From Escherichia coli (GTDB lineage Bacteria > Pseudomonadota > Gammaproteobacteria > Enterobacterales > Enterobacteriaceae), in the NCBI RefSeq assembly GCF_050920415.1, contig NZ_CP169309.1: a stretch of DNA of 64,000 bases; one strand, 5' to 3'. The notes below the pieces were generated by a model. That model worked only from the letters and a program-made list of their open reading frames with translations. It had not been told where the DNA came from and did not search any database. Positions 1 through 64,000 of the stretch are shown piece by piece. Numbering within the stretch: the first letter of the stretch is position 1; each line of letters begins with the position of its first letter. A program made the position numbers and the translations under genes.

Positions 1-1
1 C

Positions 2-820
2 CGTCTGAATATTTCGCAACCACCGCTAAGTCAGCAGATTCAGGCGCTGGAGCAACAAATTGGTGCCCGACTGCTGGCAAGGACCAATCGCAGTGTATTG
101 CTGACGGAAGCAGGAAAACAGTTTCTTGCAGATAGTCGGCAAATCCTGTCTATGGTGGATGACGCTGCCGCTCGCGCTGAAAGGCTGCATCAGGGCGAAG
201 CGGGGGAGTTGCGCATTGGTTTTACTTCGTCCGCTCCTTTTATTCGGGCGGTGTCCGATACGTTATCGCTGTTTCGTCGTGATTATCCCGATGTCCATTT
301 ACAAACCCGCGAAATGAACACTCGCGAGCAAATCGCTCCGCTCATTGAAGGAACGCTGGATATGGGATTGCTGCGTAACACAGCGTTACCGGAGACGCTT
401 GAACACGCAGTCATCGTCCATGAACCGCTTATGGCGATGATCCCGCACGATCATCCCCTGGCAAATAACCCGAGTGTAACGCTGGCTGAACTGGCGAAAG
501 AACCCTTTGTCTTTTTTGATCCGCACGTAGGGACAGGGCTGTATGACGATATTCTCGGGCTGATGAGACGTTACAATTTGACGCCCGTCATCACTCAGGA
601 GGTGGGTGAGGCAATGACCATCATCGGTCTGGTTTCCGCTGGTCTGGGTGTTTCAATTTTGCCTGCGTCATTTAAACGTGTTCAGCTCAACGAAATGCGC
701 TGGGTGCCGATTGCTGAAGAGGATGCGGTTTCTGAAATGTGGTTGGTCTGGCCGAAACACCATGAACAAAGTCCGGCTGCGCGTAACTTTCGTATTCATC
801 TGCTGAATGCTCTCAGGTGA
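2..820 (+). CDS. ynfL: LysR-family transcriptional regulator, 5'-partial (start lies upstream of window)
   Basis: ORF 98..820 continues in frame to the window edge; upstream in-frame translation gives a LysR HTH (LSQQIQALEQQIGARLLARTNRSVLLTEAG); synteny with mlc. Confidence 0.8.
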   Translation, partial: RLNISQPPLSQQIQALEQQIGARLLARTNRSVLLTEAGKQFLADSRQILSMVDDAAARAERLHQGEAGELRIGFTSSAPFIRAVSDTLSLFRRDYPDVHLQTREMNTREQIAPLIEGTLDMGLLRNTALPETLEHAVIVHEPLMAMIPHDHPLANNPSVTLAELAKEPFVFFDPHVGTGLYDDILGLMRRYNLTPVITQEVGEAMTIIGLVSAGLGVSILPASFKRVQLNEMRWVPIAEEDAVSEMWLVWPKHHEQSPAARNFRIHLLNALR

Positions 821-954
821 GGGAAATTTCAGCGAAAAAGCCCGAAAAATGTGCTGTTAATCACATGCCTAAGTAAAAATTTGACGACACGTATTGAAGT
901 GCTTCACCATAGCCTACAGATTATTTCGGAGCGCGAAAATATAGGGAGTATGCG

Positions 955-2175
955 GTGGTTGCTGAAAACCAGCCTGGGCACATTGATCAAATAAAGCAGA
1001 CCAACGCGGGCGCGGTTTATCGCCTGATTGATCAGCTTGGTCCAGTCTCGCGTATCGATCTTTCCCGTCTGGCGCAACTGGCTCCTGCCAGTATCACCAA
1101 AATTGTCCGTGAGATGCTCGAAGCACACCTGGTGCAAGAGCTGGAAATCAAAGAAGCGGGGAACCGTGGCCGTCCGGCGGTGGGGCTGGTGGTTGAAACT
1201 GAAGCCTGGCACTATCTTTCTCTGCGCATTAGTCGCGGGGAGATTTTCCTTGCTTTGCGCGATCTGAGCAGCAAACTAGTGGTGGAGGAGTCGCAGGAAC
1301 TGGCGTTAAAAGATGACTCGCCATTGTTGGATCGTATCATTTCCCATATCGATCAGTTTTTTATCCGCCATCAGAAAAAACTTGAGCGTCTGACTTCTAT
1401 TGCCATTACCTTGCCGGGAATTATTGATACGGAAAATGGTATTGTACATCGCATGCCGTTCTACGAGGATGTAAAAGAGATGCCGCTCGGCGAGGCGCTG
1501 GAGCAGCATACCGGCGTACCGGTTTATATTCAGCATGATATCAGCGCATGGACGATGGCTGAGGCTTTGTTTGGTGCCTCACGCGGGGCGCGCGATGTGA
1601 TTCAGGTGGTTATCGATCACAACGTGGGGGCGGGCGTCATTACCGATGGTCATCTGCTACACGCAGGCAGCAGTAGCCTCGTGGAAATAGGTCACACGCA
1701 GGTCGACCCGTATGGGAAACGCTGTTATTGCGGGAATCACGGCTGCCTCGAAACCATCGCCAGTGTGGACAGTATTCTTGAGCTGGCACAGCTGCGTCTC
1801 AATCAATCCATGAGCTCGATGTTACATGGACAGCCGTTAACCGTTGACTCATTGTGTCAGGCGGCATTGCGCGGCGATCTGCTGGCAAAAGACATCATTA
1901 CCGGGGTGGGCGCGCATGTCGGGCGCATTCTTGCCATCATGGTGAATTTATTTAACCCACAAAAAATACTGATTGGCTCACCGTTAAGTAAAGCGGCAGA
2001 TATCCTCTTCCCGGTCATCTCGGACAGCATCCGTCAGCAGGCCCTTCCTGCGTATAGTCAGCACATTAGCGTTGAGAGTACTCAGTTTTCTAACCAGGGT
2101 ACTATGGCAGGGGCTGCGCTGGTAAAAGACGCGATGTATAACGGTTCTTTGTTGATTCGTCTGTTGCAGGGTTAA
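955..2175 (+). CDS. mlc: Mlc (DgsA) ROK-family global repressor of PTS genes
   Basis: 406-aa ORF with GTG start; N-terminal HTH and ROK sugar-kinase-like fold with Cys-rich zinc motif (CYCGNHGC); recognised as E. coli Mlc. Confidence 0.95.
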   Translation: MVAENQPGHIDQIKQTNAGAVYRLIDQLGPVSRIDLSRLAQLAPASITKIVREMLEAHLVQELEIKEAGNRGRPAVGLVVETEAWHYLSLRISRGEIFLALRDLSSKLVVEESQELALKDDSPLLDRIISHIDQFFIRHQKKLERLTSIAITLPGIIDTENGIVHRMPFYEDVKEMPLGEALEQHTGVPVYIQHDISAWTMAEALFGASRGARDVIQVVIDHNVGAGVITDGHLLHAGSSSLVEIGHTQVDPYGKRCYCGNHGCLETIASVDSILELAQLRLNQSMSSMLHGQPLTVDSLCQAALRGDLLAKDIITGVGAHVGRILAIMVNLFNPQKILIGSPLSKAADILFPVISDSIRQQALPAYSQHISVESTQFSNQGTMAGAALVKDAMYNGSLLIRLLQG

Positions 2176-2299
2176 CATTTTTTAACTGTTCTACCAAAAT
2201 TTGCGCTATCTCAATTTGGGCCAGGAAAGCATAACTTAGACTTTCAAGGTTAATTATTTTCCTGGTTTATATTTGTGAAGCATAACGGTGGAGTTAGTG

Positions 2300-2995
2300 A
2301 TGCTGAAGCGTTTCTTTATTACCGGTACAGACACTTCTGTAGGGAAAACGGTGGTTTCCCGCGCATTGCTACAAGCGTTAGCCTCCCAGGGAAAAACGGT
2401 TGCGGGATATAAACCCGTAGCGAAGGGGAGCAAAGAGACACCCGAAGGGCTGCGTAATAAAGATGCCCTGGTGTTGCAGAGTGTTTCAACCATCGAACTG
2501 CCTTATGAAGCAGTTAATCCTATCGCGTTAAGCGAAGAAGAAAGTAGCGTGGCGCACAGTTGCCCAATCAATTACACCCTCATTTCAAACGGCCTGGCAA
2601 ACCTGACCGATAAAGTCGATCATGTCGTGGTAGAAGGGACTGGCGGCTGGCGCAGTCTGATGAATGATTTACGTCCGCTCTCTGAATGGGTGGTGCAGGA
2701 ACAACTGCCGGTGTTGATGGTTGTCGGTATTCAGGAAGGTTGCATTAACCATGCACTGCTGACAGCTCAGGCGATTGCCAACGACGGGCTGCCGCTCATT
2801 GGCTGGGTGGCTAACCGAATCAACCCAGGACTGGCGCATTATGCGGAAATCATTGATGTGCTGGGTAAAAAACTTCCAGCACCGCTCATTGGTGAACTGC
2901 CTTATTTACCGCGCGCCGAACAGCGTGAACTGGGGCAATACATCCGCTTAGCTATGCTGCGCAGTGTGCTGGCGGTAGATAGAGTCACGGTGTAA
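2300..2995 (+). CDS. ynfK: dethiobiotin synthetase paralog (BioD-like)
   Basis: 231 aa from ATG at residue 5 of ORF 2288..2995; P-loop GTDTSVGKT; GGAG 7 nt upstream. Confidence 0.9.
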
Positions 2996-4204
2996 CGTCC
3001 GCGAAATTACCGACGCAATTACGCAGGCAATCAATAAACCGGGGAGTAGCTGATACTCGCCGGTCATTTCACATATCATCAACGTCGACATAATCGGCGC
3101 GTGCGTGGTTGCCGCCAACAGTGTCGCCATCCCGGTTAATCCGAGTAAGAGTGTAATTTCTTCGCCGTCAGGAAACCATAACCCCAGGCTACGTCCATAC
3201 AACATGCCAATGGCAAGACCGATAAAGAGTGTCGGTGTAAACACACCACCAGGCGCGCCGGAACCGCTACTTGCCAGAACGGCAAACAGTTTGCAAAGGA
3301 AGATCCCGCCAATGATCATAAACAGTGGCGGGGCGGTTAAAAAGGATTGTACGGTGCTATAGCCGTTGCCCCACACGGCGGGGGTGAACAGGGAAAGCAG
3401 ACCCACGATCAACCCGCCGAGTGCCAGTTGCCAGGGGGGCGCAAGTTTGAGAATAACAAATCCTCGATGACTGGCGTTCATTAACGTTAACAACACTGGT
3501 CCGCATAGACCTGCCAGCACACCTGTACTGATAATCAGCGCATAGTCACGAGCCTGAACCGTCACTGAGAGTTGTACGCTGTAGAGTAACGCGTCGCTAT
3601 GATTAATCAGATTGCTAACCAGCAACGCCACGACGGCGGAAATAATCACCGGGCCGAGAGAGGCCAACATCATAGTGCCAAACAGCACTTCGGCTATAAA
3701 TAAACTGTCAGCAAGCGGGGCGCGGTAAGCCGCAGCCATTCCCGCCGCAGCTCCACAGGCAATCCATAATTTCCACTCCTGGCGTGGCGTAAAACGCTGA
3801 GCAAAACAGGAGGCGGCAAGGGCAGCTAAAAGAATCATCGCACCTTCGCGACCAATTGCGCTGCCGCTAGTTACTACCAGCAGAGAGGCAAGCGATTTAA
3901 CCAGGCTTGCTGCGTAATCGAATTTACCATCGGTTTGCAACGCTTCCATGTAATCGGTCGGCGCATGAGGGCGTTGCTGGGTAAATTTCTGCCAGCCCAT
4001 CAACAACAAACCCGCCGCCAGTCCGCCGAGCGCCGGAGTTAGCAGCCGTCGCCACGGAGAAAGATTCGTCGCTGCATTGACCAGACTGCCGGAGTCATTA
4101 TTGAGGAACAGCCATTCCAGTAGCAGCATCGCGTGACGAAACGCGGCAACGGCAAAGGCCGCAAGAATACCGACTATTGTTGCGATAAGCAGACGGCGAA
4201 ACAT
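2948..4204 (-). CDS. clcB: ClC-family voltage-gated chloride channel
   Basis: 418 aa from Met21 of ORF 2948..4264; multi-TM protein with ClC selectivity motifs (GSGIP-like, GREG); 3' end overlaps ynfK convergently. Confidence 0.9.
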
Positions 4205-4397
4205 AGTACGCAGATCCGGATAGCTGTGTAGATGGTGCATGAGCAGAAATGGACAATGAAACACGAGCGACTATTTTGCGGCAAAACAGGTTATCGGCAA
4301 AAGCAGTGCGTGCTTAAAGCGATAAAATACGTGACGTTGTAACGTATTATTGCCGAATGACGCGTGATTGTCGCCATTCGGCAATATTGCGGCAACT

Positions 4398-5012
4398 TTA
4401 TCGAAACAGTGGTTTAACCGCGACAGGAATCAACAGTTGTGATTGCCATTGCGCCAGCGTTAAGCGAGCCAGTTCACCCAGCGCACGGTAGAAAGGGTGT
4501 TCTGCTTTTTCGATAAAAACGTCGAGAAAACGTGTTGACCACGGAAAAAGATGCCATGCCAGCAATTCTTCACATTCTGTTTGGCGACCATTCTCCGCCA
4601 ACCACGCAGCCATCAACAGCAGTGAACCAAAATGATCTTCCGGTTCGTTTTGCTTCATTTCGAACTGAATGCCTTTCTCGCGCATCCATTGACGAAGTGC
4701 CAATGTTGAATCGCCAAACAGCACAGATTCGCGATCCAGCCAGACCGACCCCCACGGCGGAGACGGCAGTGCCCACGGGCCGACAAACAAACGCTGCCAG
4801 GCCTGGGCGCGAGTCTCTTCACTCTGTGCCTGAAAAGCCGTCACCAGCGGCGCTAATGACGCTTCTGGTAGAGGCCACTGAGTTTCCCAGCCGTCACTGG
4901 TGAGTACCGCAACCAGAGGTGCGGCTTCCGCACTCTCTGGAGCGTAATAAAACAGCGCGCCCAACACGCGCGCCGCGACAGAAAAATTATCTTGCTGTGA
5001 AAAATGGGTCAT
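4398..5012 (-). CDS. dmsD: Tat proofreading chaperone DmsD
   Basis: 204 aa from Met4 of ORF 4398..5021; recognised DmsD/TorD-family sequence; sits downstream of ynfEFGH. Confidence 0.9.
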   Translation of the reverse strand: MTHFSQQDNFSVAARVLGALFYYAPESAEAAPLVAVLTSDGWETQWPLPEASLAPLVTAFQAQSEETRAQAWQRLFVGPWALPSPPWGSVWLDRESVLFGDSTLALRQWMREKGIQFEMKQNEPEDHFGSLLLMAAWLAENGRQTECEELLAWHLFPWSTRFLDVFIEKAEHPFYRALGELARLTLAQWQSQLLIPVAVKPLFR

Positions 5013-5054
5013 TCCTAACATCCTGAAATGTGCGGGTTGCCCCGCACCAATTTG

Positions 5055-5909
5055 TTAACCTGCAATAGCCATTCCTACTGTCATGTGCAGGCCATAAAAG
5101 AGCACACGCCCGATCATCTCACCGCCAAGTATGAGGATTAGCCCCAGAATAAGTCCGGCAACGTGAGGTTCGCGGCGACGAATGAGCGGGCAAAGCCAGC
5201 ATCCAAGACCTGCGCATAACAATACCACACGCCAGACCTGTAAGGAGGCGTAATCTGGTACCAGTGCGCTGGCTTGTTGCACGGATGAGTGAATAGACGC
5301 CAGAGACAAACCTTGCAGCACAATCACCCCGGCACAAGCGATCAGCGCCAGAACGCTAATGATGGCAAATGGTGTGGTATTAAATGTAACGCGAGCTGCC
5401 CGCAGAATTGCGGCAGCAAGTATTGGACCGCTCAACAATACCGTCAGGAAGAAAGCTAGCGTAGTGTAACCGTTATGCCAGGTTGGCACGGTGTCGATTT
5501 GATACACGCAGGTCATCATCCAGACGAAAATGACGCCGAGCGCCATGCTGACAAGTAACCAGAGTTTCCCCAACGCTTGCGGCATTTTACCGATGACCGC
5601 CACCAGCCACCATAGTCCGCCAACGGCAAAAAATATGGAACCGGCAGCAATCTCGTTACTCAGACCAGAAGCTCCGATTCGATTCAGCGAGTTAAACGCT
5701 CGCAGTGGCGATCCCAGGTGCATGACAGAGGCAATAAACCCGATGCCCATCAACAGCCAGAGGAAAAACATGCCACGGACAATACGCTGACGGTCTGCGT
5801 CATTTTTGGCGGCGAACCAGCCAATTCCGCTAACAATCAGCGCGCCTACTACGCATTGACCCAATACGGTAAAGATAACCAGTGGCCATTCATGCCATCC
5901 ATTTCCCAT
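5055..5909 (-). CDS. ynfH: DMSO-reductase-type membrane anchor subunit (DmsC paralog)
   Basis: 284 aa starting at internal MGNGWHEWPL of ORF 5055..6524; hydrophobic multi-TM protein. Confidence 0.85.
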   Translation of the reverse strand: MGNGWHEWPLVIFTVLGQCVVGALIVSGIGWFAAKNDADRQRIVRGMFFLWLLMGIGFIASVMHLGSPLRAFNSLNRIGASGLSNEIAAGSIFFAVGGLWWLVAVIGKMPQALGKLWLLVSMALGVIFVWMMTCVYQIDTVPTWHNGYTTLAFFLTVLLSGPILAAAILRAARVTFNTTPFAIISVLALIACAGVIVLQGLSLASIHSSVQQASALVPDYASLQVWRVVLLCAGLGCWLCPLIRRREPHVAGLILGLILILGGEMIGRVLFYGLHMTVGMAIAG

Positions 5910-5910
5910 T

Positions 5911-6524
5911 TTACACTTCCTCCGGATTAGCCAGATAACCAGTGGTATCGCCGGTCGGCTGTTGGCGTTAGGTTTGATAACGATATTGGGTTTTGTGAAA
6001 TGCGCGCGCGGCAGTGGCGCGACGGCAGCCAGAGTGCCGTGCTTCTGGCGCAGCTCTTCAATTGGACCGAACTCAAGTGCACGCAGCGGGCAGGATTCGA
6101 CGCATATGGGTTGTTTCCCCTCGGCGACGCGCGAATAACAACCATCGCACTTCGTCATGTGCCCTTTTTCAGCATTGTACTGTGGTGCGCCGTACGGACA
6201 AGCCATGTGGCAGTAGCGGCAGCCGATACAAACATCTTCATCAACCACCACAAAGCCATCTTCACGCTTATGCATTGCGCCGCTGGGGCAGACTTTTGTA
6301 CATGCGGGGTCATCGCAATGGTTACAGGAGATGGAGAGATAATAAGCGAACACGTTCTGGTGCCAGACGCCATTATCTTCCTGCCAGTCGCCGCCAGCGT
6401 ATTCATAAATACGGCGGAAACTGACTTCCGGGCCAAGATCTTTAAAATCTTTGCACGCCAGTTCGCAGGTTTTACAGCCTGTACAGCGGCTGGAATCGAT
6501 AAAAAATCCATATTGTGTGGTCAT
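5911..6524 (-). CDS. ynfG: 4Fe-4S ferredoxin subunit (DmsB paralog) with apparent C-terminal frameshift that fuses the reading frame to ynfH
   Basis: Four CxxCxxCxxxCP clusters; ORF track reads through into ynfH (489-aa fusion ORF); the alternative frame from about 5950 encodes the expected tail ...DTTGYLANPEEV and stops at a TAA overlapping the ynfH ATG. Confidence 0.7.
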
Positions 6525-6534
6525 GGGCTACTCC

Positions 6535-8961
6535 TTAAACCTTTTCGATCTGGACGAGATTGCTGTGCGACGGGTTTCCCTTTGCCAGCGGTGAAGGGCG
6601 GTGAGAGGTCAGAATATTGATACTGCCGCCGTGATCGACCCGGTCACCAAACATATCCGCTTTAAGCCACGCACCTTGCCCGATGGCGGTAACGCCAGGC
6701 AGAATACGCGGAGTCACTTTTGCGGCAATCAGCATTTCTCCATTATTGTTAAATACCCGCACGGTATCGCCATGACGGATACCGCGTGCCTGAGCATCAA
6801 TGGGGTTGATCCACACCTCTTGTGGGCAGGCCTGCTGTAACACATCAATATTGCCGTAGCTGGAGTGGGTACGCGCTTTGTAGTGGAAGCCCGTTAACTG
6901 CAGTGGATAGGTTTTCCGCAGGGGATCGTCCCAGCCATCAAAACCTGGGGTATACGCAGGAAGGGGATGAATAATTTCATCTTTTTTCAATTCCCAGGTA
7001 TCTGCAATCTTCGCCAGTCGTTCAGAATAAATTTCGATTTTCCCCGAAGGTGTTTTCAATGGGTTTGCCTGTGGATCTTCACGGAATGCGCGGAAAGCGA
7101 CGTAATGTTCTTCCGGGCATTTTTTCTTAAAGATCCCGGTCGTTTTCATCTCCTCGTAGTCCGGCATCTCAGGGTTACGTTCCTTCGTTTTCGCATGGAG
7201 ATATTTGATCCATTCATGCTGACTGCGACCTTCAGTAAAGGTTTGATAAACGTCTGGTCCTAAGCGTTTCGCGACTTCACTCAGCATCCAGTAGATGGGT
7301 TTGCGTTCAAATTTTGCTGAGGTTGCGGGTTGGGCGAGGATCACATAGCCCATATTCCCTGCAGATTCATGAGAGATAAGGTCTTCTTGCTCTGTTGGCA
7401 TCAGGTCGGGCAACAGGATATCGCAATACTTAGCCGAGGCCGTCATGAAGTGGTCAATGCCAACAATCATCTCGCACTTGCTGTCATCCTGAAGCACCTC
7501 ATGGGTGTGATTGATGTCGCCATGTTGATTGATCAATGTGTTACTGGCGTAGCACCATAAAAACTTGATGGGGACATCCAGTTTTTCTTTTCCACGAATA
7601 CCATCACGGGTCGCGGTCATTTCCGTACCGTGGTCGATGGCATCTGTCCATGTAAAGACGGAAATCTGCGTTTTAACAGGATTATCAAGCATCGGGAACC
7701 ATTCGACCCCCAGATCCCAGCTACCTTCGCGTACACCTGAGTTGCCGCCGTTTATGCCGACGTTACCGGTGAGAACGGAAAGCATGGCAATAGCGCGGGA
7801 CGTTTGCTCGCCGTTGGAGTGTCGTTGTGGCCCCCAACCCTGACAAATATAAGCAGGTTTTGCTGAACCGATCTCTCGTGCCAACTGGATAATTTTTTCT
7901 GCCGGGATGCTGGTGATTTTTGCTGCCCATTCCGGCGTTTTAGCTATGCCGTCAGGCCCTTCGCCCAGAATATAGGCTTTATAATGCGCGTTACGTGGTG
8001 CGTTGGCGGGCAGCGTTTTTTCATCGTAACCAACACAATATTTGTCGAGAAATGGCTGATCGACCATGTTTTCCGTAATCAGTACCCAGGCAATCGCACA
8101 GGCCAGTGCGCCATCGGTGCCAGGGCGAATGGGCAGCCATTCATCTTCACGCCCGGCAGCTGTGTCGTTATAACGTGGATCAATGACGATCATGCGTGCG
8201 TTTGAACGTTCGCGGGCTTGCTCGACGTAGTAAGTGACACCACCGCCGCTCATCCGGGTTTCTGCCGGGTTATTTCCGAACATAACGACCAGCTTCGTAT
8301 TGGCGATATCATCCGGGCTGTTGCCATCATTGGCACCGAACATATAACTCATTGCGGCACTGATCTGTGCGGTACTGTAGCTGCCATAGCGACTGAGAAA
8401 ACCACCACAAGAGTTCATCAGACGGTACGGGACGTTTGAGTTGGTGATGTTTCCGCCATCTACGCCTGTTCCATAGAGAACATGTACAGCCTCATTGCCG
8501 TAATCTTTTAGGATCCGCCGAAGATTATCACTGATGGTCTCCAGGGCTTCGTCCCAACTTATCCGTTCAAATTTACCTTCACCGCGCTTGCCGACGCGCT
8601 TCATGGGATATTTCAACCTATCAGGATGATTCATCCGTCGGCGGATAGAGCGCCCGCGTAAACAGGCGCGAACCTGATGATTACCGTAGACGTCGTCACC
8701 TGTCGTATCAGACTCCACCCAGTACACAGTGTCATCTTTCACATGCAAACGTAACAGACAGCGGCTCCCGCAGTTAACGGTGCAGGAACTCCAGACCGCT
8801 TTCTCTTCTACCGGAGCCTCTGCCGCTCGGACCATTTGGGAAAATGGCAGAGTGAAAGCACTGCTTGCCAGCGCGAGACTGCCAAGTGCGGAGGTTTTCA
8901 TCAGACTTCTACGGCTGATTTCAGCCTTCATGAGCGCCTCTGTGGTATGGATTTTCATCAT
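6535..8961 (-). CDS. ynfF: Tat-exported molybdopterin oxidoreductase catalytic subunit (DmsA paralog)
   Basis: 808-aa ORF; twin-arginine signal (SRRSLMKTSALGSLALA); N-terminal Cys cluster; Mo-bisPGD domain. Confidence 0.95.
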   Translation of the reverse strand: MMKIHTTEALMKAEISRRSLMKTSALGSLALASSAFTLPFSQMVRAAEAPVEEKAVWSSCTVNCGSRCLLRLHVKDDTVYWVESDTTGDDVYGNHQVRACLRGRSIRRRMNHPDRLKYPMKRVGKRGEGKFERISWDEALETISDNLRRILKDYGNEAVHVLYGTGVDGGNITNSNVPYRLMNSCGGFLSRYGSYSTAQISAAMSYMFGANDGNSPDDIANTKLVVMFGNNPAETRMSGGGVTYYVEQARERSNARMIVIDPRYNDTAAGREDEWLPIRPGTDGALACAIAWVLITENMVDQPFLDKYCVGYDEKTLPANAPRNAHYKAYILGEGPDGIAKTPEWAAKITSIPAEKIIQLAREIGSAKPAYICQGWGPQRHSNGEQTSRAIAMLSVLTGNVGINGGNSGVREGSWDLGVEWFPMLDNPVKTQISVFTWTDAIDHGTEMTATRDGIRGKEKLDVPIKFLWCYASNTLINQHGDINHTHEVLQDDSKCEMIVGIDHFMTASAKYCDILLPDLMPTEQEDLISHESAGNMGYVILAQPATSAKFERKPIYWMLSEVAKRLGPDVYQTFTEGRSQHEWIKYLHAKTKERNPEMPDYEEMKTTGIFKKKCPEEHYVAFRAFREDPQANPLKTPSGKIEIYSERLAKIADTWELKKDEIIHPLPAYTPGFDGWDDPLRKTYPLQLTGFHYKARTHSSYGNIDVLQQACPQEVWINPIDAQARGIRHGDTVRVFNNNGEMLIAAKVTPRILPGVTAIGQGAWLKADMFGDRVDHGGSINILTSHRPSPLAKGNPSHSNLVQIEKV

Positions 8962-9018
8962 TACTCACTTATTGCTTTTCAAACAAAATGTCATGCCAGA
9001 ATTTATGGTTGTAGTGGG

Positions 9019-11206
9019 TTATATTTTTTCGATCTCGACCAGATTAGTGTGCTGCGGGTTTCCCTTCGCCAGTGGTGAAGGGCGCAGAGTGGTTAGCGTA
9101 TTCACACAGCCGCCGTGGTCGATTTTATCGCCAGACATATTGGCCTCGTGCCAGGCTCCCTGGCCCATAGCGCTAACTCCAGGGAGAATGCGTGGTGTCA
9201 CTTTGGCTGGTAGCCGAACTTCGCCACGATGGTTAAACACCCGCACCATATCGCCGTTGGCAATCCCACGTTTCTGTGCATCTATAGGGTTGATCCACAC
9301 TTCCTGACGGCAGGCTGCCTTCAGGACATCAATGTTGCCGTAGGTCGAGTGAGTACGAGATTTGTAATGGAAACCAAACAGTTGTAGCGGGAAGGTACTA
9401 CGTTCAGGGGCGTCCCAGCCTTCGAAGGTTGAGGCATAAACCGGCAGTGGGCTTATTACTTCATCTTTTTCGAGTTCCCAGGTACGGGCAATTTCCGCCA
9501 GTTTGCTGGAATAAATTTCGATCTTACCGGAAGGCGTTTTAAGTGGATTTGTCTCGGGGTCGTCACGAAATGCTTTGTAGGCGATAAAATGACCATTAGG
9601 ATCCTTACGCTTATAGATACCCATTTTTTTCAGTTCGTCGTAAGACGGTAATGCCGGATCTTTGGCAAGCATTTTGGCGTACAGATGTTGTAACCATTGT
9701 TCCTGAGTGCGGCCTTCAGTGAATTTTTGATAGACGTCAGGGCCAAGACGTTTCGCGACTTCACTTAGGATCCAGTAAATCGGTTTGCGTTCGAATTTTT
9801 CGCTGGTGACTGGCTGGAGGAAAATGAGATATCCCATGTTACCGGCGTAATCGTTAGGAATAATATCTTCCTGCTCAACGGTCATCAGGTCTGGCAGCAG
9901 AATGTCGGCATATTTTGCCGATGAGGTCATAAAGTTTTCGATGACCACAATCATTTCGCATTTCGATTCGTCCTGCAGAATTTCATGCGTTTTGTTAATG
10001 TCAGAATGCTGATTAACCAGGGTATTTCCCGCGTAGTTCCAGATGAACTTAATGGGCACATCCAGTTTATCTTTGCCGCGGACGCCGTCGCGGATTGCCG
10101 TCATTTGCGGGCCATGATCGATAGCATCCGTCCAGCTGAAGCAGGAGATTGATGTTTTGACCGGATTATCCAGCACCGGCAGGCGTTCTATGGTAATGGT
10201 ATAGGTGGATTCACGCGCGCCACTATTTCCGCCGCTGATGCCGACATTGCCCGTCAGAATAGGCAACATCGCAATAGCGCGTGCGGTCAGCTCACCGTTT
10301 GCCTGGCGTTGCGGTCCCCAACCCTGGCAGATATAAGCGGGTTTTGCTGTGCCGATTTCACGCGCCAGTTTGATGATACGGTCCACCGGGATACCGGTAA
10401 TTTGCGAAGCCCACTGCGGCGTTTTCGCTGTGTTATCATCACCTTCACCAAGAATATAGGCTTTATAGTGGCCATTTTTTGGTGCATCTGCGGGTAAGGT
10501 TTTTTCGTCATAACCGACGCAGTATTTATCGAGAAAAGGTTGATCAACGAGATTTTCGTTAATCAATGCCATCATTACTGCCGTAGGTGTAGGGCATGGC
10601 ACAGGAAATTTGCGCGGTGCTGTAGGAGCCATACTGGTTGAGTGAACCGCCGTAGCAGTTCATCAGGCGTTTGACCGCCGAGGCTGATGGCGAAGAGCGG
10701 GTCATATTGCCGCCAACGATCCCCGAAGAGTACTGAATATATACAGCCTCATTGCCATATTGTTCGACGGTTTTTTTCAGACTACTGGCGATAGTATCCA
10801 GGGCTTCATCCCAGCTAATCCGTTCGAATTTGCCTTCGCCGCGTTTGCCCACGCGTTTCATTGGGTAATTCAAGCGATCGGGATGATTAATACGCCGACG
10901 GATGGACCGACCGCGCAAACAGGCGCGTACTTGATGATTGCCATACTCGTCGCTGCCGGTGTTGTCAGTTTCCACCCAGGTGACTTCATTATCTTTAACA
11001 TGTAGACGAAGTGCACAGCGGCTACCACAGTTGACGGAACAGGCACCCCAGACCACTTTTTCGCTGGCCTGTTGTACCGCTGCCGCTGCACTGCGCAGGG
11101 TGAACGGTAAAGAAAAACCGCCTGCAGCCAGCGCCAGAGAACCTATCGCGGTAGATTTAACGAGTGTTCTGCGGCTGATGCCCACCATTTGTTCATTTTT
11201 GGACAT
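9019..11206 (-). pseudogene. ynfE: DmsA paralog ynfE disrupted by an internal deletion of about 240 bp with frameshift
   Basis: Two ORFs (10559..11206, 215 aa with Tat signal; 9019..10632, 537 aa) in different frames; alignment to adjacent paralog ynfF shows about 80 residues missing between ...YTYGSNDG and LINENLVDQPF; junction near 10560-10570. Confidence 0.8.
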
Positions 11207-11404
11207 AACTCACTCCCTGTTCTTTATCGTTATATAAAAGTTTATATATTGAATATTTAGCGCGCTAACAATAGAGGGAGTCTACCCATTTTGGGTTAAG
11301 AATTATTAATCCATATCAATAGAAGGGTATGAGTAATAAGGCGGGATTATGTTGTATGTTCATATCGCCGGACCTGTTGAATCCGGCGTTTAGTCAATAA
11401 TGTG

Positions 11405-11710
11405 TTACTGCGGTTCGGCAGGCGCGCCATCCTGAGTAGACTGCGCGGGGGCAGAGACGTTACCGCTGGTGGTGCGGGTGTAAAGAATTTTATGCGTATC
11501 ATTGGCGCAATGCCCGACGACCTGGGAATCAGGCTGATCAACCTGGTCATTGGGTACAATACTTAACGTGAAGCTGCTTTCGGGTACGCCATTATTGATA
11601 ATACGCTGTGATATATCGCTCTTTATGCGCTCACAGGATCCCGGCGCGGCGAGTACCGCGGGTGAGGTGAGTGCGAGCAGAAGCGCGGCACAGCAAGTTG
11701 AGAGTTTCAT
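11405..11710 (-). CDS. ynfD: small secreted protein (DUF1161 family)
   Basis: 101 aa from Met15 of ORF 11405..11752; signal peptide MKLSTCCAALLLALTSPAVLA. Confidence 0.85.
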   Translation of the reverse strand: MKLSTCCAALLLALTSPAVLAAPGSCERIKSDISQRIINNGVPESSFTLSIVPNDQVDQPDSQVVGHCANDTHKILYTRTTSGNVSAPAQSTQDGAPAEPQ

Positions 11711-11817
11711 CATAAGCTCCTTTCGCGAATATAACTTCTTTAAGCATAGCATTTAACGTGTAAAGTACTGTATTTGCTACTATGATTGAGAATCATCTCT
11801 ACTGTCTGGTGACTGTT

Positions 11818-12528
11818 GTGAAATACAAATTACTACCATGCTTACTCGCGATATTACTCACAGGATGTGACCGCACAGAGGTAACACTTTCATTTACCCC
11901 TGAGATGGCTAGTTTCTCTAATGAATTCGATTTTGATCCGCTGCGTGGTCCGGTAAAAGATTTCACTCAGACATTAATGGATGAGCAAGGGGAAGTAACG
12001 AAGCGTGTTTCGGGGACTTTGTCGGAAGAAGGCTGTTTTGATTCACTCGAATTATTGGATCTGGAAAATAATACCGTGGTTGCCCTGGTATTGGACGCCA
12101 ATTATTACCGTGATGCCCAGACGCTGGAGAAAAGAGTACGTTTACAGGGAAAATGCCAGCTAGCAGAATTACCTTCTGCCGGGGTGAGTTGGGAAACCGA
12201 TGATAATGGCTTCGTGATTAAAGCCAGCAGCCAACAAATGCAGATGGAATATCGCTATGATGATCAGGGTTATCCGCTGGGTAAAACCACGAAAAGTAAC
12301 GACAAAACATTATCTGTTAGCGCTACGCCATCAACGGATCCGATCAAAAAATTAGATTACACAGCGGTTACTTTACTGAATAATCAACGGGTTGGTAATG
12401 TAAAACAGAGCTGTGAATATGACAGTCACGCCAATCCGGTAGACTGTCAGCTAATCATTGTTGATGAAGGAGTAAAACCCGCCGTCGAACGGGTTTATAC
12501 CATCAAAAATACTATCGATTATTATTAA
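11818..12528 (+). CDS. ynfC: UPF0257 lipoprotein
   Basis: 236 aa from GTG within ORF 11782..12528; lipobox LLTGC. Confidence 0.85.
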   Translation: MKYKLLPCLLAILLTGCDRTEVTLSFTPEMASFSNEFDFDPLRGPVKDFTQTLMDEQGEVTKRVSGTLSEEGCFDSLELLDLENNTVVALVLDANYYRDAQTLEKRVRLQGKCQLAELPSAGVSWETDDNGFVIKASSQQMQMEYRYDDQGYPLGKTTKSNDKTLSVSATPSTDPIKKLDYTAVTLLNNQRVGNVKQSCEYDSHANPVDCQLIIVDEGVKPAVERVYTIKNTIDYY

Positions 12529-12530
12529 TG

Positions 12531-13091
12531 CTATTGTGCGGTCGGCTTCAGGAGAGTCTGACCCGGTGTTTTGTGCTCTGCCAGATACTGATGCTGGAAT
12601 ATGCACATGCGAATGGCATTCCGATATTGACCATTAATAAAGAACTCATGCATCAATTCACCTTCAACCGTAAAGCCAAGCTTGCGGTAAATGTGAATCG
12701 CTTTTTCATTCTCTTTATCGACGATCAGATACAGCTTATAGAGATTGAGAACGGTGAAGCCATAGTCCATTGCTAATTTTGCAGCACGCGTTGCCAGACC
12801 TTTCCCCTGATATTCCGGGGAGATAATTATCTGAAATTCTGCGCGGCGATGAACATGGTTAATTTCCACCAGCTCCACCAGACCGGCTTTTTCGCCGTCA
12901 CATTCCACCACAAAGCGCCGTTCGCTCTGATCGTGAATATGCTTATCGTACAGATCAGAGAGTTCAACAAAGGCTTCGTAGGGTTCCTCAAACCAGTAAC
13001 GCATCACACTGGCGTTATTGTCGAGTTGATGTACATAGCGTAAATCTTCACGCTCCAGCGGGCGTAGCTTAACACTGTGGGCGCTTGGCAT
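12531..13091 (-). CDS. speG: spermidine N1-acetyltransferase
   Basis: 186-aa GNAT acetyltransferase; recognised SpeG sequence. Confidence 0.95.
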
Positions 13092-13125
13092 AACGTGTCC
13101 TTACATTCCTTAAATCAATAACAGG

Positions 13126-13467
13126 TTAGGGGGTAATAACGCGGCCAGTTCGACGGTCCAGGCAGCGCAAAGTATTTGGCTCCCAGTAGGCATTGATATT
13201 GGCGCTTTGCTCACATTTATCGCGGTTATCAAAAGCGGCGTCGGCTTTATCCCACTCTTTTTCAGTGCGTTTATTCACTTTCTGGCGCAGATTGCGCGTG
13301 TCATTCCATTGCTCTTTTTCCATAGCGGCGTGCTGGCGGCTTTGTGCACTGTCGCCAGACTCAATCACCAGTTTGTTAGTTTCGGCATGAACAGTTGTGC
13401 TCAATGCCAGTGCGCAAGGCAGCAGAAAAGCGAGCAGGCCAATTCGTTTGCTGAGAGTAATTTTCAT
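13126..13467 (-). CDS. ynfB: UPF0482 secreted protein
   Basis: 113-aa ORF with signal peptide; synteny. Confidence 0.85.
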
Positions 13468-13601
13468 AATTCATTCCCTGTATGAATGATTAAAGGTGAT
13501 TCTACACCATCCACTGCGAACGCAAAACGTACCAGGAGGATGTTTATATTGATGATATTATGTCGTCCTATAACTATACATGATGTCAATAAGTGACAAA
13601 G

Positions 13602-13928
13602 ATGATTAAAACAACGTTACTATTTTTTGCTACTGCGCTGTGTGAAATTATTGGATGCTTTCTGCCCTGGTTGTGGTTGAAACGAAACGCCAGTATCTGG
13701 CTGTTGCTTCCGGCGGGGATTTCTCTGGCACTGTTTGTCTGGTTGTTAACGTTGCATCCTGCGGCGAGTGGGCGTGTTTACGCGGCTTATGGTGGCGTTT
13801 ATGTCTGCACGGCGTTGATTTGGCTGCGCGTTGTGGATGGCGTGAAACTGAGTCTTTATGACTGGACGGGGGCGTTGATTGCGCTTTGCGGCATGTTGAT
13901 CATTGTTGCGGGCTGGGGGCGCGCGTAA
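13602..13928 (+). CDS. ynfA: UPF0060 small membrane protein
   Basis: 108 aa from Met4 of ORF 13593..13928; four hydrophobic segments. Confidence 0.85.
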
Positions 13929-14133
13929 GGACATAAATCCATTTTATCAATAAGATACAAGGAAGTGTCAGCTGACAAAAGGTATTCTATTTCATCTTTT
14001 GTCAACCATTCACGGCGCAAATATACGCCTTTTTTTGTGATCACTCCGGCTTTTTTCGATCTTCATACTTGTATGGTAGTAGCTCAGTTGCGTAGATTTC
14101 ATGCATCACGACAAGCGATGCAAGGAATCGAAC

Positions 14134-15348
14134 ATGAAGATCGTAAAGGCTGAAGTTTTTGTTACCTGTCCGGGGCGTAATTTCGTCACATTAAAAATCA
14201 CCACTGAGGACGGTATTACGGGCCTTGGGGATGCCACCCTCAATGGACGTGAGCTTTCCGTGGCCTCTTATTTGCAGGATCACCTTTGTCCGCAGCTTAT
14301 TGGTCGCGATGCACAGCGTATCGAAGATATCTGGCAGTTTTTCTATAAAGGTGCTTACTGGCGTCGCGGTCCGGTGACGATGTCGGCCATTTCAGCGGTT
14401 GATATGGCGTTGTGGGATATTAAAGCCAAAGCTGCCAACATGCCGCTTTACCAGTTACTCGGCGGCGCGTCTCGTGAAGGGGTGATGGTTTATTGCCATA
14501 CCACCGGTCACAGTATTGATGAAGCTCTGGATGATTATGCCCGTCATCAGGAGCTGGGATTCAAAGCCATCCGCGTGCAGTGCGGAATCCCTGGTATGAA
14601 AACCACCTACGGCATGTCGAAAGGCAAAGGTCTGGCTTATGAACCCGCAACCAAAGGACAGTGGCCGGAAGAGCAGCTGTGGTCGACGGAGAAATACCTC
14701 GATTTCATGCCGAAATTGTTTGACGCGGTACGTAACAAGTTTGGTTTTAATGAACATTTGCTGCATGACATGCACCATCGCTTAACGCCTATTGAAGCGG
14801 CGCGCTTTGGTAAAAGCATTGAAGATTATCGCATGTTCTGGATGGAAGACCCGACGCCTGCGGAAAACCAGGAATGCTTCCGTCTCATTCGCCAACATAC
14901 CGTCACACCCATCGCGGTGGGTGAAGTCTTCAACAGCATCTGGGACTGCAAACAGCTGATTGAAGAACAACTTATCGACTATATCCGCACCACGCTGACT
15001 CACGCGGGGGGGATTACCGGTATGCGCCGGATTGCCGATTTTGCTTCGTTGTATCAGGTACGTACTGGCTCACACGGTCCTTCCGATTTGTCACCAGTCT
15101 GCATGGCTGCGGCGCTGCACTTTGATCTGTGGGTCCCCAATTTCGGTGTCCAGGAATACATGGGCTATTCCGAACAAATGCTCGAAGTCTTCCCGCACAA
15201 CTGGACTTTCGATAACGGCTATATGCATCCGGGAGACAAACCGGGTCTTGGCATCGAATTCGATGAAAAGCTGGCGGCGAAATATCCCTATGAACCTGCT
15301 TATCTGCCAGTCGCACGTCTGGAAGATGGCACGCTGTGGAACTGGTAA
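14134..15348 (+). CDS. rspA: starvation-sensing protein RspA (enolase-superfamily mannonate dehydratase-like)
   Basis: 404 aa from Met12 of ORF 14101..15348; recognised RspA sequence. Confidence 0.95.
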
Positions 15349-15359
15349 GGAGTAAGATA

Positions 15360-16379
15360 ATGAAAAGCATTTTAATTGAAAAACCGAATCAACTGGCAAT
15401 TATCGAACGCGAAATACCCACCCCGTCAGCGGGTGAAGTTCGAGTAAAAGTGAAACTTGCCGGAATTTGTGGTTCAGATAGCCATATTTATCGTGGGCAT
15501 AATCCTTTTGCGAAATATCCGCGCGTCATTGGACATGAATTCTTTGGCGTCATTGATGCAGTGGGTGAAGGCGTGGAAAGCGACAGAGTCGGTGAACGCG
15601 TTGCTGTCGATCCGGTGGTCAGCTGTGGGCATTGCTATCCGTGCTCTATAGGTAAGCCGAACGTTTGTACGACACTGGCTGTATTAGGTGTGCACGCTGA
15701 CGGTGGTTTCAGTGAATATGCCGTGGTGCCGGCAAAAAATGCGTGGAAAATTCCTGAAGCAGTGGCCGATCAATATGCGGTGATGATCGAACCTTTTACC
15801 ATTGCGGCTAACGTTACCGGTCATGGTCAACCGACTGAAAATGATACCGTTCTGGTTTACGGTGCAGGTCCAATCGGCCTGACGATCGTTCAGGTATTAA
15901 AAGGCGTCTATAACGTTAAGAATGTGATTGTTGCCGATCGCATTGATGAACGACTGGAAAAAGCGAAAGAGAGCGGGGCAGACTGGGCGATTAATAACAG
16001 CCAGACACCGCTTGGCGAGATTTTCGCTGAAAAAGGCATAAAGCCGACATTAATTATCGATGCGGCTTGTCATCCTTCAATCCTGAAAGAAGCCGTAACG
16101 CTGGCTTCTCCAGCGGCACGTATTGTATTGATGGGCTTCTCCAGTGAACCGTCTGCAGTGATTCAGCAAGGAATTACCGGAAAAGAACTCTCTATTTTCT
16201 CTTCACGCTTAAATGCAAATAAATTCCCGGTCGTTATCGACTGGTTAAGTAAAGGGTTAATTAAACCAGAAAAACTAATTACCCATACGTTTGATTTCCA
16301 GCATGTTGCTGATGCCATTAGTTTATTTGAACAGGATCAAAAGCATTGCTGCAAAGTCTTACTCACTTTTTCTGAATAA
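15360..16379 (+). CDS. rspB: starvation-sensing protein RspB (zinc-dependent alcohol dehydrogenase family)
   Basis: 339 aa from Met9 of ORF 15336..16379; GHE...CGxC zinc motifs and Rossmann GAGPIG. Confidence 0.95.
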   Translation: MKSILIEKPNQLAIIEREIPTPSAGEVRVKVKLAGICGSDSHIYRGHNPFAKYPRVIGHEFFGVIDAVGEGVESDRVGERVAVDPVVSCGHCYPCSIGKPNVCTTLAVLGVHADGGFSEYAVVPAKNAWKIPEAVADQYAVMIEPFTIAANVTGHGQPTENDTVLVYGAGPIGLTIVQVLKGVYNVKNVIVADRIDERLEKAKESGADWAINNSQTPLGEIFAEKGIKPTLIIDAACHPSILKEAVTLASPAARIVLMGFSSEPSAVIQQGITGKELSIFSSRLNANKFPVVIDWLSKGLIKPEKLITHTFDFQHVADAISLFEQDQKHCCKVLLTFSE

Positions 16380-16436
16380 TACCAATAACGGCGAGTAAGT
16401 AGTACGCATCTTACCTCTTTTTTAGAGATAACCATT

Positions 16437-16544
16437 ATGACAATAGAAAAACACGAAAGAAGCACTAAGGATTTGGTGAAAGCAGCAGTATCGGGATGGC
16501 TGGGCACTGCGCTTGAATTCATGGATTTCAAGAGTCATGAATAG
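16437..16544 (+). pseudogene. ydfJ: 5' fragment of an MHS/MFS-family transporter gene truncated by prophage insertion (attL junction)
   Basis: ATG then MTIEKHERSTKDLVKAAVSGWLGTALEFMDF (MHS signature G-x3-E-F/W-x-D-F), then reads into phage DNA and stops after 4 codons; integrase gene lies immediately beyond. Confidence 0.6.
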
Positions 16545-16566
16545 TAACCATTTGATAATTAATAAA

Positions 16567-17847
16567 TTAATTTTTCACCACCTCGTTTTGGGGCATGGTT
16601 GGGGCAAACTCGCTTAGCTGTGTATTTAACAGGGCTACCTGTGCATTATTGTTTTCAGACATCCATTTCCCGTATACCTGAAACACCATTTGCGCATCTG
16701 CATGTCCCATCTGGTTTGCTATGAATGCCGGGTTGGCACCGGCTGTCAACGACCAGCAGGCATAAGTATGTCTCGACTGATATGATTTGCGGTGGCGGAG
16801 GCCAGCGCGCTTTATCGCTGCGTCCCACATCTGCCTTATTGAGTCAACGGTAAAATGGTCACCATAATTTTTTACTCTCGCTGACACTTCAGGTTGAAAA
16901 ACAAAGGTGCATTTTTGTTTTTCTGTTCTGCCGAACTCTCTGAGGTGAACGTCAATAATATGTTCTTTGCTCAGCCTCGTTAGTGTCATCTGACTCCTGA
17001 GAGCGTCGATTGCAGGCTTGATAAGGTGAATTACCCGATTGGTACCAGCCTGTGTTTTCGGTACCGTAAAACGATCTTTTGCTAAATTTCTCCTGATCAT
17101 CATTGTTCCATTTTTCAGATCTATGTCCTCCCACCCAAGCGCACACAGTTCACCAGGGCGAATGCCTGTATAAACAGAAACACACCATAAATTTTTGGCC
17201 TGCTGATTTCTGCAGGCGTCGATAAGACGGATAAATTCCTCCCGTGAAAGAGGATCAGGAATGGTTCTTGATTCCTTTAATGGCGAGATCCCCTTAAACG
17301 GATTATCTGCCAGGTAACCGTTATCAACACCAAACTGGAACACGGCGTTAAGATTTGTCATGTAATTATTTACAGTTACAGCCGATCTCCCTGGTTGTGT
17401 AACAATATAGTTACTTTTGGGGATCTGGTATCCAGTCAGTAGCTCTTTACGAACCTCCAGTAATTTTTCTTTATTAATCGATGAGGCAAGATTTTTTTCA
17501 CCGATTATGCTCAGGATATTTTTGATGACGGCACGGTATGTGTTGAGTGATGCTTTGGCGACTTCAGTTTCTTTCAGTGCCAGAAATTTTTCAGCCAGTT
17601 CTTTTATGGTTAAATCTTGTCGGGCCTCACCAAATTTTTCCAGATTGCGTGAGGAGGGAAACTGTTTTGCATAGTCGAAAACACCAGTTTTTATTGCGTA
17701 ACAAACAGAGGAGCGTAGTTCACCTGCAACGCGCCTGTTTTTTGCTGTGTCAGGAACCCCCAGATTTTCCCTGACTCTTACGCCTTTATAAACAAACCAG
17801 ATACGTAATTTCCCTCCATGGTTTTCCACGCCTGTCGGATATTTCAT
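16567..17847 (-). CDS. int: phage integrase (tyrosine recombinase)
   Basis: ORF 16567..17862; start taken at second ATG (MKYPTG) preceded by purine-rich RBS; C-terminal catalytic domain with conserved R...H-x-x-R...Y; adjacent to att junction. Confidence 0.9.
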   Translation of the reverse strand: MKYPTGVENHGGKLRIWFVYKGVRVRENLGVPDTAKNRRVAGELRSSVCYAIKTGVFDYAKQFPSSRNLEKFGEARQDLTIKELAEKFLALKETEVAKASLNTYRAVIKNILSIIGEKNLASSINKEKLLEVRKELLTGYQIPKSNYIVTQPGRSAVTVNNYMTNLNAVFQFGVDNGYLADNPFKGISPLKESRTIPDPLSREEFIRLIDACRNQQAKNLWCVSVYTGIRPGELCALGWEDIDLKNGTMMIRRNLAKDRFTVPKTQAGTNRVIHLIKPAIDALRSQMTLTRLSKEHIIDVHLREFGRTEKQKCTFVFQPEVSARVKNYGDHFTVDSIRQMWDAAIKRAGLRHRKSYQSRHTYACWSLTAGANPAFIANQMGHADAQMVFQVYGKWMSENNNAQVALLNTQLSEFAPTMPQNEVVKN

Positions 17848-17881
17848 TTCAACTTCTCTCATTAGTTAGTGTGGCTTTTAG

Positions 17882-18133
17882 TCAAGTAAGATGACGTCTT
17901 GGTCTCGCTGATGCCTGGCGCTCAATCCAGCGATCAATTTCTTCCAGGTTGTAAAAGCATGGACTGTTATCCCATGGCATACCGTCATGAGCGACATGCT
18001 TATATTCCCTTCCTTCCATAAACGATTTTTCCCGGGCCTTTTTTAACGTACCTTTTTTTATTCCTTTCAGCGCAATTAACTGCTCTTCGGATACCCATTT
18101 GCCGGGAGAGACAATCATGATTACTTCGCTCAT
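17882..18133 (-). CDS. xis: excisionase-like small DNA-binding protein
   Basis: 83-aa ORF immediately upstream of int in the same orientation. Confidence 0.55.
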   Translation of the reverse strand: MSEVIMIVSPGKWVSEEQLIALKGIKKGTLKKAREKSFMEGREYKHVAHDGMPWDNSPCFYNLEEIDRWIERQASARPRRHLT

Positions 18134-18205
18134 CGATTTCTTTATCTCTTACATCAGACGAGCGCCGGTTGCAGAATACCAGTCACAACCGGCGACAGTT
18201 GAACA

Positions 18206-20677
18206 TTAAGAATCAGCCTGACTCGGGATCAGTTTTTGCCAGATAACTGAAACGTATTTTGCCTGGTAACGGGCGTCATCAAGTGCATTATGGCGCTCAC
18301 CTTCGAATGGAATAGCCGTTCTGGCATCGAAGTCTATGGCTTTCCCCAGCTCAACGATTGTGCGTACATCGCGATCGTTGTAGTAACGCCACGGGCAGGG
18401 GATCCCCTGCCGTTCGTATGAACGGCGCAAAATCGTGTTGTCGAAGTTGGCTCCATTTCCCCAGACCTGAACAAAAAATTCACCGGAGTTTTCGTCGATA
18501 AATTCCCGCAATTGTAACAGTGCATCATCTAACGGGATTTCATCGGTCATAATGGCAGATTGCGCTTCGCGTGATTGCTTAAGCCACCATTTAATGGTGT
18601 CCCGATCAATGACTCCGCCAGCAGTTTCCAGATCGATAGTCTTACTAAATTCCGGTCCCATATCTCCGGTTTGCGGATCGAAAAATATTGCACCTATTGA
18701 GATAATCGGGGCATCAGGATTTTTTCCCATGGTTTCAAGGTCGATCATTAGATGGTCACACGTCCTGCTGGTGGATGTGATAACGTGATGACCGTTCACC
18801 GCAATTAAGGGATCTGCCGTCTCGCCAGTTTCATTATTGCTGGCGTGGTCCTGAGCGCTGCCAGCATTCTCCTTGTGTGGATGTTCAGCGCCTTCCATTT
18901 CCTCCGGATCATTTTCCTGAACTTCAACCTGATTCTCTTCATCGAATGTTTCTTGGTATGTTGCGTCGCCCATCACCGCACCACAATCAGGGCAGTTGCC
19001 GCCGCCGGTCTGACCGCATGCGGTGCAGACTTTTTCCGCTTCCTGTTGCGCTACTGGCTCAGGTTGTTTCGTTTCTGGCTCGTTTTGTAACGCATTTGGG
19101 CTGTTTTGTTCTGCTTTCTGGTCGTTCTGTTCCGTTTCTTGCTGGTTCTGATTCACTGAATCGCGGGTTTCAATCCCCTTCACCCATTTCGGATCATTCG
19201 GGTCGCTAATCCCTGCAACAAATTCACCACGTGATACAGCAAGCAACTTATCGGCGTCAGGCTGGCTGATATTGGCTGCCTGCATAATTTTGTTTACTTC
19301 GTCAGCGGTAACTTTTACCGGCTCTGGTTGTGCGGTCGTGTCAGATGCACCAGTATTTTGTTGTGAACCTGAGTATGTACCGTTTTTACGGGCAAAATAT
19401 TCTTCTTTCGTGATTTCAGTAGCCCCTGCAGTCAGCGCCTTATTCAGACCAGAAAGTTTGTTTGCGCGACCATATTTTTCGCCATCCTTGTCGGTGAAGA
19501 GGAAGTAGAACGGCCCCTCACGCTCTACAGATGGTTCGACTTCCACTTTGCATTCGGTTTTTTCGTTGTCCGGAATTGCCGTTTCCACTGCATCAGTTTC
19601 TGGTACTGGCGACGAGAGAGTATCAGTTGCGCTCTGATTTCTTCCTTCATCTTCAAACACGCCCTTTGTAGTCAGGTATTCAGTAATGTATTTGTTCAGT
19701 GTCACAGGGTCTTTGTGAATGTCGATCGGACGTTCACGGACAAGGCCAAAAATAGTCTGGCGGTCGTAGCGAAGGGCATCAGGCTGTTTGCGCATTGATG
19801 CCGAGATACGCTTCCAGTCTTCGCGGTCGTTGTCGATAACTTCATTTTTTGCCCAGCGATGGATGCTGCCGTCAATGTTTCCGGCATCCACATCACCAGG
19901 CCAGAGAGCGTAGGCCAGTTCGTCATCCAGTGTTTTCCATGTCTGCTTGTATTCGCGATGAGTGGCAGCAATGACCGGGCTGATTTTTCCTGTTGAATTG
20001 TCAGTGTACTGTTGATTGGCTCTGGCGCGGGCGAGATCAACAACAGACGTGTATTTTCCGGTTTCCTTGCGTTCACCTTCGCGACGTTTTTTCCAGATGC
20101 GCATCTCTGCCTGAATTTCGGGCCATTTAGCACCAGGAATACATTTATGCTTAACCCACCCAATGGCGTGCAACTTAAGCTCCGGATACATGGCGTTAAC
20201 TTCTGGCATTTTCATCAACGCTTCAACGATATGTCCGTCGAATGTTGCCATGTCTTCCTGCAACAATTCCTGTGCGCTAATAACCATATCAACGGTGATG
20301 TTTTCACATGTGTCGAACTTAACCAGGACCGCGTTCTGTACTTCAGGGGACAGCTTGTCAAAATTGACGTTCATCGGATCGGATTCTGGTTCGACCGGGA
20401 CAAAGGAAGCGCCTTCCTCATCCCAGCGGTTTTCCAGCATATATTCGGTATCCCAGGAGTCGATGGCAGGGCGGGGCATGCCGGGTTTATCCTCGCAGAC
20501 AAGAAATTTATAAGCGCAGTCCTGAGCAGCCGGATATTGCTCCAGGAATTGCCAGGTAAATTTGGCTCGGGCGCGACGTTCGTCGCCGGCTTCAATGGCA
20601 GTGGCTACAGCGACTGCACCTTCTTCCTTTATTGCCTGTTCGTCCGGAATGGCGGCGCAAATAAAGACTTTACTCAT
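18206..20677 (-). CDS. large prophage early protein with C-terminal DnaQ-like DEDDh 3'-5' exonuclease domain and CxxC zinc-ribbon
   Basis: 823-aa ORF; C-terminal motifs DLETMG, WGNGANFD, HNALDDA; CTACGQTGGGNCPDCG zinc-ribbon-like segment; acidic linker. Confidence 0.75.
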   Translation of the reverse strand: MSKVFICAAIPDEQAIKEEGAVAVATAIEAGDERRARAKFTWQFLEQYPAAQDCAYKFLVCEDKPGMPRPAIDSWDTEYMLENRWDEEGASFVPVEPESDPMNVNFDKLSPEVQNAVLVKFDTCENITVDMVISAQELLQEDMATFDGHIVEALMKMPEVNAMYPELKLHAIGWVKHKCIPGAKWPEIQAEMRIWKKRREGERKETGKYTSVVDLARARANQQYTDNSTGKISPVIAATHREYKQTWKTLDDELAYALWPGDVDAGNIDGSIHRWAKNEVIDNDREDWKRISASMRKQPDALRYDRQTIFGLVRERPIDIHKDPVTLNKYITEYLTTKGVFEDEGRNQSATDTLSSPVPETDAVETAIPDNEKTECKVEVEPSVEREGPFYFLFTDKDGEKYGRANKLSGLNKALTAGATEITKEEYFARKNGTYSGSQQNTGASDTTAQPEPVKVTADEVNKIMQAANISQPDADKLLAVSRGEFVAGISDPNDPKWVKGIETRDSVNQNQQETEQNDQKAEQNSPNALQNEPETKQPEPVAQQEAEKVCTACGQTGGGNCPDCGAVMGDATYQETFDEENQVEVQENDPEEMEGAEHPHKENAGSAQDHASNNETGETADPLIAVNGHHVITSTSRTCDHLMIDLETMGKNPDAPIISIGAIFFDPQTGDMGPEFSKTIDLETAGGVIDRDTIKWWLKQSREAQSAIMTDEIPLDDALLQLREFIDENSGEFFVQVWGNGANFDNTILRRSYERQGIPCPWRYYNDRDVRTIVELGKAIDFDARTAIPFEGERHNALDDARYQAKYVSVIWQKLIPSQADS

Positions 20678-20757
20678 TTTGTTTTAACCTCATTACAGAT
20701 TTAAGGGTGAACAAATCCCTGCCATTGCTGGCATATAAAAATGAAACCGGATATTAA

Positions 20758-20961
20758 TTACGGTGCTGTTTTAAGTCCTGCCGGGATTTCGTTATTGTCC
20801 ATGCGAATAACTTTCTCAACCGGATAACAGTTGCCGGGAATTTTCTGTTCCGCTGCGGCAGCCATGCATTCTTTCATTGAGTCATGTATACCAATAACAA
20901 GATCAACTGGCTCGCCCGTATTAAGAAAAACCGTCAGAACGAGTGCAAATGCTGTATTCAT
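20758..20961 (-). CDS. ydfD: YdfD-like small protein (lysis-associated protein of Qin-type prophages)
   Basis: 67 aa from MNTAFALVLTVFL within ORF 20758..21015; hydrophobic N-terminus; directly downstream of dicB as in Qin. Confidence 0.55.
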   Translation of the reverse strand: MNTAFALVLTVFLNTGEPVDLVIGIHDSMKECMAAAAEQKIPGNCYPVEKVIRMDNNEIPAGLKTAP

Positions 20962-21146
20962 TGCCAGTATCCTTTTTGCATCAGACGTAAACGGGCCAGC
21001 ATTGATACAATGCATATTTGATTTAATAGCTCCCGTTCGTGTTTTCTCTTATTAATGGCATCTTCAGTAAATACAGGGTTACTGATTCTGACACCAATTT
21101 CAAAACAACCTTCAGACGTATTAACGTTTGGTAATAACGTTTCCAT
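20958..21146 (-). CDS. dicB: cell division inhibitor DicB
   Basis: C-terminal 62 aa of ORF 20958..21242 (METLLPNVNTSEGCFEIGVRISNPVFTEDAINKRKHERELLNQICIVSMLARLRLMQKGYWQ) closely match the recalled K-12 DicB sequence. Confidence 0.85.
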   Translation of the reverse strand: METLLPNVNTSEGCFEIGVRISNPVFTEDAINKRKHERELLNQICIVSMLARLRLMQKGYWQ

Positions 21147-21334
21147 TATCGCGTCCTCAACAATGAATTTTGTGATACGGTGCCTGGTGCCTCCAGGTGA
21201 CGTTAACCAGTTAACAATTAACGCCGGATACAGAGAACCCACCCATAAGAACCAATACGGAAGTCAACTGGCCTTTTTAACTGTTCCGCGTGCGCTTAGC
21301 CGCATTCACCGCATCACAAAATTCACTTTAAAAA

Positions 21335-21387
21335 GGGCGGCAGAGCAGTCACGGAGTAAAACTGATACCGCCAAACGTCACCAGAAA
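21335..21387 (-). ncRNA. dicF: DicF small regulatory RNA (ftsZ-targeting sRNA)
   Basis: Minus-strand sequence TTTCTGGTGACGTTTGGCGGTATCAGTTTTACTCCGTGACTGCTCTGCCGCCC matches the 53-nt DicF followed by a T-run; about 190 bp upstream of dicB as in Qin. Confidence 0.8.
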
Positions 21388-21898
21388 ATTGATAACAGAG
21401 GGCGTTGCAGCGGGGTTGCCACTTAAGCGTATGGTCAACCTGACAACCCGGTGTCCTCAACGGGGAAGGAATAACCCCGCCATACTTACCGCCGCGCCAT
21501 TTCGCGGATTGCCACAACCGGAAGCGCACAGACGAAGATGTCAGTGGTACACAACAAAGGGAGGAATGACTTCGCCGTGCGCTTTCGCGTTATGCCCTGA
21601 CTTTTCAGGGATATATCCTTTCAGTAAACTGTTTGTGCCGGATTCTTATCCGTGTCCGGCGCACGACCACGCGCTGTCACGTGTGGTCTCCATTCTCAAC
21701 CAGTAACCTCAATGGAGGATAAAATTAAAATGGTCAGCAAACTAAATTAGACTCGCTGGAAGATTCATTATTAAACAGCGCGTTTAAATTATATTCTTGA
21801 ATGTTTTGGGGATAACCTTGCTGCTGAGGAAGGCTATCCAAACCATGTCGATGGTTTCGAAGCGATATATCTTTATCTATCCCGTAAACATGGATGGA

Positions 21899-22300
21899 CT
21901 ATTTCACAGTGTCGTTTAATGCCACTGGATGATATTCGCCTTGCTCTTTCGTTAGAGCTATCAGGGTGGCGACTCCCTGATGATGCAAAGATTGACGACC
22001 ATCATTCTCACGATGATATAAGTTGTTAAGTTCCAGTAGTTTGGCTTTTGCAATGGCCTCTACAGATTTCCAGAATTTGTGGGGGTCTGTACTCTCTTCC
22101 TGTTCGTCAGGAATGTTATTGTCCTCAACAGAAACAGAATACAGTCCGGTAAACGCATCGCGCACATTACGAGCCATATTATCAATGTCTTTTTTCGTTT
22201 CAGCTTCTAATGCAACTTCGTTCAGACGTTGACGAAGTGTATGTGCTGCAATTTCTTGGATTTCTTTTGGTAACTCTTTAAATTCCATAGTCAACCTCAT
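21899..22300 (-). CDS. hypothetical prophage early protein (pL operon)
   Basis: 133-aa ORF between the immunity region and dicF; no recognised motif. Confidence 0.45.
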   Translation of the reverse strand: MRLTMEFKELPKEIQEIAAHTLRQRLNEVALEAETKKDIDNMARNVRDAFTGLYSVSVEDNNIPDEQEESTDPHKFWKSVEAIAKAKLLELNNLYHRENDGRQSLHHQGVATLIALTKEQGEYHPVALNDTVK

Positions 22301-22530
22301 CAGTCAGTGTTTCTGGCTAACCAGCGATGCGCGCCAGTTTCGGTTTTAAACGTTTTGCTTTTGGTATATGTCATCGCGGTGAACGTACCGTCCTGGTTGG
22401 GGAACACGCCACATACCAGAGATTCGCTGTTGCCAAGATCGATAGTATCCATGCTGACCTCATTTCCCCTTAACGCCGGGGTGGCGGAACAAAAACCTGC
22501 TGCATAGTTAAAGTTGAACCCTGCCGTCAT
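22300..22530 (-). CDS. hypothetical prophage early protein (first gene of leftward operon)
   Basis: 76-aa ORF directly downstream of the putative pL/OL region. Confidence 0.4.
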   Translation of the reverse strand: MTAGFNFNYAAGFCSATPALRGNEVSMDTIDLGNSESLVCGVFPNQDGTFTAMTYTKSKTFKTETGAHRWLARNTD

Positions 22531-22620
22531 GTTCTTACGCCTCGGGCTGGCTACTTAACCCCTGACCACTGCCTGGTAACTCGAAGTATTGCCCTGCGTT
22601 CTGTGGGGCGGGGTGGTATA

Positions 22621-22650
22621 CTATAAAACTAAATCTATTTAGTTTTATAG
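22621..22650. promoter_or_regulatory. 30-bp near-perfect palindrome, candidate OL operator for the CI-like repressor (approximate coordinates)
   Basis: CTATAAAACTAAAT-CT-ATTTAGTTTTATAG with 14-bp arms; shares the TTTTAG/CTAAAA half-site with inverted repeats in the cI-cro intergenic region; preceded by TATACT. Confidence 0.4.
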
Positions 22651-22673
22651 TCAAGCGCGATCTAGATATATTT

Positions 22674-22697
22674 AAAAAAAGGTCGACAAAGCCGACC
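22674..22697 (-). terminator. rho-independent terminator downstream of the repressor gene (approximate)
   Basis: Minus-strand hairpin GGTCGGCTTTGTCGACC followed by a 7-T run, about 25 nt after the cI stop. Confidence 0.5.
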
Positions 22698-22721
22698 TCT
22701 GATTGAAAAACAAAGTGGAAG

Positions 22722-23366
22722 CTATAGGCTGAACTGCACACCTTTTGCTACAGCAACAATTTTACATTCAGGTGTCAGTAAGGACGATTGATAGCGAGGA
22801 TTGAGGGGGCTTAAATACACGAGTTTTCCGTCGATGACTAATTTTTTTATAGTCATAGATGGTTCGTTTGTAAGCGGATCTGGGACTATTACAGCGACGA
22901 TACTACCATTTTTATATTTTTCTCTAGGCCTCATGATCACTGTGGCACCAACCGGAATGCTTGGCGACCCTGATGGGTTGTGCATAGTGTCATCAGGCAT
23001 TGAAACGGCAAAATCCCCCTCCTTGACGTCAAAGAATGTGGTGATTCTGTCGGCATTTCCCATAGTTTTCTCTCCTTCTAAAATTAGGAAAGAAATTGCT
23101 TCCCCCCATGAAAGATAGGGGATTTGGGTGCCTGAATTGTTCTGCACAAGGGTAGGTTCAGTAGACGATACTCCATATAGGAGATAGGACTCAGTAGTTC
23201 CTAGTGCTTGGGCTAATTTACTAAGAGCTTTGCTACCGGGTTCGTTTAGGTCTTTCTCCCAGTACCCTATAGTTACCCCTGTTACGCCAGAAAGCTTGCC
23301 CAGTTCGACTTGGGTCAGTCCCTTGTCTTTTCTGAGTCTCTTAAGCCTAATGCCAAGGCTTTCCAT
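22722..23366 (-). CDS. cI: CI-like prophage repressor (HTH_XRE plus S24 LexA-like autopeptidase)
   Basis: 214 aa from third ATG (RBS GGGAG); N-terminal HTH (LTQVELGKLSGVTGVTIGYWE); C-terminal S24 fold with Ser in GDFAVSM and Lys in TIKKL; divergent to cro-like gene. Confidence 0.9.
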   Translation of the reverse strand: MESLGIRLKRLRKDKGLTQVELGKLSGVTGVTIGYWEKDLNEPGSKALSKLAQALGTTESYLLYGVSSTEPTLVQNNSGTQIPYLSWGEAISFLILEGEKTMGNADRITTFFDVKEGDFAVSMPDDTMHNPSGSPSIPVGATVIMRPREKYKNGSIVAVIVPDPLTNEPSMTIKKLVIDGKLVYLSPLNPRYQSSLLTPECKIVAVAKGVQFSL

Positions 23367-23372
23367 CATCAT

Positions 23373-23464
23373 CTCCCGTGAATTGAATATAAATTATTTT
23401 AGATTGCATTGACCTAAAAAAAATTATCCTTTAATCTAAAAATACTTAGTTTTAGGAGGGTGAA
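23373..23464. promoter_or_regulatory. divergent pRM/pR promoter-operator region (OR)
   Basis: TTGACC-17 nt-TAATCT promoter reading into cro; inverted repeats TTTTAG...CTAAAA and CTAAAA-N8-TTTTAG; AGGAGGG RBS before cro ATG. Confidence 0.6.
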
Positions 23465-23692
23465 ATGCGAGTTGATGAACTTGTCCAGTTTTTTGGCTCT
23501 GTTCAGAGAGTTGCCGATTTTTATGGGATAACCCGTGAAGCTATATACATGTGGCGCAAACGTCCTGGTGAAATAGTTCCCAAGGGGAGGGCCGCGGAAG
23601 CTGCCGCATACTCCAAGGGAAAATTATCTTTGAACCCAGAACTTTACAAAAAGAAGGATAACACCTTGAACGAAGGAAAGAATGATTCATGA
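23465..23692 (+). CDS. cro: Cro/DicC-like small repressor
   Basis: 75-aa ORF with strong RBS, divergent from cI; HTH-like segment (VADFYGITREAIYMWRK). Confidence 0.8.
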   Translation: MRVDELVQFFGSVQRVADFYGITREAIYMWRKRPGEIVPKGRAAEAAAYSKGKLSLNPELYKKKDNTLNEGKNDS

Positions 23693-24114
23693 AAATCAAG
23701 CATGAACACATCCGCATGGCTATGAATGCCTGGGCGCGTCCGGATGGTGAAAAAGTTCCGGCGGCCAAGATAACCAGGGCTTATTTCGAACTGGGAATGA
23801 CGTCCCCGGAACTGTACGACGACAGCCATCCAGAAGCCCTGGTTCGTAATACTCAGAAAATTTTCCGCTGGGTGGAGAAAGACACCACTGATGCGGTTGA
23901 AAAAATTCAGGCGTTGTTACCAGCAATCGAAAAAGCAATGCCACCTCTGCTGGTGGCCCGGATGCGCAGCCACAGTTCAGCCTATTTTCGGGAGTTGGTG
24001 GAGACGCGGGAACGACTGGTGAGAGACGCTGATGATTTTGTCGCAGTGGCAATCGCCGGTTTCAATCAGATGAATCGTGGTGGCCCGGCAGGAAATGCTG
24101 TGGTGATGCACTAA
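23689..24114 (+). CDS. YdaT-like (CII-position) regulatory protein
   Basis: 141-aa ORF start-overlapping the cro stop; position and size match the Cro(YdaS)/YdaT pairs of Rac-type prophages. Confidence 0.55.
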   Translation: MKIKHEHIRMAMNAWARPDGEKVPAAKITRAYFELGMTSPELYDDSHPEALVRNTQKIFRWVEKDTTDAVEKIQALLPAIEKAMPPLLVARMRSHSSAYFRELVETRERLVRDADDFVAVAIAGFNQMNRGGPAGNAVVMH

Positions 24115-24964
24115 AAGCACGGTGTTCGGGGTTTTTTATGAGCAGCAAGCTTCATGGTCTTGTCTGGGAAGGGTGCGCCTTCACCGGCATGATCTTATCC
24201 AGGGTGGCAGTAATGGCTCGCCTTGCAGACTACAGCAATGACGAAGGTGTGTCATGGCCTGCAGTGGAGACCATTCGTCGTCAGATTGGGGCAAAGAGTG
24301 AATCAACGGTTAAAGCGGCGATAGCGGAACTGGAAAAGAACGGCTGGCTGACGAAGGAGGAGCGTAAGGTCGGTGGGCGTAATGAAAGCAATATCTACCG
24401 CCTTAATGTGGAAAAACTCGAAGCAGCAGCTGAGGCGGCGCGTGAGGCATATAAACCGAAAAGAAAAATTAGCCCGGCAAAAAATGACCCGTTAACAGTT
24501 GACCAGTCAAATATTGCCCCCTCAACGGTTGACCCGTCAAATTTTGATGGATCAACCGTTGGTAAAAAACAGCCGGTTAGGGGGGCGATGGTTGGCCCCG
24601 ATCCGTCAGTATTAAAACCTGATCCGTCAGATAAAAGATCTTTTCGTCCGGAAGCTTCGCAACCGGACCCGCAGACGGCTGAACAGGATTTTTTAACCCG
24701 ACATCCTGATGCGGTTGTGTTTAGTGCAAAAAAACGTCAGTGGGGAACTCAGGAGGATTTGGCATGCGCACAGTGGATCTGGGGGCGAATCGTGAGTCTT
24801 TACGAACAGGCCGCCAGCGATGATGGCGAGATCACCCGACCGAAAGAACCCAACTGGACAGCATGGGCCAATGACGTGCGCATAATGCGGATGCTGGATG
24901 GCAGAACTCACAGACAAATCTGTGAACCGCCCCGGGTTTCCTGGAGAGTGTTTTATCTGTGAAC

Positions 24965-25831
24965 TCAGGCTGCCAGATCATTGTTTCCGATGGAAGCATA
25001 ATAAGCTTTTTCTGCTTCTGCCGGAGGAGTATGGCCCAGCCTTCCCAGCAATCGTCGATTGTTATACCAGTCCACCCACGTGAGTGTGGCCAGTTCCACT
25101 TCTGCACGGTTTTTCCAGCTCTTACGGTGTATTACCTCCGCTTTGTAAAGACCATTGATGCTCTCAGCCATCGCGTTGTCATACGAGTCGCCTGTACTCC
25201 CTGTTGATGCCAGCAGTTTTGCTTCTTTTAGTCGCTCCGTATAGGCCAGTGACACATACTGAGAGCCTTTATCGCTGTGATGGATGGTGCCAGACGGACG
25301 ACGGGCCCACAACGCCTGCTCCAGCGCATCCAGCACGAATGTCGTTTCCATAGACGATGAGACCCGCCACCCCACGATGTATCCGGCAAACACATCAATG
25401 ATGAACGCCACATAGACGAAGCCCTGCCATGTGCTGACGTAAGTAAAATCAGCCACCCACAGCTGGTCAGGACGTTCTGCCACGAACTGACGGTTTACGC
25501 GGTCACCTGTGGCAACGGTTTTCCGGCTGACGGTAGTGCGGACCTTTTTACCCCGGAGAACACCGGCAAGTCCCATAACCGCCATGAGGCGCGCCACTGT
25601 ACATCTGGCCACCCTGATTCCTTCCCGTAACAACTGACGCCAGACTTTACGCACACCGTACACCTGATGATTTTCATCGTATACGCGCTGTATCTCTCTC
25701 TTCAGCCAGTCATCGCGCTGCGCACGGGCACTGCGTTTATCAGGATGATGCCGCTGCTGCTGACAATGGTAATACGTTGACGGGGCAATATGCAGTTCAC
25801 TGCATACCGGTCCGACCCCCGTACTGCTCAC
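24965..25831 (-). CDS. IS3-family transposase OrfB (DDE integrase domain)
   Basis: 288-aa ORF with DDE catalytic region; expressed as OrfAB by -1 frameshift. Confidence 0.85.
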   Translation of the reverse strand: MSSTGVGPVCSELHIAPSTYYHCQQQRHHPDKRSARAQRDDWLKREIQRVYDENHQVYGVRKVWRQLLREGIRVARCTVARLMAVMGLAGVLRGKKVRTTVSRKTVATGDRVNRQFVAERPDQLWVADFTYVSTWQGFVYVAFIIDVFAGYIVGWRVSSSMETTFVLDALEQALWARRPSGTIHHSDKGSQYVSLAYTERLKEAKLLASTGSTGDSYDNAMAESINGLYKAEVIHRKSWKNRAEVELATLTWVDWYNNRRLLGRLGHTPPAEAEKAYYASIGNNDLAA

Positions 25832-25852
25832 GCAGCTTATCCAGCAGTGGCA

Positions 25853-26179
25853 TTATTTTTTCCAGAGGCGGTCGAACTCCGCCTTCGCAAAATAAGCGGA
25901 AGCCTGGCGAAGGATATCGTTACTGCGGCGCAGTTCACGATTTTCACGTTCCAGCTCTTTCAGACGCTGACGTTCAGCGGTGGTGAGCCCACCATCACCG
26001 CTCCCGGTATCCCTCTCATGCTGGCGAACCCAGACACGCAGAGTCTCTGGCGTACAGCCAATCTTTGGAGCAATGGAACAAATTGCCGCCCATTGTGAGT
26101 CATATTCGCCCTGACTTTCCAGAACCATACGAACTGCGCGTTGACGGACTTCGGGGGAAAAACGAGTATTTTTAGTCAT
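25853..26179 (-). CDS. IS3-family transposase OrfA (HTH and leucine zipper)
   Basis: 108 aa, [19 protein letters not shown]...; recognised IS629-type OrfA. Confidence 0.85.
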
Positions 26180-26454
26180 CCTGTTTACCTCTTTCTCAGG
26201 AAGTTTAGTCTCCAGGATTTCCGGGGCGGTTCACTGCGAAATGTTTGGTCGGGTACAGCGGGATCCATTCTGGGTAAAAAACATCATGAGCCCGTCAAAA
26301 CTTCGCGATAAATGGGATGAGCTGGTTATCCGTCTGGGGCGTTCGCCTGTACAGCGTTGTGTGAATCATATTTCTGAACCTGACACCGAAATTCCACCAG
26401 GGTTCAGGGGGTAGGTATTGATTTCAGATCATGAGGTAATTTTCAGGAGGACTT

Positions 26455-26877
26455 GTGGCAAAAGTTTTTACACAAGAAGAGCGGGAAAAAATTAAGGGAC
26501 AGGTTGTTGCACTCGTACGCCAGAGTGGGCGCGAGACGTTACGACAGCTGGAAGCTAAAACAGGTGCGACAAGATATCTGATTAGCGTTCTTGCCTGGGA
26601 GCTGGTTGCCAGTGGCGATGTATACAACTCTGGCTATGGGTTATTCCCGTCAGAACAGGCTCGTAAGGACTGGCAAAACGCCCGCAAAAAACTATCGAGG
26701 GCAAAGGGGAAGAAACCGTCTATGGTTGATCCGGACCTTATCTGGTCATTACCTGACGGAGAAATTCGTCGCTACGATAGTCGCCATAACATGGTTTGTC
26801 GCGAGTGTCTGGAAAGTGAAGTAATGCAGCGAGTGTTGGCATTTTATCAGGGAAATGTTCGCTATTTATTGAAGTGA
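26455..26877 (+). CDS. hypothetical protein, possible DNA-binding regulator
   Basis: 140-aa ORF, GTG start with AGGAGG RBS; sits where a helicase loader would be in lambda. Confidence 0.45.
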   Translation: MAKVFTQEEREKIKGQVVALVRQSGRETLRQLEAKTGATRYLISVLAWELVASGDVYNSGYGLFPSEQARKDWQNARKKLSRAKGKKPSMVDPDLIWSLPDGEIRRYDSRHNMVCRECLESEVMQRVLAFYQGNVRYLLK

Positions 26878-27341
26878 CGAGATTAAAGAGCATTAATACA
26901 TATGTGAATTGACATTTCTGTGGCACAGGGCTAGAACTATTCTCATTGTCAGCGTTGTGCCAGAGTCTGATGTTTGTTGTACATTTGGACGAATAGACGG
27001 CGTTGTTAACTTTAAAAATAACACAGGAACACTTTGAGAAAGTGAACAGGCGTATTTATTTTTTGCTGATGAAGGAGAGTAACTTTAATTTGGGTAATTA
27101 GATTGATAATAGGCCAGACGAAAATAACATTCTGGCACACTTTTGGTCGCTACAGTCATTAGTTAATTTTAAGTGATAAATTTTTATCCATAAGTTAACA
27201 CTAGTGTGTCATCTAGCGAAACCGAATCGCTTTAATCCATAACTTAAAGTTGAATCAGTGGGGTAGCAGTAGGTATGCCGGAACTGATAAACTGTGCAGA
27301 AGGCTAAACATTCATTCACTCGTGAGATAGTAGCATAAATT

Positions 27342-27686
27342 ATGCAAAGAATTATTCCTGATAAAAATTGGTGGGAAAAAGAGCGTATTAATCGTAAAGC
27401 ATCATCAAAATGCCCATATGCTAGTTCATACAGATGTCCTCGGTACTATCAGAGTGTAGTTTTGCTCTCAAGCATCAATATGATAGCTGGTATGGCAACT
27501 AGGAAAGAAAAAGAGTTGGGCGAATTTGGGGAAAGAACTAGTTTCTCATATTTATGTGATGAAGAAGTCCCAACAGTTACTACAAAAGAATATGGCGGCC
27601 TTGCATCAGTTAGTAATTTTTGCCCAGAAATATCATTTAGATATTTACACTATTACGCCGATTATATGTGTAAATATGTTGATTAG
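27342..27686 (+). CDS. hypothetical Cys-containing protein (low-GC cassette A, gene 1)
   Basis: 114-aa ORF in markedly AT-rich DNA after a 460-bp AT-rich non-coding leader; Cys pairs CPY...CPRY. Confidence 0.4.
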   Translation: MQRIIPDKNWWEKERINRKASSKCPYASSYRCPRYYQSVVLLSSINMIAGMATRKEKELGEFGERTSFSYLCDEEVPTVTTKEYGGLASVSNFCPEISFRYLHYYADYMCKYVD

Positions 27687-27755
27687 ATAGATCAGGATAC
27701 TGGCAGGCGTAGTGCGGAAAAAGATAATTTAGAAAATGATTGGAAATATACATGG

Positions 27756-28208
27756 ATGTCAGTCAATCCTAAATTTTATTTAGATTGCGATGTTTTTGAA
27801 AGTGTCAAAAACTTCAATGAAGAATTGGCTAGTGATTACTTAAAGAGATTGCATCCAAATATCATTCAGCAAATAGATAGAATGAATAATTGCTTGGATA
27901 ATAATGACCCTGCGGGTGCACTGCACGCAGCCTCTAATATTCTAGAAACTATGGCGAAGGAAATCACTCAAAACCCGAATGTGGCAAATGAGTCATTGGG
28001 TGGTTTTTTTAAACAGTTCGAAAAAATGTCAAAATTACCTAAGAATCTTATTGATATTGTTAAAGATATTTATGATTTACGCAACAAACTACCTACTGCT
28101 GGACACGGAAGCTTGAACAGGCCTGAATTAACTATGGTAGAAGCTATAACTATTGCGGCAATGACAAAGGCGATTTTAGAAATTGAATATCGAAGCAAAG
28201 CCATCTAA
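27756..28208 (+). CDS. hypothetical protein (low-GC cassette A, gene 2); C-terminal R-N-x5-G-H-G segment possibly HEPN/Abi-like
   Basis: 150-aa ORF; predicted mostly helical; DLRNKLPTAGHGSLNRPE near C-terminus; no confident family assignment. Confidence 0.45.
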   Translation: MSVNPKFYLDCDVFESVKNFNEELASDYLKRLHPNIIQQIDRMNNCLDNNDPAGALHAASNILETMAKEITQNPNVANESLGGFFKQFEKMSKLPKNLIDIVKDIYDLRNKLPTAGHGSLNRPELTMVEAITIAAMTKAILEIEYRSKAI

Positions 28209-28705
28209 CAAACATAAATTATGTGGTTCAAATTCCCGCTATACTTCTGTGTTATTGCCGCCAGCGTCTACTTATCGCTGTGAGTTCAACGGGGCGATGA
28301 TGCGTTAGAGATCTCTGAATCGATTGAAGTCTAAGGTTGTCAGGGCTGTAACAGTAGCCCTGTGTCATGAAAGGATTGCATATTAATTAACGAAGAACAG
28401 ACCAATAGCATTGATAGTTGTTTTCAAAAATAGACCAATAACAAACACGACTGGCCATCTCATCGATTTTCGACAGTATGCAGAAATGGGCGGGATCCAC
28501 ACGCAGTACCAGCTTGCTAAGATAAACGAAAAGGAGACTTTAACCAGTCAGTGGCTGCATGCTGATGGTGATCCGCTATGGGCCGTAGATGTTGTTTGAT
28601 GTACGCAGAAAGAGACGACGAAGGGCACTATGCCGAAAACTAAATCGGTTTTAGAGATTAACCGCGCTGGTGAGCTGGAGTGATTGACTTTTAGAACGCC
28701 AGAAA

Positions 28706-28733
28706 GCAAAAACCTCACAATCGAGTGAGGTTT
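28706..28733. terminator. bidirectional rho-independent terminator between the two accessory cassettes (approximate)
   Basis: Hairpin AACCTCAC-aatcgag-GTGAGGTT flanked by an A-run upstream and T-run downstream; immediately 3' of the minus-strand cassette. Confidence 0.5.
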
Positions 28734-28746
28734 TGTTAAGGGCTTA

Positions 28747-29379
28747 CTATTTTTTGGCAATTAGTGCATGCATCGCCATTTCATGACCTTTTCTGCGAAG
28801 TTTTTTCACACGGGGCTTGAGCCTAGTGAAAGAACTTGGGCTAATTGTCGACTCAGCTTCAACTATATCATTGCGGGGAGCACCCGTTTTAGCATCTTCA
28901 TAGCGGATAAGTATTTTAAACGTGCCCTCATCAACTCCGACACCTTGCAAGTGATGAAGTTTAGATGAAACAGCACCGATTAAATAATCATGAATTCCTT
29001 GCAGGCCCGTTTTACCGATTGGTGAATAGGTATGCAACATATTTGCACCTACAGGAAGGAACTGGCGAAAGTCAGGAACATGCATCTTGTTAACTTCAAC
29101 AGAAGTGTATGCTTTCATGTCAAAAGAAACTCCAGGTTTCCGTGCATTGACTTCTAGCCATTGAGGCAAATCGAGAATATATTTGCTCTCAGCAGTTACT
29201 TCCAGTTTCTTCCTAGACGATAATGTCACGTCCATTACCTGAGCCATATCAGCCATAGAAAGCTCAGCGGCCTTCCGGTTGATGGCTTGTACCCGCTCGC
29301 TCACGTTAGGTCCGAATGCATCGAACAACGAAATTTCAGCAGCTGGTTTAATGGCTTCAGTTTTAACAGACATATACAC
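28747..29379 (-). CDS. hypothetical protein, partner of zeta-like kinase (cassette B, gene 2)
   Basis: 210-aa ORF about 19 nt downstream of the kinase gene on the same strand; no recognisable motif. Confidence 0.5.
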   Translation of the reverse strand: MYMSVKTEAIKPAAEISLFDAFGPNVSERVQAINRKAAELSMADMAQVMDVTLSSRKKLEVTAESKYILDLPQWLEVNARKPGVSFDMKAYTSVEVNKMHVPDFRQFLPVGANMLHTYSPIGKTGLQGIHDYLIGAVSSKLHHLQGVGVDEGTFKILIRYEDAKTGAPRNDIVEAESTISPSSFTRLKPRVKKLRRKGHEMAMHALIAKK

Positions 29380-29398
29380 TCCTTAGATAGGACACTTA

Positions 29399-30097
29399 TT
29401 ATACACCTAAATGCGCTAGATCGCTAACGTCTGAATATGGGCAGCTATGGGAGGTAGTCCAGTTTTCAAGGGTCACGTTAGGAGTATAGTCGACCACGAA
29501 CTGACCATCATTTTCAGGATCTTCCCGTCGATGATAAACATTGAGTGTAAATAGGCCTGCATATTTCGCGAGCATATGTTCAATGGTCTCTCTGCTCTTG
29601 AAAAAGTTCGCTTTAAGAACCTCTAACGGAACCTTACGAGAGCGGGCTTGGGCAAAAACCCACGCGTAAGCCGGATCAAAATAGACGTAATTCAGTGCTA
29701 CCTGATAACCAGCCTTCAGGGCCAGATCAAAGTTTCTCTCCGCAATACCTATACTGGAGAAAGTAGAGTCCATAACAATGGGATAGCCTTCAGATAGCGC
29801 TTTTTTGTAGATAAAATCGACCATTCTGGAGGCAGGTCTCTGATAGTCCACAGAGTTCTCTTCATTGTAGTAGGGGAACCACCAGCGAAAATCATCAGCA
29901 TCAATTCGAACAATGTTTGTGATGCCATGTTGTTCTAAAAGACGATTTAAGAGCTCGGTTTTACCTGCAGCAGGCGAACCAGCCATAAACAGGACGTGCT
30001 TGGCATTGGCATTTTTGTTTGCTGTTACGTAACTATAAACGTAAGGGCGAATTGCCTCACCAAACTCAGGCAGTATGGTTTCAAGTTCTTTTTTCAT
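29399..30097 (-). CDS. zeta-toxin-like P-loop kinase (cassette B, gene 1)
   Basis: 232-aa ORF; Walker A FMAGSPAAGKTEL followed about 20 residues later by RIDADDFR, the arrangement seen in zeta/PezT/AvrRxo1-type kinases; low-GC context. Confidence 0.6.
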   Translation of the reverse strand: MKKELETILPEFGEAIRPYVYSYVTANKNANAKHVLFMAGSPAAGKTELLNRLLEQHGITNIVRIDADDFRWWFPYYNEENSVDYQRPASRMVDFIYKKALSEGYPIVMDSTFSSIGIAERNFDLALKAGYQVALNYVYFDPAYAWVFAQARSRKVPLEVLKANFFKSRETIEHMLAKYAGLFTLNVYHRREDPENDGQFVVDYTPNVTLENWTTSHSCPYSDVSDLAHLGV

Positions 30098-30261
30098 CGG
30101 TAAATCATGCCGTGGTAGTTTTAGTTTTATTTAACAATATCATAAACGTTTAAAGATGGTTACAAATTAGCTAGATTTGTGAGCGCTTTAACCTCTAAAA
30201 CCCTCTGGAACCCAATACCGCTTTTCTGGCTGTCTTTTCAATACGGCATCCAGCGCATCAC

Positions 30262-30600
30262 TTACTCGGTCTGTATGCGGTTCATTGCTGAAGTCGCCAG
30301 TTGCGGGTAAATCTGCATCTCTGCGCCGTTTAAGATTCGCGTATTTACGCGCAAGCGCTCGATGGCTTCATTTTGCTGGTGGCTTTCCTTCCTCGCGGCT
30401 ATTCTAGCTATCTGATTGGCTGCTATGGCCTTTGCCGCTGTCATGGAATGCGCCAGAGTCTTATCCGTCATCATTACACGCTGCGTTTCCAGCATGCTGG
30501 AATGATCTCTTTTTGTTGTTCTTGAAGAAGAACTCTTATTCTTCGGTATATCATTTTGACAGGGGGCAGTGTAAGTATCCCTGCAAAACGAACCATTCAC
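30262..30600 (-). CDS. hypothetical protein (weak call)
   Basis: 112-aa ORF; the C-terminal 70 aa look protein-like, the N-terminal part may be spurious. Confidence 0.3.
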   Translation of the reverse strand: MNGSFCRDTYTAPCQNDIPKNKSSSSRTTKRDHSSMLETQRVMMTDKTLAHSMTAAKAIAANQIARIAARKESHQQNEAIERLRVNTRILNGAEMQIYPQLATSAMNRIQTE

Positions 30601-30610
30601 TTTAACAGAT

Positions 30611-30907
30611 ATGTCAATTTCCGCTCATCGTTCAAAGCGGACTAGAAGGTTAGCTTGCGTCGGACTTGGCGTTTTTAAAGAAGTGCTGGTGGTGACTGGT
30701 TGTTGTGTTCCATTTCTACAGAACAAAATCACAGAAACTATTCCCAATAGTTTTATTGAATCAATGATGAGACAGCCTCATATTTATCAGGACTGGTGTA
30801 CGTCCAATACAGGAGGTTGTCGTGCTGGTTCTCAAATGTGCGCTCGCTATTGCGGCTGTAATGGCAATTTATTGTCTTGCTGTTGTTCTTATGGATCGCC
30901 TTTCTGA
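30611..30907 (+). CDS. hypothetical Cys-rich small protein (weak call)
   Basis: 98-aa ORF; C-terminal 45 aa contain 9 Cys (CRAGSQMCARYCGCNGNLLSCCCSYGSPF); no RBS evaluated. Confidence 0.25.
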   Translation: MSISAHRSKRTRRLACVGLGVFKEVLVVTGCCVPFLQNKITETIPNSFIESMMRQPHIYQDWCTSNTGGCRAGSQMCARYCGCNGNLLSCCCSYGSPF

Positions 30908-31122
30908 TTGATTTTATATTGGCGAGGTGACGGGAGTTAAGTAGGATTGCTGCGGGTGCTTGAGGCTATCTGTCTCAGGCATGAATACCAACGGCAGATA
31001 GAGAAAAGCCCCAGTTAACATTACGCGTCCTGCAAGACGCCTAACATTAATCTGAGGCCATATCTATGACTTGCACACGTAGGTTAGCCTCTTACGTGCC
31101 GAAAGGCAAGGAGAAGCAGGCT

Positions 31123-31353
31123 ATGAAGCAGCATAAGGCGATGTTAATCGCCCTGATTGTCATCTGTTTAACTGTCATTGTGACGGCACTGGTAACGAGG
31201 AAAGATCTCTGTGAGGTACGAATCCGAACCAGCCAAACGGAGGTCGCTGTCTTCACAGCTTACGAACCTGAGGAGTTAGAGACCAGGCGAGGGAGAAATC
31301 CCTCGCCACCTCTGATGAGTCAGGCATCCTCAATGCACCCACACTTAACTTGA
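31123..31353 (+). CDS. hokD: Hok/Gef-family type I toxin (HokD/RelF-like) with C-terminal extension
   Basis: MKQHKAMLIALIVICLTVIVTALVTRKDLCEVRIRTSQTEVAVFTAYEPEE matches the Hok family; the expected stop after EPEE is TTA here and the ORF continues 25 codons; GC-rich hairpin GGCGAGGGAGAAATCCCTCGCC within the extension; in frame with an upstream mok-like ORF from 31066. Confidence 0.8.
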   Translation: MKQHKAMLIALIVICLTVIVTALVTRKDLCEVRIRTSQTEVAVFTAYEPEELETRRGRNPSPPLMSQASSMHPHLT

Positions 31354-31737
31354 TTCGGCGGGTTTATTTTATCTGTAAATATTTTTATAAAAATAATGCC
31401 CACACACAGCATAAAACAAAAAGTATCACAGATAAAAAAGGAGCGTAATGTGCAGATTTGTTGTTTTCCATATTTACTCGCTTTAACATAATCAATATTG
31501 ATATGGTTGTTATTTCGGTGGTTTCAAACGAGATATTATGGTGATCTGGCAAATTTGCATAACATTAAAATTTAATTTATCTAATCGCTTTTAATAATAA
31601 GCGTTGTGTTTTATCCCAGCAATCTGTTGTTTGATTTTTATTTCATTAATGTAGGGGCTTTACACTGGAACCAGTTTATTTATACTTTATACGCCAGCCT
31701 GAACAACTGGCACCTGCTGCGCCAGCAGAGACAACCG

Positions 31738-32016
31738 ATGGCGCACGATACCAAATTACACAATTCTGATGATTCTGCCGTCTTTGCCAGCAGGTGCGGA
31801 CGGCGTTTTCACGCATTCAAATCGGACTGGTTCCAGCATTCTCCATGCACTGAAGAACAGGCTGAATGGTTAATTCATTGCTACCGCAGACGCGGATACG
31901 AGATTAAGAAAGCCCTCAGCCCCGATTATCGTCACTGGATAATCTACGTCAGGCTTCCTTATTCCGAACGCCCACCGCGTCAGTCCCGCACATTCCAGCA
32001 ACGGATCTGGAGGTAA
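31738..32016 (+). CDS. hypothetical protein
   Basis: Internal Met of ORF 31606..32016; between hok and ydfU as in Qin (rem position). Confidence 0.35.
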   Translation: MAHDTKLHNSDDSAVFASRCGRRFHAFKSDWFQHSPCTEEQAEWLIHCYRRRGYEIKKALSPDYRHWIIYVRLPYSERPPRQSRTFQQRIWR

Positions 32017-32017
32017 C

Positions 32018-33067
32018 GTGCGGGTATTACTTCGACCTGTACCGGTACCGGAACTCGGGGTGGTTATCGTTAAGCCAGGCCGTGAATCAATGTCGGTATT
32101 CCATAACGACAGAGTACTGGTGGAGCCGGAACCAAAAAGCATGCGCGGTCTGCCGTCCGGAGTCGTCCCTACCGTTCGCCAGCCGCTGGCGGAGGATAAA
32201 TCATTACTGCCGTTTTTCAGTAACAAACGAGTGATTCGTGCTGCTGGCGGCGCTGGTGCACTGTCTGACTGGTTACTGCGCCATGTCAAATCCTGCCAGT
32301 GGCCTCATGGTGATTACCACCATAGTGAAACCGTTATTCACCGTTACGGTACCGGCGCGATGGTATTGTGCTGGCACTGCGACAACCAGCTGCGCGACCA
32401 GACATCGGAATCACTCGAGCAACTTGCTCAACAAAATCTGACAGCCTGGATGCTTGAGGTTATACGTCACGCAATGAATGGCACGCAGGAGCGGGAATTA
32501 TCGCTGGCTGAATTATCCTGGTGGGCGGTTTGCAATCAGGTGGTGGATGCTCTACCTGAGGCAGTATCACGTCGTTCGTTGGGATTACCGGTGGAAAAAA
32601 TCCTCTCTGTGTATCGCGAGAGCGACATCGTACCGGGAGAACAGACAGCCACCAGCATACTGAAGCAGCGCACAAAAAATATTGCGCTACCGCCTCACGT
32701 CCACCAGCAACAAAACTCACCACAGGAAAAGGCGGTGGTAAGCATCGCCGTTGATCCTGAGTCCCCGGAATCTTTCATGAAGCGACCTAAACGTCGCCGT
32801 TGGGTAAATGAGAAATACACACGCTGGGTAAAGACACAGTCGTGTGCGTGCTGTGGTAAGCCAGCTGACGATCCCCATCACCTGATAGGTCATGGTCAGG
32901 GCGGAATGGGAACAAAGGCCCACGATATTTTCACGTTACCGTTGTGTCGTAAACATCATAACGAGCTTCATGCAGAACCGTTGGCGTTCGAAGAAAAGCA
33001 TGGTTCTCAGGTTGATTTAATTTTTCGTTTTCTTGATCACGCCTTTGCAACCGGCGTGCTCGGATAA
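32018..33067 (+). CDS. ydfU: DUF968-family prophage protein YdfU-like
   Basis: 349-aa ORF; C-terminal Cys/His cluster (CACCGKPADDPHHLIGHGQGGMGTKAHD...CRKHHNELH); same length and position as K-12 Qin YdfU. Confidence 0.85.
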   Translation: MRVLLRPVPVPELGVVIVKPGRESMSVFHNDRVLVEPEPKSMRGLPSGVVPTVRQPLAEDKSLLPFFSNKRVIRAAGGAGALSDWLLRHVKSCQWPHGDYHHSETVIHRYGTGAMVLCWHCDNQLRDQTSESLEQLAQQNLTAWMLEVIRHAMNGTQERELSLAELSWWAVCNQVVDALPEAVSRRSLGLPVEKILSVYRESDIVPGEQTATSILKQRTKNIALPPHVHQQQNSPQEKAVVSIAVDPESPESFMKRPKRRRWVNEKYTRWVKTQSCACCGKPADDPHHLIGHGQGGMGTKAHDIFTLPLCRKHHNELHAEPLAFEEKHGSQVDLIFRFLDHAFATGVLG

Positions 33068-33076
33068 AAGAGGTTA

Positions 33077-33439
33077 TTGATGGGGATAGAATTTGTTTTG
33101 CCTTACCCGCCGACGGTAAATACCTACTGGCGTCGTCGTGGCAGCACATATTTTGTATCAAAAGCAGGGGAGCGTTATCGCCGGGATGTGGCGCTTATTG
33201 TTCGCCAGCAGCGGCTGAAATTAAATCTGTCCGGAAGGCTGGCAATAAAAATTATTGCAGAGCCACCGGATAAGCGCCGTCGTGACCTGGACAATATTCT
33301 GAAAGCACCACTGGATGCACTGACACATGCGGGACTGCTTATCGACGACGAGCAGTTTGATGAAGTTAATATTATGCGCGGTCAGGTTGTTCCCGGTGGT
33401 CGGCTGGGGATAAAAATCACAGAACTGGAGTGCGCATGA
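33077..33439 (+). CDS. rusA: RusA-family Holliday junction resolvase
   Basis: 120-aa ORF; RusA catalytic core with RRRDLDNILKAPLDAL. Confidence 0.9.
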   Translation: MMGIEFVLPYPPTVNTYWRRRGSTYFVSKAGERYRRDVALIVRQQRLKLNLSGRLAIKIIAEPPDKRRRDLDNILKAPLDALTHAGLLIDDEQFDEVNIMRGQVVPGGRLGIKITELECA

Positions 33440-34101
33440 ATAACCAGTATTTACAGTTTGTGCGTGAGCAGCTCACGATCGCCACCGCTGATTTGAGTGG
33501 AGCAACAAAAGGTCAGCTTGAAGCCTGGCAGGAGAATGCCATGTTCAATACAGGGCGTTACAGACGTAAAAAAATCCGGTACCGCGATAAGGTCACTGGA
33601 AAAATAGTAACGCTGGATAATCCACCGATCCCGGGAAAGCAATCGCTGGCGAAAGGTTCATCAATTGCCCTGGTCAGTCCGGTTGAGTTTTCGACATCAT
33701 CATGGCGACGCGCCGTTCTGTCTCTTGAAGAACATCATAAAGCCTGGCTGCTGTGGTGTTACAGCGGTAGCATTTGCTGGGAGCATCAGATCGCGATAAC
33801 GCAGTGGGCGTGGATTGAATTTAATGCTCAATCCGGTACCAGAAAAATTGCAGGAAAAACTCTGGTGCGCCTGAAGACGTTGAGCTGGTTGGCGGCGCAG
33901 GCGGTAAAAGCTGAGCTTTTTGGTGGGGAAGGTTACGAATACCAGGAACTGGCGTTACTGGTGGGAGTAACAACCAAAAACTGGTCCAAGACATTTACTG
34001 GTCACTGGGTTGCAATGAAACACATTTTTCATCGGCTGGATAGTGAAGCTTTATTGTTAGTGGAGAGAACACGTTCAAAACAAAAGGCGGCATTTTCATA
34101 G
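33436..34101 (+). CDS. putative late-gene antiterminator (Q-like, QuuQ-type)
   Basis: 222 aa immediately downstream of rusA and upstream of a promoter plus terminator pair typical of pR'/tR'; assignment by position, not motif. Confidence 0.6.
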   Translation: MNNQYLQFVREQLTIATADLSGATKGQLEAWQENAMFNTGRYRRKKIRYRDKVTGKIVTLDNPPIPGKQSLAKGSSIALVSPVEFSTSSWRRAVLSLEEHHKAWLLWCYSGSICWEHQIAITQWAWIEFNAQSGTRKIAGKTLVRLKTLSWLAAQAVKAELFGGEGYEYQELALLVGVTTKNWSKTFTGHWVAMKHIFHRLDSEALLLVERTRSKQKAAFS

Positions 34102-34108
34102 CAAAGTA

Positions 34109-34137
34109 TTGCAAAAGTAGATTAAAACGCATATATT
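34109..34137 (+). promoter_or_regulatory. candidate late promoter pR' (approximate)
   Basis: TTGCAA-17 nt-TATATT just after the Q-like gene and about 55 nt before the tR'-like terminator. Confidence 0.45.
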
Positions 34138-34190
34138 TCGTGTAAATCTGATATTTTGCCGTTTTTATACGTGATGGCAAAGCTAGTAAA

Positions 34191-34215
34191 ACCCGCGACC
34201 GAGCGGGTTTTTTAT
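34191..34215 (+). terminator. tR'-like rho-independent terminator (approximate)
   Basis: CCCGC-gaccga-GCGGG followed by TTTTTT. Confidence 0.6.
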
Positions 34216-34355
34216 CCCCCCAAAAAATGGCATAGACATTAAACGTGATGACGATTGTGCCAATACTTTCTCCATCAATGACGCCCCTTGACTGCATGGA
34301 ATCCAATTTGTTATGTAATATGTGTTGATATTTTTGAGTTGTTAATGGTGTTACT

Positions 34356-35069
34356 ATGAATGACAGTGCTCTGCTCAGAAACTCTTCACTTTTTGTTGCT
34401 TATATGGGCTGTCTAGGATGGGGAAGCGCTTATTTCTATGGATGGGGTACTTCATTTTACTATGGCTTTCCATGGTGGGTTGTCGGGGCTGGTGTCGATG
34501 ATGTTGCACGAAGTTTGTTTTATGCTGTGACAGTTATCGTTATATTCCTTATTGGATGGGGAGTTGGTATTGTTTTCTTTTTGGGCATAAAACAAAAGCG
34601 CAATATACAAAATTTGAGTTTTATCCGGCTTTTTCTCGCGATATTGCTGCTTTTTATTCCACCTGTTCTGGAGTTTTCGGTAATTCATCAGCATGTTGAG
34701 CCAGATGTACTGATTTTCTGCATTCTTGCTGCCTTTACAATCACGCTTTTTGTCAGGTCTGGAAGAAGACTTGTTTCAGTCAAATGTTTTTCGGAAATGT
34801 CTTTTATTCGCCATCACCGAATTGAGTTCATGATGGCTGGGTTTATGATTTATTTCTGGGCATTCTCTCTTATTGCCGGTTGGTACAAACCACAGTTTAA
34901 GAGGGAATATCAGGCGATCCACTATGAGAATGTATGGTATTACATTATTGCGCGTTATGATGATCGTCTGGTGTTATCGAAATCATACAGGAGTGGGGGT
35001 AAGAAATTCGTTATATTTAATAGCGGAAATATTAATGATTTTGAAATTAATACTATCAGAGTGCGTTAA
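34356..35069 (+). CDS. polytopic membrane protein (moron downstream of Q)
   Basis: 237-aa ORF in AT-rich DNA; about 6 hydrophobic helices; own promoter-like TTGACT-17-TTATGT upstream; T-rich terminator downstream. Confidence 0.55.
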   Translation: MNDSALLRNSSLFVAYMGCLGWGSAYFYGWGTSFYYGFPWWVVGAGVDDVARSLFYAVTVIVIFLIGWGVGIVFFLGIKQKRNIQNLSFIRLFLAILLLFIPPVLEFSVIHQHVEPDVLIFCILAAFTITLFVRSGRRLVSVKCFSEMSFIRHHRIEFMMAGFMIYFWAFSLIAGWYKPQFKREYQAIHYENVWYYIIARYDDRLVLSKSYRSGGKKFVIFNSGNINDFEINTIRVR

Positions 35070-35243
35070 AATTTCTTGAGTAATGAAGATTTTTACTGCC
35101 CGGCATTGAGCGGTTTTTTTATGCCAGAAAAATGGTGTGGTACATAAAATGTGCTGGTGGTTATTAATACCGGTCTTTCAGCTTGCTGGCTTTTTCGACA
35201 AGAGTTATTGGTATGTCACGTTAACCAATAAAGAGAAAAAGAC

Positions 35244-35441
35244 ATGCTAAAACAGCAGGATATGACCGAAACAGCCAGAGTGGTGTTTAATGAATTAAGC
35301 GTCACTGAACCGGCAACAGTTGGGGAAATTGCGCAGAATACTTACCTTTCACGCGAACGCTGCCAGTTAATACTGACCCAGCTTGTGATGGCGGGTCTGG
35401 CAGATTATCAGTTCGGTTGTTACAGACGCCTTCCGCAGTGA
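35244..35441 (+). CDS. small hypothetical protein, possible winged-helix
   Basis: 65-aa ORF upstream of the methyltransferase gene. Confidence 0.4.
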   Translation: MLKQQDMTETARVVFNELSVTEPATVGEIAQNTYLSRERCQLILTQLVMAGLADYQFGCYRRLPQ

Positions 35442-35591
35442 AGGCTTTTTACTTTGTGGTAATGGGCGGCTGGTGGGTGTTAGCGGCACCTGCCAGCCAT
35501 CTGCTCATGTGTTGAGGTCACAAGCAAACCTCAGGCCCATCTGCTTTGCGCAAAAGCGGTATGAGCCTATCAGAGAAGTGCTTATTGATCT

Positions 35592-36677
35592 ATGGCTAAT
35601 ACTGTAAAAATATCCAGTTGTGAGTTAATCAACACTGATTGCCTGGAATTTATCCAGACCTTATCGGAAAACTCTGTCGATCTTATAGTCACAGACCCGC
35701 CATATTTTAAAGTGAAGCCCGAGGGCTGGGATAACCAGTGGAAGGGCGACGATGATTACCTAAAATGGCTGGACCAGTGTCTGGCTCAGTTCTGGCGGGT
35801 ACTGAAGCCTGCCGGAAGTCTTTACCTGTTTTGTGGTCATCGCCTGGCATCTGATATCGAAATCATGATGCGTGAGCGCTTTAATGTGCTGAACCACATT
35901 ATCTGGGCGAAGCCGTCCGGACGCTGGAACGGGTGCAACAAAGAAAGCCTGCGGGCGTATTTCCCGGCAACAGAGCGCATTCTGTTTGCCGAACATTATC
36001 AGGGGCCATATCAGCCAAAAAATGCCGGCTATGCGGCAAAGGAGCGCGAGCTTAAACAACACGTCATGGCCCCGCTGATTTTTTACTTTCGTGATGCGCG
36101 TGAATCACTGGGAATAACGTCCAAACAGATAGCGGAAGCCACCGGAAAGAAAAACATGGTGTCGCACTGGTTTGGTACCAGTCAGTGGCAGTTACCGAAC
36201 GAAGCTGATTACAGAAAACTGCAGGCGCTGTTCGCGCGTGTTGCAGAAGAAAAACACCAGCGTGGGGAGCTGGCAACGCCACACCAACTGCTGGTCAGCA
36301 CATACAGTGAACTGAACCGGCAATATGCCAGTCTGCTTGAGGAATACAAATCTCTGCGGCGTTATTTTTCTGTATCGGCCGCCGTTCCTTATACGGATGT
36401 CTGGACGCATAAGCCCGTACAGTATTATCCGGGTAAGCATCCCTGCGAAAAACCGGCGGATATGTTGCGTCAGATAATTTCTGCCAGCAGTCGTCCGGGG
36501 GATGTGGTTGCGGATTTTTTTATGGGATCGGGGGCAACAATAAAAGCAGCAATGGGATTGGGGCGTCGCACGATTGGGGTTGAACTTGAGTCCGGGCGTT
36601 TTGAACAAACAGTTGGTGAAATATTGGTGCTGAACGATAAATTGCGAAATGCACAATTAGATAAGAACAGGAGCTAA
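35592..36677 (+). CDS. beta-class DNA methyltransferase (N6-adenine or N4-cytosine), orphan
   Basis: 361-aa ORF; motif IV DPPY near N-terminus (LIVTDPPYF) and motif I near C-terminus (DVVADFFMGSGAT); no adjacent restriction gene. Confidence 0.85.
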   Translation: MANTVKISSCELINTDCLEFIQTLSENSVDLIVTDPPYFKVKPEGWDNQWKGDDDYLKWLDQCLAQFWRVLKPAGSLYLFCGHRLASDIEIMMRERFNVLNHIIWAKPSGRWNGCNKESLRAYFPATERILFAEHYQGPYQPKNAGYAAKERELKQHVMAPLIFYFRDARESLGITSKQIAEATGKKNMVSHWFGTSQWQLPNEADYRKLQALFARVAEEKHQRGELATPHQLLVSTYSELNRQYASLLEEYKSLRRYFSVSAAVPYTDVWTHKPVQYYPGKHPCEKPADMLRQIISASSRPGDVVADFFMGSGATIKAAMGLGRRTIGVELESGRFEQTVGEILVLNDKLRNAQLDKNRS

Positions 36678-37197
36678 TCCTCGATTAATATCTAAGCCAA
36701 GCAGGATGCTTGGAAGTTCTGATATATTCTTATCGTTTTTCGGTATTTAAAACTGATTTTCGCTGGTTGCGAAAGCACGTGGTCGGGCACTGCGTTCACA
36801 CATGCAGGAGGGTGTGAAGTCAGCTTTTTTTCTGTGTATTCAGATGGCGTTCTGATTCTATAACGAGTTACGTGGACATCAGGGATGGAGAGAATAGGAA
36901 CGCCATCTTAATACATTTTCCCCGTTTATTTGATATATCTTCCGGATAAGGGATTAGGTCTGGTTTTTTATGTCATTCAATAACGCTCTTCTATACTGTA
37001 TACAATACTTTATCCTGGCAGTGTGTTTAAAACCTGAACTTATCCTTTGTTTCGTTTATAGACAGAAGGGTTAATATCGACTTATCATCAGCAGGATGGC
37101 AACAGATGTGTAAGCAGCTGGTCACCAGTTATACTTCAGTGGTACTTCTGAGTGCTTCTCTCCGTGAAATGATTATCATCCAGATGACAGGAGTAGA

Positions 37198-37476
37198 GTG
37201 AATATTGATGATATTTCCAGGTGCTCCAGCTTGTTGCAGCGTATTGAGGATGTTAATGCTGAACGAGCCAGGGCCTTTAGTCGTTTGACAGTTATATTTT
37301 CTACCCCTGATCGCCTTTCAGGAAAGAACATTGTTTTATTAAACAGTGATGCCATCCATAAGGTTTTTGAAGAGTTCATGGCTGCTAATTCAGAATTGCT
37401 GGCTCTTGTTGAGGAATACAACGAGATAGCCAGCCGTGTCGGTATGGATGAATTCAACGTCATACTTCGTGGATAA
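37198..37476 (+). CDS. hypothetical protein
   Basis: 92-aa ORF followed by a strong terminator. Confidence 0.4.
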   Translation: MNIDDISRCSSLLQRIEDVNAERARAFSRLTVIFSTPDRLSGKNIVLLNSDAIHKVFEEFMAANSELLALVEEYNEIASRVGMDEFNVILRG

Positions 37477-37499
37477 AAACATGCTTCATATTTTCTGTT

Positions 37500-37524
37500 A
37501 GCTCGCTACGGCGAGCTTTTTTTG
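37500..37524 (+). terminator. rho-independent terminator (approximate)
   Basis: AGCTCGC-tacg-GCGAGCT followed by a T-run. Confidence 0.55.
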
Positions 37525-37657
37525 TATCTGAGCCACACCTGGCGCACATCAAAAACACAGAGCCTTTCAGGAGGTGCTTACGGGATTGTCAGTGTGACTT
37601 TCACTGTGGGCTGGTAACCATCTGGCGCAGGCTCGTCTACGCAAAGGAAAAGTCACG

Positions 37658-38083
37658 ATGTTAGGTATTTTCAAAAAGAAAACCCGCAAGGCCATCACAG
37701 AAGTGAAGAAGATGGAGAACCGTGATGCGGTGGAGGCGACCGTCTGGGGCGCATATTCCATTGCATATGCCGACGGCACCTGCGATGCGAAAGAAATCGC
37801 AGTACTGGAGAAAACTATTGCTGCGCTTCCTGCTTTTGCACCGTTCTCTGGTGAGATTGCCCAGATGAGCGCCAATATCCGCGCCCGTTATGAAGCGTCA
37901 CCGCGTAGTGCGAATGCGCATGCATTGCGTGAGCTGGCTGATGTGGCGGGGACAACTGAGGCGGTTGACGTGCTTTGCCTCTGTCTGGATATCGCTGATC
38001 AGGATGGCATTGGTCCGGATGAAGAAGCGCAGCTCAAGAAAATTGCACAGGCGCTTCAGTTACCACTGGAGCAGTATCTGTGA
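37658..38083 (+). CDS. TerB-like (tellurite-resistance TerB family) protein
   Basis: 141-aa ORF; two D-G-x-x-D-x-x-E-like segments (YADGTCDAKEIAVLE, DQDGIGPDEEAQL). Confidence 0.5.
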   Translation: MLGIFKKKTRKAITEVKKMENRDAVEATVWGAYSIAYADGTCDAKEIAVLEKTIAALPAFAPFSGEIAQMSANIRARYEASPRSANAHALRELADVAGTTEAVDVLCLCLDIADQDGIGPDEEAQLKKIAQALQLPLEQYL

Positions 38084-38232
38084 AAAGTGCGGGCCTTGTG
38101 CTGGCTGCCATCCTGTTGTTTCTGGTAGTGGCAGTGGATTTCACTGGATGGCTGATGTCGGTACTGGCTGATGGTGTGCTGGTGGCGATGGTAACGGTCT
38201 TACTCTGGCCTTTACTTCGCAAATCTGAATAA
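38080..38232 (+). CDS. small hydrophobic protein (about 50 aa), possible lysis-associated membrane protein (weak call)
   Basis: GTG overlapping the stop of the TerB-like gene; VKSAGLVLAAILLFLVVAVDFTGWLMSVLADGVLVAMVTVLLWPLLRKSE; below ORF-track size cutoff. Confidence 0.3.
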   Translation: MKSAGLVLAAILLFLVVAVDFTGWLMSVLADGVLVAMVTVLLWPLLRKSE

Positions 38233-38317
38233 ACAGCCTACAAAAGGTATCTGCGGGTACCTTTGATAAAGTTTTTTAGGGCCGCTGATGGTCCTTTTTA
38301 TTTACAGGAGAATAAAT

Positions 38318-38710
38318 ATGTCTGAACCCTTATCCGGTTCCGGCACTGCTGTGGCGCTCGGCGGGGCGACGGTATTCGGGCTGTTTACCGGGACGGATTT
38401 CGGGATTGTATTTGGTGCGTTCGCTGGTGCGTTATTTGTGGCAACAATGCCGCAGACACTTTCAGCCTGGCGTGTGGCTGCACATTTTCTGGTGTCCTTT
38501 ATTGTTGGTGTGCTTGGGGCCCGTGGTGTGGCCGGTTACATGGCGGAACGTATTGGGTTTAACAGTGCTTCCGTTGATGCGTTGTGTGCGGTCCTGGTGT
38601 CGGTGCTCTCAGTAAAAGTCCTGTCATTCATCCACCAGCAGGAGATTACATCACTGGTATCCGGTCTGTTCTCCCGTCAGCGTGGAGGAGGTGGTGGTAA
38701 TGACAAATAA
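38318..38710 (+). CDS. putative holin (multi-TM lysis protein)
   Basis: 130 aa from Met11 of ORF 38288..38710 with GGAGA RBS; Gly/Ala-rich TM helices; directly upstream of endolysin. Confidence 0.6.
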   Translation: MSEPLSGSGTAVALGGATVFGLFTGTDFGIVFGAFAGALFVATMPQTLSAWRVAAHFLVSFIVGVLGARGVAGYMAERIGFNSASVDALCAVLVSVLSVKVLSFIHQQEITSLVSGLFSRQRGGGGGNDK

Positions 38711-38978
38711 TCTTCCAGGATTACTGAATGCGGCGTTATGTACGGTTATCGTACTGACGCTTTTTTTCTACCGCAGAAAAGAGTCCCGACACAAACCGCT
38801 GATATCGTGGTGCGCCTGGTGTCTGATGCTGTTGTATGCGATAACGCCGTTAAGTTATCTCTGTGGTCATCCGTTGCCGGCAGACTGGCTGGTAGTGATG
38901 CTGAACCTGGTGTTTGGTGTCATGGTAGTGCGTGCGCGCGGTAATGTTTCAAAAATTTTTGCTTTCCTGAGTGGCTGA
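38700..38978 (+). CDS. second lysis-cassette membrane protein (holin or antiholin-like)
   Basis: 92 aa from Met7 of ORF 38682..38978; GGAGGAGG RBS; three hydrophobic segments; overlaps the holin stop and endolysin start. Confidence 0.5.
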   Translation: MTNNLPGLLNAALCTVIVLTLFFYRRKESRHKPLISWCAWCLMLLYAITPLSYLCGHPLPADWLVVMLNLVFGVMVVRARGNVSKIFAFLSG

Positions 38979-38979
38979 T

Positions 38980-39525
38980 ATGAAATCGAGAGATGAAATT
39001 TTTGATGAAATCCTCGGAAAAGAGGGGGGGTATGTCAGTCATCCTGACGATACAGGCGGAGCGACGAAGTGGGGAATTACTGAAAAAGTGGCGCGCGCGC
39101 ATGGTTACCGTGGTGATATGCGTGATTTGAGCCGCGGGCAGGCTCTGGAAATCCTTGAGGCAGACTATTGGTATGGACCTCGTTTTGACCAGGTGGCAAA
39201 CCTGTCTCCTGATATTGCTGCAGAACTGTGTGATACCGGGGTAAACATGGGGCCGTCGGTAGCCACAAAAATGCTTCAGCGCTGGCTGAATGTGTTTAAT
39301 CAGAAGGGAATGCTGTATCCGGACATAGTTACAGACGGGGGGATCGGGCCGCGAACCATTAATGCGTTACGTTCTTATCTGAAAAATCGCGGCAGGGATG
39401 GCGAACTGGTACTGGTGAAAGCCCTGAACTGTACGCAGGGTGAGCGTTATCTGGCGCTGGCAGAGAAACGCGAGGCTAACGAGTCGTTTGTCTATGGCTG
39501 GATGAAAGAGCGCGTTGGTTTATAA
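38980..39525 (+). CDS. endolysin, glycoside hydrolase family 108 N-acetylmuramidase with C-terminal peptidoglycan-binding domain
   Basis: 181 aa; GH108 signature EGGYVSHPDDTGGATKWGIT near N-terminus. Confidence 0.8.
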   Translation: MKSRDEIFDEILGKEGGYVSHPDDTGGATKWGITEKVARAHGYRGDMRDLSRGQALEILEADYWYGPRFDQVANLSPDIAAELCDTGVNMGPSVATKMLQRWLNVFNQKGMLYPDIVTDGGIGPRTINALRSYLKNRGRDGELVLVKALNCTQGERYLALAEKREANESFVYGWMKERVGL

Positions 39526-39537
39526 ACTCATCGAAAA

Positions 39538-39562
39538 GGTCACTTCGGTGGCTTTTTTATTG
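39538..39562 (+). terminator. rho-independent terminator after endolysin (approximate)
   Basis: GGTCAC-TTCG-GTGGC with UUCG tetraloop followed by TTTTTT. Confidence 0.45.
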
Positions 39563-39726
39563 TTCAAAAAACGAAAGAACGGAGGTACGTATGTACGCAC
39601 TGAAAAAGATTACGGTAACTGAAGATGGTCGTCAGTAGACTGGCCCCCTGAATCTCCAGACAACCAGTATCACTTAAATAAGTGATAGTCTTAATACTAG
39701 TTTTTAGACTAGTCATTGGAGAACAG

Positions 39727-40092
39727 ATGATTGATGTCTTAGGGCCGGAGAAACGCAGACGGCGTACCACACAGGAAAAGATCGCAATTGTTCAGCAGAG
39801 CTTTGAACCGGGGATGACGGTCTCCCTCGTTGCCCGGCAACATGGTGTAGCAGCCAGCCAGTTATTTCTCTGGCGTAAGCAATACCAGGAAGGAAGTCTT
39901 ACTGCTGTCGCCGCCGGAGAACAGGTTGTTCCTGCCTCTGAACTTGCTGCCGCCATGAAGCAGATTAAAGAACTCCAGCGCCTGCTCGGCAAGAAAACGA
40001 TGGAAAATGAACTCCTCAAAGAAGCCGTTGAATATGGACGGGCAAAAAAGTGGATAGCGCACGCGCCCTTATTGCCCGGGGATGGGGAGTAA
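39727..40092 (+). CDS. insC: IS2 transposase InsC (OrfA)
   Basis: 121 aa from [18 protein letters not shown]...; recognised IS2 InsC. Confidence 0.9.
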
Positions 40093-40955
40093 GCTTAGTC
40101 AGCCGTTGTCTCCGGGTGTCGCGTGCGCAGTTGCACGTCATTCTCAGACGAACCGATGACTGGATGGATGGCCGCCGCAGTCGTCACACTGATGATACGG
40201 ATGTGCTTCTCCGTATACACCATGTTATCGGAGAGCTGCCCACGTATGGTTATCGTCGGGTATGGGCGCTGCTTCGCAGACAGGCAGAACTTGATGGTAT
40301 GCCTGCAATCAATGCCAAACGTGTTTACCGGATCATGCGCCAGAATGCGCTGTTGCTTGAGCGAAAACCTGCTGTACCGCCATCGAAACGGGCACATACA
40401 GGCAGAGTGGCCGTGAAAGAAAGCAATCAGCGATGGTGCTCTGACGGGTTCGAGTTCTGCTGTGATAACGGAGAGAGACTGCGTGTCACGTTCGCGCTGG
40501 ACTGCTGTGATCGTGAGGCACTGCACTGGGCGGTGACTACTGGCGGCTTCAACAGTGAAACAGTACAGGACGTCATGCTGGGAGCGGTGGAACGCCGCTT
40601 CGGCAACGATCTTCCGTCGTCTCCAGTGGAGTGGCTGACGGATAATGGTTCATGCTACCGGGCTAATGAAACACGCCAGTTCGCCCGGATGTTGGGACTT
40701 GAACCGAAGAACACGGCGGTGCGGAGTCCGGAGAGTAACGGAATAGCAGAGAGCTTCGTGAAAACGATAAAGCGTGACTACATCAGTATCATGCCCAAAC
40801 CAGACGGGTTAACGGCAGCAAAGAACCTTGCAGAGGCGTTCGAGCATTATAACGAATGGCATCCGCATAGTGCGCTGGGTTATCGCTCGCCACGGGAATA
40901 TCTGCGGCAGCGGGCTTGTAATGGGTTAAGTGATAACAGATGTCTGGAAATATAG
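40050..40955 (+). CDS. insD: IS2 transposase InsD (OrfB, DDE)
   Basis: 301-aa ORF; recognised IS2 InsD; overlaps insC for -1 frameshift fusion. Confidence 0.9.
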
Positions 40956-41236
40956 GGGCAAATCCAGTCAGGTTGAGGAAGTGCATGTCCTGGGGGGATA
41001 TGTATCGTATGGAGTTTTACCCGCGTAATACCCATCTGGCAGCAAAAATTGAGTATTGCCGGAACGGGAATATTTCATGTTTGCAGGTAGAGAAAACGGA
41101 TGAGGCTTATATCACTACGCTGAACGGCGATACGATGTCAGCGCCAATGATATAAGACAGTAATTCACCATTTGGATTGTCCGCTCCACCCAACATGTTG
41201 TTTCCTTAAGGTTCCTACACCACAAAGGGAACACTC

Positions 41237-43202
<1,966 letters not shown>

Positions 43203-43419
43203 TGACCAATAGCGGACATTAAAAATGGCGAAAAACGGCCAATAATCTTGGCGTTGACAACGATGCGTTGCATCTGTCGCGGCGACAGTAAAGCCCGGAA
43301 TGAAATGGCCAGATGTCGTACTCATACCAGTGAATAACAAGTAAAACCCCGGCGGCTGAAACAACCAAGGGGTTAACAGTGTAAATAAAACTGCCCATAT
43401 TGATGGGCAGCGCATGTAA

Positions 43420-43713
43420 TTATTGTGAGCAATAGACCCGAGCTTCAAGCGGAGTATAAATGCCTAAAGTAATAAAACCGAGCAATCCATTTACGAATGT
43501 TTGCTGGGTTTCAGTTTTAACAACTTTATCTGCGCCACCACAAATTTTGGCTGCATCGACAGTTTTCTTCTGACCAATTCCTGAAACGAAGAAATGATGA
43601 GTGATGGTTTCCTTCGGTGTTACTGTTGTAGGTTTGTTTTCAACTGTAAACGTCTGTTGAGCACATCCAGAGATAAGCAGCGCCAGTGTGAAAGTGAGTA
43701 GCGTTTTTTTCAT
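43420..43713 (-). CDS. bor: Bor lipoprotein (serum-resistance protein of lambdoid phages)
   Basis: 97 aa; lipobox LLISGC; near-identical over most of its length to recalled lambda Bor. Confidence 0.9.
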   Translation of the reverse strand: MKKTLLTFTLALLISGCAQQTFTVENKPTTVTPKETITHHFFVSGIGQKKTVDAAKICGGADKVVKTETQQTFVNGLLGFITLGIYTPLEARVYCSQ

Positions 43714-43937
43714 CGTGTGATTCCCGTTGTGTTTTTAAGTTTGGTGCATCGTATTTGTGGAAATTTAAACAAAACCTAAACAATGAGTTGAAATCTCATA
43801 TTGTTAATGTTTATTAAAGTATGCCAGATGTGCTGTATCTTTACTGTATACCCAGATTAACTATGGCCACAGCACCGACTGGTAACTCCTGTGTGGGAGT
43901 GCCGGCTACTGAGGCGGATCAAACCGGACGTTATGGT

Positions 43938-44348
43938 TTAGCGTGGAAAAATTTGAGTCGTGTTCTGGATGCTTTCGGTAAACAATAATGAGTTGTCAAA
44001 GGTATAGTAATATCTTTTGTGTTCGTGGATATTTGTAACCCATCGGAAAACTCCAGCTTTAGCCAGATTTACCCTGTATTCATGAAATGTGATTTCTCTT
44101 GATTTCAACTTATGAAGGTAAGTTTCTATAAGTCGCGTGTCTCTGCAAAAGCTAACATGAATAACATCATGGAAACCTTTTATTAACACCGTGTTATCGC
44201 TCTCAAATACAATGTGAATATTACCTGTGGCTAAATAGTAAATGTAATGTGAGACATTGTGGCGTTTTAGTTCAGAGTAAAACCGGTCACAGTTTAAATC
44301 TTTCCGCACTTGATCAAATATTTCTTTAAAAATGGCAACCTGAGCCAT
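43938..44348 (-). CDS. DUF1398-family protein (YbcV-like)
   Basis: 136-aa ORF adjacent to bor, same arrangement as borD-ybcV in DLP12. Confidence 0.65.
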
Positions 44349-44908
44349 CAGTATCCCCTTGTATATGATATGAGGGGCGTAGTCTGCATGAGTGCTTTTA
44401 ATACTGCAATCTGGTCAGATGTCTTTATCGTATATTGATGATTATTGTCGGATAGTATGAGGTTTTCTCAACTCATGGAAATACCGGAAGGTGCGAAAAT
44501 TACTAAGTAAGAAGAGTTACATAAGCCCTTCATACAGTGAAGGGCTTATGTAATCTTAGAAATAAAAAACCGGTCATAGGGAGCTACACAGAACCGGTCG
44601 GCGAAGACCGCCAATACCACCCATGCATCGATGCAACATACTAATGACAATAGCTGCTATTGATGTAAATGCAATGTTATGCATCGACGAAAATAAAAAA
44701 CCGGCAGGGGAAATCCATTGAAGACTTGCCGGTGGCAAAAGTTGCCAATGCTTTTATAACCGTAGTCACAGAGTTACGAAGTGCAACACCGACTGCTGCT
44801 GGTATATGGATGAATGGCGTTTCAATGATGTGCATCATTCAAATCACAAATAGTATTGATACTTATTCTCGGTTTTGCGGGTCCTTTCCGGTGATCCGGC
44901 AGGCTACG

Positions 44909-44920
44909 GGGCGGCGACCT
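44909..44920 (+). other. cos site: 12-nt cohesive-end sequence GGGCGGCGACCT (cosN), with cosB-like region extending toward nu1
   Basis: GGGGCGGCGACCTAGCGGGTTTTCGCTATTTA matches the lambda cos region; about 200 bp upstream of the small terminase gene. Confidence 0.75.
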
Positions 44921-45125
44921 AGCGGGTTTTCGCTATTTACGAGTTTTTTTGAGGTGATGGTTGTTGTTTTATCGTTTGATATATCTACTTGATAAGTAAT
45001 AAGAAAGAAAAATAAACACAACAACCTGATGATCTTTCTTATACGAAAAAGCATGTAAAATCAGAGGGTTTTACAAAAAACGTGGTTGTTGTATTGCTTT
45101 TTTGCCGGTGGTTTATGGAGGGGCT

Positions 45126-45603
45126 GTGGCCTTTTTATTGAATAAAAGCGACATGGCCTCCTCCATCGGTATCTCAGTACAGGCATTTGATAAATGGGGT
45201 GTTCCTCCTGTTGAGCGCCGGGGGAGAGAGGTTTTCTATGACGTTAAAACTGTACTGGAGATAGATCGCGAGCGACGTCAACAAAACCAGAAATCTTCAG
45301 GTGGTGAAAATGATCTTGAGGAAAGGCTACTTCAGGCCAGGGTTAACCTGACGGAAGAACAGGCTATTGCTCAGCGGTTAAAAAACCAGGTTGCAGAGCA
45401 TAAGGTGATTGATACAGCTTTCTCTATTTTTGCCCTGTCCCGGTTATCCGGAGAACTGGCATCTGTTTTGGACAGTATTCCGCTTTCGATGCAAAGAAAA
45501 TTCCCTGAATTGACAGGCAGACAATTGGCTTATCTAAAAGAGCTGGTTGCGAAGGGGGCTAATAAATGCGTTGAGTCCGCTGAAAAAATGAAGGAATTTG
45601 CGG

Positions 45604-45632
<29 letters not shown>
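45126..45632 (+). CDS. nu1: terminase small subunit (Nu1-like)
   Basis: ORF 45102..45632; central and C-terminal region aligns with lambda Nu1 (...TAFSIFALSRLSGELASVLDSIPLSMQRKFPEL); start uncertain (GTG 45126, TTG 45138 or ATG 45153). Confidence 0.8.
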
Positions 45633-49310
<3,678 letters not shown>

Positions 49311-49330
<20 letters not shown>

Positions 49331-50630
49331 TCTCCCGCATATTGCCAGCATGGCCTTTAATGAGCCGCTGATGCTTGAACCCGCCTATGCGCGGGTTTTC
49401 TTTTGTGCGCTAGCAGGCCAGCTTGGGATCAGCCGCCTGACAGATGCGGTGTCCGGTGACAGCCTGACTGCCCCGGAGACACCCGCGACGCTGGCGTTAT
49501 CTGGTGATGATGACGGACCACGACAGGCCCGCAGTTATCAGGTCATGAACGGCATCGCCGTGCTGCCGGTTTCCGGCACGCTGGTCAGCCGGACGCGGGC
49601 GCTGCAGCCGTATTCGGGGATGACCGGTTACAACGGCATTATCGCCCGTCTGCAACAGGCTGCCAGCGATCCGATGGTGGACGGCATTCTGCTCGATATG
49701 GACACGCCCGGCGGGATGGTGGCGGGGGCATTTGACTGCGCTGACATCATCGCCCGTGTGCGTGACATAAAACCGGTATGGGCGCTTGCCAACGACATGA
49801 ACTGCAGTGCAGGTCAGTTGCTTGCCAGTGCCGCTTCCCGGCGTCTGGTCACGCAGACCGCCCGGACAGGCTCCATCGGCGTCATGATGGCTCACAGCAA
49901 TTACGGTGCAGCGCTGGAGAAACAGGGCGTGGAAATCACGCTGATTTACAGCGGCAGCCATAAGGTGGATGGCAACCCCTACAGCCATCTTCCGGATGAC
50001 GTCCGGGAAACACTGCAGTCCCGGATGGATGCAACCCGCCAGATGTTTGCGCAGAAAGTGTCGGCATATACCGGCCTGTCCGTGCAGGCTGTGCTGGATA
50101 CCGAGGCTGCAGTGTACAGCGGTCAGGAGGCCATTGATGCCGGACTGGCTGATGAACTTGTTAACAGTACCGATGCGATCACCGTCATGCGTGATGCACT
50201 GGATACACGTAAATCCCGTCTCTCAGGAGGGCGAATGACCAAAGAGACTCAATCAACAACTGTTTCAGCCACTGCTTCGCAGGCTGACGTTACTGGCGTG
50301 GTGCAAGCGACGGAGGGCGAGAACGCCAGCGCTGCGCAGCCGGACGTGAACGCGCAGATCACCGCAGCGGTTGCGGCAGAAAACAGTCGCATTATGGGGA
50401 TCCTCAACTGTGAGGAGGCTCACGGACGCGAAGAACAGGCATGCGTGCTGGCCGAAACCCCCGGTATGACCGTGGAAACGGCCCGCCGTATTCTGGCCGC
50501 AGCACCACAGAGTGCACAGGCGCGCAGTGACACTGCGCTGGATCGTCTGATGCAGGGGGCACCGGCGCCGCTGGCTGCAGGTAACCCGGCATCTGATGCC
50601 GTTAACGATTTGCTGAACACACCAGTGTAA
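49311..50630 (+). CDS. C: head maturation protease / scaffold C
   Basis: 439 aa from GTG (VTAELRNLPHIASMAF...) with GAGGAGG RBS; S49 ClpP-like protease fold. Confidence 0.9.
50025..50630 (+). CDS. nu3: scaffolding protein Nu3 (in-frame C-terminal portion of C)
   Basis: In-frame internal ATG (MDATRQMF...) as in lambda, where nu3 shares the 3' end of C. Confidence 0.55.
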   Translation: MDATRQMFAQKVSAYTGLSVQAVLDTEAAVYSGQEAIDAGLADELVNSTDAITVMRDALDTRKSRLSGGRMTKETQSTTVSATASQADVTGVVQATEGENASAAQPDVNAQITAAVAAENSRIMGILNCEEAHGREEQACVLAETPGMTVETARRILAAAPQSAQARSDTALDRLMQGAPAPLAAGNPASDAVNDLLNTPV

Positions 50631-50639
50631 GGGATGTTT

Positions 50640-50972
50640 ATGACGAGCAAAGAAACCTTTACCCATTACCAGCCGCTGGGCAACAGTGACCCGGCTCATA
50701 CCGCAACCGCGCCCGGCGTATTGAGTGCGAAAGCGCCTGCAATGACCCCGCTGATGCTGGACACCTCCACCCGTAAGCTGGTTGCGTGGGATGGCACCAC
50801 CGACGGTGCTGCCGTTGGCATTCTTGCAGTTGCTGCTGACCAGACCAGCACCACACTGACGTTCTACAAGTCCGGCACGTTCCGTTATGAGGATGTGCTC
50901 TGGCCGGAGGCTGCCAGCGACGAGACGAAAAAACGGACCGCGTTTGCCGGAACGGCAATCAGCATCGTTTAA
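50640..50972 (+). CDS. D: head decoration protein D
   Basis: 110 aa, [26 protein letters not shown]... Confidence 0.9.
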
Positions 50973-51027
50973 CTTTACCCTTCATCACTAAAGGCCGCCT
51001 GTGCGGCTTTTTTTACGGGATTTTTTT

Positions 51028-52053
51028 ATGTCGATGTACACAACCGCCCAACTGCTCGCGGCAAATGAGCAGAAATTTAAGTTTGATCCGCTGTTTCTGC
51101 GTCTCTTTTTCCGTGAGAGCTATCCCTTCACCACGGAGAAAGTCTATCTCTCACAAATTCCGGGACTGGTAAACATGGCGCTGTACGTTTCGCCGATTGT
51201 TTCCGGTGAGGTTATCCGTTCCCGTGGCGGCTCCACCTCTGAATTTACGCCGGGATATGTCAAGCCGAAGCATGAAGTGAATCCGCAGATGACCCTGCGT
51301 CGCCTGCCGGATGAAGATCCGCAGAATCTGGCGGACCCGGCTTACCGCCGCCGTCGCATCATCATGCAGAACATGCGTGACGAAGAGCTGGCCATTGCTC
51401 AGGTCGAAGAGATGCAGGCAGTTTCTGCCGTGCTTAAGGGCAAATACACCATGACCGGTGAAGCCTTCGATCCGGTTGAGGTGGATATGGGCCGCAGTGA
51501 GGAGAATAACATCACGCAGTCCGGCGGCACGGAGTGGAGCAAGCGTGACAAGTCCACGTATGACCCGACCGACGATATCGAAGCCTACGCGCTGAACGCC
51601 AGCGGCGTGGTGAATATCATCGTGTTTGACCCGAAAGGCTGGGCGCTGTTCCGTTCCTTCAAAGCCGTCAAGGAGAAGCTGGATACCCGTCGCGGCTCTC
51701 ATTCCGAGCTGGAGACAGCGGTGAAAGACCTGGGTAAAGCGGTGTCCTATAAGGGGATGTATGGCGATGTGGCCATCGTCGTGTATTCCGGACAGTACGT
51801 GGAAAACGGCGTCAAAAAGAACTTCCTGCCGGACAACACGATGGTGCTGGGGAACACTCAGGCACGCGGTCTGCGCACCTATGGCTGCATTCAGGATGCG
51901 GACGCACAGCGCGAAGGCATTAACGCCTCTGCCCGTTACCCGAAAAACTGGGTGACCACCGGCGATCCGGCGCGTGAGTTCACCATGATTCAGTCAGCAC
52001 CGCTGATGCTGCTGGCTGACCCTGATGAGTTCGTGTCCGTACAACTGGCGTAA
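51028..52053 (+). CDS. E: major capsid protein E
   Basis: 341 aa from MSMYTTAQLLAANEQKFKFDP... Confidence 0.95.
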   Translation: MSMYTTAQLLAANEQKFKFDPLFLRLFFRESYPFTTEKVYLSQIPGLVNMALYVSPIVSGEVIRSRGGSTSEFTPGYVKPKHEVNPQMTLRRLPDEDPQNLADPAYRRRRIIMQNMRDEELAIAQVEEMQAVSAVLKGKYTMTGEAFDPVEVDMGRSEENNITQSGGTEWSKRDKSTYDPTDDIEAYALNASGVVNIIVFDPKGWALFRSFKAVKEKLDTRRGSHSELETAVKDLGKAVSYKGMYGDVAIVVYSGQYVENGVKKNFLPDNTMVLGNTQARGLRTYGCIQDADAQREGINASARYPKNWVTTGDPAREFTMIQSAPLMLLADPDEFVSVQLA

Positions 52054-52094
52054 TCATGGCCCTTCGGGGCCATTGTTTCTCTGTGGAGGAGTCC

Positions 52095-52493
52095 ATGACG
52101 AAAGATGAACTGATTGCCCGTCTCCGCTCGCTGGGTGAACAACTGAACCGTGATGTCAGCCTGACGGGGACGAAAGAAGAACTGGCGCTCCGTGTGGCAG
52201 AGCTGGAAGAGGAGCTTGATGACACGGATGAAACTTCCGGTCAGGACACCCCTCTCAGCCGGGAAAATGTGCTGACCGGACATGAAAATGAGGTGGGATC
52301 AGCGCAGCCGGATACCGTGATTCTGGATACGTCTGAACTGGTCACGGTCGTGGCACTGGTGACGCTGCATACTGATGCACTTCACGCCACGCGGGATGAG
52401 GCTGTGGCATTTGTGCTGCCGGGAACGGCGTTCCGTGTCTCTGCCGGTGTGGCAGCTGAAATGACAGAGCGCGGCCTGGCCAGAATGCAATAA
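52095..52493 (+). CDS. FI: DNA packaging protein FI
   Basis: 132 aa from MTKDELIARLRSLGEQ... Confidence 0.9.
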   Translation: MTKDELIARLRSLGEQLNRDVSLTGTKEELALRVAELEEELDDTDETSGQDTPLSRENVLTGHENEVGSAQPDTVILDTSELVTVVALVTLHTDALHATRDEAVAFVLPGTAFRVSAGVAAEMTERGLARMQ

Positions 52494-52504
52494 CGGGAGG
52501 CGCT

Positions 52505-52879
52505 GTGGCTGATTTCGATAACCTGTTCGATGCTGCCATTGCCTGCGCCGATGAAACGATACGCGGGTACATGGGAACGTCAGCCACCATGACATCCGGT
52601 GAGCAGTCCGGTGCTGTGATACGTGGTGTTTTTGATGACCCTGAAAATATCAGCTATGCCGGACAGGGCGTGCGCGTTGAAGGCTCCAGCCCGTCCCTGT
52701 TTGTCCGGACTGATGATGTGCGGCAGCTGCGGCGCGGCGACACGCTGACCATCGGTGAGGAAAACTTCTGGATAGACCGGATTTCGCCGGATGATGGCGG
52801 AAGCTGTCATCTCTGGCTTGGGCGGGGCGTACCGCCTGCCGTTAACCGTCGCCGCTGGAAGGGGGATGTATGGCCATAA
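52505..52879 (+). CDS. FII: head-tail connector FII
   Basis: GTG start, MADFDNLFDAAIA...; C-terminus slightly longer than lambda FII. Confidence 0.9.
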   Translation: MADFDNLFDAAIACADETIRGYMGTSATMTSGEQSGAVIRGVFDDPENISYAGQGVRVEGSSPSLFVRTDDVRQLRRGDTLTIGEENFWIDRISPDDGGSCHLWLGRGVPPAVNRRRWKGDVWP

Positions 52880-53448
52880 AAGGTCTTGAGCAGGCCGTTG
52901 AAAACCTCAGCCGTATCAGCAGAACGGCGGTGCCCGGTGCCGCCGCAATGGCCATTAACCGCGTTGCTTCATCCGCGATATCGCAGTCGGTGTCACAGGT
53001 TGCCCGTGAGACAAAGGTACGCCGGAAACTGGTAAAGGAAAGGGCCAGGCTGAAAAGGGCCACGGTCAAAAATCCGCAGGCCAGAATCAAGGTTAACCGG
53101 GGGGATTTGCCCGTAATCAGGCTGGGTAATGCGCGGGTTGTCCTTTCGCGCCGCAGGCGTCGTAAAAAGGGGCAGCGTTCAGCCCTGAAAGGTGGCGGCA
53201 GCGTGCTTGTGGTGGGTAACCGTCGTATTCCCGGCGCGTTTATTCAGCAACTGAAAAATGGCCGGTGGCATGTTATGCAGCGTGTGGCCGGGAAAAACCG
53301 TTACCCCATTGATGTGGTGAAAATCCCGATGGCGGTGCCGCTGACCACGGCGTTTAAACAAAATATTGAGCGGATACGGCGTGAACGTCTTCCGAAAGAG
53401 CTGGGCTATGCGCTGCAGCATCAACTGAGGATGGTAATAAAGCGATGA
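52870..53448 (+). CDS. Z: tail completion protein Z
   Basis: 192 aa. Confidence 0.9.
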   Translation: MAIKGLEQAVENLSRISRTAVPGAAAMAINRVASSAISQSVSQVARETKVRRKLVKERARLKRATVKNPQARIKVNRGDLPVIRLGNARVVLSRRRRRKKGQRSALKGGGSVLVVGNRRIPGAFIQQLKNGRWHVMQRVAGKNRYPIDVVKIPMAVPLTTAFKQNIERIRRERLPKELGYALQHQLRMVIKR

Positions 53449-53840
53449 AACATACTGAACTCCGTGCAGCCGTACTGGATGCACTGGAGAAGCATGACAC
53501 CGGGGCGACGTTTTTTGATGGTCGCCCCGCTGTTTTTGATGAGGCGGATTTTCCGGCAGTTGCCGTTTATCTCACCGGCGCTGAATACACGGGCGAAGAG
53601 CTGGACAGCGATACCTGGCAGGCGGAGCTGCATATCGAAGTTTTCCTGCCTGCTCAGGTGCCGGATTCAGAGCTGGATTCGTGGATGGAGTCCCGGATTT
53701 ATCCGGTGATGAGCGATATCCCGGCACTGTCAGATTTGCTCACCAGTATGGTGGCCAGTGGCTATGACTACCGGCGCGACGATGATGCGGGCCTGTGGAG
53801 TTCTGCCGATCTGACTTATGTCATTACCTATGAAATGTGA
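53445..53840 (+). CDS. U: tail terminator protein U
   Basis: 131 aa. Confidence 0.9.
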
Positions 53841-53847
53841 GGACGAT

Positions 53848-54588
53848 ATGCCTGTACCAAATCCAGCAATACCGGTGAAAGGTGCCGGGACCACCCTGTG
53901 GGTTTATAACGGGAGCGGCGACCCTTATGCGAACCCGCTTTCAGACGTTGACTGGTCGCGTCTGGCTAAAGTTAAAGACCTGACGCCCGGCGAACTGACC
54001 GCTGAGTCCTATGACGACAGTTATCTCGATGATGAAGATGCGGACTGGACCGCGACCGGGCAGGGGCAGAAATCCGCCGGAGATACCAGCTTCACGCTGG
54101 CGTGGATGCCCGGAGAGCAGGGGCAGCAGGCGCTGCTGGCGTGGTTTAATGAAGGTGATACCCGTGCCTATAAAATCCGCTTCCCGAACGGCACGGTCGA
54201 TGTGTTCCGTGGCTGGGTCAGCAGTATCGGTAAGGCGGTGACGGCGAAGGAAGTGATCACCCGTACGGTGAAGGTCACCAATGTGGGCCGTCCGTCAATG
54301 GCAGAAGATCGCAGCACGGTAACAGCGGCAACCGGTATGACCGTGACGCCTGCCAGCTCCTCGGTGGTGAAAGGGCAGAGCACCACGCTGACCGTGGCAT
54401 TCCAGCCGGAGGGCGCAACTGACAAGAGCTTCCGTGCGGTGTCAGCGGATAAAACAAAAGCCACCGTGTCGGTCAGTGGTATGACCATCACCGTGAAAGG
54501 CGTTGCTGCAGGTAAGGTCAACATTCCGGTTTTATCCGGTAATGGTGAACTTGCTGCGGTTGCAGAAATCACTGTCACCGACAGTTAA
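53848..54588 (+). CDS. V: major tail tube protein V
   Basis: 246 aa from [20 protein letters not shown]...; C-terminal Ig-like domain. Confidence 0.95.
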
Positions 54589-54603
54589 TCCGGAGAGTCA
54601 GCG

Positions 54604-55028
54604 ATGTTCCTGAAAACCGAATCATTTGAACATAACGGTGTGACCGTCACGCTTTCTGAACTGTCAGCCCTGCAGCGCATTGAGCATCTCGCCCTGATGA
54701 AACGGCAGGCAGAACAGGCGGAGTCAGACAGCAACCGGAAGTTTACTGTGGAAGACGCGCCATCAGAACCGGCGCGTTTCTGGTGGCGATGTCCCTGTGG
54801 CATAACCATCCGCAGAAGACAAAGCTGCCGTCCATGAATGAAGCCGTTAAACAGATTGAGCAGGAAGTGCTTACCACCTGGCCCACGGAGGCAATTTCTC
54901 ATGCTGAAAACGTGGTGTACCGGCTGTCTGGTATGTATGAGTTTGTGGTGAATAATGCCCCTGAACAGACAGAGGACGCCGGGCCCGCAGAGCCTGTTTC
55001 TGCGGGAAAGTGTTCGACGGTGAGCTGA
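54604..55028 (+). CDS. G: tail assembly chaperone G, disrupted by an apparent 2-bp insertion frameshift
   Basis: ORF 54604..54837 matches lambda G to ...FTVEDA then diverges; ORF 54783..55028 in the +2 frame matches the rest (AMSLWHNHPQ...KCSTVS); removing 2 bp near 54756-54760 restores EDAIRTGAFLVAMSLW. Confidence 0.8.
55004..55010 (+). promoter_or_regulatory. programmed -1 ribosomal frameshift slippery site GGGAAAG for the G-T fusion
   Basis: Heptamer GGGAAAG at the end of G, overlapping the start of the T frame, as in lambda. Confidence 0.6.
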
Positions 55029-55444
55029 GTTTTGCCCTGAAACTGGCGCGTGAGATGGGGCGACCTGACTGGCGTGCCATGCTTGCCGGGATGTCATCCA
55101 CGGAGTATGCCGACTGGCACCGCTTTTACAGTACCCATTATTTTCATGATGTTCTGCTGGATATGCACTTTTCCGGGCTGACGTACACCGTGCTCAGCCT
55201 GTTTTTCAGCGATCCGGATATGCATCCGCTGGATTTCAGTCTGCTGAACCGGCGCGAGGCTGACGAAGAGCCTGAAGATGATGTGCTGATGCAGAAAGCG
55301 GCAGGGCTTGCCGGAGGTGTCCGCTTTGGCCCGGACGGGAATGAAGTTATCCCCGCTTCCCCGGATGTGGCGGACATGACGGAGGATGACGTAATGCTGA
55401 TGACAGTATCAGAAGGGATCGCAGGAGGAGTCCGGTATGGCTGA
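55010..55444 (+). CDS. T: tail assembly protein T (made as G-T fusion by -1 frameshift)
   Basis: 144-codon ORF, lambda T-like. Confidence 0.8.
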   Translation: MFDGELSFALKLAREMGRPDWRAMLAGMSSTEYADWHRFYSTHYFHDVLLDMHFSGLTYTVLSLFFSDPDMHPLDFSLLNRREADEEPEDDVLMQKAAGLAGGVRFGPDGNEVIPASPDVADMTEDDVMLMTVSEGIAGGVRYG

Positions 55445-57998
55445 ACCGGTAGGCGATCTGGTCGTTGATTTAAGTCTGGATGCGGCCAGATTTGACGAGC
55501 AGATGGCCAGAGTCAGGCGTCATTTTTCCGGTACGGAAAGTGATGCGAAAAAAACAGCGGCAGTCGTTGAACAGTCGCTGAGCCGACAGGCGCTGGCTGC
55601 ACAGAAAGCGGGGATTTCCGTCGGGCAGTATAAAGCCGCCATGCGTATGCTGCCTGCACAGTTCACCGACGTGGCCACGCAGCTTGCAGGCGGGCAAAGT
55701 CCGTGGCTGATCCTGCTGCAACAGGGGGGGCAGGTGAAGGACTCCTTCGGCGGGATGATCCCCATGTTCAGGGGGCTTGCCGGTGCGATCACCCTGCCGA
55801 TGGTGGGGGCCACCTCGCTGGCGGTGGCGACCGGTGCGCTGGCGTATGCCTGGTATCAGGGCAACTCAACCCTGTCCGATTTCAACAAAACGCTGGTCCT
55901 TTCCGGCAATCAGTCGGGTCTGACGGCAGATCGCATGCTGGTCCTGTCCAGAGCCGGGCAGGCGGCAGGGCTGACGTTTAACCAGACCAGCGAGTCACTC
56001 AGCGCACTGGTTAAGGCGGGGGTAAGCGGTGAGGCTCAGATTGCGTCCATCAGCCAGAGTGTGGCGCGTTTCTCCTCTGCATCCGGCGTGGAGGTGGACA
56101 AGGTCGCTGAAGCCTTCGGGAAGCTGACCACAGACCCGACGTCGGGGCTGACGGCGATGGCACGCCAGTTCCATAACGTGACGGCGGAGCAGATTGCGTA
56201 TGTTGCTCAGTTGCAGCGTTCCGGCGATGAAGCCGGGGCATTGCAGGCGGCGAACGAGGCCGCAACGAAAGGGTTTGATGACCAGACCCGCCGCCTGAAA
56301 GAGAACATGGGCACGCTGGAGACCTGGGCAGACAGGACTGCGCGGGCCTTCAAATCCATGTGGGATGCGGTGCTGGATATTGGTCGTCCTGATACCGCGC
56401 AGGAGATGCTGATTAAGGCAGAGGCTGCGTTTAAGAAAGCAGACGACATCTGGAATCTGCGCAAGGATGATTATTTTGTTAACGATGAAGCGCGGGCGCG
56501 TTACTGGGATGATCGTGAAAAGGCCCGTCTTGCGCTTGAAGCCGCCCGAAAGAAGGCTGAGCAGCAGACTCAACAGGACAAAAATGCGCAGCAGCAGAGC
56601 GATACCGAAGCGTCACGGCTGAAATATACCGAAGAGGCGCAGAAGGCTTACGAACGGCTGCAGACGCCGCTGGAGAAATATACCGCCCGTCAGGAAGAAC
56701 TGAACAAGGCACTGAAAGACGGGAAAATCCTGCAGGCGGATTACAACACGCTGATGGCGGCGGCGAAAAAGGATTATGAAGCGACGCTGAAAAAGCCGAA
56801 ACAGTCCGGCGTGAAGGTGTCTGCGGGCGATCGTCAGGAAGACAGTGCTCATGCTGCCCTGCTGACGCTTCAGGCAGAACTCCGGACGCTGGAGAAGCAT
56901 GCCGGAGCGAATGAGAAAATCAGCCAGCAGCGCCGGGATTTGTGGAAGGCAGAAAGTCAGTTCGCGGTACTGGAGGAGGCGGCACAACGTCGCCAGCTGT
57001 CCGCACAGGAGAAATCCCTGCTGGCGCATAAAGATGAGACGCTGGAGTACAAACGCCAGCTGGCTGCACTTGGCGACAAGGTTACGTATCAGGAGCGCCT
57101 GAACGCGCTGGCGCAGCAGGCGGATAAATTCGCACAGCAGCAACGGGCAAAACGGGCCGCCATTGATGCGAAAAGCCGGGGGCTGACTGACCGGCAGGCA
57201 GAACGGGAAGCCACGGAACAGCGCCTGAAGGAACAGTATGGCGATAATCCGCTGGCGCTGAATAACGTCATGTCAGAGCAGAAAAAGACCTGGGCGGCTG
57301 AAGACCAGCTTCGCGGGAGCTGGATGGCAGGCCTGAAGTCCGGCTGGAGTGAGTGGGAAGAGAGCGCCATGGACAGTATGTCGCAGGTAAAAAGTGCAGC
57401 CACGCAGACCTTTGATGGTATTGCACAGAATATGGCGGCGATGCTGACCGGCAGTGAGCAGAACTGGCGCAGCTTCACCCGTTCCGTGCTGTCCATGATG
57501 ACAGAAATTCTGCTTAAGCAGGCAATGGTGGGGATTGTCGGGAGTATCGGCAGCGCCATTGGCGGGGCTGTTGGTGGCGGCGCATCCGCGTCAGGCGGTA
57601 CAGCCATTCAGGCCGCTGCGGCGAAATTCCATTTTGCAACCGGAGGATTTACGGGAACCGGCGGCAAATATGAGCCAGCGGGGATTGTTCACCGTGGTGA
57701 GTTTGTCTTCACGAAGGAGGCAACCAGCCGGATTGGCGTGGGGAATCTCTACCGGCTGATGCGCGGCTATGCCACCGGTGGTTATGTCGGTACACCGGGC
57801 AGTCTGGCTGACAGCCGGTCGCAGGCGTCCGGGACGTTTGAGCAGAATAACCATGTGGTGATTAACAACGAAGGCACGAACGGGCAGATAGGGCCACAGG
57901 CGCTGAAGGCGGTTTATGACGTAGCCCGTAAGGCGGCAATGGATGTTGTGACCGGGCAGATGCGCGATGGTGGTCTGTTCTCCGGAGGTGGACGATGA
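55437..57998 (+). CDS. H: tail tape measure protein H
   Basis: 853 aa, lambda H-like. Confidence 0.95.
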   Translation: MAEPVGDLVVDLSLDAARFDEQMARVRRHFSGTESDAKKTAAVVEQSLSRQALAAQKAGISVGQYKAAMRMLPAQFTDVATQLAGGQSPWLILLQQGGQVKDSFGGMIPMFRGLAGAITLPMVGATSLAVATGALAYAWYQGNSTLSDFNKTLVLSGNQSGLTADRMLVLSRAGQAAGLTFNQTSESLSALVKAGVSGEAQIASISQSVARFSSASGVEVDKVAEAFGKLTTDPTSGLTAMARQFHNVTAEQIAYVAQLQRSGDEAGALQAANEAATKGFDDQTRRLKENMGTLETWADRTARAFKSMWDAVLDIGRPDTAQEMLIKAEAAFKKADDIWNLRKDDYFVNDEARARYWDDREKARLALEAARKKAEQQTQQDKNAQQQSDTEASRLKYTEEAQKAYERLQTPLEKYTARQEELNKALKDGKILQADYNTLMAAAKKDYEATLKKPKQSGVKVSAGDRQEDSAHAALLTLQAELRTLEKHAGANEKISQQRRDLWKAESQFAVLEEAAQRRQLSAQEKSLLAHKDETLEYKRQLAALGDKVTYQERLNALAQQADKFAQQQRAKRAAIDAKSRGLTDRQAEREATEQRLKEQYGDNPLALNNVMSEQKKTWAAEDQLRGSWMAGLKSGWSEWEESAMDSMSQVKSAATQTFDGIAQNMAAMLTGSEQNWRSFTRSVLSMMTEILLKQAMVGIVGSIGSAIGGAVGGGASASGGTAIQAAAAKFHFATGGFTGTGGKYEPAGIVHRGEFVFTKEATSRIGVGNLYRLMRGYATGGYVGTPGSLADSRSQASGTFEQNNHVVINNEGTNGQIGPQALKAVYDVARKAAMDVVTGQMRDGGLFSGGGR

Positions 57999-58324
57999 AA
58001 ACCTTCCGCTGGAAAGTGAAACCCGGTATGGATGTGGCTTCGGCCCCTTCCGTCAGGAAGGTGCGCTTTGGTGATGGCTATTCCCAGCGTGCGCCTGCCG
58101 GGCTGAATGCCGACCTGAAAACGTACAGTGTGACGCTTTCCGTGACCCGGGAGGAGGCCCGGCATCTGGAGTCGTTTCTGGCAGAGCACGGGGGCTGGAA
58201 GGCCTTTCTGTGGACGCCGCCTTATGGTTACAGGCAGATAAAGGTGACCTGCGCAAAATGGTCGTCGCAGGTCAGTATGTTGCGTGTTGAGTTCAGCGCA
58301 GAGTTTAAACAGGTGGTGAACTGA
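57995..58324 (+). CDS. M: tail tip protein M
   Basis: 109 aa. Confidence 0.9.
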   Translation: MKTFRWKVKPGMDVASAPSVRKVRFGDGYSQRAPAGLNADLKTYSVTLSVTREEARHLESFLAEHGGWKAFLWTPPYGYRQIKVTCAKWSSQVSMLRVEFSAEFKQVVN

Positions 58325-59022
58325 TGCAGGATATCCGGCAGGAAACACTGAATGAATGCACCCGTGCGGAGCAGTCGGCCAGCGTGGTGCTCTGGGAAAT
58401 CGATCTGACAGAGGTCGGTGGAGAACGTTATTTTTTCTGTAATGAGCAGAACGAAAAAGGTGAGCCGGTCACCTGGCAGGGGCGACAGTATCAGCCGTAT
58501 CCCATTCAGGGGACGGGATTTGAACTGAACGGCAAGGGCAGTGCTGCCCGTCCGACACTGACGGTCTCTAACCTGTACGGCATGGTCACCGGGATGGCGG
58601 AAGATCTGCAGAGTCTGGTTGGCGGAACGGTGGTCCGGCGTAAGGTTTACGCCCGTTTTCTGGATGCGGTGAACTTCGTCAACGGAAACAGAGACGCCGA
58701 TCCGGAGCAGGAGGTGATCAGCCGCTGGCGCATCGAGCAGTGCAGCGAACTGAGCGCGGTGAGTGCCTCCTTTGTACTGTCCACGCCGACGGAAACGGAT
58801 GGCGCTGTTTTTCCGGGACGTATCATGCTGGCCAACACCTGCACCTGGACCTATCGCGGTGACGAGTGCGGTTATAGCGGTCCGGCTGTCGCGGATGAAT
58901 ATGACCAGCCAACGTCCGATATCACGAAGGATAAATGCAGCAAATGCCTGAGCGGTTGTAAGTTCCGCAATAACGTCGGCAACTTTGGCGGCTTCCTTTC
59001 CATTAACAAACTTTCGCAGTAA
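58324..59022 (+). CDS. L: tail tip protein L
   Basis: 232 aa; C-terminal Cys cluster. Confidence 0.95.
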   Translation: MQDIRQETLNECTRAEQSASVVLWEIDLTEVGGERYFFCNEQNEKGEPVTWQGRQYQPYPIQGTGFELNGKGSAARPTLTVSNLYGMVTGMAEDLQSLVGGTVVRRKVYARFLDAVNFVNGNRDADPEQEVISRWRIEQCSELSAVSASFVLSTPTETDGAVFPGRIMLANTCTWTYRGDECGYSGPAVADEYDQPTSDITKDKCSKCLSGCKFRNNVGNFGGFLSINKLSQ

Positions 59023-59027
59023 ATCCC

Positions 59028-59771
59028 ATGACACAGACAGAATCAGCGATTCTGGCGCACGCCCGGCGATGTGCGCCAGCGGAGTCGTGCGGCTTCGTGG
59101 TAAGCACGCCGGAGGGGGAAAGATATTTCCCCTGCGTGAATATCTCCGGTGAGCCGGAGGCGTATTTCCGGATGTCGCCGGAAGACTGGCTGCAGGCAGA
59201 AATGCAGGGTGAGATTGTGGCGCTGGTCCACAGCCACCCCGGTGGTCTGCCCTGGCTGAGTGAGGCCGACCGGCGGCTGCAGGTGCAGAGTGATTTGCCG
59301 TGGTGGCTGGTCTGCCTGGGCGTGATTCACAAGTTCCGCTGTGTGCCGTATCTCACCGGGCGGCGCTTTGAGCACGGAGTGACGGACTGTTACACGCTGT
59401 TCCGGGACGCTTACCATCTGGCGGGAATTGAGATGCCGGATTTTCACCGCGAGGATGACTGGTGGCGTCACGGTCAGAATCTCTATCTTGACAATATGGA
59501 GGCAACGGGTTTTTACCGTGTCGCACTGACAGAGGCGCAGCCGGGCGATGTGCTGCTGTGCAGCTTTGGTTCATCGGTGCCGAATCATGCTGCCATTTAC
59601 TGCGGCGACGGCGAGCTGCTGCACCATATTCCTGAACAACTGAGCAAACGAGAGAGGTATACCGACAAATGGCAGCGACGCACACACTCCCTCTGGCGTC
59701 ACCGGGCATGGCACGCATCTGCCTTTACGGGGATTTGCAACGATTTGGCCGCCGCATCGACCTTCGTGTGA
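59028..59771 (+). CDS. K: tail tip assembly protein K (MPN/JAMM plus NlpC/P60 domains)
   Basis: ORF 59028..59771; JAMM motif HSHPGGLPWLSEAD; lambda K is conventionally annotated from the internal ATG (here 59172, 199 aa). Confidence 0.85.
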   Translation: MTQTESAILAHARRCAPAESCGFVVSTPEGERYFPCVNISGEPEAYFRMSPEDWLQAEMQGEIVALVHSHPGGLPWLSEADRRLQVQSDLPWWLVCLGVIHKFRCVPYLTGRRFEHGVTDCYTLFRDAYHLAGIEMPDFHREDDWWRHGQNLYLDNMEATGFYRVALTEAQPGDVLLCSFGSSVPNHAAIYCGDGELLHHIPEQLSKRERYTDKWQRRTHSLWRHRAWHASAFTGICNDLAAASTFV

Positions 59772-60310
59772 AAACGGGGGCTGAAGCCATCCGGGCGCTG
59801 GCCACACAGCTCCCGGCGTTTCGTCAGAAACTGAATGAGGGCTGGTATCAGATACGGATTGCCGGGCGTGATGCAGGTGAAACCGAATTATCAGCCCGTC
59901 TGAATGAGCCGCTGGAAAATGGTGCCGTGATCCACATCGTGCCGCGTCTGGCGGGTGCTAAAAGTGGCGGTATTTTTCAGGCAGTGCTGGGGGCGGCTGT
60001 TATGGCAGTTGCTATATGGATGCCAGGAGTAGGAATTATGGCGAGTAATCTGCTGTTTTCTCTCGGTGCCAGTATGACGCTTGGCGGTGTTGCACAGATG
60101 CTGGCCCCTAAACCCAAAACCCCCCGCACACAGACAACGGATAACGGCAAACAGAACACCTATTTTTCTTCACTGGATAACATGGTTGCCCAGGGCAATG
60201 TCCTGCCCGTTCTGTACGGTGAAATGCGTGTGGGGTCGCGCGTGGTTTCTCAGGAGATCAGCACGGCAGACGAAGGGGACGGTGGTCAGGTTGTGGTGAT
60301 TGGTCGCTGA
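59669..60310 (+). CDS. I: tail tip assembly protein I
   Basis: 213 aa; N-terminus MAATHTLPLASPGMARICLYGDLQRFGRRIDLRV...; overlaps K 3' end. Confidence 0.9.
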   Translation: MAATHTLPLASPGMARICLYGDLQRFGRRIDLRVKTGAEAIRALATQLPAFRQKLNEGWYQIRIAGRDAGETELSARLNEPLENGAVIHIVPRLAGAKSGGIFQAVLGAAVMAVAIWMPGVGIMASNLLFSLGASMTLGGVAQMLAPKPKTPRTQTTDNGKQNTYFSSLDNMVAQGNVLPVLYGEMRVGSRVVSQEISTADEGDGGQVVVIGR

Positions 60311-60370
60311 TGCAAAATGTTTTATGTGAAACCGCCTGCGGGCGGTTTTATCGTTTATGGAGCGTGAGGA

Positions 60371-63300
60371 ATGGGTAAAGGCAGCAGTAAGGGGCATACC
60401 CCGCGCGAAGCGAAGGACAACCTGAAGTCCACGCAGCTGCTGAGTGTGATCGATGCCATCAGCGAAGGGCCGGTTGAAGGTCCGGTGGATGGATTAAAAA
60501 GCGTGCTGCTGAACAGTACACCTGTGCTGGACAGTGAGGGGAATACCAATATCTCCGGCGTCACGGTGGTGTTCCGGCCGGTGAGCAGGAGCAGACACCG
60601 CCGGAGGGGTTTGAATCCTCCGGCTCCGAGACGGTGCTGGGTACGGAAGTGAAATACGACACGCCGATCACCCGCACCATTACGTCTGCAAACATCGACC
60701 GTCTGCGCTTTACCTTCGGTGTACAGGCACTGGTGGAAACCACCTCAAAGGGTGACAGGAATCCGTCGGAAGTCCGCCTGCTGGTTCAGATACAACGTAA
60801 CGGTGGCTGGGTGACGGAAAAGGACATCACCATTAAGGGTAAAACCACTTCACAGTATCTGGCCTCGGTGGTGGTGGATAACCTGCCGCCGCGCCCGTTC
60901 AGTATCCGGATGCGCAGGATGACGCCGGACAGCACCACAGACCAGCTGCAGAACAAAACGCTCTGGTCGTCATACACTGAAATCATCGATGTGAAACAGT
61001 GCTACCCGAACACGGCACTGGTTGGCGTACAGGTGGACTCGGAACAGTTCGGCAGTCAGCAGGTGAGCCGTAATTATCATCTGCGCGGGCGCATTCTGCA
61101 GGTGCCGTCGAACTATAACCCGCAGACGCGGCAATACAGCGGTATCTGGGACGGAACGTTTAAACCGGCATACAGCAACAACATGGCCTGGTGTCTGTGG
61201 GATATGCTGACCCATCCGCGCTACGGCATGGGGAAACGTCTTGGTGCGGCGGATGTGGATAAATGGGCGCTGTATGTCATCGGCCAGTACTGCGACCAGT
61301 CAGTGCCGGACGGCTTTGGTGGCACGGAGCCGCGCATCACCTGTAATGCGTACCTGACCACACAGCGCAAGGCGTGGGATGTGCTCAGTGATTTCTGCTC
61401 GGCGATGCGCTGTATGCCGGTATGGAACGGGCAGACGCTGACGTTCGTGCAGGACCGACCGTCGGATAAGGTGTGGACCTATAACCGCAGTAATGTGGTG
61501 ATGCCGGATGATGGCGCGCCGTTCCGCTACAGCTTCAGCGCCCTGAAGGACCGCCATAATGCCGTTGAGGTGAACTGGATTGACCCGGACAACGGCTGGG
61601 AGACGGCGACAGAGCTTGTTGAAGATACGCAGGCCATTGCCCGTTACGGTCGTAATGTCACGAAGATGGATGCCTTTGGCTGTACCAGCCGGGGGCAGGC
61701 ACACCGCGCCGGGCTGTGGCTGATTAAAACGGAACTGCTGGAGACGCAGACCGTGGATTTCAGCGTGGGTGCTGAAGGGCTTCGCCATGTACCGGGCGAT
61801 GTCATTGAAATCTGCGATGATGACTATGCCGGTATCAGCACCGGTGGTCGCGTGCTGGCGGTGAACAGCCAGACCCGGACGCTGACGCTCGACCGTGAAA
61901 TCACGCTGCCATCCTCCGGTACCACGCTGATAAGCCTGGTTGACGGAAGTGGCAATCCGGTCAGCGTGGAGGTTCAGTCCGTCACCGACGGCGTGAAGGT
62001 AAAAGTGAGCCGTGTTCCTGACGGTGTTGCTGAATACAGCGTATGGGGGCTGAAGCTGCCGACGCTGCGCCAGCGACTGTTCCGCTGCGTGAGTATCCGT
62101 GAGAACGACGACGGCACGTATGCCATCACCGCCGTGCAGCATGTGCCGGAAAAAGAGGCCATCGTGGATAACGGGGCGCACTTTGACGGCGAACAGAGTG
62201 GCACGGTGAATGGTGTCACGCCGCCAGCGGTGCAGCACCTGACCGCAGAAGTCACTGCAGACAGCGGGGAATATCAGGTGCTGGCGCGCTGGGACACGCC
62301 GAAGGTGGTGAAGGGCGTGAGCTTCCTGCTTCGCCTGACCGTGGCAGCGGATGACGGCAGTGAGCGGCTGGTCAGCACGGCCCGGACGACGGAAACAACA
62401 TACCGCTTCAGGCAGCTGGCGCTGGGGCGGTACACGCTGACAGTCCGGGCGGTAAATGCGTGGGGGCAGCAGGGCGATCCGGCATCGGTATCGTTCCGGA
62501 TTGCCGCACCGGCAGCGCCGTCGCGGATTGAGCTGACGCCGGGCTATTTTCAGATAACCGCCACGCCGCATCTTGCGGTTTATGACCCGACGGTACAGTT
62601 TGAGTTCTGGTTCTCGGAAAAGCGGATTACCGATATCAGGCAGGTTGAAACCACAGCCCGCTATCTTGGTACGGCGCTGTACTGGATAGCCGCCAGTATC
62701 AATATCAAACCGGGCCATGATTATTACTTTTATATCCGCAGTGTGAACACCGTTGGCAAATCGGCATTCGTGGAGGCTGTTGGTCAGCCGAGTGATGATG
62801 CTTCCGGCTATCTGGATTTTTTCAAAGGAGTGATAGGGAAAACACACCTGGCTCAGGAGCTGTGGACGCAGATTGATAACGGTCAGCTTGCGCCTGACCT
62901 GGCTGAAATCAGGACGTCCATTACGGATGTCAGCAATGAAATCACACAGACCGTCAATAAGAAACTGGAAGACCAGAGTGCAGCGATCCAGCAGATACAG
63001 AAGGTTCAGGTTGATACAAATAATAACCTGAACAGCATGTGGGCTGTGAAGCTGCAGCAGATGCAGGACGGACGCCTTTATATCGCGGGTATCGGTGCCG
63101 GTATTGAGAACACCCCTGACGGCATGCAGAGTCAGGTGCTGCTGGCGGCGGACAGGATTGCGATGGTTAATCCTGCGAATGGCAACACAAAACCGATGTT
63201 TGTTGGTCAGGGCGATCAGATATTCATGAACGACGTGTTCCTGAAGCGCCTGACGGCCCCCACCATTACCAGCGGCGGCAATCCCCCGGCCTTTTCCCTG

Positions 63301-63849
63301 ACACCAGACGGAAAGCTGACCGCTAAAAATGCGGATATCAGTGGCAGTGTGAATGCGAACGCCGGGACGCTCAATAATGTCACGATTAATGAGAACTGTC
63401 AGATTCTGGGGAAACTGTCAGCTAATCAGATTGAAGGCGATATTGTTAAAACGGTGGGTAAGGCTTTCCCCCGTGACTCCCGGGCACCGGAGCGGTGGCC
63501 GTCAGGGACCATTACCGTCAGGGTTTATGACGATCAGCCTTTTGACCGGCAAATTGTCATTCCGGCGGTGGCATTCAGCGGTGCCAGACATGAGAGAGAG
63601 CATAATGACATTTATTCATCATGCCGTCTGATAGTGCGGAAAAACGGTGCTGAAATTTATAACCGTACCGCGCTGGATAATACGCTGATTTATACCGGTG
63701 TGATTGATATGCCAGCGGGTCGCGGTCACATGACGCTGGAGTTTTCGGTATCAGCGTGGCTGGTGAATGACTGGTATCCCACGGCAAGCATCAGCGATTT
63801 GCTGGTTGTGGTGATGAAGAAATCCACAGCCGGTATCAGTATCAGCTGA
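60371..63849 (+). CDS. J: tail tip/host-specificity protein J, with apparent 1-bp deletion frameshift near codon 70 and a divergent C-terminal receptor-binding region
   Basis: ORF 60371..60652 matches lambda J to ...VTVVFR then goes out of frame; ORF 60634..63849 matches the remainder; restoring one G in the GG run near 60574-60580 gives ...[28 protein letters not shown]; last 200-250 aa differ from lambda J. Confidence 0.85.
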
Positions 63850-63907
63850 ATGTTCAGAAACCAGACCGGGTGCCAGAAATGGCACCTTTTTTATTTGTGG
63901 AACGAAT

Positions 63908-64000
63908 ATGGCAGTAAAGATTTCAGGCGTGCTGAAAGACGGTGCAGGTAAACCGGTACAGAACTGCACCATTCAGCTGAAAGCAAAACGTAACAGTACC
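63908..64000 (+). CDS. stf: side tail fibre protein Stf, 5'-partial (continues beyond window)
   Basis: MAVKISGVLKDGAGKPVQNCTIQLKAKRNST matches the lambda Stf N-terminus; no lom gene between J and stf. Confidence 0.6.
   Translation, partial: MAVKISGVLKDGAGKPVQNCTIQLKAKRNST

Follow-up and report, generated by a model that had tools for sequence, protein, structure and literature searches.

A P22-like layout of predicted CTAA operators in the immunity region of an Escherichia coli lambdoid prophage

Three described genetic switches, those of phages P22 and lambda and of the prophage CP-933P (also Sp12) of E. coli O157:H7, offer the closest comparison for the control region analysed here. In P22, the three operators of OR start at offsets 0, +25 and +48, and their half-sites (ATTTAAG, AGTTAAG and ACTAAAG in record BK000583) follow the pattern AnTwAAG. 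The -35 element of pR overlaps the middle operator at +22 to +27, and the annotated pRM -10 element, TAAGAT, lies within the cI-proximal operator at +9 to +14. The P22 repressor, C2, carries a canonical GDSM nucleophile motif and an Ala-Gly cleavage site. Lambda has divergent cI and cro genes, an OR of three sites of which the middle one is weak, OL at pL, and the gene of an establishment activator downstream of cro; its operators are 17 bp long and unrelated in sequence to those described below, its cI is leaderless, Rex genes stand between cI and OL, and its CI carries the Ala111-Gly112 site and, as canonical pair, Ser149/Lys192. CP-933P encodes PaaR2, YdaS and YdaT. In that prophage, paaR2 is leaderless, its product has been described as being without sequence similarity to lambda CI, and four 18-bp palindromes with the half-site GTTTAGTAA have been reported (PMC8630535, PMC9986795). 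The YdaT protein of this prophage has been called a cII equivalent (PMC9986795).

The window (the whole stretch of E. coli DNA that was analysed, 64 kb) contains the immunity region of an E. coli lambdoid prophage. The prophage is of a common lambda-like E. coli type, and its control region is built like the P22 switch. An original prediction, made from the letters of the DNA, had proposed a CI repressor (helix-turn-helix, HTH, plus S24 domain) and a Cro protein, and the profiles HTH_3, Peptidase_S24 and P22_Cro agree with this. The cI repressor gene is the open reading frame at 22722–23372 on the minus strand, which matches HTH_3 (E = 2e-12) and Peptidase_S24 (E = 1e-10; PF00717, 41.8 bits against a cut-off of 23.3). 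It opens with three ATG codons (23372, 23369 and 23366), and RefSeq annotates the 214-aa form that starts at 23366. The solved domain closest to the N-terminal HTH is that of P22 C2 (1adr, E = 2.5e-7; together with 2r1j and 3jxb, E about 1e-7), CI and C2 being 30–31% identical over their full length, and the C-terminal domain is homologous to the lambda CI structures 3bdn and 1f39 (E about 1e-5). The cro gene (23465–23692, plus strand, 75 aa) diverges from cI across a spacer of 92 bp. Its product belongs, like P22 Cro, to the Pfam family P22_Cro (PF14549, E = 1e-9; 38.2 bits, above the cut-off of 30.2), has N15 Cro as its closest structure (PDB 2hin, E = 2.6e-4), and resembles DicC-type proteins, matches in phage records being annotated as 'protein DicC'. 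Both genes have a ribosome-binding site, GGAG for cI and AGGAGG (23454–23459) for cro, so that cI differs in this respect from the leaderless genes of lambda and CP-933P. Where lambda has its Rex genes, only the intrinsic terminator of cI is found (22668–22700, minus strand), with a G+C-rich 10-bp stem (22700–22678) followed by a T-run, at -13 kcal/mol.

Downstream of cro, the place of P22 cII is taken by its functional equivalent ydaT (23689–24114, plus strand, PF06254), whose product is near-identical in family to the YdaT of CP-933P and matches the solved structures 8bt1 (E = 2e-78) and 3c4r (E = 5.5e-86). An inverted repeat, ATGATTCATGAAAATCAA, lies at 23682–23699, across the cro stop and the ydaT start, and has one mismatch to TTGATT-N6-AATCAA (PMC9986795); a repeat of this type occupies the same junction in CP-933P, and the one found here is probably the pRE control site. 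The pL operon starts with ydfA (DUF1391, 22300–22452, minus strand), again as in CP-933P, and includes DicF (an RNA, 76.7 bits), dicB, exo, xis and int, as well as DUF1482. The left operons of Qin (DicA/DicC/DicF/DicB) and Rac share ydfA, DicF RNA, dicB and DUF1482 with it. CP-933P is also similar in having repeated palindromic operators that overlap pR, pRM and pL (predicted in the present case), but its regulators are of another kind: it has PaaR2 where this prophage has an HTH_3 plus S24-like CI, and YdaS where this prophage has a Cro of the P22_Cro type, on which the YdaS profile scores 16.1 bits, under its cut-off of 30. The repressor is thus not of the PaaR2 or RacR type, and Cro falls outside the YdaS family. 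Nor is the repressor DicA; its C-terminal S24-like domain is full-length.

The repeated unit of the control region is a 20-bp putative operator, AAWCTAA-N6-TTAGWTT, with the core CTAA-N6-TTAG; in the 18-bp frame used for P22 the same motif reads AWCTAAR-N4-YTTAGWT. In the 64 kb, where 0.02 matches with at most one mismatch would be expected, there are three, each of them at OL or OR. When the OL palindrome alone is used as a template, the cI–cro spacer contains a 13/14 match, which was equalled in 5 of 20,000 dinucleotide shuffles of this AT-rich sequence. A repeat search likewise pairs 22626–22647 at OL with 23433–23454 at OR (82% identity), in line with the earlier suggestion that a palindrome beyond the cI terminator is an OL-like element with sites related to those of OR. 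The predicted operator a, equivalent to OR3 and adjoining cI, lies at 23386–23405 (AATATAA ATTATT TTAGATT, 13/14) and contains the proposed -10 of pRM. It is unchanged across 26 close variants, and scores 14/14 in the Arsenophonus-like, Yersinia and Morganella relatives. The weak operator b, predicted as the OR2 equivalent, starts 25 bp further on (23411–23430, GACCTAA AAAAAA TTATCCT, 9/14) and overlaps the -35 of pR. After another 22 bp starts the predicted operator c, equivalent to OR1 and adjoining cro (23433–23452, AATCTAA AAATAC TTAGTTT, 14/14), which overlaps the -10 and the predicted start site of pR. On the left, the predicted operator OL1 (22626–22645, AAACTAA ATCTAT TTAGTTT, 14/14) forms the core of a 32-bp palindrome at 22620–22651, and a degenerate candidate OL2 (22659–22678, GATCTAG ATATAT TTAAAAA) lies 33 bp from it, overlapping the T-run of the cI terminator; OL2 scores 9/14 here and 11/14 in most E. 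coli relatives. For b and OL2, each at 9/14 in the window, the argument is mainly their positional conservation. Positions 1–7 of the frequency matrix derived from the sites are partly circular, since the sites were picked with the motif. In the library of papers that was searched in full text, none contained any of three operator-containing strings.

The promoters fit this arrangement. Between cI and cro, TTGACC (23409–23414) and TAATCT (23432–23437) can be read on the plus strand with 17 nt between them, as had been proposed for a pR-like promoter, and transcription is predicted to start near 23444. The pattern TTGAYN-17-TAnnAT occurs at the same position in eight divergent lineages. The -10 of pR fits the consensus at just 3/6 positions, which is why a consensus scanner did not list this promoter. 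For pRM, the proposed -10 is TAAAAT (23396–23401, minus strand, start predicted near 23389); TAARAT is kept in 8/8 lineages at +9 to +14 of operator a, which is where the annotated pRM -10 of P22 lies as well. An alternative -10, TATATT (23391–23386), would put b at -41.5, the lambda arrangement, but was demoted because TAAAAT is conserved in all lineages and has the P22 offset. The predicted pL (22626–22654, minus strand) consists of TTGACT (22654–22649), 17 nt and TAGTTT (22631–22626); among the relatives its -35 is invariant, and its -10 is TAGATT, TAGTTT or TATATT. In the pL leader, a block at about 22505–22590 is conserved, but a structured RNA was not supported there: no Rfam match rose above noise, and RNAalifold gave 0/15 predicted pairs as compensatory.

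Set beside P22, the three OR operators start at 0/+25/+47 instead of 0/+25/+48, the -35 of pR overlaps the middle operator and the -10 of pRM lies within the cI-proximal operator at the same offsets as in that phage, and both systems have operators of 18–20 bp with an unconserved central spacer of 4–6 bp, which in the present case are predicted. The half-sites are different, AWCTAAR here against AnTwAAG in P22, and the operator AnTwAAG-N4-CTTwAnT that would mark the same immunity is not the one found. As the core has CTAA where P22 has TTAA, cross-immunity with P22 is not expected; the same layout with a different half-site suggests a distinct immunity specificity. The residues of the recognition helix differ as well (SNVAISQWERS in P22, TGVTIGYWEKD here). 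The geometry of the 434 operators, ACAA-N6-TTGT, is compatible with the core spacing of this motif, yet homology and layout favour P22 over a 434-like reading.

Close relatives were sampled in 50 IMG/VR loci and four annotated records, which gave 27 variants of OR and 35 of OL. The operator arms are kept among these variants; at OL1 there is no change in the right arm, the left arm is near-invariant (positions 3–4 vary), and the spacer is variable (ATCTAT, AAGTAT, GAATAT or AATAAT). Such close E. coli relatives are weak evidence on their own because of recent shared ancestry, and it is the cross-genus relatives that carry the argument. Relatives with 42–68% CI identity come from Salmonella, Symbiopectobacterium, Yersinia and Morganella and from Arsenophonus- and Xenorhabdus-like contigs; they retain the HTH segment GV[ST]GV[TSA][IV]GYWEKD, their OR sites recur at offsets 0/+25/+47–49, and an OL1-type site is also present in distant relatives, with OL sites 33–35 bp apart wherever OL was found. 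The Salmonella relative has no OL within 220 bp of cI, since another gene is inserted there. When all 4-mer gapped palindromes with gaps of 0–16 were ranked in eight divergent cI–cro spacers, CTAA-N6-TTAG came first: it is present in 7 lineages (null maximum 4) and occurs 11 times (null maximum 5). Of 5,426 complete E. coli genomes, 472 (about 9%), O157:H7 included, contain 80% or more of the 1.8-kb region. In 50,697 phage records, and among the matches listed, a CI more than 90% identical occurs only in two partial prophage-derived genomes, and the next-best full-length match is at about 35%.

The operators can be read differently, and the original prediction did so by taking the hexamer TTTTAG/CTAAAA as the half-site, with two operators at OR, TTTTAG-N11-CTAAAA (23397–23419) and CTAAAA-N8-TTTTAG (23436–23455), and the whole 30-bp palindrome as OL. 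All four hexamers are present (23397–23402 and 23450–23455 in the plus, 23414–23419 and 23436–23441 in the minus orientation), and 4 of the 29 copies in the window fall within a 59-bp stretch between cI and cro, although the window as a whole is not enriched (29.2 expected). The first of the two repeats is conserved among E. coli relatives, and TTAG-N11-CTAA ranks second in frequency among the gapped palindromes of the lineages (5/8). As operator units, however, the two repeats do not hold: they are opposite in arm orientation and unequally spaced, and one symmetric dimer could therefore not read both alike. The first is a junction, composed of the right arm of operator a and the left arm of operator b, and TTAG-N11-CTAA is an arithmetical by-product of two CTAA-N6-TTAG sites standing a fixed 25 bp apart. 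In the second, the right-hand TTTTAG overlaps the Shine-Dalgarno sequence of cro and is not conserved, being shifted by 1 nt in most E. coli relatives, which changes the spacing, and lost in O157-type variants; AATCTAA-N6-TTAGWTT is kept throughout. The OR of the Xenorhabdus-like relative has no CTAAAA, and the OL palindrome contains neither hexamer in exact form, its arms facing CTAA...TTAG. This palindrome does have the near-perfect symmetry that had been claimed for it (two 15-nt arms, 22620–22634 and 22637–22651, that are 100% complementary and separated by 2 nt), but what is conserved is the 20-bp core, and the outer arms are peculiar to the lineage. A hexamer half-site is, in our view, highly improbable.

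Another reading would give the palindrome at 22620–22651 no part in repression and see it as a hairpin or terminator in the RNA, or else as an element of recombination or structure. A 14-bp A-U hairpin could form in the transcript of this lineage (-13.2 kcal/mol, z = -5.9), but most relatives, while they keep the 20-bp core, have a hairpin of only 0 to -4.6 kcal/mol. A check for a terminator, which the original prediction had named as one way to refute an operator, came out against one, as no U-run follows the almost wholly A-U stem on either strand and the actual cI terminator is about 30 bp to the right. The core moreover adjoins the invariant TTGACT, overlaps a -10-like hexamer and matches the OR sites, which leaves the hairpin reading with hardly any likelihood. 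Somewhat different is the proposal that only a, c and OL1 are true operators of a bipartite switch, b and OL2 being chance resemblances of promoter and terminator sequences in AT-rich DNA. This would fit with the score of b, 8–11/14 in every lineage, with a left arm of b that falls on the -35 of pR, and with a right arm of OL2 that consists of the terminator's T-run. Chance would, on the other hand, have to account for a +25 offset that is constant in 10 lineages, for the retention of TAA and TTA at the expected positions of b (each in 6/8 divergent lineages), for a complete CTAA-N6-TTAG core at b in the Xenorhabdus-like relative, and for a second OL site (12–14/14, 33–35 bp from OL1) in five distant lineages, namely the Xenorhabdus-like, Arsenophonus-like, Yersinia, Morganella and metagenome relatives; P22, too, has a real OR2 at this offset. 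We consider a bipartite switch unlikely.

Very probably, then, this is a lambdoid prophage's genetic switch with a layout homologous to OR and OL of P22, in which CI and Cro bind the 20-bp operators. Dimers of CI, with their P22 C2-like HTH domain, and Cro would both recognise AAWCTAA-N6-TTAGWTT. CI on c and b would cover the -10 and -35 of pR and shut off cro and ydaT, the filling of b presumably depending on cooperative binding, and occupation of a would cover the -10 of pRM and shut off cI. OL1 would cover the spacer and the -10 of pL, with the degenerate OL2 33 bp upstream. YdaT, at the inverted repeat of the cro/ydaT junction, would be expected to give an establishment burst of cI.

The S24 domain that had been predicted for CI is found by profile, but its canonical Ser nucleophile and Ala-Gly site are absent. 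The nucleophile motif reads DDTM, with Thr in place of the Ser of G-D/N-S-M, and Thr is found in 51/51 close relatives as well as in the Salmonella, Yersinia, Symbiopectobacterium, Arsenophonus and Sodalis relatives. The general-base Lys is present in an invariant KKLV (the K-K/R-L motif). The linker WGEAISF aligns with WVSAGQW of P22 and HVQAGMF of lambda and has Ala-Ile, so there is no Ala-Gly or Cys-Gly; across the CI clade, the residue following Ala is I, M, T, K, V or L. Judged from these residues, CI appears to have lost its usual self-cleavage site. A broader proposal, which we make tentatively and hold to be slightly less probable than its opposite, is that a widespread enterobacterial clade of CI proteins keeps a P22-type switch whose half-site has shifted from TTAA to CTAA and whose S24 domain cannot cut itself in the usual way. 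If this is true, the replacement of Ser by Thr and the missing Ala-Gly bond would exclude RecA-stimulated self-cleavage of the repressor as the route of prophage induction, and an antirepressor or another trigger would be needed. Alternatively, the strictly conserved Thr might be a working nucleophile that acts on a non-canonical site. In the near-identical prophage of strain MB07081, nine genes that are hypothetical or have a poor annotation were compared with PHROGs, and none was recognisable as an antirepressor. Literature searches on non-cleaving S24 repressors gave nothing specific to this CI, and a search for the two closest phage records by name gave no evidence of induction and just one in-silico prophage survey. 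A scan for LexA boxes returned eight loose matches, the best two inside coding sequence.

The general picture of lambdoid switches is unchanged by this. What is gained is a concrete operator consensus and promoter map, both predicted, for an immunity type that is absent from cultured, characterised phages and nonetheless common among E. coli prophages. With a layout that is the same and half-site and recognition-helix residues that differ, the system offers a natural comparison with the P22 C2–operator structures, useful for the evolution of HTH specificity, and its degenerate S24 site is relevant to the question of which prophages of E. coli are open to SOS induction.

The repeated unit of this immunity region is a 20-bp symmetric site, AAWCTAA-N6-TTAGWTT, found on both sides of the repressor gene cI (22722-23366/23372, minus strand; HTH_3, E 2e-12, and Peptidase_S24, E 1e-10). 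A repeat search pairs the palindrome left of cI (22626-22647) with the cro-proximal part of the cI-cro spacer (23433-23454) at 82% identity. At one mismatch or fewer, a scan of the whole window gives three sites against 0.02 expected: OL1, the core of the palindrome (22626-22645, 14/14), OR-a, nearest cI (23386-23405, 13/14), and OR-c, nearest cro (23433-23452, 14/14). Two poorer matches are candidate operators, a weak OR-b between a and c (23411-23430; GACCTAA AAAAAA TTATCCT, 9/14) and a degenerate OL2 (22659-22678, 9/14), 33 bp from OL1. To escape circularity, the arms of OL1 alone were used as template for the 92-bp cI-cro spacer, where they give matches of 13/14 and 11/14; when this AT-rich spacer is dinucleotide-shuffled, 5 of 20,000 shuffles reach 13 and none reaches both values. 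Symmetrised over 34 sites, the half-site reads AAWCTAARWW, where T5, A6 and A7 vary little or not at all and C4 has a frequency of 79%; positions 8-10 had played no part in choosing the sites.

Among close relatives, 50 IMG/VR loci encoding CI relatives and four annotated records yield 27 different OR sequences and 35 different OL sequences. The OR set shows essentially no change in site a, site c or the pR -35. Throughout the OL set TTAGTTT, the right arm, and TTGACT, the -35, do not vary; the left arm occurs as AAACTAA, AATCTAA, AATATAA or AATGTAA, and the 6-bp spacer has four versions. Kept arms around a varying spacer are the pattern expected for an operator that is contacted in its arms and free in its spacer. 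More telling are divergent lineages (Salmonella, Symbiopectobacterium, Yersinia, Morganella, Arsenophonus-like and Xenorhabdus-like contigs, and one metagenome contig), where CI is 42-68% identical and the spacers are otherwise hard to align. The HTH segment GV[ST]GV[TSA][IV]GYWEKD is kept across these CI proteins, so a conserved operator is expected. Every one of them has copies of the motif between cI and cro, at offsets 0, +25 and +47-49, with the middle site overlapped by TTGAYN and TAnnAT 17 bp beyond. Wherever OL was found left of cI it has two sites 33-35 bp apart (three in Morganella); in the Salmonella relative, which has another gene inserted there, the 220 bp next to cI yielded none. 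When every 4-mer gapped palindrome (gaps 0-16) is counted in eight such spacers, without bias towards any, CTAA-N6-TTAG ranks first, with 11 occurrences in 7 lineages; in 500 shuffles the best palindrome of any kind does not exceed 4 lineages and 5 occurrences.

The original prediction had built the operators on TTTTAG/CTAAAA half-sites, and every element it named is present at its position: four hexamer copies (23397, 23414, 23436 and 23450), a TTGACC-17-TAATCT promoter sequence (23409-23437) and, left of cI, a palindrome with perfect 15-nt arms (22620-22634 and 22637-22651). The hexamers are not enriched in the window (29 observed, 29.2 expected), yet four lie within 59 bp. The proposed kinship of OL and OR stands, whereas the unit that they share is the 20-bp site and not the hexamer. 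The first OR repeat, TTAG-N11-CTAA, ranks second in the palindrome count and is a by-product, because two CTAA-N6-TTAG sites 25 bp apart necessarily generate it. The second is not conserved: its TTTTAG, which in the window overlaps the AGGAGG of cro, is displaced by 1 nt in most relatives (CTTAGATTTTAGG) and absent from O157-type relatives (CTTAGATTTGGGAGG). Reading the palindrome as a terminator was rejected, as its stem is nearly all A-U and lacks a U-run; its hairpin of -13.2 kcal/mol also falls to between 0 and -4.6 in most relatives, yet the 20-bp core is retained. Chance symmetry in AT-rich DNA is rejected by the window scan, the spacer shuffles and the palindrome count.

The closest solved relative of the CI N-terminal domain is P22 C2, and the OR layout is homologous to that of P22, since operators, pR -35 and pRM -10 stand at matching offsets. 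In an 18-bp frame the start positions of the operators are 0, +25 and +48 in P22 (AGTTAAG-TCAT-CTTAAAT, ACTAAAG-ATTC-CTTTAGT and ATTTAAG-TGTT-CTTTAAT in the annotated record) and at 0, +25 and +47 in the window. The pR -35 occupies +22 to +27 in both (P22 TTGACT, window TTGACC), and the pRM -10, on the minus strand, +9 to +14 of the repressor-gene-proximal operator (P22 TAAGAT, window TAAAAT), where TAARAT is found in all eight lineages. From this anatomy and the P22/lambda paradigm, CI at c and b would occlude the -10 and -35 of pR, the promoter of cro (23465-23692, plus strand; P22_Cro, E 1e-9). Site a contains the pRM -10, so that cI would be shut off when Cro, or CI at a high level, fills the site, and OL1 would cover the spacer and -10 of pL (TTGACT-17-TAGTTT, minus strand). 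A GGAG ribosome-binding site precedes cI, which is not leaderless. Where cro stops and ydaT starts (23689-24114, plus strand; E 2e-78 against the YdaT_toxin-domain chain of PDB 8bt1), the inverted repeat ATGATTCATGAAAATCAA (23682-23699) is one mismatch from TTGATT-N6-AATCAA, the footprinted YdaT operator; in CP-933P, whose YdaT has been described in structure and as a cII equivalent (PMC9986795), a pRE-associated site is also at the cro/ydaT junction (PMC9986795, PMC8630535). It is likely that ATGATTCATGAAAATCAA controls pRE, the establishment promoter of cI, because of this position and not of match frequency, YdaT-type matches at two mismatches or fewer being no more common in the window than chance (6 against 4.1 expected).

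In the S24-like domain of CI (residues about 88-92 and 124-128), alignment places DDTM where lambda CI and P22 C2 carry G(N/D)SM, with Thr for the nucleophile Ser, and WGEAISF where they have the Ala-Gly bond, Ala-Ile here; the Lys is retained. This combination is common to 51/51 close relatives and extends to homologues from Salmonella, Yersinia, Symbiopectobacterium, Arsenophonus and Sodalis, which form a clade with the E. coli proteins. Xenorhabdus CI proteins have the Ser and lack Ala-Gly, and the most distant group, Morganella-type CI, is fully canonical (GDSM and QAG). The usual kind of self-cleavage is thus unlikely, and the strict conservation of Thr leaves room for a non-canonical activity. 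Among nine hypothetical or poorly annotated genes of the near-identical MB07081 prophage, a PHROGs search recognised no antirepressor.

The switch belongs to a lambdoid prophage (16.5-48.9 kb of the window) that is 99.5-99.98% identical by block to one of E. coli MB07081, two insertions excepted. Leftward from cI come its terminator (stem 22700-22678, minus strand), the palindrome and an operon of ydfA (DUF1391), DicF RNA, dicB, DUF1482, exo, xis and int. The DicF antisense sRNA (21335-21386, minus strand; Rfam RF00039, 76.7 bits) is upstream of dicB, as in the Qin prophage. In the pL leader (about 22505-22590, minus-strand transcript), a block of ~60-85 nt, made up of AAGTAGCCAGCCCGAGGCGTAAGAACATGACGGC and the sequence upstream, hardly changes among E. 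coli relatives and can be recognised, despite diverged flanks, in an Arsenophonus-like locus, L053 (two copies), and a Symbiopectobacterium locus, L059; it has no Rfam match and no covariation. In L053 a canonical nut-like site, CGCTCTTTAAC ... CGCTGAAAAAGCG, follows the block (about 3400-3440, plus strand), and ORFs 1730-2041 and 3441-3911 have N-like arginine-rich motifs; neither an obvious N gene nor boxB was seen in the pL operon of the window. LexA-box-like sequences occur at the dicB/DUF1482 junction (TGCTGTATTCATTGCCAGTA, 20950-20969) and right where the prophage gene for a DNA methyltransferase begins (35592-36677; TACTGTAAAAATATCCAGTT, CTG-N10-CAG, 35600-35619). The MB07081 prophage lacks about 3.6 kb (39636-43259) that in the window separates the lysis genes from the Bor/terminase region. 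An IS3-family element (24927-26233; orfA 25853-26179, orfB 24965-25831, ALIL frameshift pseudoknot 25781-25898) splits the replication-initiator gene (O-like, HTH_36) that starts at 24138 and is uninterrupted in MB07081, so the window copy is probably replication-defective.

The operator strings are absent from papers in a full-text literature search. Among 50,697 phage records this CI is found in only two genomes, both partial and prophage-derived, and the next-best full-length match among those listed is ~35% identical. The half-site is AWCTAAR against AnTwAAG in P22 (CTAA against TTAA), and the recognition helix TGVTIGYWEKD against SNVAISQWERS, differences that point to an immunity specificity separate from that of P22. 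Systems of this kind are thoroughly known, and the switch in the window is therefore a new member among them, with a newly defined operator.

Follow-up and report, generated by a model that had tools for sequence, protein, structure and literature searches.

A very recent IS629-group insertion with a CTG target duplication splits an O-like replication gene in an Escherichia coli prophage

The window analysed here, 64,000 nt of Escherichia coli contig NZ_CP169309.1, contains a lambda-like prophage beside rspB whose O-like replication gene is split by an IS3-family element of the IS629/IS1203 group. The explanation that fits the locus best, and in which we have very high confidence, is that this element transposed into codon 262 of the gene, duplicating the target CTG and truncating the encoded protein, that replication of the prophage was most likely lost as a result, and that the insertion is very recent. 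The event is real, as it was first described from the letters of the window, but ordinary, and its kind is already known.

The element occupies 24923-26233 (1311 bp), carries its transposase on the minus strand, antisense to the interrupted gene, and has TG...CA ends. Alignment with three other copies in different flanks fixed these ends at TGAACCGCC... (24923) and ...GGCGGTTCA (26233). A repeat search returned inverted repeats of 26 nt at 24922-24947 and 26209-26234, 88% complementary. Placing the ends one base further out, where the repeat extends as G...C, was rejected because copies in unrelated flanks start and stop at TG...CA and because only the TG...CA ends give a duplication that agrees with the empty site. 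The gene, the duplications and the termini are arranged as follows.

24138..24922, plus strand: O-like gene, 5′ part (codons 1-261 and two further nt), matching nt 1-785 of the intact gene at 100% identity
24920..24922, no strand: left target-site duplication CTG; one CTG only in empty sites
24923..24947, no strand: terminal inverted repeat, orfB end; 22 of its first 25 positions match the opposite end
26209..26233, no strand: terminal inverted repeat, orfA end, from the repeat search
26234..26236, no strand: right target-site duplication CTG; one CTG only in empty sites
26237..26414, plus strand: O-like gene, 3′ part (third base of codon 262 to codon 320 plus stop), matching nt 786-963 of the intact gene at 100% identity

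A 3-bp match alone has a chance of 1 in 64; comparison with empty sites settles the matter. Removal of 24923-26236 (the element plus one CTG) restored a 963-nt ORF, 320 codons uninterrupted by any stop, and six complete E. coli genomes (ARS-C301, EC261, MS 119-7, 2017.18.04CC, MB07081 and MFDS1022581) carry the intact annotated gene WP_001349596.1, to which this ORF is 100% identical (963/963 nt). When the loci of ARS-C301 and MFDS1022581 were aligned with the window, the alignment was interrupted exactly at the element, and the reference had a single CTG where the window has one on either side. The 100% match to the empty site shows that the two fragments are halves of one gene, that the insertion was precise and that the 3-bp duplication is real. 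The claims of the sequence-only reading thus stand on these points. It had described an IS629-like insertion with a 3-bp duplication into one gene, and CTG is indeed found once in the empty site and on both sides here; it had also proposed a simple transposition into a previously intact gene, with which the identity of the rejoined ORF to an intact gene agrees. It had placed the sequences before and after the element in the same frame, and the ORF starting before the element (24138-24962) and the one following it (26241-26414) do lie in one window frame, the inserted length of 1311 + 3 = 1314 nt being a multiple of 3. The interval that it gave for the event, 24138-26414, runs from the start codon to the stop codon of the split gene. 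Alignment of the two halves to intact homologues, the check it had proposed, assigned both to one gene: the fragments do not come from different genes, and the target duplication persists on exact realignment. No observation speaks against the insertion itself.

The same comparison bears on two other accounts of the locus. Recombination between IS copies, or an IS-adjacent deletion, could have joined two genes or two prophages, and the material for such a rearrangement is at hand in related genomes, where IS629-group elements are numerous (median 4 places per genome) and homologous O-like genes lie in several prophages (up to 6 places per genome). However, the 3-bp duplication around the element is perfect, in MFDS1022581 and ARS-C301 a single prophage is collinear with both flanks, no base being gained or missing, and the ORF obtained on rejoining matches one intact gene at 100%; the rearrangement is refuted by the empty-site comparison, and we give it practically no credence. 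An assembler might also have misplaced a repeat copy. Signs of homopolymer errors are seen in the closest public genome, and an exact look-up of the 274-aa truncated protein in the public gene collection returned no record. A misplaced repeat would not, however, yield a precise 3-bp duplication at the exact termini within an otherwise perfect gene, and the prophage contains an independent new IS2 that shows the same pattern, with the canonical 5-bp duplication, so that an assembly artefact is extremely improbable.

The interrupted gene had been called phage replication-initiator-like, and the rebuilt protein bears this out by matching PHROG 391, 'replication initiation O-like', over its entire length (residues 1-320 versus 1-298 of 298, E 2.7e-113). 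PHROGs with the names replisome organizer and DnaD-like helicase loader match its C-terminal part as well, and a tblastn search with residues 1 to 320 gave 58% identity to O/primosomal proteins of isolated phages (SfII, SfIV, Kati, SKA5 and others). The genes run in the order LexA-like repressor (minus strand), Cro-like, CII-like/YdaT, O-like gene and Ren-like DUF977 gene, and this early-right position after cro/cII-type genes is the one that characterizes O-like genes. With lambda O and the O-like initiators of SfII, SfIV and the Rac YdaU type, the gene thus has in common the early-right operon position, an N-terminal winged-helix domain and intragenic repeats, besides the full-length PHROG 391 match and the identity to the SfII/SfIV proteins. 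It differs from lambda O in that a Pfam search of the rebuilt protein gave no match to Phage_rep_O and in that no P-type or DnaC-type loader gene follows it.

Some of the annotation would suit a DNA-binding regulator, in which case the interruption would have no bearing on prophage replication. HTH_36, at residues 25-71, is the sole Pfam domain, the interrupted protein has no NCBIfam match, and the RefSeq name of WP_001349596.1 is merely 'helix-turn-helix domain-containing protein'. We nevertheless consider a regulator improbable: besides the match to PHROG 391 there are several others to O-like, replisome-organizer and DnaD-like PHROGs, the gene lies in the O position downstream of cro and cII-like genes, no gene of that region in SfIV and Kati other than its homologue is a candidate for replication, iteron-like repeats lie within it, and in O157 Z866 a DnaC-like ATPase gene follows a homologue that is 89-91% identical.

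A gene for a helicase loader of the P or DnaC type is annotated neither beside the homologue in SfIV and Kati nor as the following gene here. The proposal that, with no such loader, the prophage was without a replication module before the insertion was rejected, because SfIV and Kati are equally loader-less; the absence of a loader here is thus normal for the class, and the interrupted gene appears to be the sole replication function.

The repeats within the gene are, by analogy with lambda, candidates for the iterons of an origin. They lie in DNA coding for a variable protein linker.

24498..24630, no strand: candidate iterons within the gene, upstream of the element and intact; repeats with dyad symmetry

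The motif GTTGACC(A/C)GTCAAAT occurs at 24498 and 24528, with an inverted copy at 24543-24561, and GATCCGTCAG occurs at 24600 and 24621. The lambda ori likewise sits inside gene O.

The insertion at codon 262 of 320 breaks the reading frame after codon 261, and the current ORF runs into the element as far as 24962, giving a 274-aa product with a 13-aa tail derived from the IS. In alignments with SfIV and Kati, the best-conserved region is C-terminal (approximately residues 176-296), together with the terminal IPxGFRG. The element lies inside the conserved block DGRTH-QIC/EM-RV-RDPFW-SPSKLR-KWDEL (the slash marking the break), and the detached 3′ part encodes EMF-RV-RDPFW-SPSKLR-KWDEL and the terminal IPxGFRG. 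In the course of events reconstructed here, an IS629/IS1203-group copy transposed into codon 262 of the O-like gene in the lambda-like prophage beside rspB, with duplication of the CTG target. The resulting 274-aa protein keeps the N-terminal winged-helix DNA-binding domain and lacks half of the conserved C-terminal domain, the candidate iterons stay intact in the DNA, and the prophage would most likely be unable to start its own replication after induction. The role presumed for the C-terminal domain in this phage class is to bring in the host replication machinery, given that SfIV and Kati have no separate loader annotated next to the homologue. Since the break lies in the best-conserved block and SfIV and Kati have no adjacent loader, we infer that autonomous replication of the prophage has likely been lost, and the prediction that follows is that the prophage cannot replicate on its own. 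The truncated 274-aa protein might retain partial activity. Other resident prophages could still amplify this one by trans-complementation or regional replication; O157 Sakai prophages with broken replication genes are still amplified through other prophages (PMC2669165). Terminator-like sites within the element number three versus 2.5 expected, a count that carries no information on polarity downstream.

Retention of the origin-binding N-terminal domain with loss of the recruiting C-terminal half also suggests a more speculative role, in which the 274-aa protein would act as a dominant-negative blocker of the replication of incoming phages with the same origin specificity. If true, the insertion would have created a superinfection-exclusion function, a possible reason for retention of the protein; we consider this very improbable.

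The consequence of the insertion is a matter on which a further account deserves weight, namely that the prophage was non-viable beforehand and that the element landed as a neutral event in a decaying prophage instead of causing its defect. The lysis/late region holds an IS21-family element common to the window and MFDS1022581, which is therefore older than the IS629-type insertion. Nonetheless, the prophage has structural, terminase, integrase and excisionase genes, and within the window its portal ORF is intact. Earlier non-viability is a tangible possibility, although we incline against it; it concerns the consequence only and is compatible with transposition into codon 262 as the best explanation.

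The element itself has the hallmarks of the IS3 family. Its length and its imperfect TG...CA repeats fit the 1.2-1.55 kb elements of the family, its 3-bp CTG duplication lies within the family range of 3-5 bp, it scores 305 bits against NCBIfam NF033516 transpos_IS3 (cut-off 160), and Pfam identifies HTH_21, rve (E 1.2e-25) and rve_3, which establishes a DDE transposase at the domain level. The ORF architecture of the family is also present, with orfA, an A6 slippery run and an RNA structure, the body of orfB being displaced by one base.

24965..25831, minus strand: orfB body, DDE transposase domain, 288 codons, from NCBIfam and Pfam
25781..25898, minus strand: ALIL pseudoknot RF01497, Rfam 114 bits versus a gathering score of 50, E 3.1e-30
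25816..25820, minus strand: C5 run (G5 on the coding strand), one base more than in all six compared copies (G4)
25853..26179, minus strand: orfA, 108 aa, intact, with its stop TAA at 25853-25855; N-terminal part of NCBIfam transpos_IS3
25856..25861, minus strand: A6 run (T6 on the plus strand) closing orfA; in intact copies a programmed -1 frameshift here yields the OrfA-OrfB fusion

By the ISfinder convention, isoforms share roughly 90-95% nucleotide identity or more. Against the copies of O157:H7 Z866 and strain E8, which RefSeq labels 'IS3-like element IS1203 family', the identity of the element is 97.1% (37 substitutions and one gap); against plasmid copies of Shigella sonnei and S. flexneri it is 94.9-95.2%. 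The copy in RM9088 is 99.9% identical (0 mismatches, 1 gap); this variant, for which RefSeq gives the label 'IS3 family transposase' only, is also found in UTAK-1 and several OkiPb bovine isolates, and MFDS1022581 carries copies of it elsewhere in the genome (99.7-99.8% identity). It is the rarer variant, with 43 records at 99% identity or above. IS629 subtypes differ by 4-5%, IS1203 and IS3411 are treated as isoforms, and duplications of 3-4 bp are recorded (Rump et al., PMC3271280). Because the published subtypes differ to this extent, the element falls within the IS629 group, and it is very likely an IS629 isoform as judged by comparison with IS1203-named and Shigella plasmid copies; 'IS629-like' is a fair name for it. 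With IS629/IS1203 of the IS3 group (isoforms IS1203, IS1203v and IS3411) it has in common a length of about 1310 bp, imperfect TG...CA repeats, the 3-bp duplication, a 108-aa orfA, an orfB in the -1 frame, the A6 slippery site, the ALIL pseudoknot and a DDE (rve) transposase. It differs by its 37 substitutions from the O157 IS1203 type and by about 5% from the Shigella plasmid copies, and it carries an extra base (1311 bp) that breaks OrfAB.

Identical copies are annotated in RefSeq with 'programmed frameshift', and ALIL is the frameshift-stimulating RNA element of IS3-family elements. A single additional g of the window appears in the ALIL alignment, in the second stem (5′ arm). The extra base is a +1 frameshift located 12 codons past the slippery site, inside the pseudoknot; it puts the orfB body into the orfA frame, yet behind the orfA stop codon. 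As sequenced, the copy lacks a complete OrfAB, the predicted fusion stopping at 127 aa versus 404 in intact copies. Among the full-length matches listed in complete genomes at 98.2% identity or above, the span is 1305-1310 bp and none has 1311. In the MFDS1022581 assembly, homopolymer lengths differ in several genes and also in the IS copies that it carries. The extra base could be either a sequencing error in a homopolymer or a true inactivation; in the latter case the copy moved with transposase supplied in trans or acquired the mutation after it had landed. The base matters for the activity of this copy and leaves its family assignment unaffected. Should the base be real, a transposase-dead IS629 may have been mobilised in trans very recently, an idea that we hold to be as improbable as the dominant-negative one.

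An element of this type had also been taken to hint at an O157-like or Shigella-like background, a suggestion that finds no backing in the distribution of the group. IS629-group elements (at least 80% query coverage) are present in 3042 of the 5426 complete E. coli genomes, so that their presence says little about background. Identity to the O157 IS1203 type stops at 97.1%, and to the Shigella plasmid copies at about 95%, while the variant to which this copy is 99.9% identical comes from bovine, crow and food isolates, and over 14,140 nt the chromosomal flank matches the food isolate MFDS1022581 at 100%.

That flank, window positions 1-14140, corresponds to the MFDS1022581 chromosome from ynfM to rspA (14,140/14,140 nt identical), and the prophage starts after rspB. 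From upstream of rspA to the IS2 site (window 13940-39635), the two genomes differ by three SNPs and this IS only, the SNPs falling within 24.4 kb that are otherwise collinear, and the prophage of MFDS1022581 has an empty site. Because this near-clonal genome has the empty site in the same prophage, the insertion is judged to be very recent, within a clone bearing the same IS variant elsewhere. A search of 5426 complete E. coli genomes with the 2277-nt region found no genome with the same insertion, and the 40-nt left junction had 0 matches in IMG/VR viral contigs. Matches with 92% and 78% coverage (O111 strains, Z866 and E8) were rejected as instances of the same insertion, being IS1203-family copies elsewhere that arose by independent events.

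Homologous O-like genes are split by independent IS1203-family insertions elsewhere too, with a TTG duplication in O157:H7 Z866 and AAC in strain E8. IS629 insertions are the main source of variation, in copy number and position, among otherwise identical prophages, and their targets in STEC prophages include the roi, lysozyme and methyltransferase genes of Stx2a phages and nu1 of Sakai Sp4 (PMC4587872, PMC2669165). The insertion described here is the same kind of event, at another site (codon 262, CTG), in another prophage (beside rspB) and in another host lineage. Its general significance is small, as a textbook IS knock-out of a prophage gene. It separates the strain from the near-identical MFDS1022581 and could be used as an IS-typing marker. 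A second new insertion, an IS2 at 39636-40966 with a 5-bp duplication GTCAG, is likewise absent from MFDS1022581, and the new IS629-type and IS2 insertions together show ongoing IS activity in the lineage. Like the older IS21-family element, the new IS2 lies in the lysis/late region of the prophage.

The IS629-type copy carries one additional base in the homopolymer at 25816-25820, which cuts its OrfAB transposase to 127 aa. None of the listed full-length matches to this copy in complete genomes has its length of 1311 bp, so on sequence comparison the extra base appears to be unique to the copy in the window. The copy may be truly inactivated, or the base may be an artefact of sequencing.

Two related prophages also carry IS1203-family elements within their homologous O-like replication genes, at positions different from that in the window:

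L001 (strain E8) 4001-5310: IS1203-family element, 3-bp duplication AAC
L002 (O157:H7 Z866) 4581-5890: IS1203-family element, 3-bp duplication TTG

These two insertions arose independently, and the O-like gene family is therefore a recurrent or tolerated IS target. Inside the O-like gene of the window, iteron-like repeats with dyad symmetry span 24498-24630 and were left undamaged by the IS629-type insertion. They include two copies of GTTGACC(A/C)GTCAAAT at 30-bp spacing together with one inverted copy, as well as two copies of GATCCGTCAG at 21-bp spacing, and represent a candidate phage origin.

Comparison with the otherwise near-identical prophage of MFDS1022581, a near-clonal E. coli food isolate, revealed an IS2 at 39636-40966 that is not present in that prophage. 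It is the second recent IS insertion in the window and lies about 45 nt inside the small gene directly following the GH108 endolysin gene. An IS21-family element in the lysis/late region is common to both prophages.

39636-40966: IS2, 1331 bp, 99.9% identical to 'IS3-like element IS2 family'
39631-39635 and 40967-40971: 5-bp target duplication GTCAG of the IS2
about 41136-43259: IS21-family element, 99.4% to ISEc62-family copies

The istA ORF of the IS21-family element in the window encodes 348 aa only (41237-42283). Single-base indels at 42039, 42257 and 42492 separate this copy from that of MFDS1022581, and therefore represent frameshifts or errors in one or both assemblies.

Beyond the insertions, substitution clusters at 45000-51000 and 57000-59000 distinguish the two prophages, suggesting recombination patches in head/tail genes. 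The portal gene, intact in the window, is frameshifted in the MFDS1022581 record by a 1-nt gap at window position 48736. In the chromosomal flank (1-14140), the window is 100% identical to MFDS1022581.

47729-49330: portal ORF, intact, 533 aa
about 5911-6524: ynfG, selenate/DMSO-type reductase subunit
about 9019-11206: ynfE, selenate/DMSO-type reductase subunit

Both ynfG and ynfE are marked as frameshifted in the RefSeq record of MFDS1022581, and the window has the identical sequence there.

Cargo was placed via 12089-16022 of L005, the locus of an empty-site relative:

about 27300-31500: cargo region, flanked by the replication module and the nin/Q region

The annotation of the relative lists for this region one zeta-toxin family protein along with several hypothetical proteins encoded on the opposite strand, and a truncated hok/gef gene.

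Follow-up and report, generated by a model that had tools for sequence, protein, structure and literature searches.

The P2 hotspot is an established defense hotspot; there (between gpA and gpQ), as in the P4 hotspot, conserved phage flanks and sharp bounds enclose a diverse, defense-rich cargo (PMC9122126, PMC9519451). In the kinases zeta and PezT, a Walker A Lys and a substrate-deprotonating Asp (D67 in zeta, D66 in PezT) have catalytic roles (PMC6362051, PMC5923241), and a GTXR motif binds UDP-N-acetylglucosamine (UNAG) (PMC6362051). Classical epsilon/zeta serves to maintain plasmids, and AvrRxo1 acts as a toxin–antitoxin (TA) system in which UNAG is not used (PMC5923241).

The locus described here lies in a window of 64,000 nucleotides of Escherichia coli DNA (contig NZ_CP169309.1), to which all coordinates refer. 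It serves as the cargo slot in a defective Rac/Qin-type lambdoid prophage, between a Ren-like DUF977 gene and hok/sok, and its present content consists of two independently mobile cassettes, M1 and M2, joined end to end at 28446/28447. Overall, we think it fairly probable that the slot is an exchangeable lambdoid one in which M1 is a dead candidate abortive-infection (Abi) gene and M2 an intact, TA-like kinase–partner operon.

Limits of the slot and the host prophage

Homology to the left flank of sister prophages (blastn against L002, L020, L022, and L023) ends at 26962/26963 and that to the right flank restarts at 30606–30628, with sharp common junctions in four of the five sister loci compared. 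The variable slot accordingly occupies 26963–30605 (or 30627), which corrects the limits 26880–30260 given by an earlier, sequence-only reading of the window. That reading described the island correctly on the following points: the GC content is low (0.345–0.385 across 26800–28400 and 0.43–0.455 across 28400–30000, thus about 0.35–0.45 vs. 0.48–0.56 in the flanks), the open reading frames are at 27342–27686 and 27756–28208 on the plus strand and at 28747–29379 and 29399–30097 on the minus strand, and there is a large AT-rich noncoding stretch (26878–27341, without any ORF of note).

The left flank is formed by a DUF977 gene (26455–26877, plus strand), which matches phrog_142, “Ren-like exclusion protein” (E 7e-43), and is annotated as DUF977 in all sister prophages, homology to which extends to 26962. 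In the right flank, the sok antisense RNA of hok/sok (30954–31128, plus strand; Rfam RF01794, 108 bits, E 1.3e-24) is the only element found in an Rfam scan of 26000–32000, and hokD is annotated at this position in the sister prophages. Between M2 and the right flank, positions 30349–30605 form an island-specific spacer, outside both the Klebsiella match of M2 and the sister flanks. A doubtful 77-aa ORF (30262–30495, minus strand) has its 5′ two-thirds in the spacer. This ORF was rejected as a third gene or antitoxin of M2, since it straddles the M2 boundary and is absent from the other contexts; it bears no relation to the small gene that precedes the Klebsiella kinase and matches nothing in PHROG, PADLOC, or NCBIfam, nor in phages by tblastn. 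A 15-nt inverted repeat at the two edges of the island (26907–26921/30605–30619) was likewise discarded as a general recombination site, because sister loci whose cargo differs do not have it.

The host prophage is decaying. Its single replication gene, coding for an HTH_36 protein, is interrupted by an IS, and the stop codon of hok is lost; the cargo may thus be unexpressed. No P-like or DnaC-like gene was found, so that the absence of a helicase loader stands. The island is not its cause, as sister prophages whose cargo differs have no loader either and keep the same order from replication gene to DUF977; the absence is a trait of the prophage family.

Exchange of cargo

A comparison across related E. 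coli prophages, as proposed by the sequence-only reading, shows conserved flanks and exchanged cargo. The cargo of the window is carried by 7 of 5426 genomes, and at least ten cargo types occur in the slot (in a 60-record spread sample). Sister prophages have there AbiH, an FRG protein (PDC-S15), DUF4209 (PDC-S39), ABC-3C/DUF2326, or a SMEK protein. Strong PADLOC matches were obtained in five of the six alternative cargos examined, four of these five being in E. coli sister prophages and one the Klebsiella neighbor: AbiH (3e-27), PDC-S15 (7e-99), PDC-S39 (8e-103), PDC-M68B (3e-41), and AriA/AriB (PARIS), which adjoin M2 in the Klebsiella prophage. PADLOC also recognized an Argonaute-associated domain (9e-21). 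With conserved flanks, sharp bounds, variable content, and a cargo enriched in genes that PADLOC recognizes as defense genes, the slot is a prophage defense hotspot in the sense of Rousset 2022. Unrelated accessory cassettes would be exchanged in it through recombination in the conserved flanks. A limited literature search found no paper describing this DUF977–hok/sok slot.

The proteins of the island itself have no significant match in PADLOC-DB 2.0 (the best sub-significant ones are AbiJ, 0.012; Cas13a, 0.014; PDC-S32, 0.0083; and DndF, 0.041), and searches of all of them with PADLOC, NCBIfam, PHROGs, and Pfam returned only the kinase (Zeta_toxin) and DUF977 as significant. The M1 and M2 families are mentioned neither in the texts of Rousset 2022, Vassallo 2022, DefensePredictor, or a 2026 domain-centric screen, nor in the examined supplements of Rousset 2022 and DefensePredictor; a phage genome collection contained no match to M2 DNA or to M1 protein. 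No island gene is a core phage gene of replication or recombination, so that the refuting outcome named by the sequence-only reading did not occur. The further suggestion of phage-defense cargo holds in part. The slot context and the defense genes among the alternative cargos speak for it; against it, the island lacks a significant PADLOC match, its plus-strand member is just one gene, inactivated by a nonsense codon, and its minus-strand member could equally be a selfish TA. A putative role of the island cassettes in defense is well supported by their context.

The M1 cassette

Cassette M1 (26955–28446, plus strand) consists of an AT-rich 5′ leader, a HEPN gene, and a 3′ tail, and is 95.8% identical over 1492 bp to a segment of the gpA–portal hotspot of a P2-like prophage (L003, 5001–6489). 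The end of this match and that of the Klebsiella match of M2 abut exactly at 28446/28447. The noncoding leader (26963–27341; no ORF, GC about 0.35) lies within the P2 match and is presumably the promoter region, traveling with the gene.

What had been taken for a cassette on the plus strand is a single gene of 867 bp (27342–28208, 288 codons), with an in-frame TAA at 27684–27686. The TAA, at codon 115, is common to the window and to L001, L030, L031, and L032; the intact P2 allele, WP_016569949.1 of strain 120899, has GAA. A W63G change is also present. With the nonsense codon at residue 115 and changes at residues otherwise invariant, the M1 gene is dead in the window.

The encoded protein has a Cys-rich N-terminal domain and a C-terminal HEPN/Abi_C-like domain. 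The latter has the four-helix HEPN fold, with the loop 254–258 modeled at low confidence. Its best match to Pfam Abi_C (PF14355) is sub-threshold (i-Evalue 0.0032); in the M1 family, no member reaches 0.001 and 6 of 22 reach 0.1, and some relatives bear in UniProt the label “Abortive infection protein-like C-terminal domain.” Residues R247 and H255–G256 are nearly invariant in the family, with seven residues between R and H; the HEPN catalytic motif is reportedly Rx4-6H. The Cys-rich domain belongs to no Pfam family and is fused elsewhere to HNH, TIR, or HTH modules. A profile search of M1 against PDB sequences gave no match. A hairpin at 28339–28360, considered as the M1 terminator, is indistinguishable from shuffles (z −1.3) and was set aside. 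M1 is a one-gene candidate abortive-infection protein, in which the Cys-rich domain would regulate a C-terminal HEPN (Abi_C-like) RNase.

The M2 cassette

The minus-strand cassette of the sequence-only reading is confirmed. Cassette M2 (28447–30348, minus strand) contains a kinase–partner operon together with the region upstream of it and a terminator of its own, and is 93.9% identical over 1910 bp to a Klebsiella lambdoid prophage (L004, 6924–5018). Its core (28743–30145) can be aligned to an Enterobacter plasmid locus (L010) and its kinase portion (29225–30145) to a Pectobacterium locus (L008). The kinase–partner pair occurs in seven contexts (the window and six others), among them a P4-type integrase island, two plasmid contexts, and a prophage hotspot; a plasmid search returned one Enterobacter plasmid with the partner. 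The gene 5′ of the kinase varies with the context (the doubtful 77-aa ORF, DUF1737, integrase, or metabolic genes), and in none of those examined is an epsilon/PezA-type antitoxin directly upstream. The sole conserved neighbor of the kinase is the downstream orphan partner.

An intrinsic-terminator-like hairpin (28709–28734, minus strand; terminator scan and folding) closes the operon. It folds on both strands (−15.0 and −14.1 kcal/mol, z −4.1 and −4.3, 0/200 shuffles) and, with its symmetric A/T tracts, is plausibly bidirectional. Both cassettes had been thought to share it. In fact, 13 nt separate it from the end of the minus operon, as against 500 nt from the plus gene, and an equivalent hairpin with a T-run is found 3′ of the partner gene in L004, L008, L010, L024, L026, and L033. 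The 13-nt distance and the hairpin at the same site in every operon elsewhere assign it to the minus cassette, without any shared design.

The kinase (29399–30097, minus strand; 232 aa) is a P-loop kinase of the zeta-toxin family (Pfam Zeta_toxin, PF06414, 9.3e-29), with matches to the solved structures of PezT (2p5t, E 1.4e-10) and zeta (1gvn, 3.3e-4). In the alignment, Walker A K46 corresponds to K45 of PezT, D68 to D66 of PezT and D67 of zeta, and D94 to E99 of PezT. The catalytic residues K46 and D68 are invariant in 19 subfamily homologs, as are the Walker A motif, the DxDDFR motif, and Arg residues. The GTXR motif is lost: G116-T-L-R-T120 of PezT aligns to S111-T-F-S-S115, with T112 and F113 invariant in the subfamily, S111 and S115 nearly so, and no Arg at S114 in the consensus. 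The kinase would phosphorylate an essential nucleotide-type metabolite, and, because the motif is lost, UDP-GlcNAc bound in the classical mode is probably not the substrate.

The loss of GTXR (as defined in PMC6362051), together with the matches to AAA_33 (4e-12) and to the PHROG families “polynucleotide kinase” (1.3e-4) and “ATPase” (6e-9), would also suit a kinase of nucleic acids or nucleotides that serves the prophage in metabolism or repair (compare T4 polynucleotide kinase acting on cleaved tRNA), for which the partner would be a cofactor and which would not be a toxin. We consider this improbable, since Zeta_toxin/PezT is by far the best match and the substrate-activating Asp is kept, and since M2 travels by itself as a two-gene unit, with the orphan as its second member; none of 50,697 sequenced phage genomes contains it, and it never occupies a core phage position.

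The partner (28747–29373, minus strand; 208 aa) starts at ATG 29373, which is preceded by AGGAG, rather than at the GTG 29379 of the ORF-finder listing. It lies 25 nt 3′ of the kinase gene, and the spacing is 25–26 nt in all contexts whose sequence extends far enough. Searches of Pfam, PHROG, PADLOC, NCBIfam, and PDB gave no match, and by a profile search against PDB sequences the partner resembles neither epsilon nor PezA nor any other chain of solved structure. The first ~48 residues are conserved and are followed by a hypervariable middle, a conserved “GVDxS..V.IRYKDPKTG” segment, and a basic tail. An AlphaFold2 model with 15 homologs has a pLDDT of 48 and no confident fold. The family is tiny (39 cluster representatives among 1.84 billion proteins) and would escape defense-island statistics; it becomes visible through the comparison of prophage slots.

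The kinase has dN/dS values of 0.05–0.30 and is identical in the four copies compared (the window and L030–L032; L001 is also 100% identical to the window). In the partner, dN/dS is 0.44–0.61, and the same four copies differ by four nonsynonymous and no synonymous changes. The strains carrying the compared M2 copies are from Korea, the USA, and Vietnam.

As a rule, E. coli silences AT-rich DNA. With the nonsense codon and the altered invariant residues of M1, the IS in the replication gene, and the lost hok stop, this would suit an island of inert, decaying acquired DNA in a dead prophage, with nothing functional left. Such a state is very improbable: the kinase is identical in copies from three countries, both M2 genes are intact with dN/dS < 1, and the RBS and terminator are preserved. 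Judged from its sequence, M2 is intact and under selection.

Function of M2

M2 is probably a toxin–antitoxin or phage-defense pair, and the mechanism is most likely TA-like. The partner is presumed to neutralize the kinase via its conserved N-terminal ~48 residues; we infer this role, as the partner lacks both a confident fold and a relative, such as epsilon or PezA, among the solved chains. Its hypervariable center may set the cue for toxin release, either phage infection or loss of the element.

In Pantoea and Pectobacterium chromosomes, M2 is a bare two-gene islet between housekeeping genes, and on a plasmid-like contig it is beside a Rep3 gene; these contexts fit selfish addiction as well as defense. 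M2 could thus be only an addiction TA (post-segregational killing), stabilizing its carrier without any anti-phage role, as also suggested by its presence on the Enterobacter plasmid, by other TA loci in the slot or its neighborhood (hok/sok; RelE/ParE in some strains), and by the maintenance function of classical epsilon/zeta (PMC5923241). We regard this as rather unlikely, because M2 is found repeatedly in recognized defense slots (next to PARIS in Klebsiella, with a P4-type integrase, and with SNIPE/HNH genes) and because a partner center that evolves so fast is more typically seen at a conflict interface than in a plain antidote; both roles can coexist.

A more specific proposal, tentative but possible, is that M2 is a two-gene anti-phage abortive-infection system, in which a kinase that has lost its UNAG specificity is held by a phage-sensing partner, and that the intact M1 family is a second defense. 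By analogy with AvrRxo1, the kinase may then poison another nucleotide pool such as NAD; the partner center would be a sensor of phage proteins under diversifying selection; and the intact M1 family would be built on a widely reused Cys-rich sensor domain, which is joined to effectors of the HEPN, HNH, or TIR kind. Should M2 be a defense or TA system, it would be, to our knowledge, the first zeta-type kinase with a non-epsilon, fast-evolving downstream partner, and its substrate pocket, unlike that of UNAG kinases, would enlarge the small set of metabolite-kinase toxins. The practical value of the cassettes is modest for now.

Comparison with known systems

M1 can be compared with the single-protein HEPN abortive-infection proteins of prophages (HepS of Gifsy-1, the AbiJ/AbiV/Abi_C families, and RnlA/LsoA). 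It differs from them in an N-terminal domain outside Pfam, a sub-threshold Abi_C match, and R247-x7-H255 instead of the canonical Rx4-6H, and the copy in the window is a pseudogene.

Like epsilon/zeta and PezA/PezT, M2 is a two-gene operon on mobile elements, and its kinase keeps the Walker A Lys, the catalytic Asp, and the acidic position of E99. Unlike them, it has STFS in place of GTXR, no epsilon/PezA-type gene upstream, and a reversed gene order, with a downstream orphan of 191–261 aa unlike any solved chain.

In AvrRxo1-ORF1/ORF2 of Xanthomonas (a zeta-like NAD kinase and its interactor), the kinase gene comes first and the antidote gene is downstream; AvrRxo1-ORF2 is small, about 100 aa. 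M2 resembles this pair, by description only, as a Gram-negative zeta-fold kinase in a TA-like arrangement with the kinase first, and differs in the size of its partner (about 208 aa), in the hypervariable center of the latter, and in having no secretion context.

The slot itself shares with the P2 gpA–gpQ and P4 hotspots the conserved flanks, sharp bounds, and defense-rich cargo, and with P2 even M1 (95.8% identity). It differs in its position: the prophage is lambdoid, of the Rac/Qin type, the slot is flanked by DUF977 and hok/sok, and no cos site adjoins it. The DUF977–hok slot is thus the lambdoid counterpart of the P2 and P4 hotspots and a place in which to seek further systems.

Prophage setting of the island

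The cargo island (26963-30605) lies in a Rac/Qin-type lambdoid prophage. The leftmost of its listed genes is a LexA-family repressor (22722-23372, minus strand), followed by cro and a ydaT-like gene, the sole replication gene, with an HTH_36 domain, and the DUF977 gene (26455-26877; PHROG "Ren-like exclusion protein", E 7e-43) at the left of the island. To the right are found hok/sok, DUF968/ydfU, rusA, and Q. The GC content is 0.345-0.385 over 26800-28400, then 0.43-0.455 on to 30000, with ~0.48-0.56 in both flanks. The sequence-only reading of an AT-rich island with its ORFs is thus borne out, as is the non-coding stretch (26878-27341, 464 nt without coding). Four points of that reading have to be corrected: where the island ends, what the plus-strand cassette is, which cassette the terminator belongs to, and what the missing helicase loader means. 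A P- or DnaC-like gene is indeed absent from the prophage of the window, but sister prophages with other cargo equally lack one, so that the island is no replacement of a loader. The Klebsiella phage carrying the minus-strand cassette does possess a lambda-P-like gene.

An IS3-family element of ~1.31 kb (24923-26233; orfA 25853-26179 and orfB 24965-25831, both on the minus strand) lies inside the HTH_36 gene. In E. coli MFDS1022581 (L001), the island is identical, the insertion is absent, and the replication gene is intact. Since the IS interrupts that gene, and is found at this site in none of the complete E. coli genomes of the collection, the prophage of the window is replication-defective. 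The sok RNA (30954-31128, Rfam 108 bits) is intact, and the hok frame (31066-31353) has lost its stop and continues beyond the usual ...AYEPEE terminus. hok is a RefSeq pseudogene in L001 and in the island copy L030; hokD is intact in the copies L031 and L032.

A cargo hotspot between DUF977 and hokD

With megablast over 26400-30700, the entire island is present in seven of 5,426 complete E. coli genomes and the flanks alone are matched in >4,000. By blastn, the left junction (26962/26963) and the right junction (30606-30628) each recur in 4/5 sister loci with other cargo. Alternative fillings, read from a spread sample of 60 records, comprise an FRG protein, AbiH with a hypothetical protein, an ABC-three-component system with DUF2326, DUF4209, a SMEK protein with a convergent methyltransferase pair, QueH, HNH and GIY-YIG nucleases, DUF7167, and RelE/ParE. 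PADLOC gives strong hits among these cargos, namely PDC-S15 (7e-99), AbiH (3e-27), PDC-S39 (8e-103), PDC-M68B (3e-41), and an Argonaute-associated domain (9e-21). The slot is a genuine hotspot for cargo; the swapping of cargo between conserved flanks across E. coli prophages, which the earlier reading had proposed to look for, favors a defense-type variable region.

A 15-nt inverted repeat (26907-26921 / 30605-30619; AATTGACATTTCTGT / ACAGATATGTCAATT, 14/15 complementary) is present at both slot edges in all island copies. It is absent from the sister loci with other cargo and is, therefore, probably due to chance.

Two cassettes end-to-end

As judged from its matches, the island is made of two mobile cassettes, end-to-end. 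The first, M1 (26955-28446), shares 95.8% identity with a stretch of a P2-like prophage (L003) that has replication endonuclease/DinI-like genes on one side and the portal gene on the other, a position known as the gpA-gpQ hotspot of Rousset et al. (PMC9122126) and Vassallo et al. (PMC9519451). The second, M2 (28447-30348), has its counterpart, at 93.9% identity, in a Klebsiella lambdoid prophage (L004), where it occupies the equivalent slot, with the lambda-P-like replication gene on one side and DinI/DUF968/Q on the other. There, it adjoins an AAA_15/21 and DUF4435 pair (7232-9136) matching AriA/AriB, the PARIS proteins. The two matches meet exactly at 28446/28447, and the remaining 257 nt (30349-30605) are island-specific.

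Directly before the junction lie two 18-nt direct repeats, 28393-28410 and 28426-28443 (AAGAACAGACCAATAGCA / AAAAATAGACCAATAACA), 33 nt apart. In the island-specific spacer, 27 nt (30570-30596) match L004 at 96% (4526-4552, intergenic between DinI and DUF1737), outside the M2 match; the two loci may here share a site of regulation or recombination. In another locus (L006), the cargo seen in L004 borders housekeeping genes (icd side), suggesting that the prophage there is truncated.

M1, a decaying HEPN-type gene

Where two plus-strand ORFs had been read as a cassette, there is a single 867-bp gene (27342-28208) broken by an in-frame TAA at codon 115 (GAA in the P2 copy). The AT-rich non-coding stretch is a leader that moves together with it. 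The TAA is common to 5/5 island copies examined, and otherwise invariant positions are changed (W63G in the window and L001, R34Q in L030); M1 is, therefore, a decaying pseudogene in the island.

Intact proteins of 286-296 aa are encoded in Serratia, Salmonella, Hafnia, Pectobacterium, Shewanella, Vibrio, and Pseudomonas, in every case by a standalone gene. The neighbors are DUF4145 and a "GT4-conflict" glycosyltransferase in a Salmonella prophage, DUF2971 and ParDE in Vibrio, and NACHT and KAP NTPases in Pseudomonas. In the alignment, C24, C32, C94, C149, and H171 are invariant (N-terminal 170 residues) and R247, H255, and G256 near-invariant (C-terminal part). With Foldseek, the N-domain is found alone or fused with HNH, TIR (Cap12/Pycsar-type), or HTH modules, and the HEPN part is swapped out in some Pseudomonas relatives. 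Such modularity is that of a sensor with a swappable effector, a pattern typical of defense proteins.

In the P2 hotspot of L003, the intact M1 is followed (6506-9514) by further cargo, an opposite-strand 217-aa hypothetical gene and then an AAA ATPase and HNH endonuclease pair. An O25b:H4 strain carries M1 twice: the gene is intact on NZ_CP015088.1 (H14), submitted as a plasmid of 29.5 kb, and another copy is in the chromosome. NZ_CP015088.1 may represent a P2-like element in excised or episomal form.

M2, a zeta-type kinase and its companion

M2 is a self-contained, horizontally mobile, and selected two-gene operon. Its first product (29399-30097, minus strand, 232 aa) matches Pfam Zeta_toxin (9e-29), AAA_33, and, in the PDB, PezT (1.4e-10). 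Aligned with PezT, K46 is the Walker A lysine, D68 corresponds to D66, the substrate-activating residue (PMC6362051, PMC5923241), and D94 to E99. At the UNAG-binding GTXR motif (PezT G116-T120; PMC6362051), the kinase has S-T-F-S-S. Walker A, R64, D66-A-D-D-F-R71, D110, T112, F113, R152, R154, and R169 are invariant in the 19 subfamily members compared, the most distant of which has 34% identity. By sequence, the protein is thus a zeta-family kinase that retains its catalytic residues and lacks GTXR, and, because those residues are invariant and the motif is replaced, it is probably active with an altered substrate pocket.

The second product (28747-29373, minus strand) starts at ATG 29373, preceded by AGGAG, 25 nt past the kinase stop. 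Searches of Pfam, PHROGs, NCBIfam, PADLOC, and PDB sequences gave no match for it, and its predicted fold is not confident (pLDDT 48). Its family is tiny, with 15 clusters in a set of 5.8 billion proteins and 39 representatives in one of 1.84 billion. In all contexts with enough sequence, it lies 25-26 nt downstream of a zeta-like kinase: the Klebsiella prophage slot, a Pectobacterium P4-type integrase island beside a RelE/MqsA-like pair, an Enterobacter plasmid among SNIPE/T5orf172 and HNH genes, two-gene islets in Pectobacterium and Pantoea, and a plasmid-like contig beside Rep3 and UmuDC. The first ~48 residues are highly conserved (…SLFDAFGP…AAELSMxDMA…), as are a GVDxS..V.IRYKDPKTG element and a basic tail; the center varies in sequence and length (191-261 aa in total). 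For the same locus pairs, kinases are 84-88% identical and partners 39-50%, with dN/dS (Nei-Gojobori) of 0.05-0.30 and 0.44-0.61, respectively. Four island copies do not differ in the kinase; in the partner, they differ by four nonsynonymous substitutions, which all fall in the variable center, and by no synonymous one, numbers too small for a formal test. The partner is an obligate companion that diverges rapidly.

Every kinase-partner operon is closed by its own GC hairpin and T-run. The central hairpin (28709-28734), taken earlier for a terminator shared by both cassettes, is real and symmetric (z ~ -4 on both strands), but it is the terminator of the M2 operon, 500 nt from the M1 stop. A hairpin nearer M1, considered as its terminator, scores no better than shuffles. 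Upstream of the operon, no feature is conserved across contexts. A palindrome (ACAAATctagctaATTTGT, 30162-30180, minus strand) upstream of the kinase, near a TATGAT -10-like hexamer (30144-30139), could be a TA-type operator; it is not kept in the Pectobacterium and Enterobacter copies, where similarity begins at 30145.

Possible roles and relation to known systems

Zeta kinases phosphorylate UNAG or UNAM (NAD in AvrRxo1) and poison cells, and a protein partner restrains them (PMC5923241). From this established biology, the M2 kinase would be the toxin, neutralized by its partner, probably via the conserved N-terminus, and set free when a phage infects or when the element is lost. Defense-like neighbors occur in 4/7 M2 contexts; the remaining 3/7 fit plain addiction equally well. 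The context is compatible with defense, addiction, or both. All functional claims are inferred, and one of the two cassettes is dead in the window.

We found no description of the DUF977-hok slot, of the M1 family, or of the kinase-partner family in open-access literature text; the hotspot principle itself is already known from P2/P4 (PMC9122126, PMC9519451). The M1 product is a HEPN protein whose modular N-domain is unannotated. The kinase gene reportedly comes first also in the AvrRxo1-ORF1/ORF2 operon, the same order as in M2. M2 is a zeta-type module in which the partner is unrelated, the gene order reversed, and the substrate motif changed.

Follow-up and report, generated by a model that had tools for sequence, protein, structure and literature searches.

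The described systems closest to the locus studied here are AbiJ, Taranis and HepS. AbiJ (Abi-859) of Lactococcus lactis is a single polypeptide of ~280-290 aa in which a variable N-terminal domain precedes a C-terminal HEPN domain (PMC3710099). In the AbiJ-NTD architecture a constant front module is combined with interchangeable toxic effectors, and the HEPN motifs comprise R-x4-6-H, with a polar residue following the Arg, and an upstream E-x3-[KR] (PMC3710099). Taranis, from an integron cassette of Vibrio cholerae, is a validated single-gene anti-phage protein (bioRxiv 10.1101/2024.07.02.601686). It has an Abi_C-type C-terminus and a swappable N-terminus reported as AbiJ_NTD5-like, and is found near integrases in Enterobacteria. 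HepS of the Salmonella prophage Gifsy-1 (PDB 9oik) is a single-domain HEPN tetramer that cleaves the anticodon loops of tRNA once the tail-tip protein J has activated it (PMC13043305).

Within a 64-kb stretch of Escherichia coli DNA (64,000 nucleotides, hereafter the window), we identified a locus that we consider rather likely to be an AbiJ-type sensor-HEPN abortive-infection gene on a mobile cassette, 288 aa in its intact form and inactivated here by an amber codon. The family of intact homologues shares with AbiJ its length and its two-part layout. Its matches to PADLOC AbiJ and Pfam Abi_C align collinearly at the C-terminus, and its N-terminal domain, like the AbiJ-NTDs, is fused elsewhere to TIR, REase, PLD and kinase domains. 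However, these matches are sub-threshold (AbiJ E 0.012; Abi_C 1.6e-4 to 3e-3), seven residues rather than four to six separate the Arg and His, and the N-terminal domain has four conserved Cys and matches none of AbiJ_NTD3/4/5. The putative Abi_C-type C-terminus, the swappable N-terminus and the vicinity of integrases also recall Taranis as described, but the N-terminal domain of the family has no AbiJ_NTD3/4/5 match. The family also resembles HepS, but has a separate Cys-rich domain of 167 aa, and the window copy is broken. The best PADLOC match to the intact protein is PDC-S32, whose 285-position profile is C-terminally collinear with it (201-268 vs 199-263), although the HEPN part alone matches, at E = 0.0083, and PDC-S32 is itself just a candidate. 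We found no paper that names these 288-aa proteins.

The first-pass annotation of the window described two genes at this locus. Both plus-strand ORFs are present, but they are parts of one coding sequence:

27342..28208, plus strand: interrupted 288-codon gene for a putative sensor-HEPN protein, a continuous frame with one internal amber codon; relatives have a single 867-bp CDS
27342..27686, plus strand: ORF1, 114 aa, the N-terminal domain up to two thirds of its length
27756..28208, plus strand: ORF2, 150 aa, starting at Met139, which takes in the whole HEPN domain and, ahead of it, the final ~30 residues of the N-terminal domain
27684..27686, plus strand: amber stop, TAG for GAG at codon 115 (E115*), which interrupts the N-terminal domain at its conserved D-E-I-D motif

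The two ORFs lie in the same frame, the TAG at 27684-27686 is the only stop between them, and their orthologues are single CDSs, so they are not the independent coding sequences of a two-gene operon. A megablast search of 5,426 complete E. coli genomes returned 17 records spanning most of the region. Seven of these, 99.4-100% identical, come from the same lambdoid prophage, where the annotation shows two hypothetical proteins. The other ten, at ~95.6-95.9% identity, belong to P2-like prophages and have a single CDS of 867 bp, the exact length of 27342-28208. The single CDS was seen at loci L002, L003, L005, L006, L007, L020 and L024-27, and accessions of single-CDS relatives include WP_016569949.1, WP_032317446.1 and WP_096835767.1. 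Where the relatives read KYVD-E-IDQD in translation, the window reads KYVD-*-IDQD. A more distant copy in strain NCTC9064 (80% identity) is also one 288-aa CDS, and a protein search recovered 40 homologous clusters from Enterobacterales, Vibrio, Shewanella, Vreelandella and Pseudomonas, nearly all ~288 aa in length and all named "hypothetical". The region 27342-28208 is one gene cut by an in-frame amber codon, not two. This corrects the annotation of hundreds of E. coli genomes, in which two "hypothetical proteins" are one broken gene.

The C-terminal part of the protein comprises the following features:

27855..28196, plus strand: HEPN-fold domain, codons 172-285
27945..27959, plus strand: E202-T-M-A-K206, the E-x3-[KR] motif, conserved in all HEPN-bearing members
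28080..28106, plus strand: R247-N-K-L-P-T-A-G-H255, putative catalytic Arg/His pair with seven residues between, both present in every HEPN-bearing member

The predicted model shows the up-down bundle of four to five helices that is typical of HEPN domains, and the loop with H255 is its least confident part (pLDDT <50). The segment DLRNKLPTAGHGSLNRPE, from which a HEPN/Abi-like protein with an R-N-x5-G-H-G motif had been proposed, occurs at 28074-28127 exactly as claimed. The Arg-His spacing, on which that proposal was tentative, is seven here vs the published four to six. The sequence RNxxPTAGHG recurs in a protein from a Rhodococcus plasmid whose N-terminus is unrelated, and this equal spacing indicates a trait of the family rather than an accident. 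E202-x3-K206 and R247-N-x6-H255 would form a putative metal-independent RNase site.

Profile matches place the domain less firmly. Pfam Abi_C (PF14355) matched the 150-aa ORF at E 1.6e-4 and the intact protein at 3.2e-3. Among 28 full-length members, 8 matched at E<=0.1 and none at <=0.001. Since Abi_C scores weaken on the intact proteins, sequence-level membership of that family is marginal, and precomputed annotation tables list PF14355 as "faint" for family members. The 150-aa ORF had further weak matches to other HEPN families, namely PADLOC AbiJ (0.012), PADLOC Cas13a (0.014) and NCBIfam Csm6 (0.0085). None of the validated defence models in PADLOC was matched significantly, PDC-S32 and AbiJ being the best. 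A search with the C-terminal domain alone gave 3 matches only, and NCBI names one C-terminal fragment "abortive infection family protein". The HEPN/Abi-like assignment is partly supported by the invariant Arg and His of HEPN-bearing members and by the HEPN-type matches, and weakened by the marginal profile scores and the spacing of seven.

The N-terminal part is distinguished by its Cys residues:

27342..27842, plus strand: Cys-rich alpha/beta domain at the N-terminus (codons 1-167), putatively a sensor/regulatory module, cut by the stop
27411..27437, plus strand: C24 (27411-27413) and C32 (27435-27437) in the motif C-P-Y-A-x4-C-P-R-Y, invariant in alignments A1, A2 and A3 (A3 being the wide alignment of 84 sequences)
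27621..27623, plus strand: C94 in the motif N-F-C-P-E, invariant
27786..27788, plus strand: C149 (in D-C), an N-terminal-domain residue although it lies in ORF2, invariant in A1/A2 and conserved in at least 90% of A3

Paired Cys motifs had been noted in the 114-aa ORF. The Cys are present there, but they are part of a set of four that ends in the 150-aa ORF, and the position of C149 points independently to one domain that the stop interrupts. Further invariant residues of the domain are W10, R34 and W63, together with the D-E-I-D motif. The 114-aa ORF had no match in Pfam, PADLOC or NCBIfam. None of 20 members tested had a Pfam match for this domain, AbiJ_NTD3/4/5 included, and the same held for it in 84 wider homologues. 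The full-length family profile (A1) matched no PDB sequence even at E<=10, the domain matched no PDB fold, and in AFDB50 it retrieved its own family only.

When 1.84 billion representative proteins were searched with a profile of the N-terminal domain, 479 clusters were returned, of which 395 reached E<=1e-10. In these clusters the domain is nearly always N-terminal, in proteins of 154 to 819 aa. A Pfam census of the partner domains in 84 of the longer homologues identified TIR_2 (19 members), TIR (11), CAP12/Pycsar-type TIR (5), DpnII/MboI REase (3), PLD (2), HTH_17 (2), and one member each with SEFIR, Schlafen AlbA_2, a protein kinase and GGDEF. At least 19 of the 84 thus have a TIR partner. 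HNH fusions occur additionally in AFDB. PADLOC models match just the effector parts of these proteins. By analogy with the AbiJ-NTDs, which likewise precede swappable effectors, the domain is probably a sensor or regulator, and C24, C32, C94 and C149 may hold a metal. As an undescribed four-Cys domain of ~165 aa that precedes TIR, HEPN, HNH, REase or PLD in ~480 clusters, it is a candidate new sensor module for immune systems made of one protein, and one on which a search for triggers could focus directly.

If the intact protein worked as characterised HEPN Abi proteins do, its N-terminal domain would sense a phage-derived cue, the HEPN active site would then be released or assembled, and cleavage of tRNA, rRNA or mRNA would arrest the infected cell.

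The gene is carried by a mobile cassette:

26955..28446, plus strand: AT-rich mobile cassette of 1,492 bp, made up of leader (387 bp), gene (867 bp) and 3' flank (238 bp)

At a GC content of 0.361 the cassette is the lowest 1492-bp window of the 64 kb (0 of 626 others are as AT-rich). The AT-richness reported in the first-pass annotation was reproduced in a GC profile, with 0.35-0.36 in the leader and gene vs 0.46 in the prophage and 0.505 in the window. The cassette lies in the cargo slot between DUF977 and hokD of a Rac-like lambdoid prophage, whose gene order is int, xis, exonuclease, dicB, repressor, cro, ydaT, replication gene, DUF977, cassette, zeta-toxin operon, hok/sok, RusA and Q. The Ren-like/DUF977 protein encoded upstream matches PHROG 142 (E 7e-43). 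In ~4,000 other E. coli DUF977 loci, homology to the window ends at 26939-26953, just before the left end of the cassette. Related prophages have an AAA ATPase, or a DUF262 protein and a TPR protein, in the same slot, and this varied cargo supports the reading of a moron in a variable slot. We detected no E. coli genome in which the two flanks are directly joined, which indicates that cargo of one kind or another always occupies the slot.

The cassette itself was found in several unrelated elements. Its identity to P2-like prophage hotspots (L002, L005, L006 and L032) is ~95.2-95.9% (~95.7% over the shared 1,492 bp) with sharp ends, and homology to a Salmonella islet (L020) begins at 26969. 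The Salmonella copy resides in a common chromosomal islet, beside tacAT and glyQS. Intact copies of the P2 type were also identified on gut metagenome contigs, and a further copy of the gene is on P1-like IncY plasmids. Sequenced phage genomes gave no match by megablast or tblastn. The earlier suggestion that the DNA is a horizontally acquired moron is borne out by the deviant GC, the sharp ends, the presence of the cassette in P2-like hotspots and the Salmonella islet, and the different cargo that related lambdoid prophages hold at the slot. We suggest that the cassette has moved among the P2-like defence hotspot, the Salmonella islet and the lambdoid slot between DUF977 and hokD.

In the P2-like prophages the gene is placed between a DinI-like gene and the portal gene. 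This DinI-to-portal region of P2 is an experimentally validated defence hotspot (PMC9122126), and the neighbours identified there include an AAA-ATPase with HNH (Septu-like), OLD-like, KAP-type NTPase and Vpar_1526 cargo. Elsewhere, the intact homologue of NCTC9064 lies between a DUF4297 gene with an ATPase and a helicase/nuclease pair, that of Pectobacterium is in an integrase-bounded island, and that of Shewanella adjoins a resolvase. The genes on either side change from one context to the next and share no homology, so it is a single-gene unit. Convergent ORFs of ~210-217 aa beside the gene in three contexts were considered as a conserved partner and rejected, as they are mutually unrelated.

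A defence role for the intact family is suggested by the P2 hotspot, the defence-gene and integrase neighbourhoods, the IncY plasmid, the fusions to immune effectors, the single-gene organisation and the cargo position in the lambdoid slot. A probable role can thereby be given to the unnamed family of 288-aa proteins in P2 hotspots, P1-like plasmids and Salmonella. Alternatively, the intact protein may not act against phage at all. It could instead be a toxin, serving selfish addiction or a stress response, or a factor in RNA processing, and simply be carried along in the variable parts of mobile elements. The lack of a match to any validated defence model agrees with this, as do the position of the Salmonella copy, which adjoins the tacAT toxin-antitoxin module and not a classic defence island, and the lack of any paper that we could find naming these proteins. 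We regard it as quite improbable, given the repeated placement in a validated hotspot (PMC9122126), the fusion of the N-terminal domain to TIR, SEFIR, REase, PLD and HNH, which are usual immune effectors, and the lack of an adjacent antitoxin gene or RNA repeat array.

The stop codon separates the lambdoid copies from all others that were compared. All 8 lambdoid copies (the window and 7 others, the latter from strains isolated in seven countries) have TAG at codon 115, which is GAG or GAA in all P2, island, Pectobacterium and metagenomic copies examined, and an Ala codon (GCx) in Salmonella. TAG was found in 0 of the non-lambdoid copies checked. In the family alignment at least 90% of the sequences have E115, and D114 and D117 never vary; the Ala of the Salmonella copies indicates that E115 itself is not indispensable. 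A scan of metagenomes for further copies of the TAG clade gave 3 matches only, all of them intact P2-type alleles. In total, the 150-aa product is encoded on at least 700 contigs (613 + 90), one variant alone on 613; for comparison, intact alleles occur on ~420 E. coli and ~460 Salmonella contigs.

The window copy has a second change at a conserved position:

27528..27530, plus strand: GGG (Gly) in place of a Trp that is invariant in alignments A1/A2 (W63G)

This substitution is limited to the window and two other loci (L001 and L017), and the remaining copies of the TAG clade retain TGG. The clade has 7 polymorphic sites, of which 5 are nonsynonymous (E12K, R34Q, W63G, R123L and V239I) and 2 synonymous, and both R34 and W63, invariant in the family, are altered within it. 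A crude dN/dS is ~0.6 in the TAG clade vs ~0.16 within the P2 clade and ~0.14 between the clades, a contrast that is not significant because there are so few sites (Fisher p = 0.19). No second disruption was seen among the 8 copies, and with only seven substitutions none would be expected. The prophage also has an IS3-family element at 24927-26233, inside its replication gene, which indicates that it is decaying; L001 lacks the IS.

As E115* splits the putative sensor domain, the window copy is most likely a non-functional remnant, a pseudogene of the lambdoid lineage with its GAG-to-TAG change at codon 115, and it has W63G as well. The window element as a whole is most likely inert. We consider loss of function likely, and the remaining weight is shared between a functional split and a leaky stop. 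Residual function is conceivable since the allele is common, otherwise undisrupted, and keeps all the residues of the HEPN catalytic motifs.

In the first case, the 114-aa and 150-aa fragments would be made separately and reassemble, or act as an antitoxin/toxin pair, in a two-component version of the system that comes close to the two genes of the first-pass annotation. Such a split would fit the spread of the allele through strains from seven countries, two pieces that stay open with no further stops or frameshifts, intact HEPN motifs, and a 150-aa product so uniform that a single variant accounts for most contigs. But the stop interrupts a compact domain within its most conserved motif and parts C24, C32 and C94 from C149, and no other split pair was seen among the 40 clusters or in the ~480-cluster family of the N-terminal domain. 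Translation of the second piece would have to begin at Met139, the first possible start past the stop, after a gap of 69 nt with no start codon, and the Shine-Dalgarno scores of ORF1 and ORF2 are both at background level. Invariant R34 and W63 are mutated in some copies, and the missing second disruption is expected by chance from only 7 substitutions in the clade. Taken with these points, a functional split is improbable.

In the second case, low readthrough of the TAG would yield a little full-length protein, making the allele an attenuated but active form of a potentially toxic Abi gene. Over-active HEPN Abi proteins are toxic (PMC3710099, PMC13043305). The downstream frame is also kept in 8 of 8 copies. 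On the other side, UAG is naturally read through at a low rate in E. coli, the 64-kb window contains no suppressor tRNA gene, and W63G and R34Q strike invariant positions upstream of the stop, so that we consider a leaky amber very unlikely.

Inactivation of the gene remains our preferred reading, and the amber may even have been selected rather than arisen by random decay. The gene would then be an anti-lambdoid weapon of P2-type phages, disarmed after capture, and its N-terminal domain a new and widespread immune sensor module, possibly metal- or redox-dependent through its four Cys, that couples to interchangeable effectors (HEPN, TIR, HNH, REase, PLD). The sensor would recognise a component of lambdoid phages, so that a prophage with an active copy would be killed by it when induced. 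The amber is absent from the P2, P1-plasmid and island copies. We regard this reading as unlikely. The lambdoid-only stop codon offers a simple test of how prophages handle captured, potentially self-targeting defence genes, and it is this stop and the unnamed Cys-rich domain, rather than the window copy, that are of main interest.

The gene is preceded by a non-coding leader, part of which belongs to the cassette:

26878..27341, plus strand: AT-rich non-coding leader of 464 bp, of which the part from 26955 travels with the gene

The ~460-bp AT-rich leader of the first-pass annotation corresponds to this 464-bp gap (GC 0.364), which follows the Ren-like/DUF977 gene ending at 26877. A type III antitoxin RNA has been reported for AbiV and AbiF (PMC13064643). 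In the leader we detected no ORFs above chance, no tandem repeats (TRF), no stable RNA structure (fold z = -0.35) and no Rfam match, the only Rfam matches in the window being an IS3 frameshift pseudoknot and sok, both outside the cassette. A promoter and terminator scan gave nothing beyond chance level, promoter-like sites in the leader included. With no repeats, stable fold, Rfam match or promoter excess, the leader does not support a type III antitoxin RNA. A toxin-antitoxin module of type II or III, as for AbiV, AbiF or HEPN-MNT, was rejected, there being no conserved antitoxin neighbour and neither tandem repeats nor stable structure in the leader. Separately, the leader contains a 17-nt direct repeat in two copies, at 27182-27198 and 27231-27247.

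The Salmonella enterica allele of the gene (loci L020-L023) is very common, appearing in 827 blocks of the collection index. Codon 115, a TAG in the window, specifies Ala in this allele, and Glu is near-invariant at this position in the family. The Salmonella gene lies between a tacA/acetyltransferase toxin-antitoxin pair and glyQS. Because the right flank of the locus runs on into P2-hotspot sequence, its sequence suggests that the locus is a P2-derived remnant. At the hotspots of the P2-like prophages (L002, L005 and L024-L027), the intact gene is nearly always followed by the same convergent gene, which encodes a 217-aa hypothetical protein, and the cargo past this gene is variable (AAA+HNH, OLD-like, Vpar_1526 and others).

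The Pseudomonas relatives (proteins P0034-P0038 of loci L009-L011) have kept the Cys-rich N-domain, and their HEPN domain is replaced by a C-terminal region of ~130 aa that is unrelated to HEPN and has no Pfam match. These loci adjoin genes for an SMC-like AAA_23 ATPase and a trypsin-like protease.

Within the AT-rich cassette that carries the gene in the window, we noted repeated sequence in the leader and a distinct stretch in the 3′ flank:
27182-27198 and 27231-27247, two copies of a 17-nt direct repeat (TTTTATCCATAAGTTAA and TTTAATCCATAACTTAA), 49 bp apart
28295-28375, 81-bp stretch containing the hairpin CAGGGCT-N8-AGCCCTG

The direct repeat overlaps an imperfect inverted repeat; it may serve as a site where a regulator binds, or may have arisen by chance. 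The 81-bp stretch has a 91.5% match in ~600 E. coli genomes to the last ~40 bp of a gene for a 200-aa “site-specific integrase” and the spacer downstream of it. The next gene in those genomes encodes a protein of DUF4145, another HEPN family, and the stretch was probably left over from a previous context for HEPN cargo.

Convergent with the cassette is a three-gene unit that was found only in the seven genomes sharing the lambdoid prophage of the window:
28747-30495 (-), zeta-toxin unit
30262-30495 (-), 77-aa ORF
29399-30097 (-), 232-aa zeta-toxin/PezT-like kinase (NCBIfam PezT, E 3.4e-10)
28747-29379 (-), 210-aa protein without a family match
28734-28709, terminator-like hairpin by the unit

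This unit possibly represents a second moron, of the toxin-antitoxin or defence kind. Its 210-aa protein showed no relation to the 217-aa protein of the P2-like hotspots.

A hok/sok locus was also identified, with a Hok-like ORF that extends to 95 aa:
30954-31353, hok/sok locus (Rfam sok RNA and Hok-like ORF)
30954-31128, sok antitoxin RNA (Rfam, 108 bits)

The identical copy of this ORF in the near-identical prophage of NZ_CP169399 (L001) is labelled by PGAP as an incomplete Hok/Gef pseudogene.

The helix-turn-helix/replication gene of the prophage is interrupted by an insertion sequence:
24927-26233 (-), IS3-family element with orfA, orfB and an Rfam pseudoknot
25853-26179 (-), orfA
24965-25831 (-), orfB
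25781-25898 (-), ALIL frameshift pseudoknot (Rfam match)

This element is absent from the NZ_CP169399 prophage, which is elsewhere 99.98-99.99% identical to that of the window.

Follow-up and report, generated by a model that had tools for sequence, protein, structure and literature searches.

The question raised by this locus is which function a rare pair of genes, a zeta-toxin-like kinase and its downstream partner, fulfills within an Escherichia coli prophage. The window, i.e., the whole stretch of 64,000 nucleotides analyzed from contig NZ_CP169309.1, contains a Rac/Qin-like lambdoid prophage adjoining rspAB, and within this element the cassette resides between the DUF977 gene of the replication region and hokD/DUF968/rusA/Q, being antisense to these. 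Together the two genes span 1.4 kb, and an ORF check confirmed both of them on the minus strand. The GC content of the cassette is 44-45% as compared to approximately 50-55% in the flanking phage genes, and the block 27000..28500, which adjoins the cassette, has a GC content of 35-38%. Judged by its sequence, the cassette is a good candidate for a new defence module of the toxin-antitoxin type, for which the following operon features were assigned:

30098..30190, minus strand: conserved upstream region of approximately 90 nt; nucleotide conservation with other loci starts this far before the kinase ATG
30162..30180, minus strand: inverted repeat ACAAAT-N7-ATTTGT within the upstream region
30139..30144, minus strand: TATGAT, resembling a -10 element, within the upstream region
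30094..30108, minus strand: uORF of four codons (ATGATTTACCGATGA), the stop of which overlaps the kinase ATG
29399..30097, minus strand: gene 1, P-loop kinase of the zeta/PezT family (232 aa), assigned by Pfam, PDB sequence and fold matches
29374..29403, minus strand: gene junction, a 25-nt spacer with the Shine-Dalgarno sequence of gene 2
29398..29403, minus strand: perfect TATAAT overlapping the kinase stop codon, kept in nearly all loci
29379..29384, minus strand: AAGGAG, Shine-Dalgarno sequence of gene 2, 5 nt before the ATG at 29373
28709..28734, minus strand: intrinsic terminator hairpin closing the operon (AAAACCTCAC-TCGATT-GTGAGGTTTT), with a 10-bp stem and a T-rich tail

The two ORFs are evidently genuine genes and not chance readings, because the kinase possesses a dN/dS of 0.05-0.09 against homologues with a dS of approximately 1 and the pair was found to be conserved in register in 22 loci. 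All of these 22 kinase loci examined contain the pair, whereby the partner with its conserved N-terminal module (N-module) follows downstream at a distance of 19-26 nt, and the conserved DNA block starts approximately 90 nt before the kinase and ends with the stop codon of the partner. The two genes are one mobile unit and an obligate pair. This pair was identified in 7 of 5,426 E. coli genomes and in 4 of 100,044 species genomes. Decayed copies were found as well: in loci with a split partner the kinase is frameshifted too, and at one site a deletion has left only a 63-nt remnant of the kinase, with the partner ORF still being open. No locus examined possesses an intact kinase without the N-module. 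The kinase-first order, which the earlier note had set apart from the canonical epsilon-zeta arrangement, was confirmed, as the 77-aa ORF upstream (30262..30495; 165 nt from the kinase) lies outside the conserved unit. This ORF was considered as an epsilon-like antitoxin and rejected, since it is absent from most loci, yielded no matches and falls inside the conserved block only in one Klebsiella prophage; in other loci an integrase or unrelated genes precede the kinase. Also rejected were a 54-aa ORF that overlaps P0051, a distant kinase, and that as a candidate partner did not match the N-module profile, and the large repetitive proteins P0076 and P0079 obtained from the partner profile search, which are spurious repeat matches.

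With regard to expression, the conserved upstream region may represent the promoter of the cassette, and a consensus promoter scan gave no call there; the TATAAT at the junction might serve as an internal promoter. A conserved RNA structure as the reason for the low synonymous divergence around the junction was considered but is not supported, the RNAalifold consensus being weak (-14.5 kcal/mol across 242 columns) and showing hardly any covariation. In the window sequence no Shine-Dalgarno sequence precedes the kinase ATG, and this holds for the kinases of the close clade, which in addition possess the overlapping uORF, whereas translation of the partner is served by a strong Shine-Dalgarno sequence. 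These translation signals fit a toxin-first operon. In one divergent clade (Pectobacterium brasiliense), the kinase is preceded by a good Shine-Dalgarno sequence, and weak kinase translation is therefore limited to the close clade and was rejected as a general feature. At the distal end, the hairpin was already described as a bidirectional terminator by the earlier note, and since it carries both an A-run and a T-run it would indeed be usable from both directions. Comparable hairpins were identified 3' of the partner stop codon in the loci L021, L005, L024 and L003.

Gene 1 is, based on sequence and predicted fold, a kinase of the zeta/PezT family, as had been proposed before any database was searched. 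Its match to the Pfam family Zeta_toxin (PF06414) covers residues 28-181 (i-E=9.3e-29, 100.7 bits), and all homologues of gene 1 bear this domain. A PDB sequence search identified PezT (1.4e-10) and zeta (3e-4), both of which were also recovered with a profile, and the AF2 kinase model, the pLDDT of which is 75-96 in the kinase part of the fused model, yielded 3q8x_D, 1gvn_D and 2p5t as best Foldseek matches, with E-values ranging from 1e-9 to 9e-8. The expected layout of a Walker A motif followed by RIDADDFR was likewise recovered: the Walker A motif is FMAGSPAAGKTEL (G40-SPAAGKT47, including K46), and the catalytic aspartate D66 resides within RIDADDFRWWFPYYN (RIDADDFR, D66 to R71), where it aligns with D67 of zeta and D66 of PezT. 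Both K46 and D66 are invariant across 18 homologues; the arginine residues R152/R154/R169 were identified in addition. The match to the NCBIfam PezT equivalog NF041574 amounts to 39.6 bits and hence lies under the curated cut-off of 470. Gene 1 lacks the GTXR motif, which was defined as the UDP-GlcNAc binding motif (PMC6362051): its residues D110-S-T-F-S114 align with E-G-T-L-R of PezT and E-G-T-G-R of zeta, and DSTF is invariant within the kinase family. As a consequence, the substrate is probably not UDP-GlcNAc, at least not in its canonically bound form; NAD-type cofactors, other nucleotide sugars and nucleic-acid 5'-OH groups are possible candidates. From the earlier suggestion of UDP-GlcNAc or NAD as substrate, the former hence appears unlikely, and the latter is kept among the possibilities.

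The missing GTXR motif would also suit a kinase without any toxic function, acting on a nucleotide, a cofactor or the 5'-OH of RNA or DNA in a beneficial or repair role, e.g., the repair of cleaved tRNA as by T4 Pnk, with gene 2 encoding an adaptor, a regulator or the substrate. In line with this idea, the family profile matches the Pnkp1 kinase domain (E=8.5e-7), a polynucleotide kinase was identified in PHROG (1.3e-4), Foldseek matches include Clostridium thermocellum PNK (CthPnk, 7e-5) and PSTK, and the DDFR and D-S-T motifs are PNK-like. However, zeta and PezT clearly outscored the PNKs in every search, the zeta-type FR..P.Y stretch is retained in gene 1, and neither a phosphatase nor a ligase partner is encoded nearby. 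As the strict pairing and the kinase-only loss in decayed loci suit a toxin better, a non-toxic kinase is considered clearly improbable.

If gene 1 encodes the toxin, gene 2 is expected to encode its inhibitor. The ORF of gene 2 noticed before does exist, but its size of 210 aa and the gap of about 19 nt refer to a GTG at 29379, which is the mechanical maximum. Translation most likely begins with the ATG at 29373, giving 208 aa and a 25-nt gap, because AAGGAG is located 5 nt upstream, the RefSeq annotation uses this start and it is conserved in the homologues. The absence of a recognizable motif stands, as no match to gene 2 was obtained in Pfam, NCBIfam, PHROG, PADLOC or the PDB, where sequence and profile searches yielded noise only. 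Alignment of the homologues revealed the partner to be modular:

29230..29373, minus strand: N-module, aa 1-48 (MSVKTEAIKPAAEISLFDAFGPNVSERVQAINRKAAELSMADMAQVMD), near-invariant in the homologue alignment
28990..29229, minus strand: hypervariable middle, aa ~49-128, delimited by the drop in identity, dN/dS and recombination
28747..28989, minus strand: semi-conserved C-terminal part, aa ~129-208, delimited by alignment and AF2 model

The N-module consists of a SLFDxFGP turn and one subsequent long helix, its dN/dS is 0.18-0.25 and its divergence tracks that of the kinase. At its boundary to the middle region nucleotide identity drops from approximately 85% to 30-50%. For the middle region a dN/dS of approximately 0.9 was determined in the closest pair, recombination has exchanged it between the loci L005 and L024, and its AF2 confidence is below 50. 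The C-terminal part (dN/dS 0.3-0.45) comprises a beta-hairpin (..VSSKLHHLQGVGVDEGTFKILIRYEDAKTGAPR..) besides a helix, its basic tail ends with AKK, and it is missing from short partners. In some clades the N-module alone constitutes the entire partner of 55-62 aa, and such lone modules were found beside an intact kinase with lengths of 58 aa in Pluralibacter and 62 aa in the flk-locus clade. AF2 modeling of the partner alone did not yield a confident fold (pLDDT 48, pTM 0.20). The pLDDT of the N-module increased from 54-58 alone to 66-81 when fused to the kinase, which is a modest rise obtained with a different, shallower alignment in the fused run. Considering its co-divergence with the kinase, the partners consisting of the lone module, the decay pattern and the AF2 confidence being raised only together with the kinase, the N-module appears to behave like an essential inhibitor and is hence proposed to be the kinase-binding, neutralizing module.

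The same architecture bears on the question of polarity. Kinase antitoxins are known from type VII systems (TakA/TglT), and in analogy gene 2 could encode the effector or toxin, with the kinase serving as an enzymatic type VII-like antitoxin or regulator which phosphorylates the gene 2 product; the basic tail and the variable body of the partner would be compatible with an effector. Against such an assignment, partners of 55-62 aa comprising the N-module only are found beside intact kinases, and toxicity is hardly to be expected from a helical peptide of some 50 aa. Moreover, the kinase can be lost while the partner ORF persists, and it has homologues among known toxins. The reversed assignment is therefore rated as highly improbable, and the kinase is kept as the putative toxin.

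As to the purpose of such a toxin-antitoxin-like pair, the neighboring genes are informative. In other loci the pair was found next to a PARIS-like AriA/AriB, a type II methyltransferase, PD-Lambda-1 (E=2e-233), a fragment of ShosA and proteins of the HNH, NucC-like and SIR2/ThsA-like kinds; in one case the locus itself is a P4-like island adjoining an integrase. In the window, the convergent neighbor of the cassette shows a weak Abi_C match, and in other strains the same prophage site contains other cargo, including a SIR2 family protein. It is this location among phage-defence genes which makes the cassette a good candidate for a defence module and renders abortive-infection-type phage defence its most likely role. 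The earlier view of a candidate module outside the named systems agrees with these neighbors and with PADLOC-DB v2.0, in which neither protein matches a model (the best kinase hits were DndF, E=0.041, and PDC-S41, E=0.06; the partner had none). The literature search did not reveal any defence system with a zeta-like kinase at its core.

The same biochemistry of kinase and inhibitor could serve plain addiction, stabilizing the carrier prophage, island or plasmid without any specific sensing of phages. The pair is carried by a plasmid, by prophages, by an integrative island and by small core-genome inserts, a distribution typical of selfish toxin-antitoxin modules; several loci are in core-genome positions (glmS, crl-phoE, flk-fabB), which fit a selfish module as well as defence. 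The existence of decayed copies points in the same direction, as does a review reporting many zeta/PezT toxins for which an antitoxin is not known. What speaks against plain addiction is that the pair recurs next to bona fide defence genes across independent contexts, the hypervariable, recombining partner region, for which simple addiction has no need, and the fact that homologues of the N-module are carried by lytic phages. The latter were identified with a search profile built from kinase-linked partners only, which scored Erwinia phage KEY_151 with 36 bits, Pantoea phage AAS21 gp168 with 34 bits and Xanthomonas phage XbC2_378 with 30 bits; the metagenomic sequences P0063, P0073 and P0080 reached 61-64 bits. 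The phages carrying the lone N-module are lytic T5-like Pantoea/Erwinia phages and a Xanthomonas jumbo phage, and their lone modules look as would be expected for an antitoxin mimic borne by phages. A scan of IMG/VR for lone N-modules, using a pattern too strict for phage variants, returned nine kinase-linked prophage contigs only. Taken together, plain addiction is judged unlikely, and defence is preferred.

Comparison with characterized systems documents what the cassette shares with them and where it deviates. With epsilon/zeta of pSM19035 and PezA/PezT of S. pneumoniae, gene 1 has in common the kinase fold and the family PF06414, together with the Walker A motif, the ID.D.FR aspartate and the lid-region arginine, and these systems likewise represent a bicistronic arrangement of a toxin and a protein inhibitor. 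Their gene order is opposite, as the kinase comes first here, and neither epsilon nor PezA shows detectable similarity to the partner, which lacks a helix-turn-helix and within its 208 aa combines the 48-aa module with a variable body. Zeta and PezT employ GTXR for UDP-GlcNAc, whereas the cassette kinase possesses S-T-F-S instead. The toxin-first, inhibitor-second order proposed for the cassette is shared with AvrRxo1-ORF1/AvrRxo1-ORF2 (Arc1) from Xanthomonas, whereby AvrRxo1-ORF1 is a zeta-like NAD kinase which also lacks GTXR. It was matched by Foldseek (4z8q/4z8u; 4z8q_A with E=3.5e-6 and TMt 0.41) but not at the sequence level, it is larger than gene 1 and it is a type III secreted effector; AvrRxo1-ORF2, a helical protein, has about 100 aa and no sequence relationship to the partner. 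EzeT from E. coli resembles the cassette kinase in that it belongs to the zeta family, occurs in Enterobacteria and departs from the canonical antitoxin arrangement. EzeT is, however, a single polypeptide with a cis-acting N-terminal antitoxin domain and a UDP-GlcNAc kinase, whereas the putative inhibitor of the cassette has a gene of its own, located downstream, and the cassette kinase lacks the UNAG motif. Fused CapRel is a defence toxin-antitoxin system with a variable, sensing antitoxin, and T4 Dmd is a phage antitoxin mimic directed against RnlA/LsoA. By analogy only, the conserved toxin and the fast-evolving, recombining antitoxin region of CapRel-type systems may be likened to the cassette, and Dmd to the small lytic-phage proteins resembling the neutralizing module; toxin chemistry and folds of CapRel and RnlA/LsoA are entirely unlike those of the cassette kinase.

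The preferred model, to which about an even chance is assigned, regards the cassette as a reverse-order, type II toxin-antitoxin-like module carried as a self-contained prophage moron, which probably serves abortive-infection defence. Here, the free, ATP-dependent kinase would phosphorylate an essential substrate of the nucleotide type and thereby cause arrest or death of the cell. The gene 2 product would keep the kinase inactive, with its N-module of about 48 residues binding the kinase directly, and the middle and C-terminal parts would be accessory, forming either a sensor/regulatory region or a loosely constrained linker with a small domain. Infection would then disturb the partner, which could be bound, degraded or no longer synthesized, and would thereby set the kinase free. 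The analysis demonstrated the family to which the kinase belongs, the modular build of the partner, and the linkage, rarity and genomic surroundings of the pair; toxicity, physical binding, trigger, substrate and defence phenotype are features which we infer for the cassette. A more far-reaching version, which is tentative and rather doubtful, assumes an undescribed abortive-infection system, in which a modular antitoxin joins the 48 aa that bind the kinase to a hypervariable phage-sensing region shuffled by recombination, lytic phages have captured lone modules as anti-defence decoys and the substrate is other than UDP-GlcNAc.

Surveys have classified many zeta/PezT kinases of Proteobacteria as 'orphan' toxins, the antitoxin of which is not known. 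The cassette illustrates one way in which these orphan kinases may be partnered, namely by an unrecognized downstream gene with a conserved, short N-module. If this holds true, it would represent a new type of antitoxin and probably also a new class of substrates for zeta-like kinases, the cassette would be a candidate defence system missing from current catalogues, and AAS21 gp168 and KEY_151 would become candidate anti-defence proteins within sequenced phages.

Both minus-strand open reading frames of the cassette (28747-30097), as claimed in the earlier note, were found at their positions in the window, and the Walker A motif FMAGSPAAGKTEL as well as the RIDADDFR segment are present in the first of them. 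The second gene had been given 210 aa, which is true for the mechanical ORF starting from GTG, but the likelier product comprises 208 aa and starts with the ATG at 29373, which is preceded by AAGGAG, represents the RefSeq start and is conserved among homologues; with this start, the spacer between the genes amounts to 25 nt. The hairpin proposed to end the operon was likewise identified, and the GC content of the cassette (44-45%) was compared with that of the adjacent block 27000..28500 (35-38%).

Features of the cassette and its surroundings in the window
25900..26235, plus strand: 3' part of a replication-region helix-turn-helix gene, with thousands of matches from this segment alone
26455..26877, plus strand: DUF977 protein immediately upstream of the accessory block, matching phrog_142 'Ren-like exclusion protein' (E=7e-43)
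27342..28208, plus strand: two orphan genes (114 aa, 150 aa), convergent with the cassette; GC of their block 35-38%
28709..28734: 10-bp hairpin with T-rich tail
29373, minus strand: likely start of gene 2 (partner, 208 aa)
29399..30097, minus strand: gene 1 (kinase, 232 aa)
30262..30495, minus strand: 77-aa ORF (RefSeq WP_000894818.1), 165 nt upstream of the kinase
31066..31353, plus strand: Hok/Gef-family toxin gene (MKQHKAMLIALIVICLTVIV...), an ORF of 95 aa in the window

The DNA here matches a Rac/Qin-like lambdoid prophage by rspAB at 99.8-100% identity in seven complete E. coli genomes; in these, the cassette has the replication-region DUF977 gene on one side and hokD/DUF968/rusA/Q on the other and runs antisense to both. 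RefSeq treats the Hok/Gef gene differently between strains: in one identical strain it is a pseudogene whose C-terminus is missing, in another it is intact hokD. The segment 25900..26235 is 95-98% identical to sequence annotated as IS3-/IS91-family transposase in many E. coli plasmids.

Kinase and partner form one mobile unit, which is rare. In 22 of 22 loci a partner carrying the N-module (conserved residues 1-48 of gene 2) follows the kinase homologue after 19-26 nt, and the conserved block begins some 90 nt ahead of the kinase and ends at the partner stop codon. These limits place the 77-aa upstream ORF outside the unit, hence it was ruled out as a cassette member; it yielded no match in PHROGs and PADLOC and is otherwise common only to a Klebsiella-type prophage. 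The family is limited to Enterobacterales and was found in 7 of 5,426 complete E. coli genomes, in 4 of 100,044 species genomes and on nine IMG/VR contigs.

The assignment of gene 1 as a zeta-toxin-like kinase was borne out by Pfam (Zeta_toxin, E=9.3e-29; AAA_33, 3.7e-12). Its sole matches among PDB sequences were PezT (1.4e-10) and zeta (3e-4), and with the family profile PezT (2.6e-12) and zeta (5e-8) ranked ahead of the Pnkp1 kinase domain (8.5e-7). Zeta and PezT are also the top fold matches (E about 1e-9) of the AF2 kinase model (pLDDT 75-96), with PFKFB kinase domains, AvrRxo1-ORF1, PSTK and bacterial PNK ranking lower; a rival reading would see in gene 1 a non-toxic PNK-like kinase with gene 2 as its adaptor. 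K46, D66, R152, R154, R169 and the family-specific RIDADDFRWWFPYYN block are invariant across 18 kinase homologues. In zeta and PezT the GTXR motif defines UDP-GlcNAc binding (PMC6362051); as D110-S-T-F-S occupies this position in the alignment, gene 1 is unlikely to use the canonical UDP-GlcNAc substrate. Its score for the NCBIfam PezT equivalog is far under the cut-off and PADLOC models gave no match. Gene 1 is thus a non-canonical zeta/PezT-family kinase.

Gene 2, described earlier as lacking any recognisable motif, indeed gave no matches in Pfam, NCBIfam, PHROGs, PADLOC and PDB; sequence search retrieved only 15 clusters among 5.8 billion, and profile search 34 representatives among 1.84 billion, two of them spurious. 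Protein alignment and the nucleotide identity profile divide it into three parts: the nearly invariant N-module (residues 1-48; dN/dS 0.18-0.25), a middle (residues ~49-128; dN/dS ~0.9 for the closest pair), where nucleotide identity drops abruptly from ~85% to 30-50%, and a semi-conserved C-terminal part (residues ~129-208; dN/dS 0.3-0.45) of helix, beta-hairpin and basic tail, as compared to 0.05-0.09 for the kinase. In loci L005 and L024 the kinases are 99% (dS 0.04) and the N-modules 96% identical, but the remaining partner parts stand at dS 1.7-1.9, which indicates that recombination swapped everything beyond the N-module. Unusually low dS marks the kinase 3' end and the N-module coding region (0.3-0.5 versus 1.0-1.3 elsewhere in the kinase), seen at 29230..29448 (minus strand) and in L003, L005, L021, L023 and L024; a perfect TATAAT, kept in nearly all loci, lies over the kinase stop codon, and no conserved RNA structure was found at this junction. 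The low divergence might reflect an internal promoter, an anchor for gene conversion by which the distal part of the partner is swapped, or another cause.

Several lines of evidence mark the N-module as the probable functional core of the partner. It makes up the entire partner next to intact kinases in two cases, Pluralibacter (58 aa) and a clade with the insert between flk and fabB (62 aa); every intact kinase found was accompanied by an N-module ORF, and in decayed loci with a split partner the kinase is frameshifted too. At the flk-fabB site, one genome retains kinase and 62-aa partner intact (L049, 1794-2705), whereas in another (L050, 4949-5257) a 63-nt kinase remnant is fused ahead of the partner ORF, which remains open despite the loss of its ATG and Shine-Dalgarno sequence. 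AF2 modelled the partner alone with low confidence throughout (pLDDT 48); when fused to the kinase by a Gly-Ser linker with paired alignment, residues ~9-48 reached 66-81 and the rest stayed below 50, a rise which is soft evidence as the alignment differed between runs. In the close clade the kinase lacks a Shine-Dalgarno sequence and a 4-codon uORF overlaps its ATG, and AAGGAG precedes the partner; such weak-kinase and strong-partner signals fit other toxin-first operons, with the exception of one divergent clade having a good Shine-Dalgarno sequence ahead of the kinase. On the best-supported reading, the two genes form a reverse-order toxin-antitoxin-like pair and the non-canonical zeta-like kinase would be neutralised by the N-module of gene 2; with polarity reversed, the kinase would instead act as a type VII-like antitoxin.

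A profile built from kinase-linked partners only retrieved small stand-alone N-module proteins from lytic phages.

Stand-alone N-module proteins (locus coordinates, source, score)
L031 553-870: KEY_151, Erwinia phage KEY (T5-like Markadamsvirinae), 36 bits
L030 2489-2770: gp168, Pantoea phage vB_PagS_AAS21 (T5-like Markadamsvirinae), 34 bits
L036 1459-1677: XbC2_378, Xanthomonas jumbo phage XbC2, 30 bits
P0063, P0073, P0080: metagenomic proteins on phage-like contigs, 61-64 bits
L026 765-1070 and L029 4001-4168: stand-alone N-module loci

They share the motif SL.D.FGP...AA..SM..MA, which occurs twice in tandem in P0073 and P0080, and no kinase was found near them. The Pantoea phage version ends in ...SMDQMAEVINSAD, close to the ...SMDEMAEVINAGN of Pantoea chromosomal partners. 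Phage N-modules may, as a hypothesis, represent captured antitoxin mimics.

In a prophage of Klebsiella type, PARIS-like AriA/AriB, a HEC-04-like ATPase and a type II methyltransferase border the cassette. Its surroundings on an Enterobacter plasmid and a related IMG/VR contig include PD-Lambda-1 (E=2e-233) and a ShosA fragment, together with an HNH protein, a NucC-like nuclease and a SIR2/ThsA-like protein. The Pectobacterium copy comes after the integrase of a P4-like island. In other strains, the prophage position that the cassette occupies in the window carries different cargo, including a SIR2 family protein. The convergent 150-aa gene (27756..28208) weakly matches Pfam Abi_C (abortive infection C-terminus, E=1.6e-4) and phrog_9704, and its 114-aa neighbour gave no matches; both may form a second small defence-like module at this site. 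At glmS, crl-phoE and flk-fabB of core genomes the pair occurs as a small insert, a pattern typical of selfish toxin-antitoxin modules, and a purely selfish addiction module is the corresponding rival. The defence-gene neighbours, together with the homologues in phages, make abortive-infection defence the most likely role of the cassette.

Many zeta/PezT toxins are noted in the literature as 'orphan', and EzeT represents another non-canonical arrangement; the literature searched names no system of the present kind. The cassette is real and uncharacterised: its components are familiar in type, and what is new is the partner, its modular evolution and its phage-borne copies.
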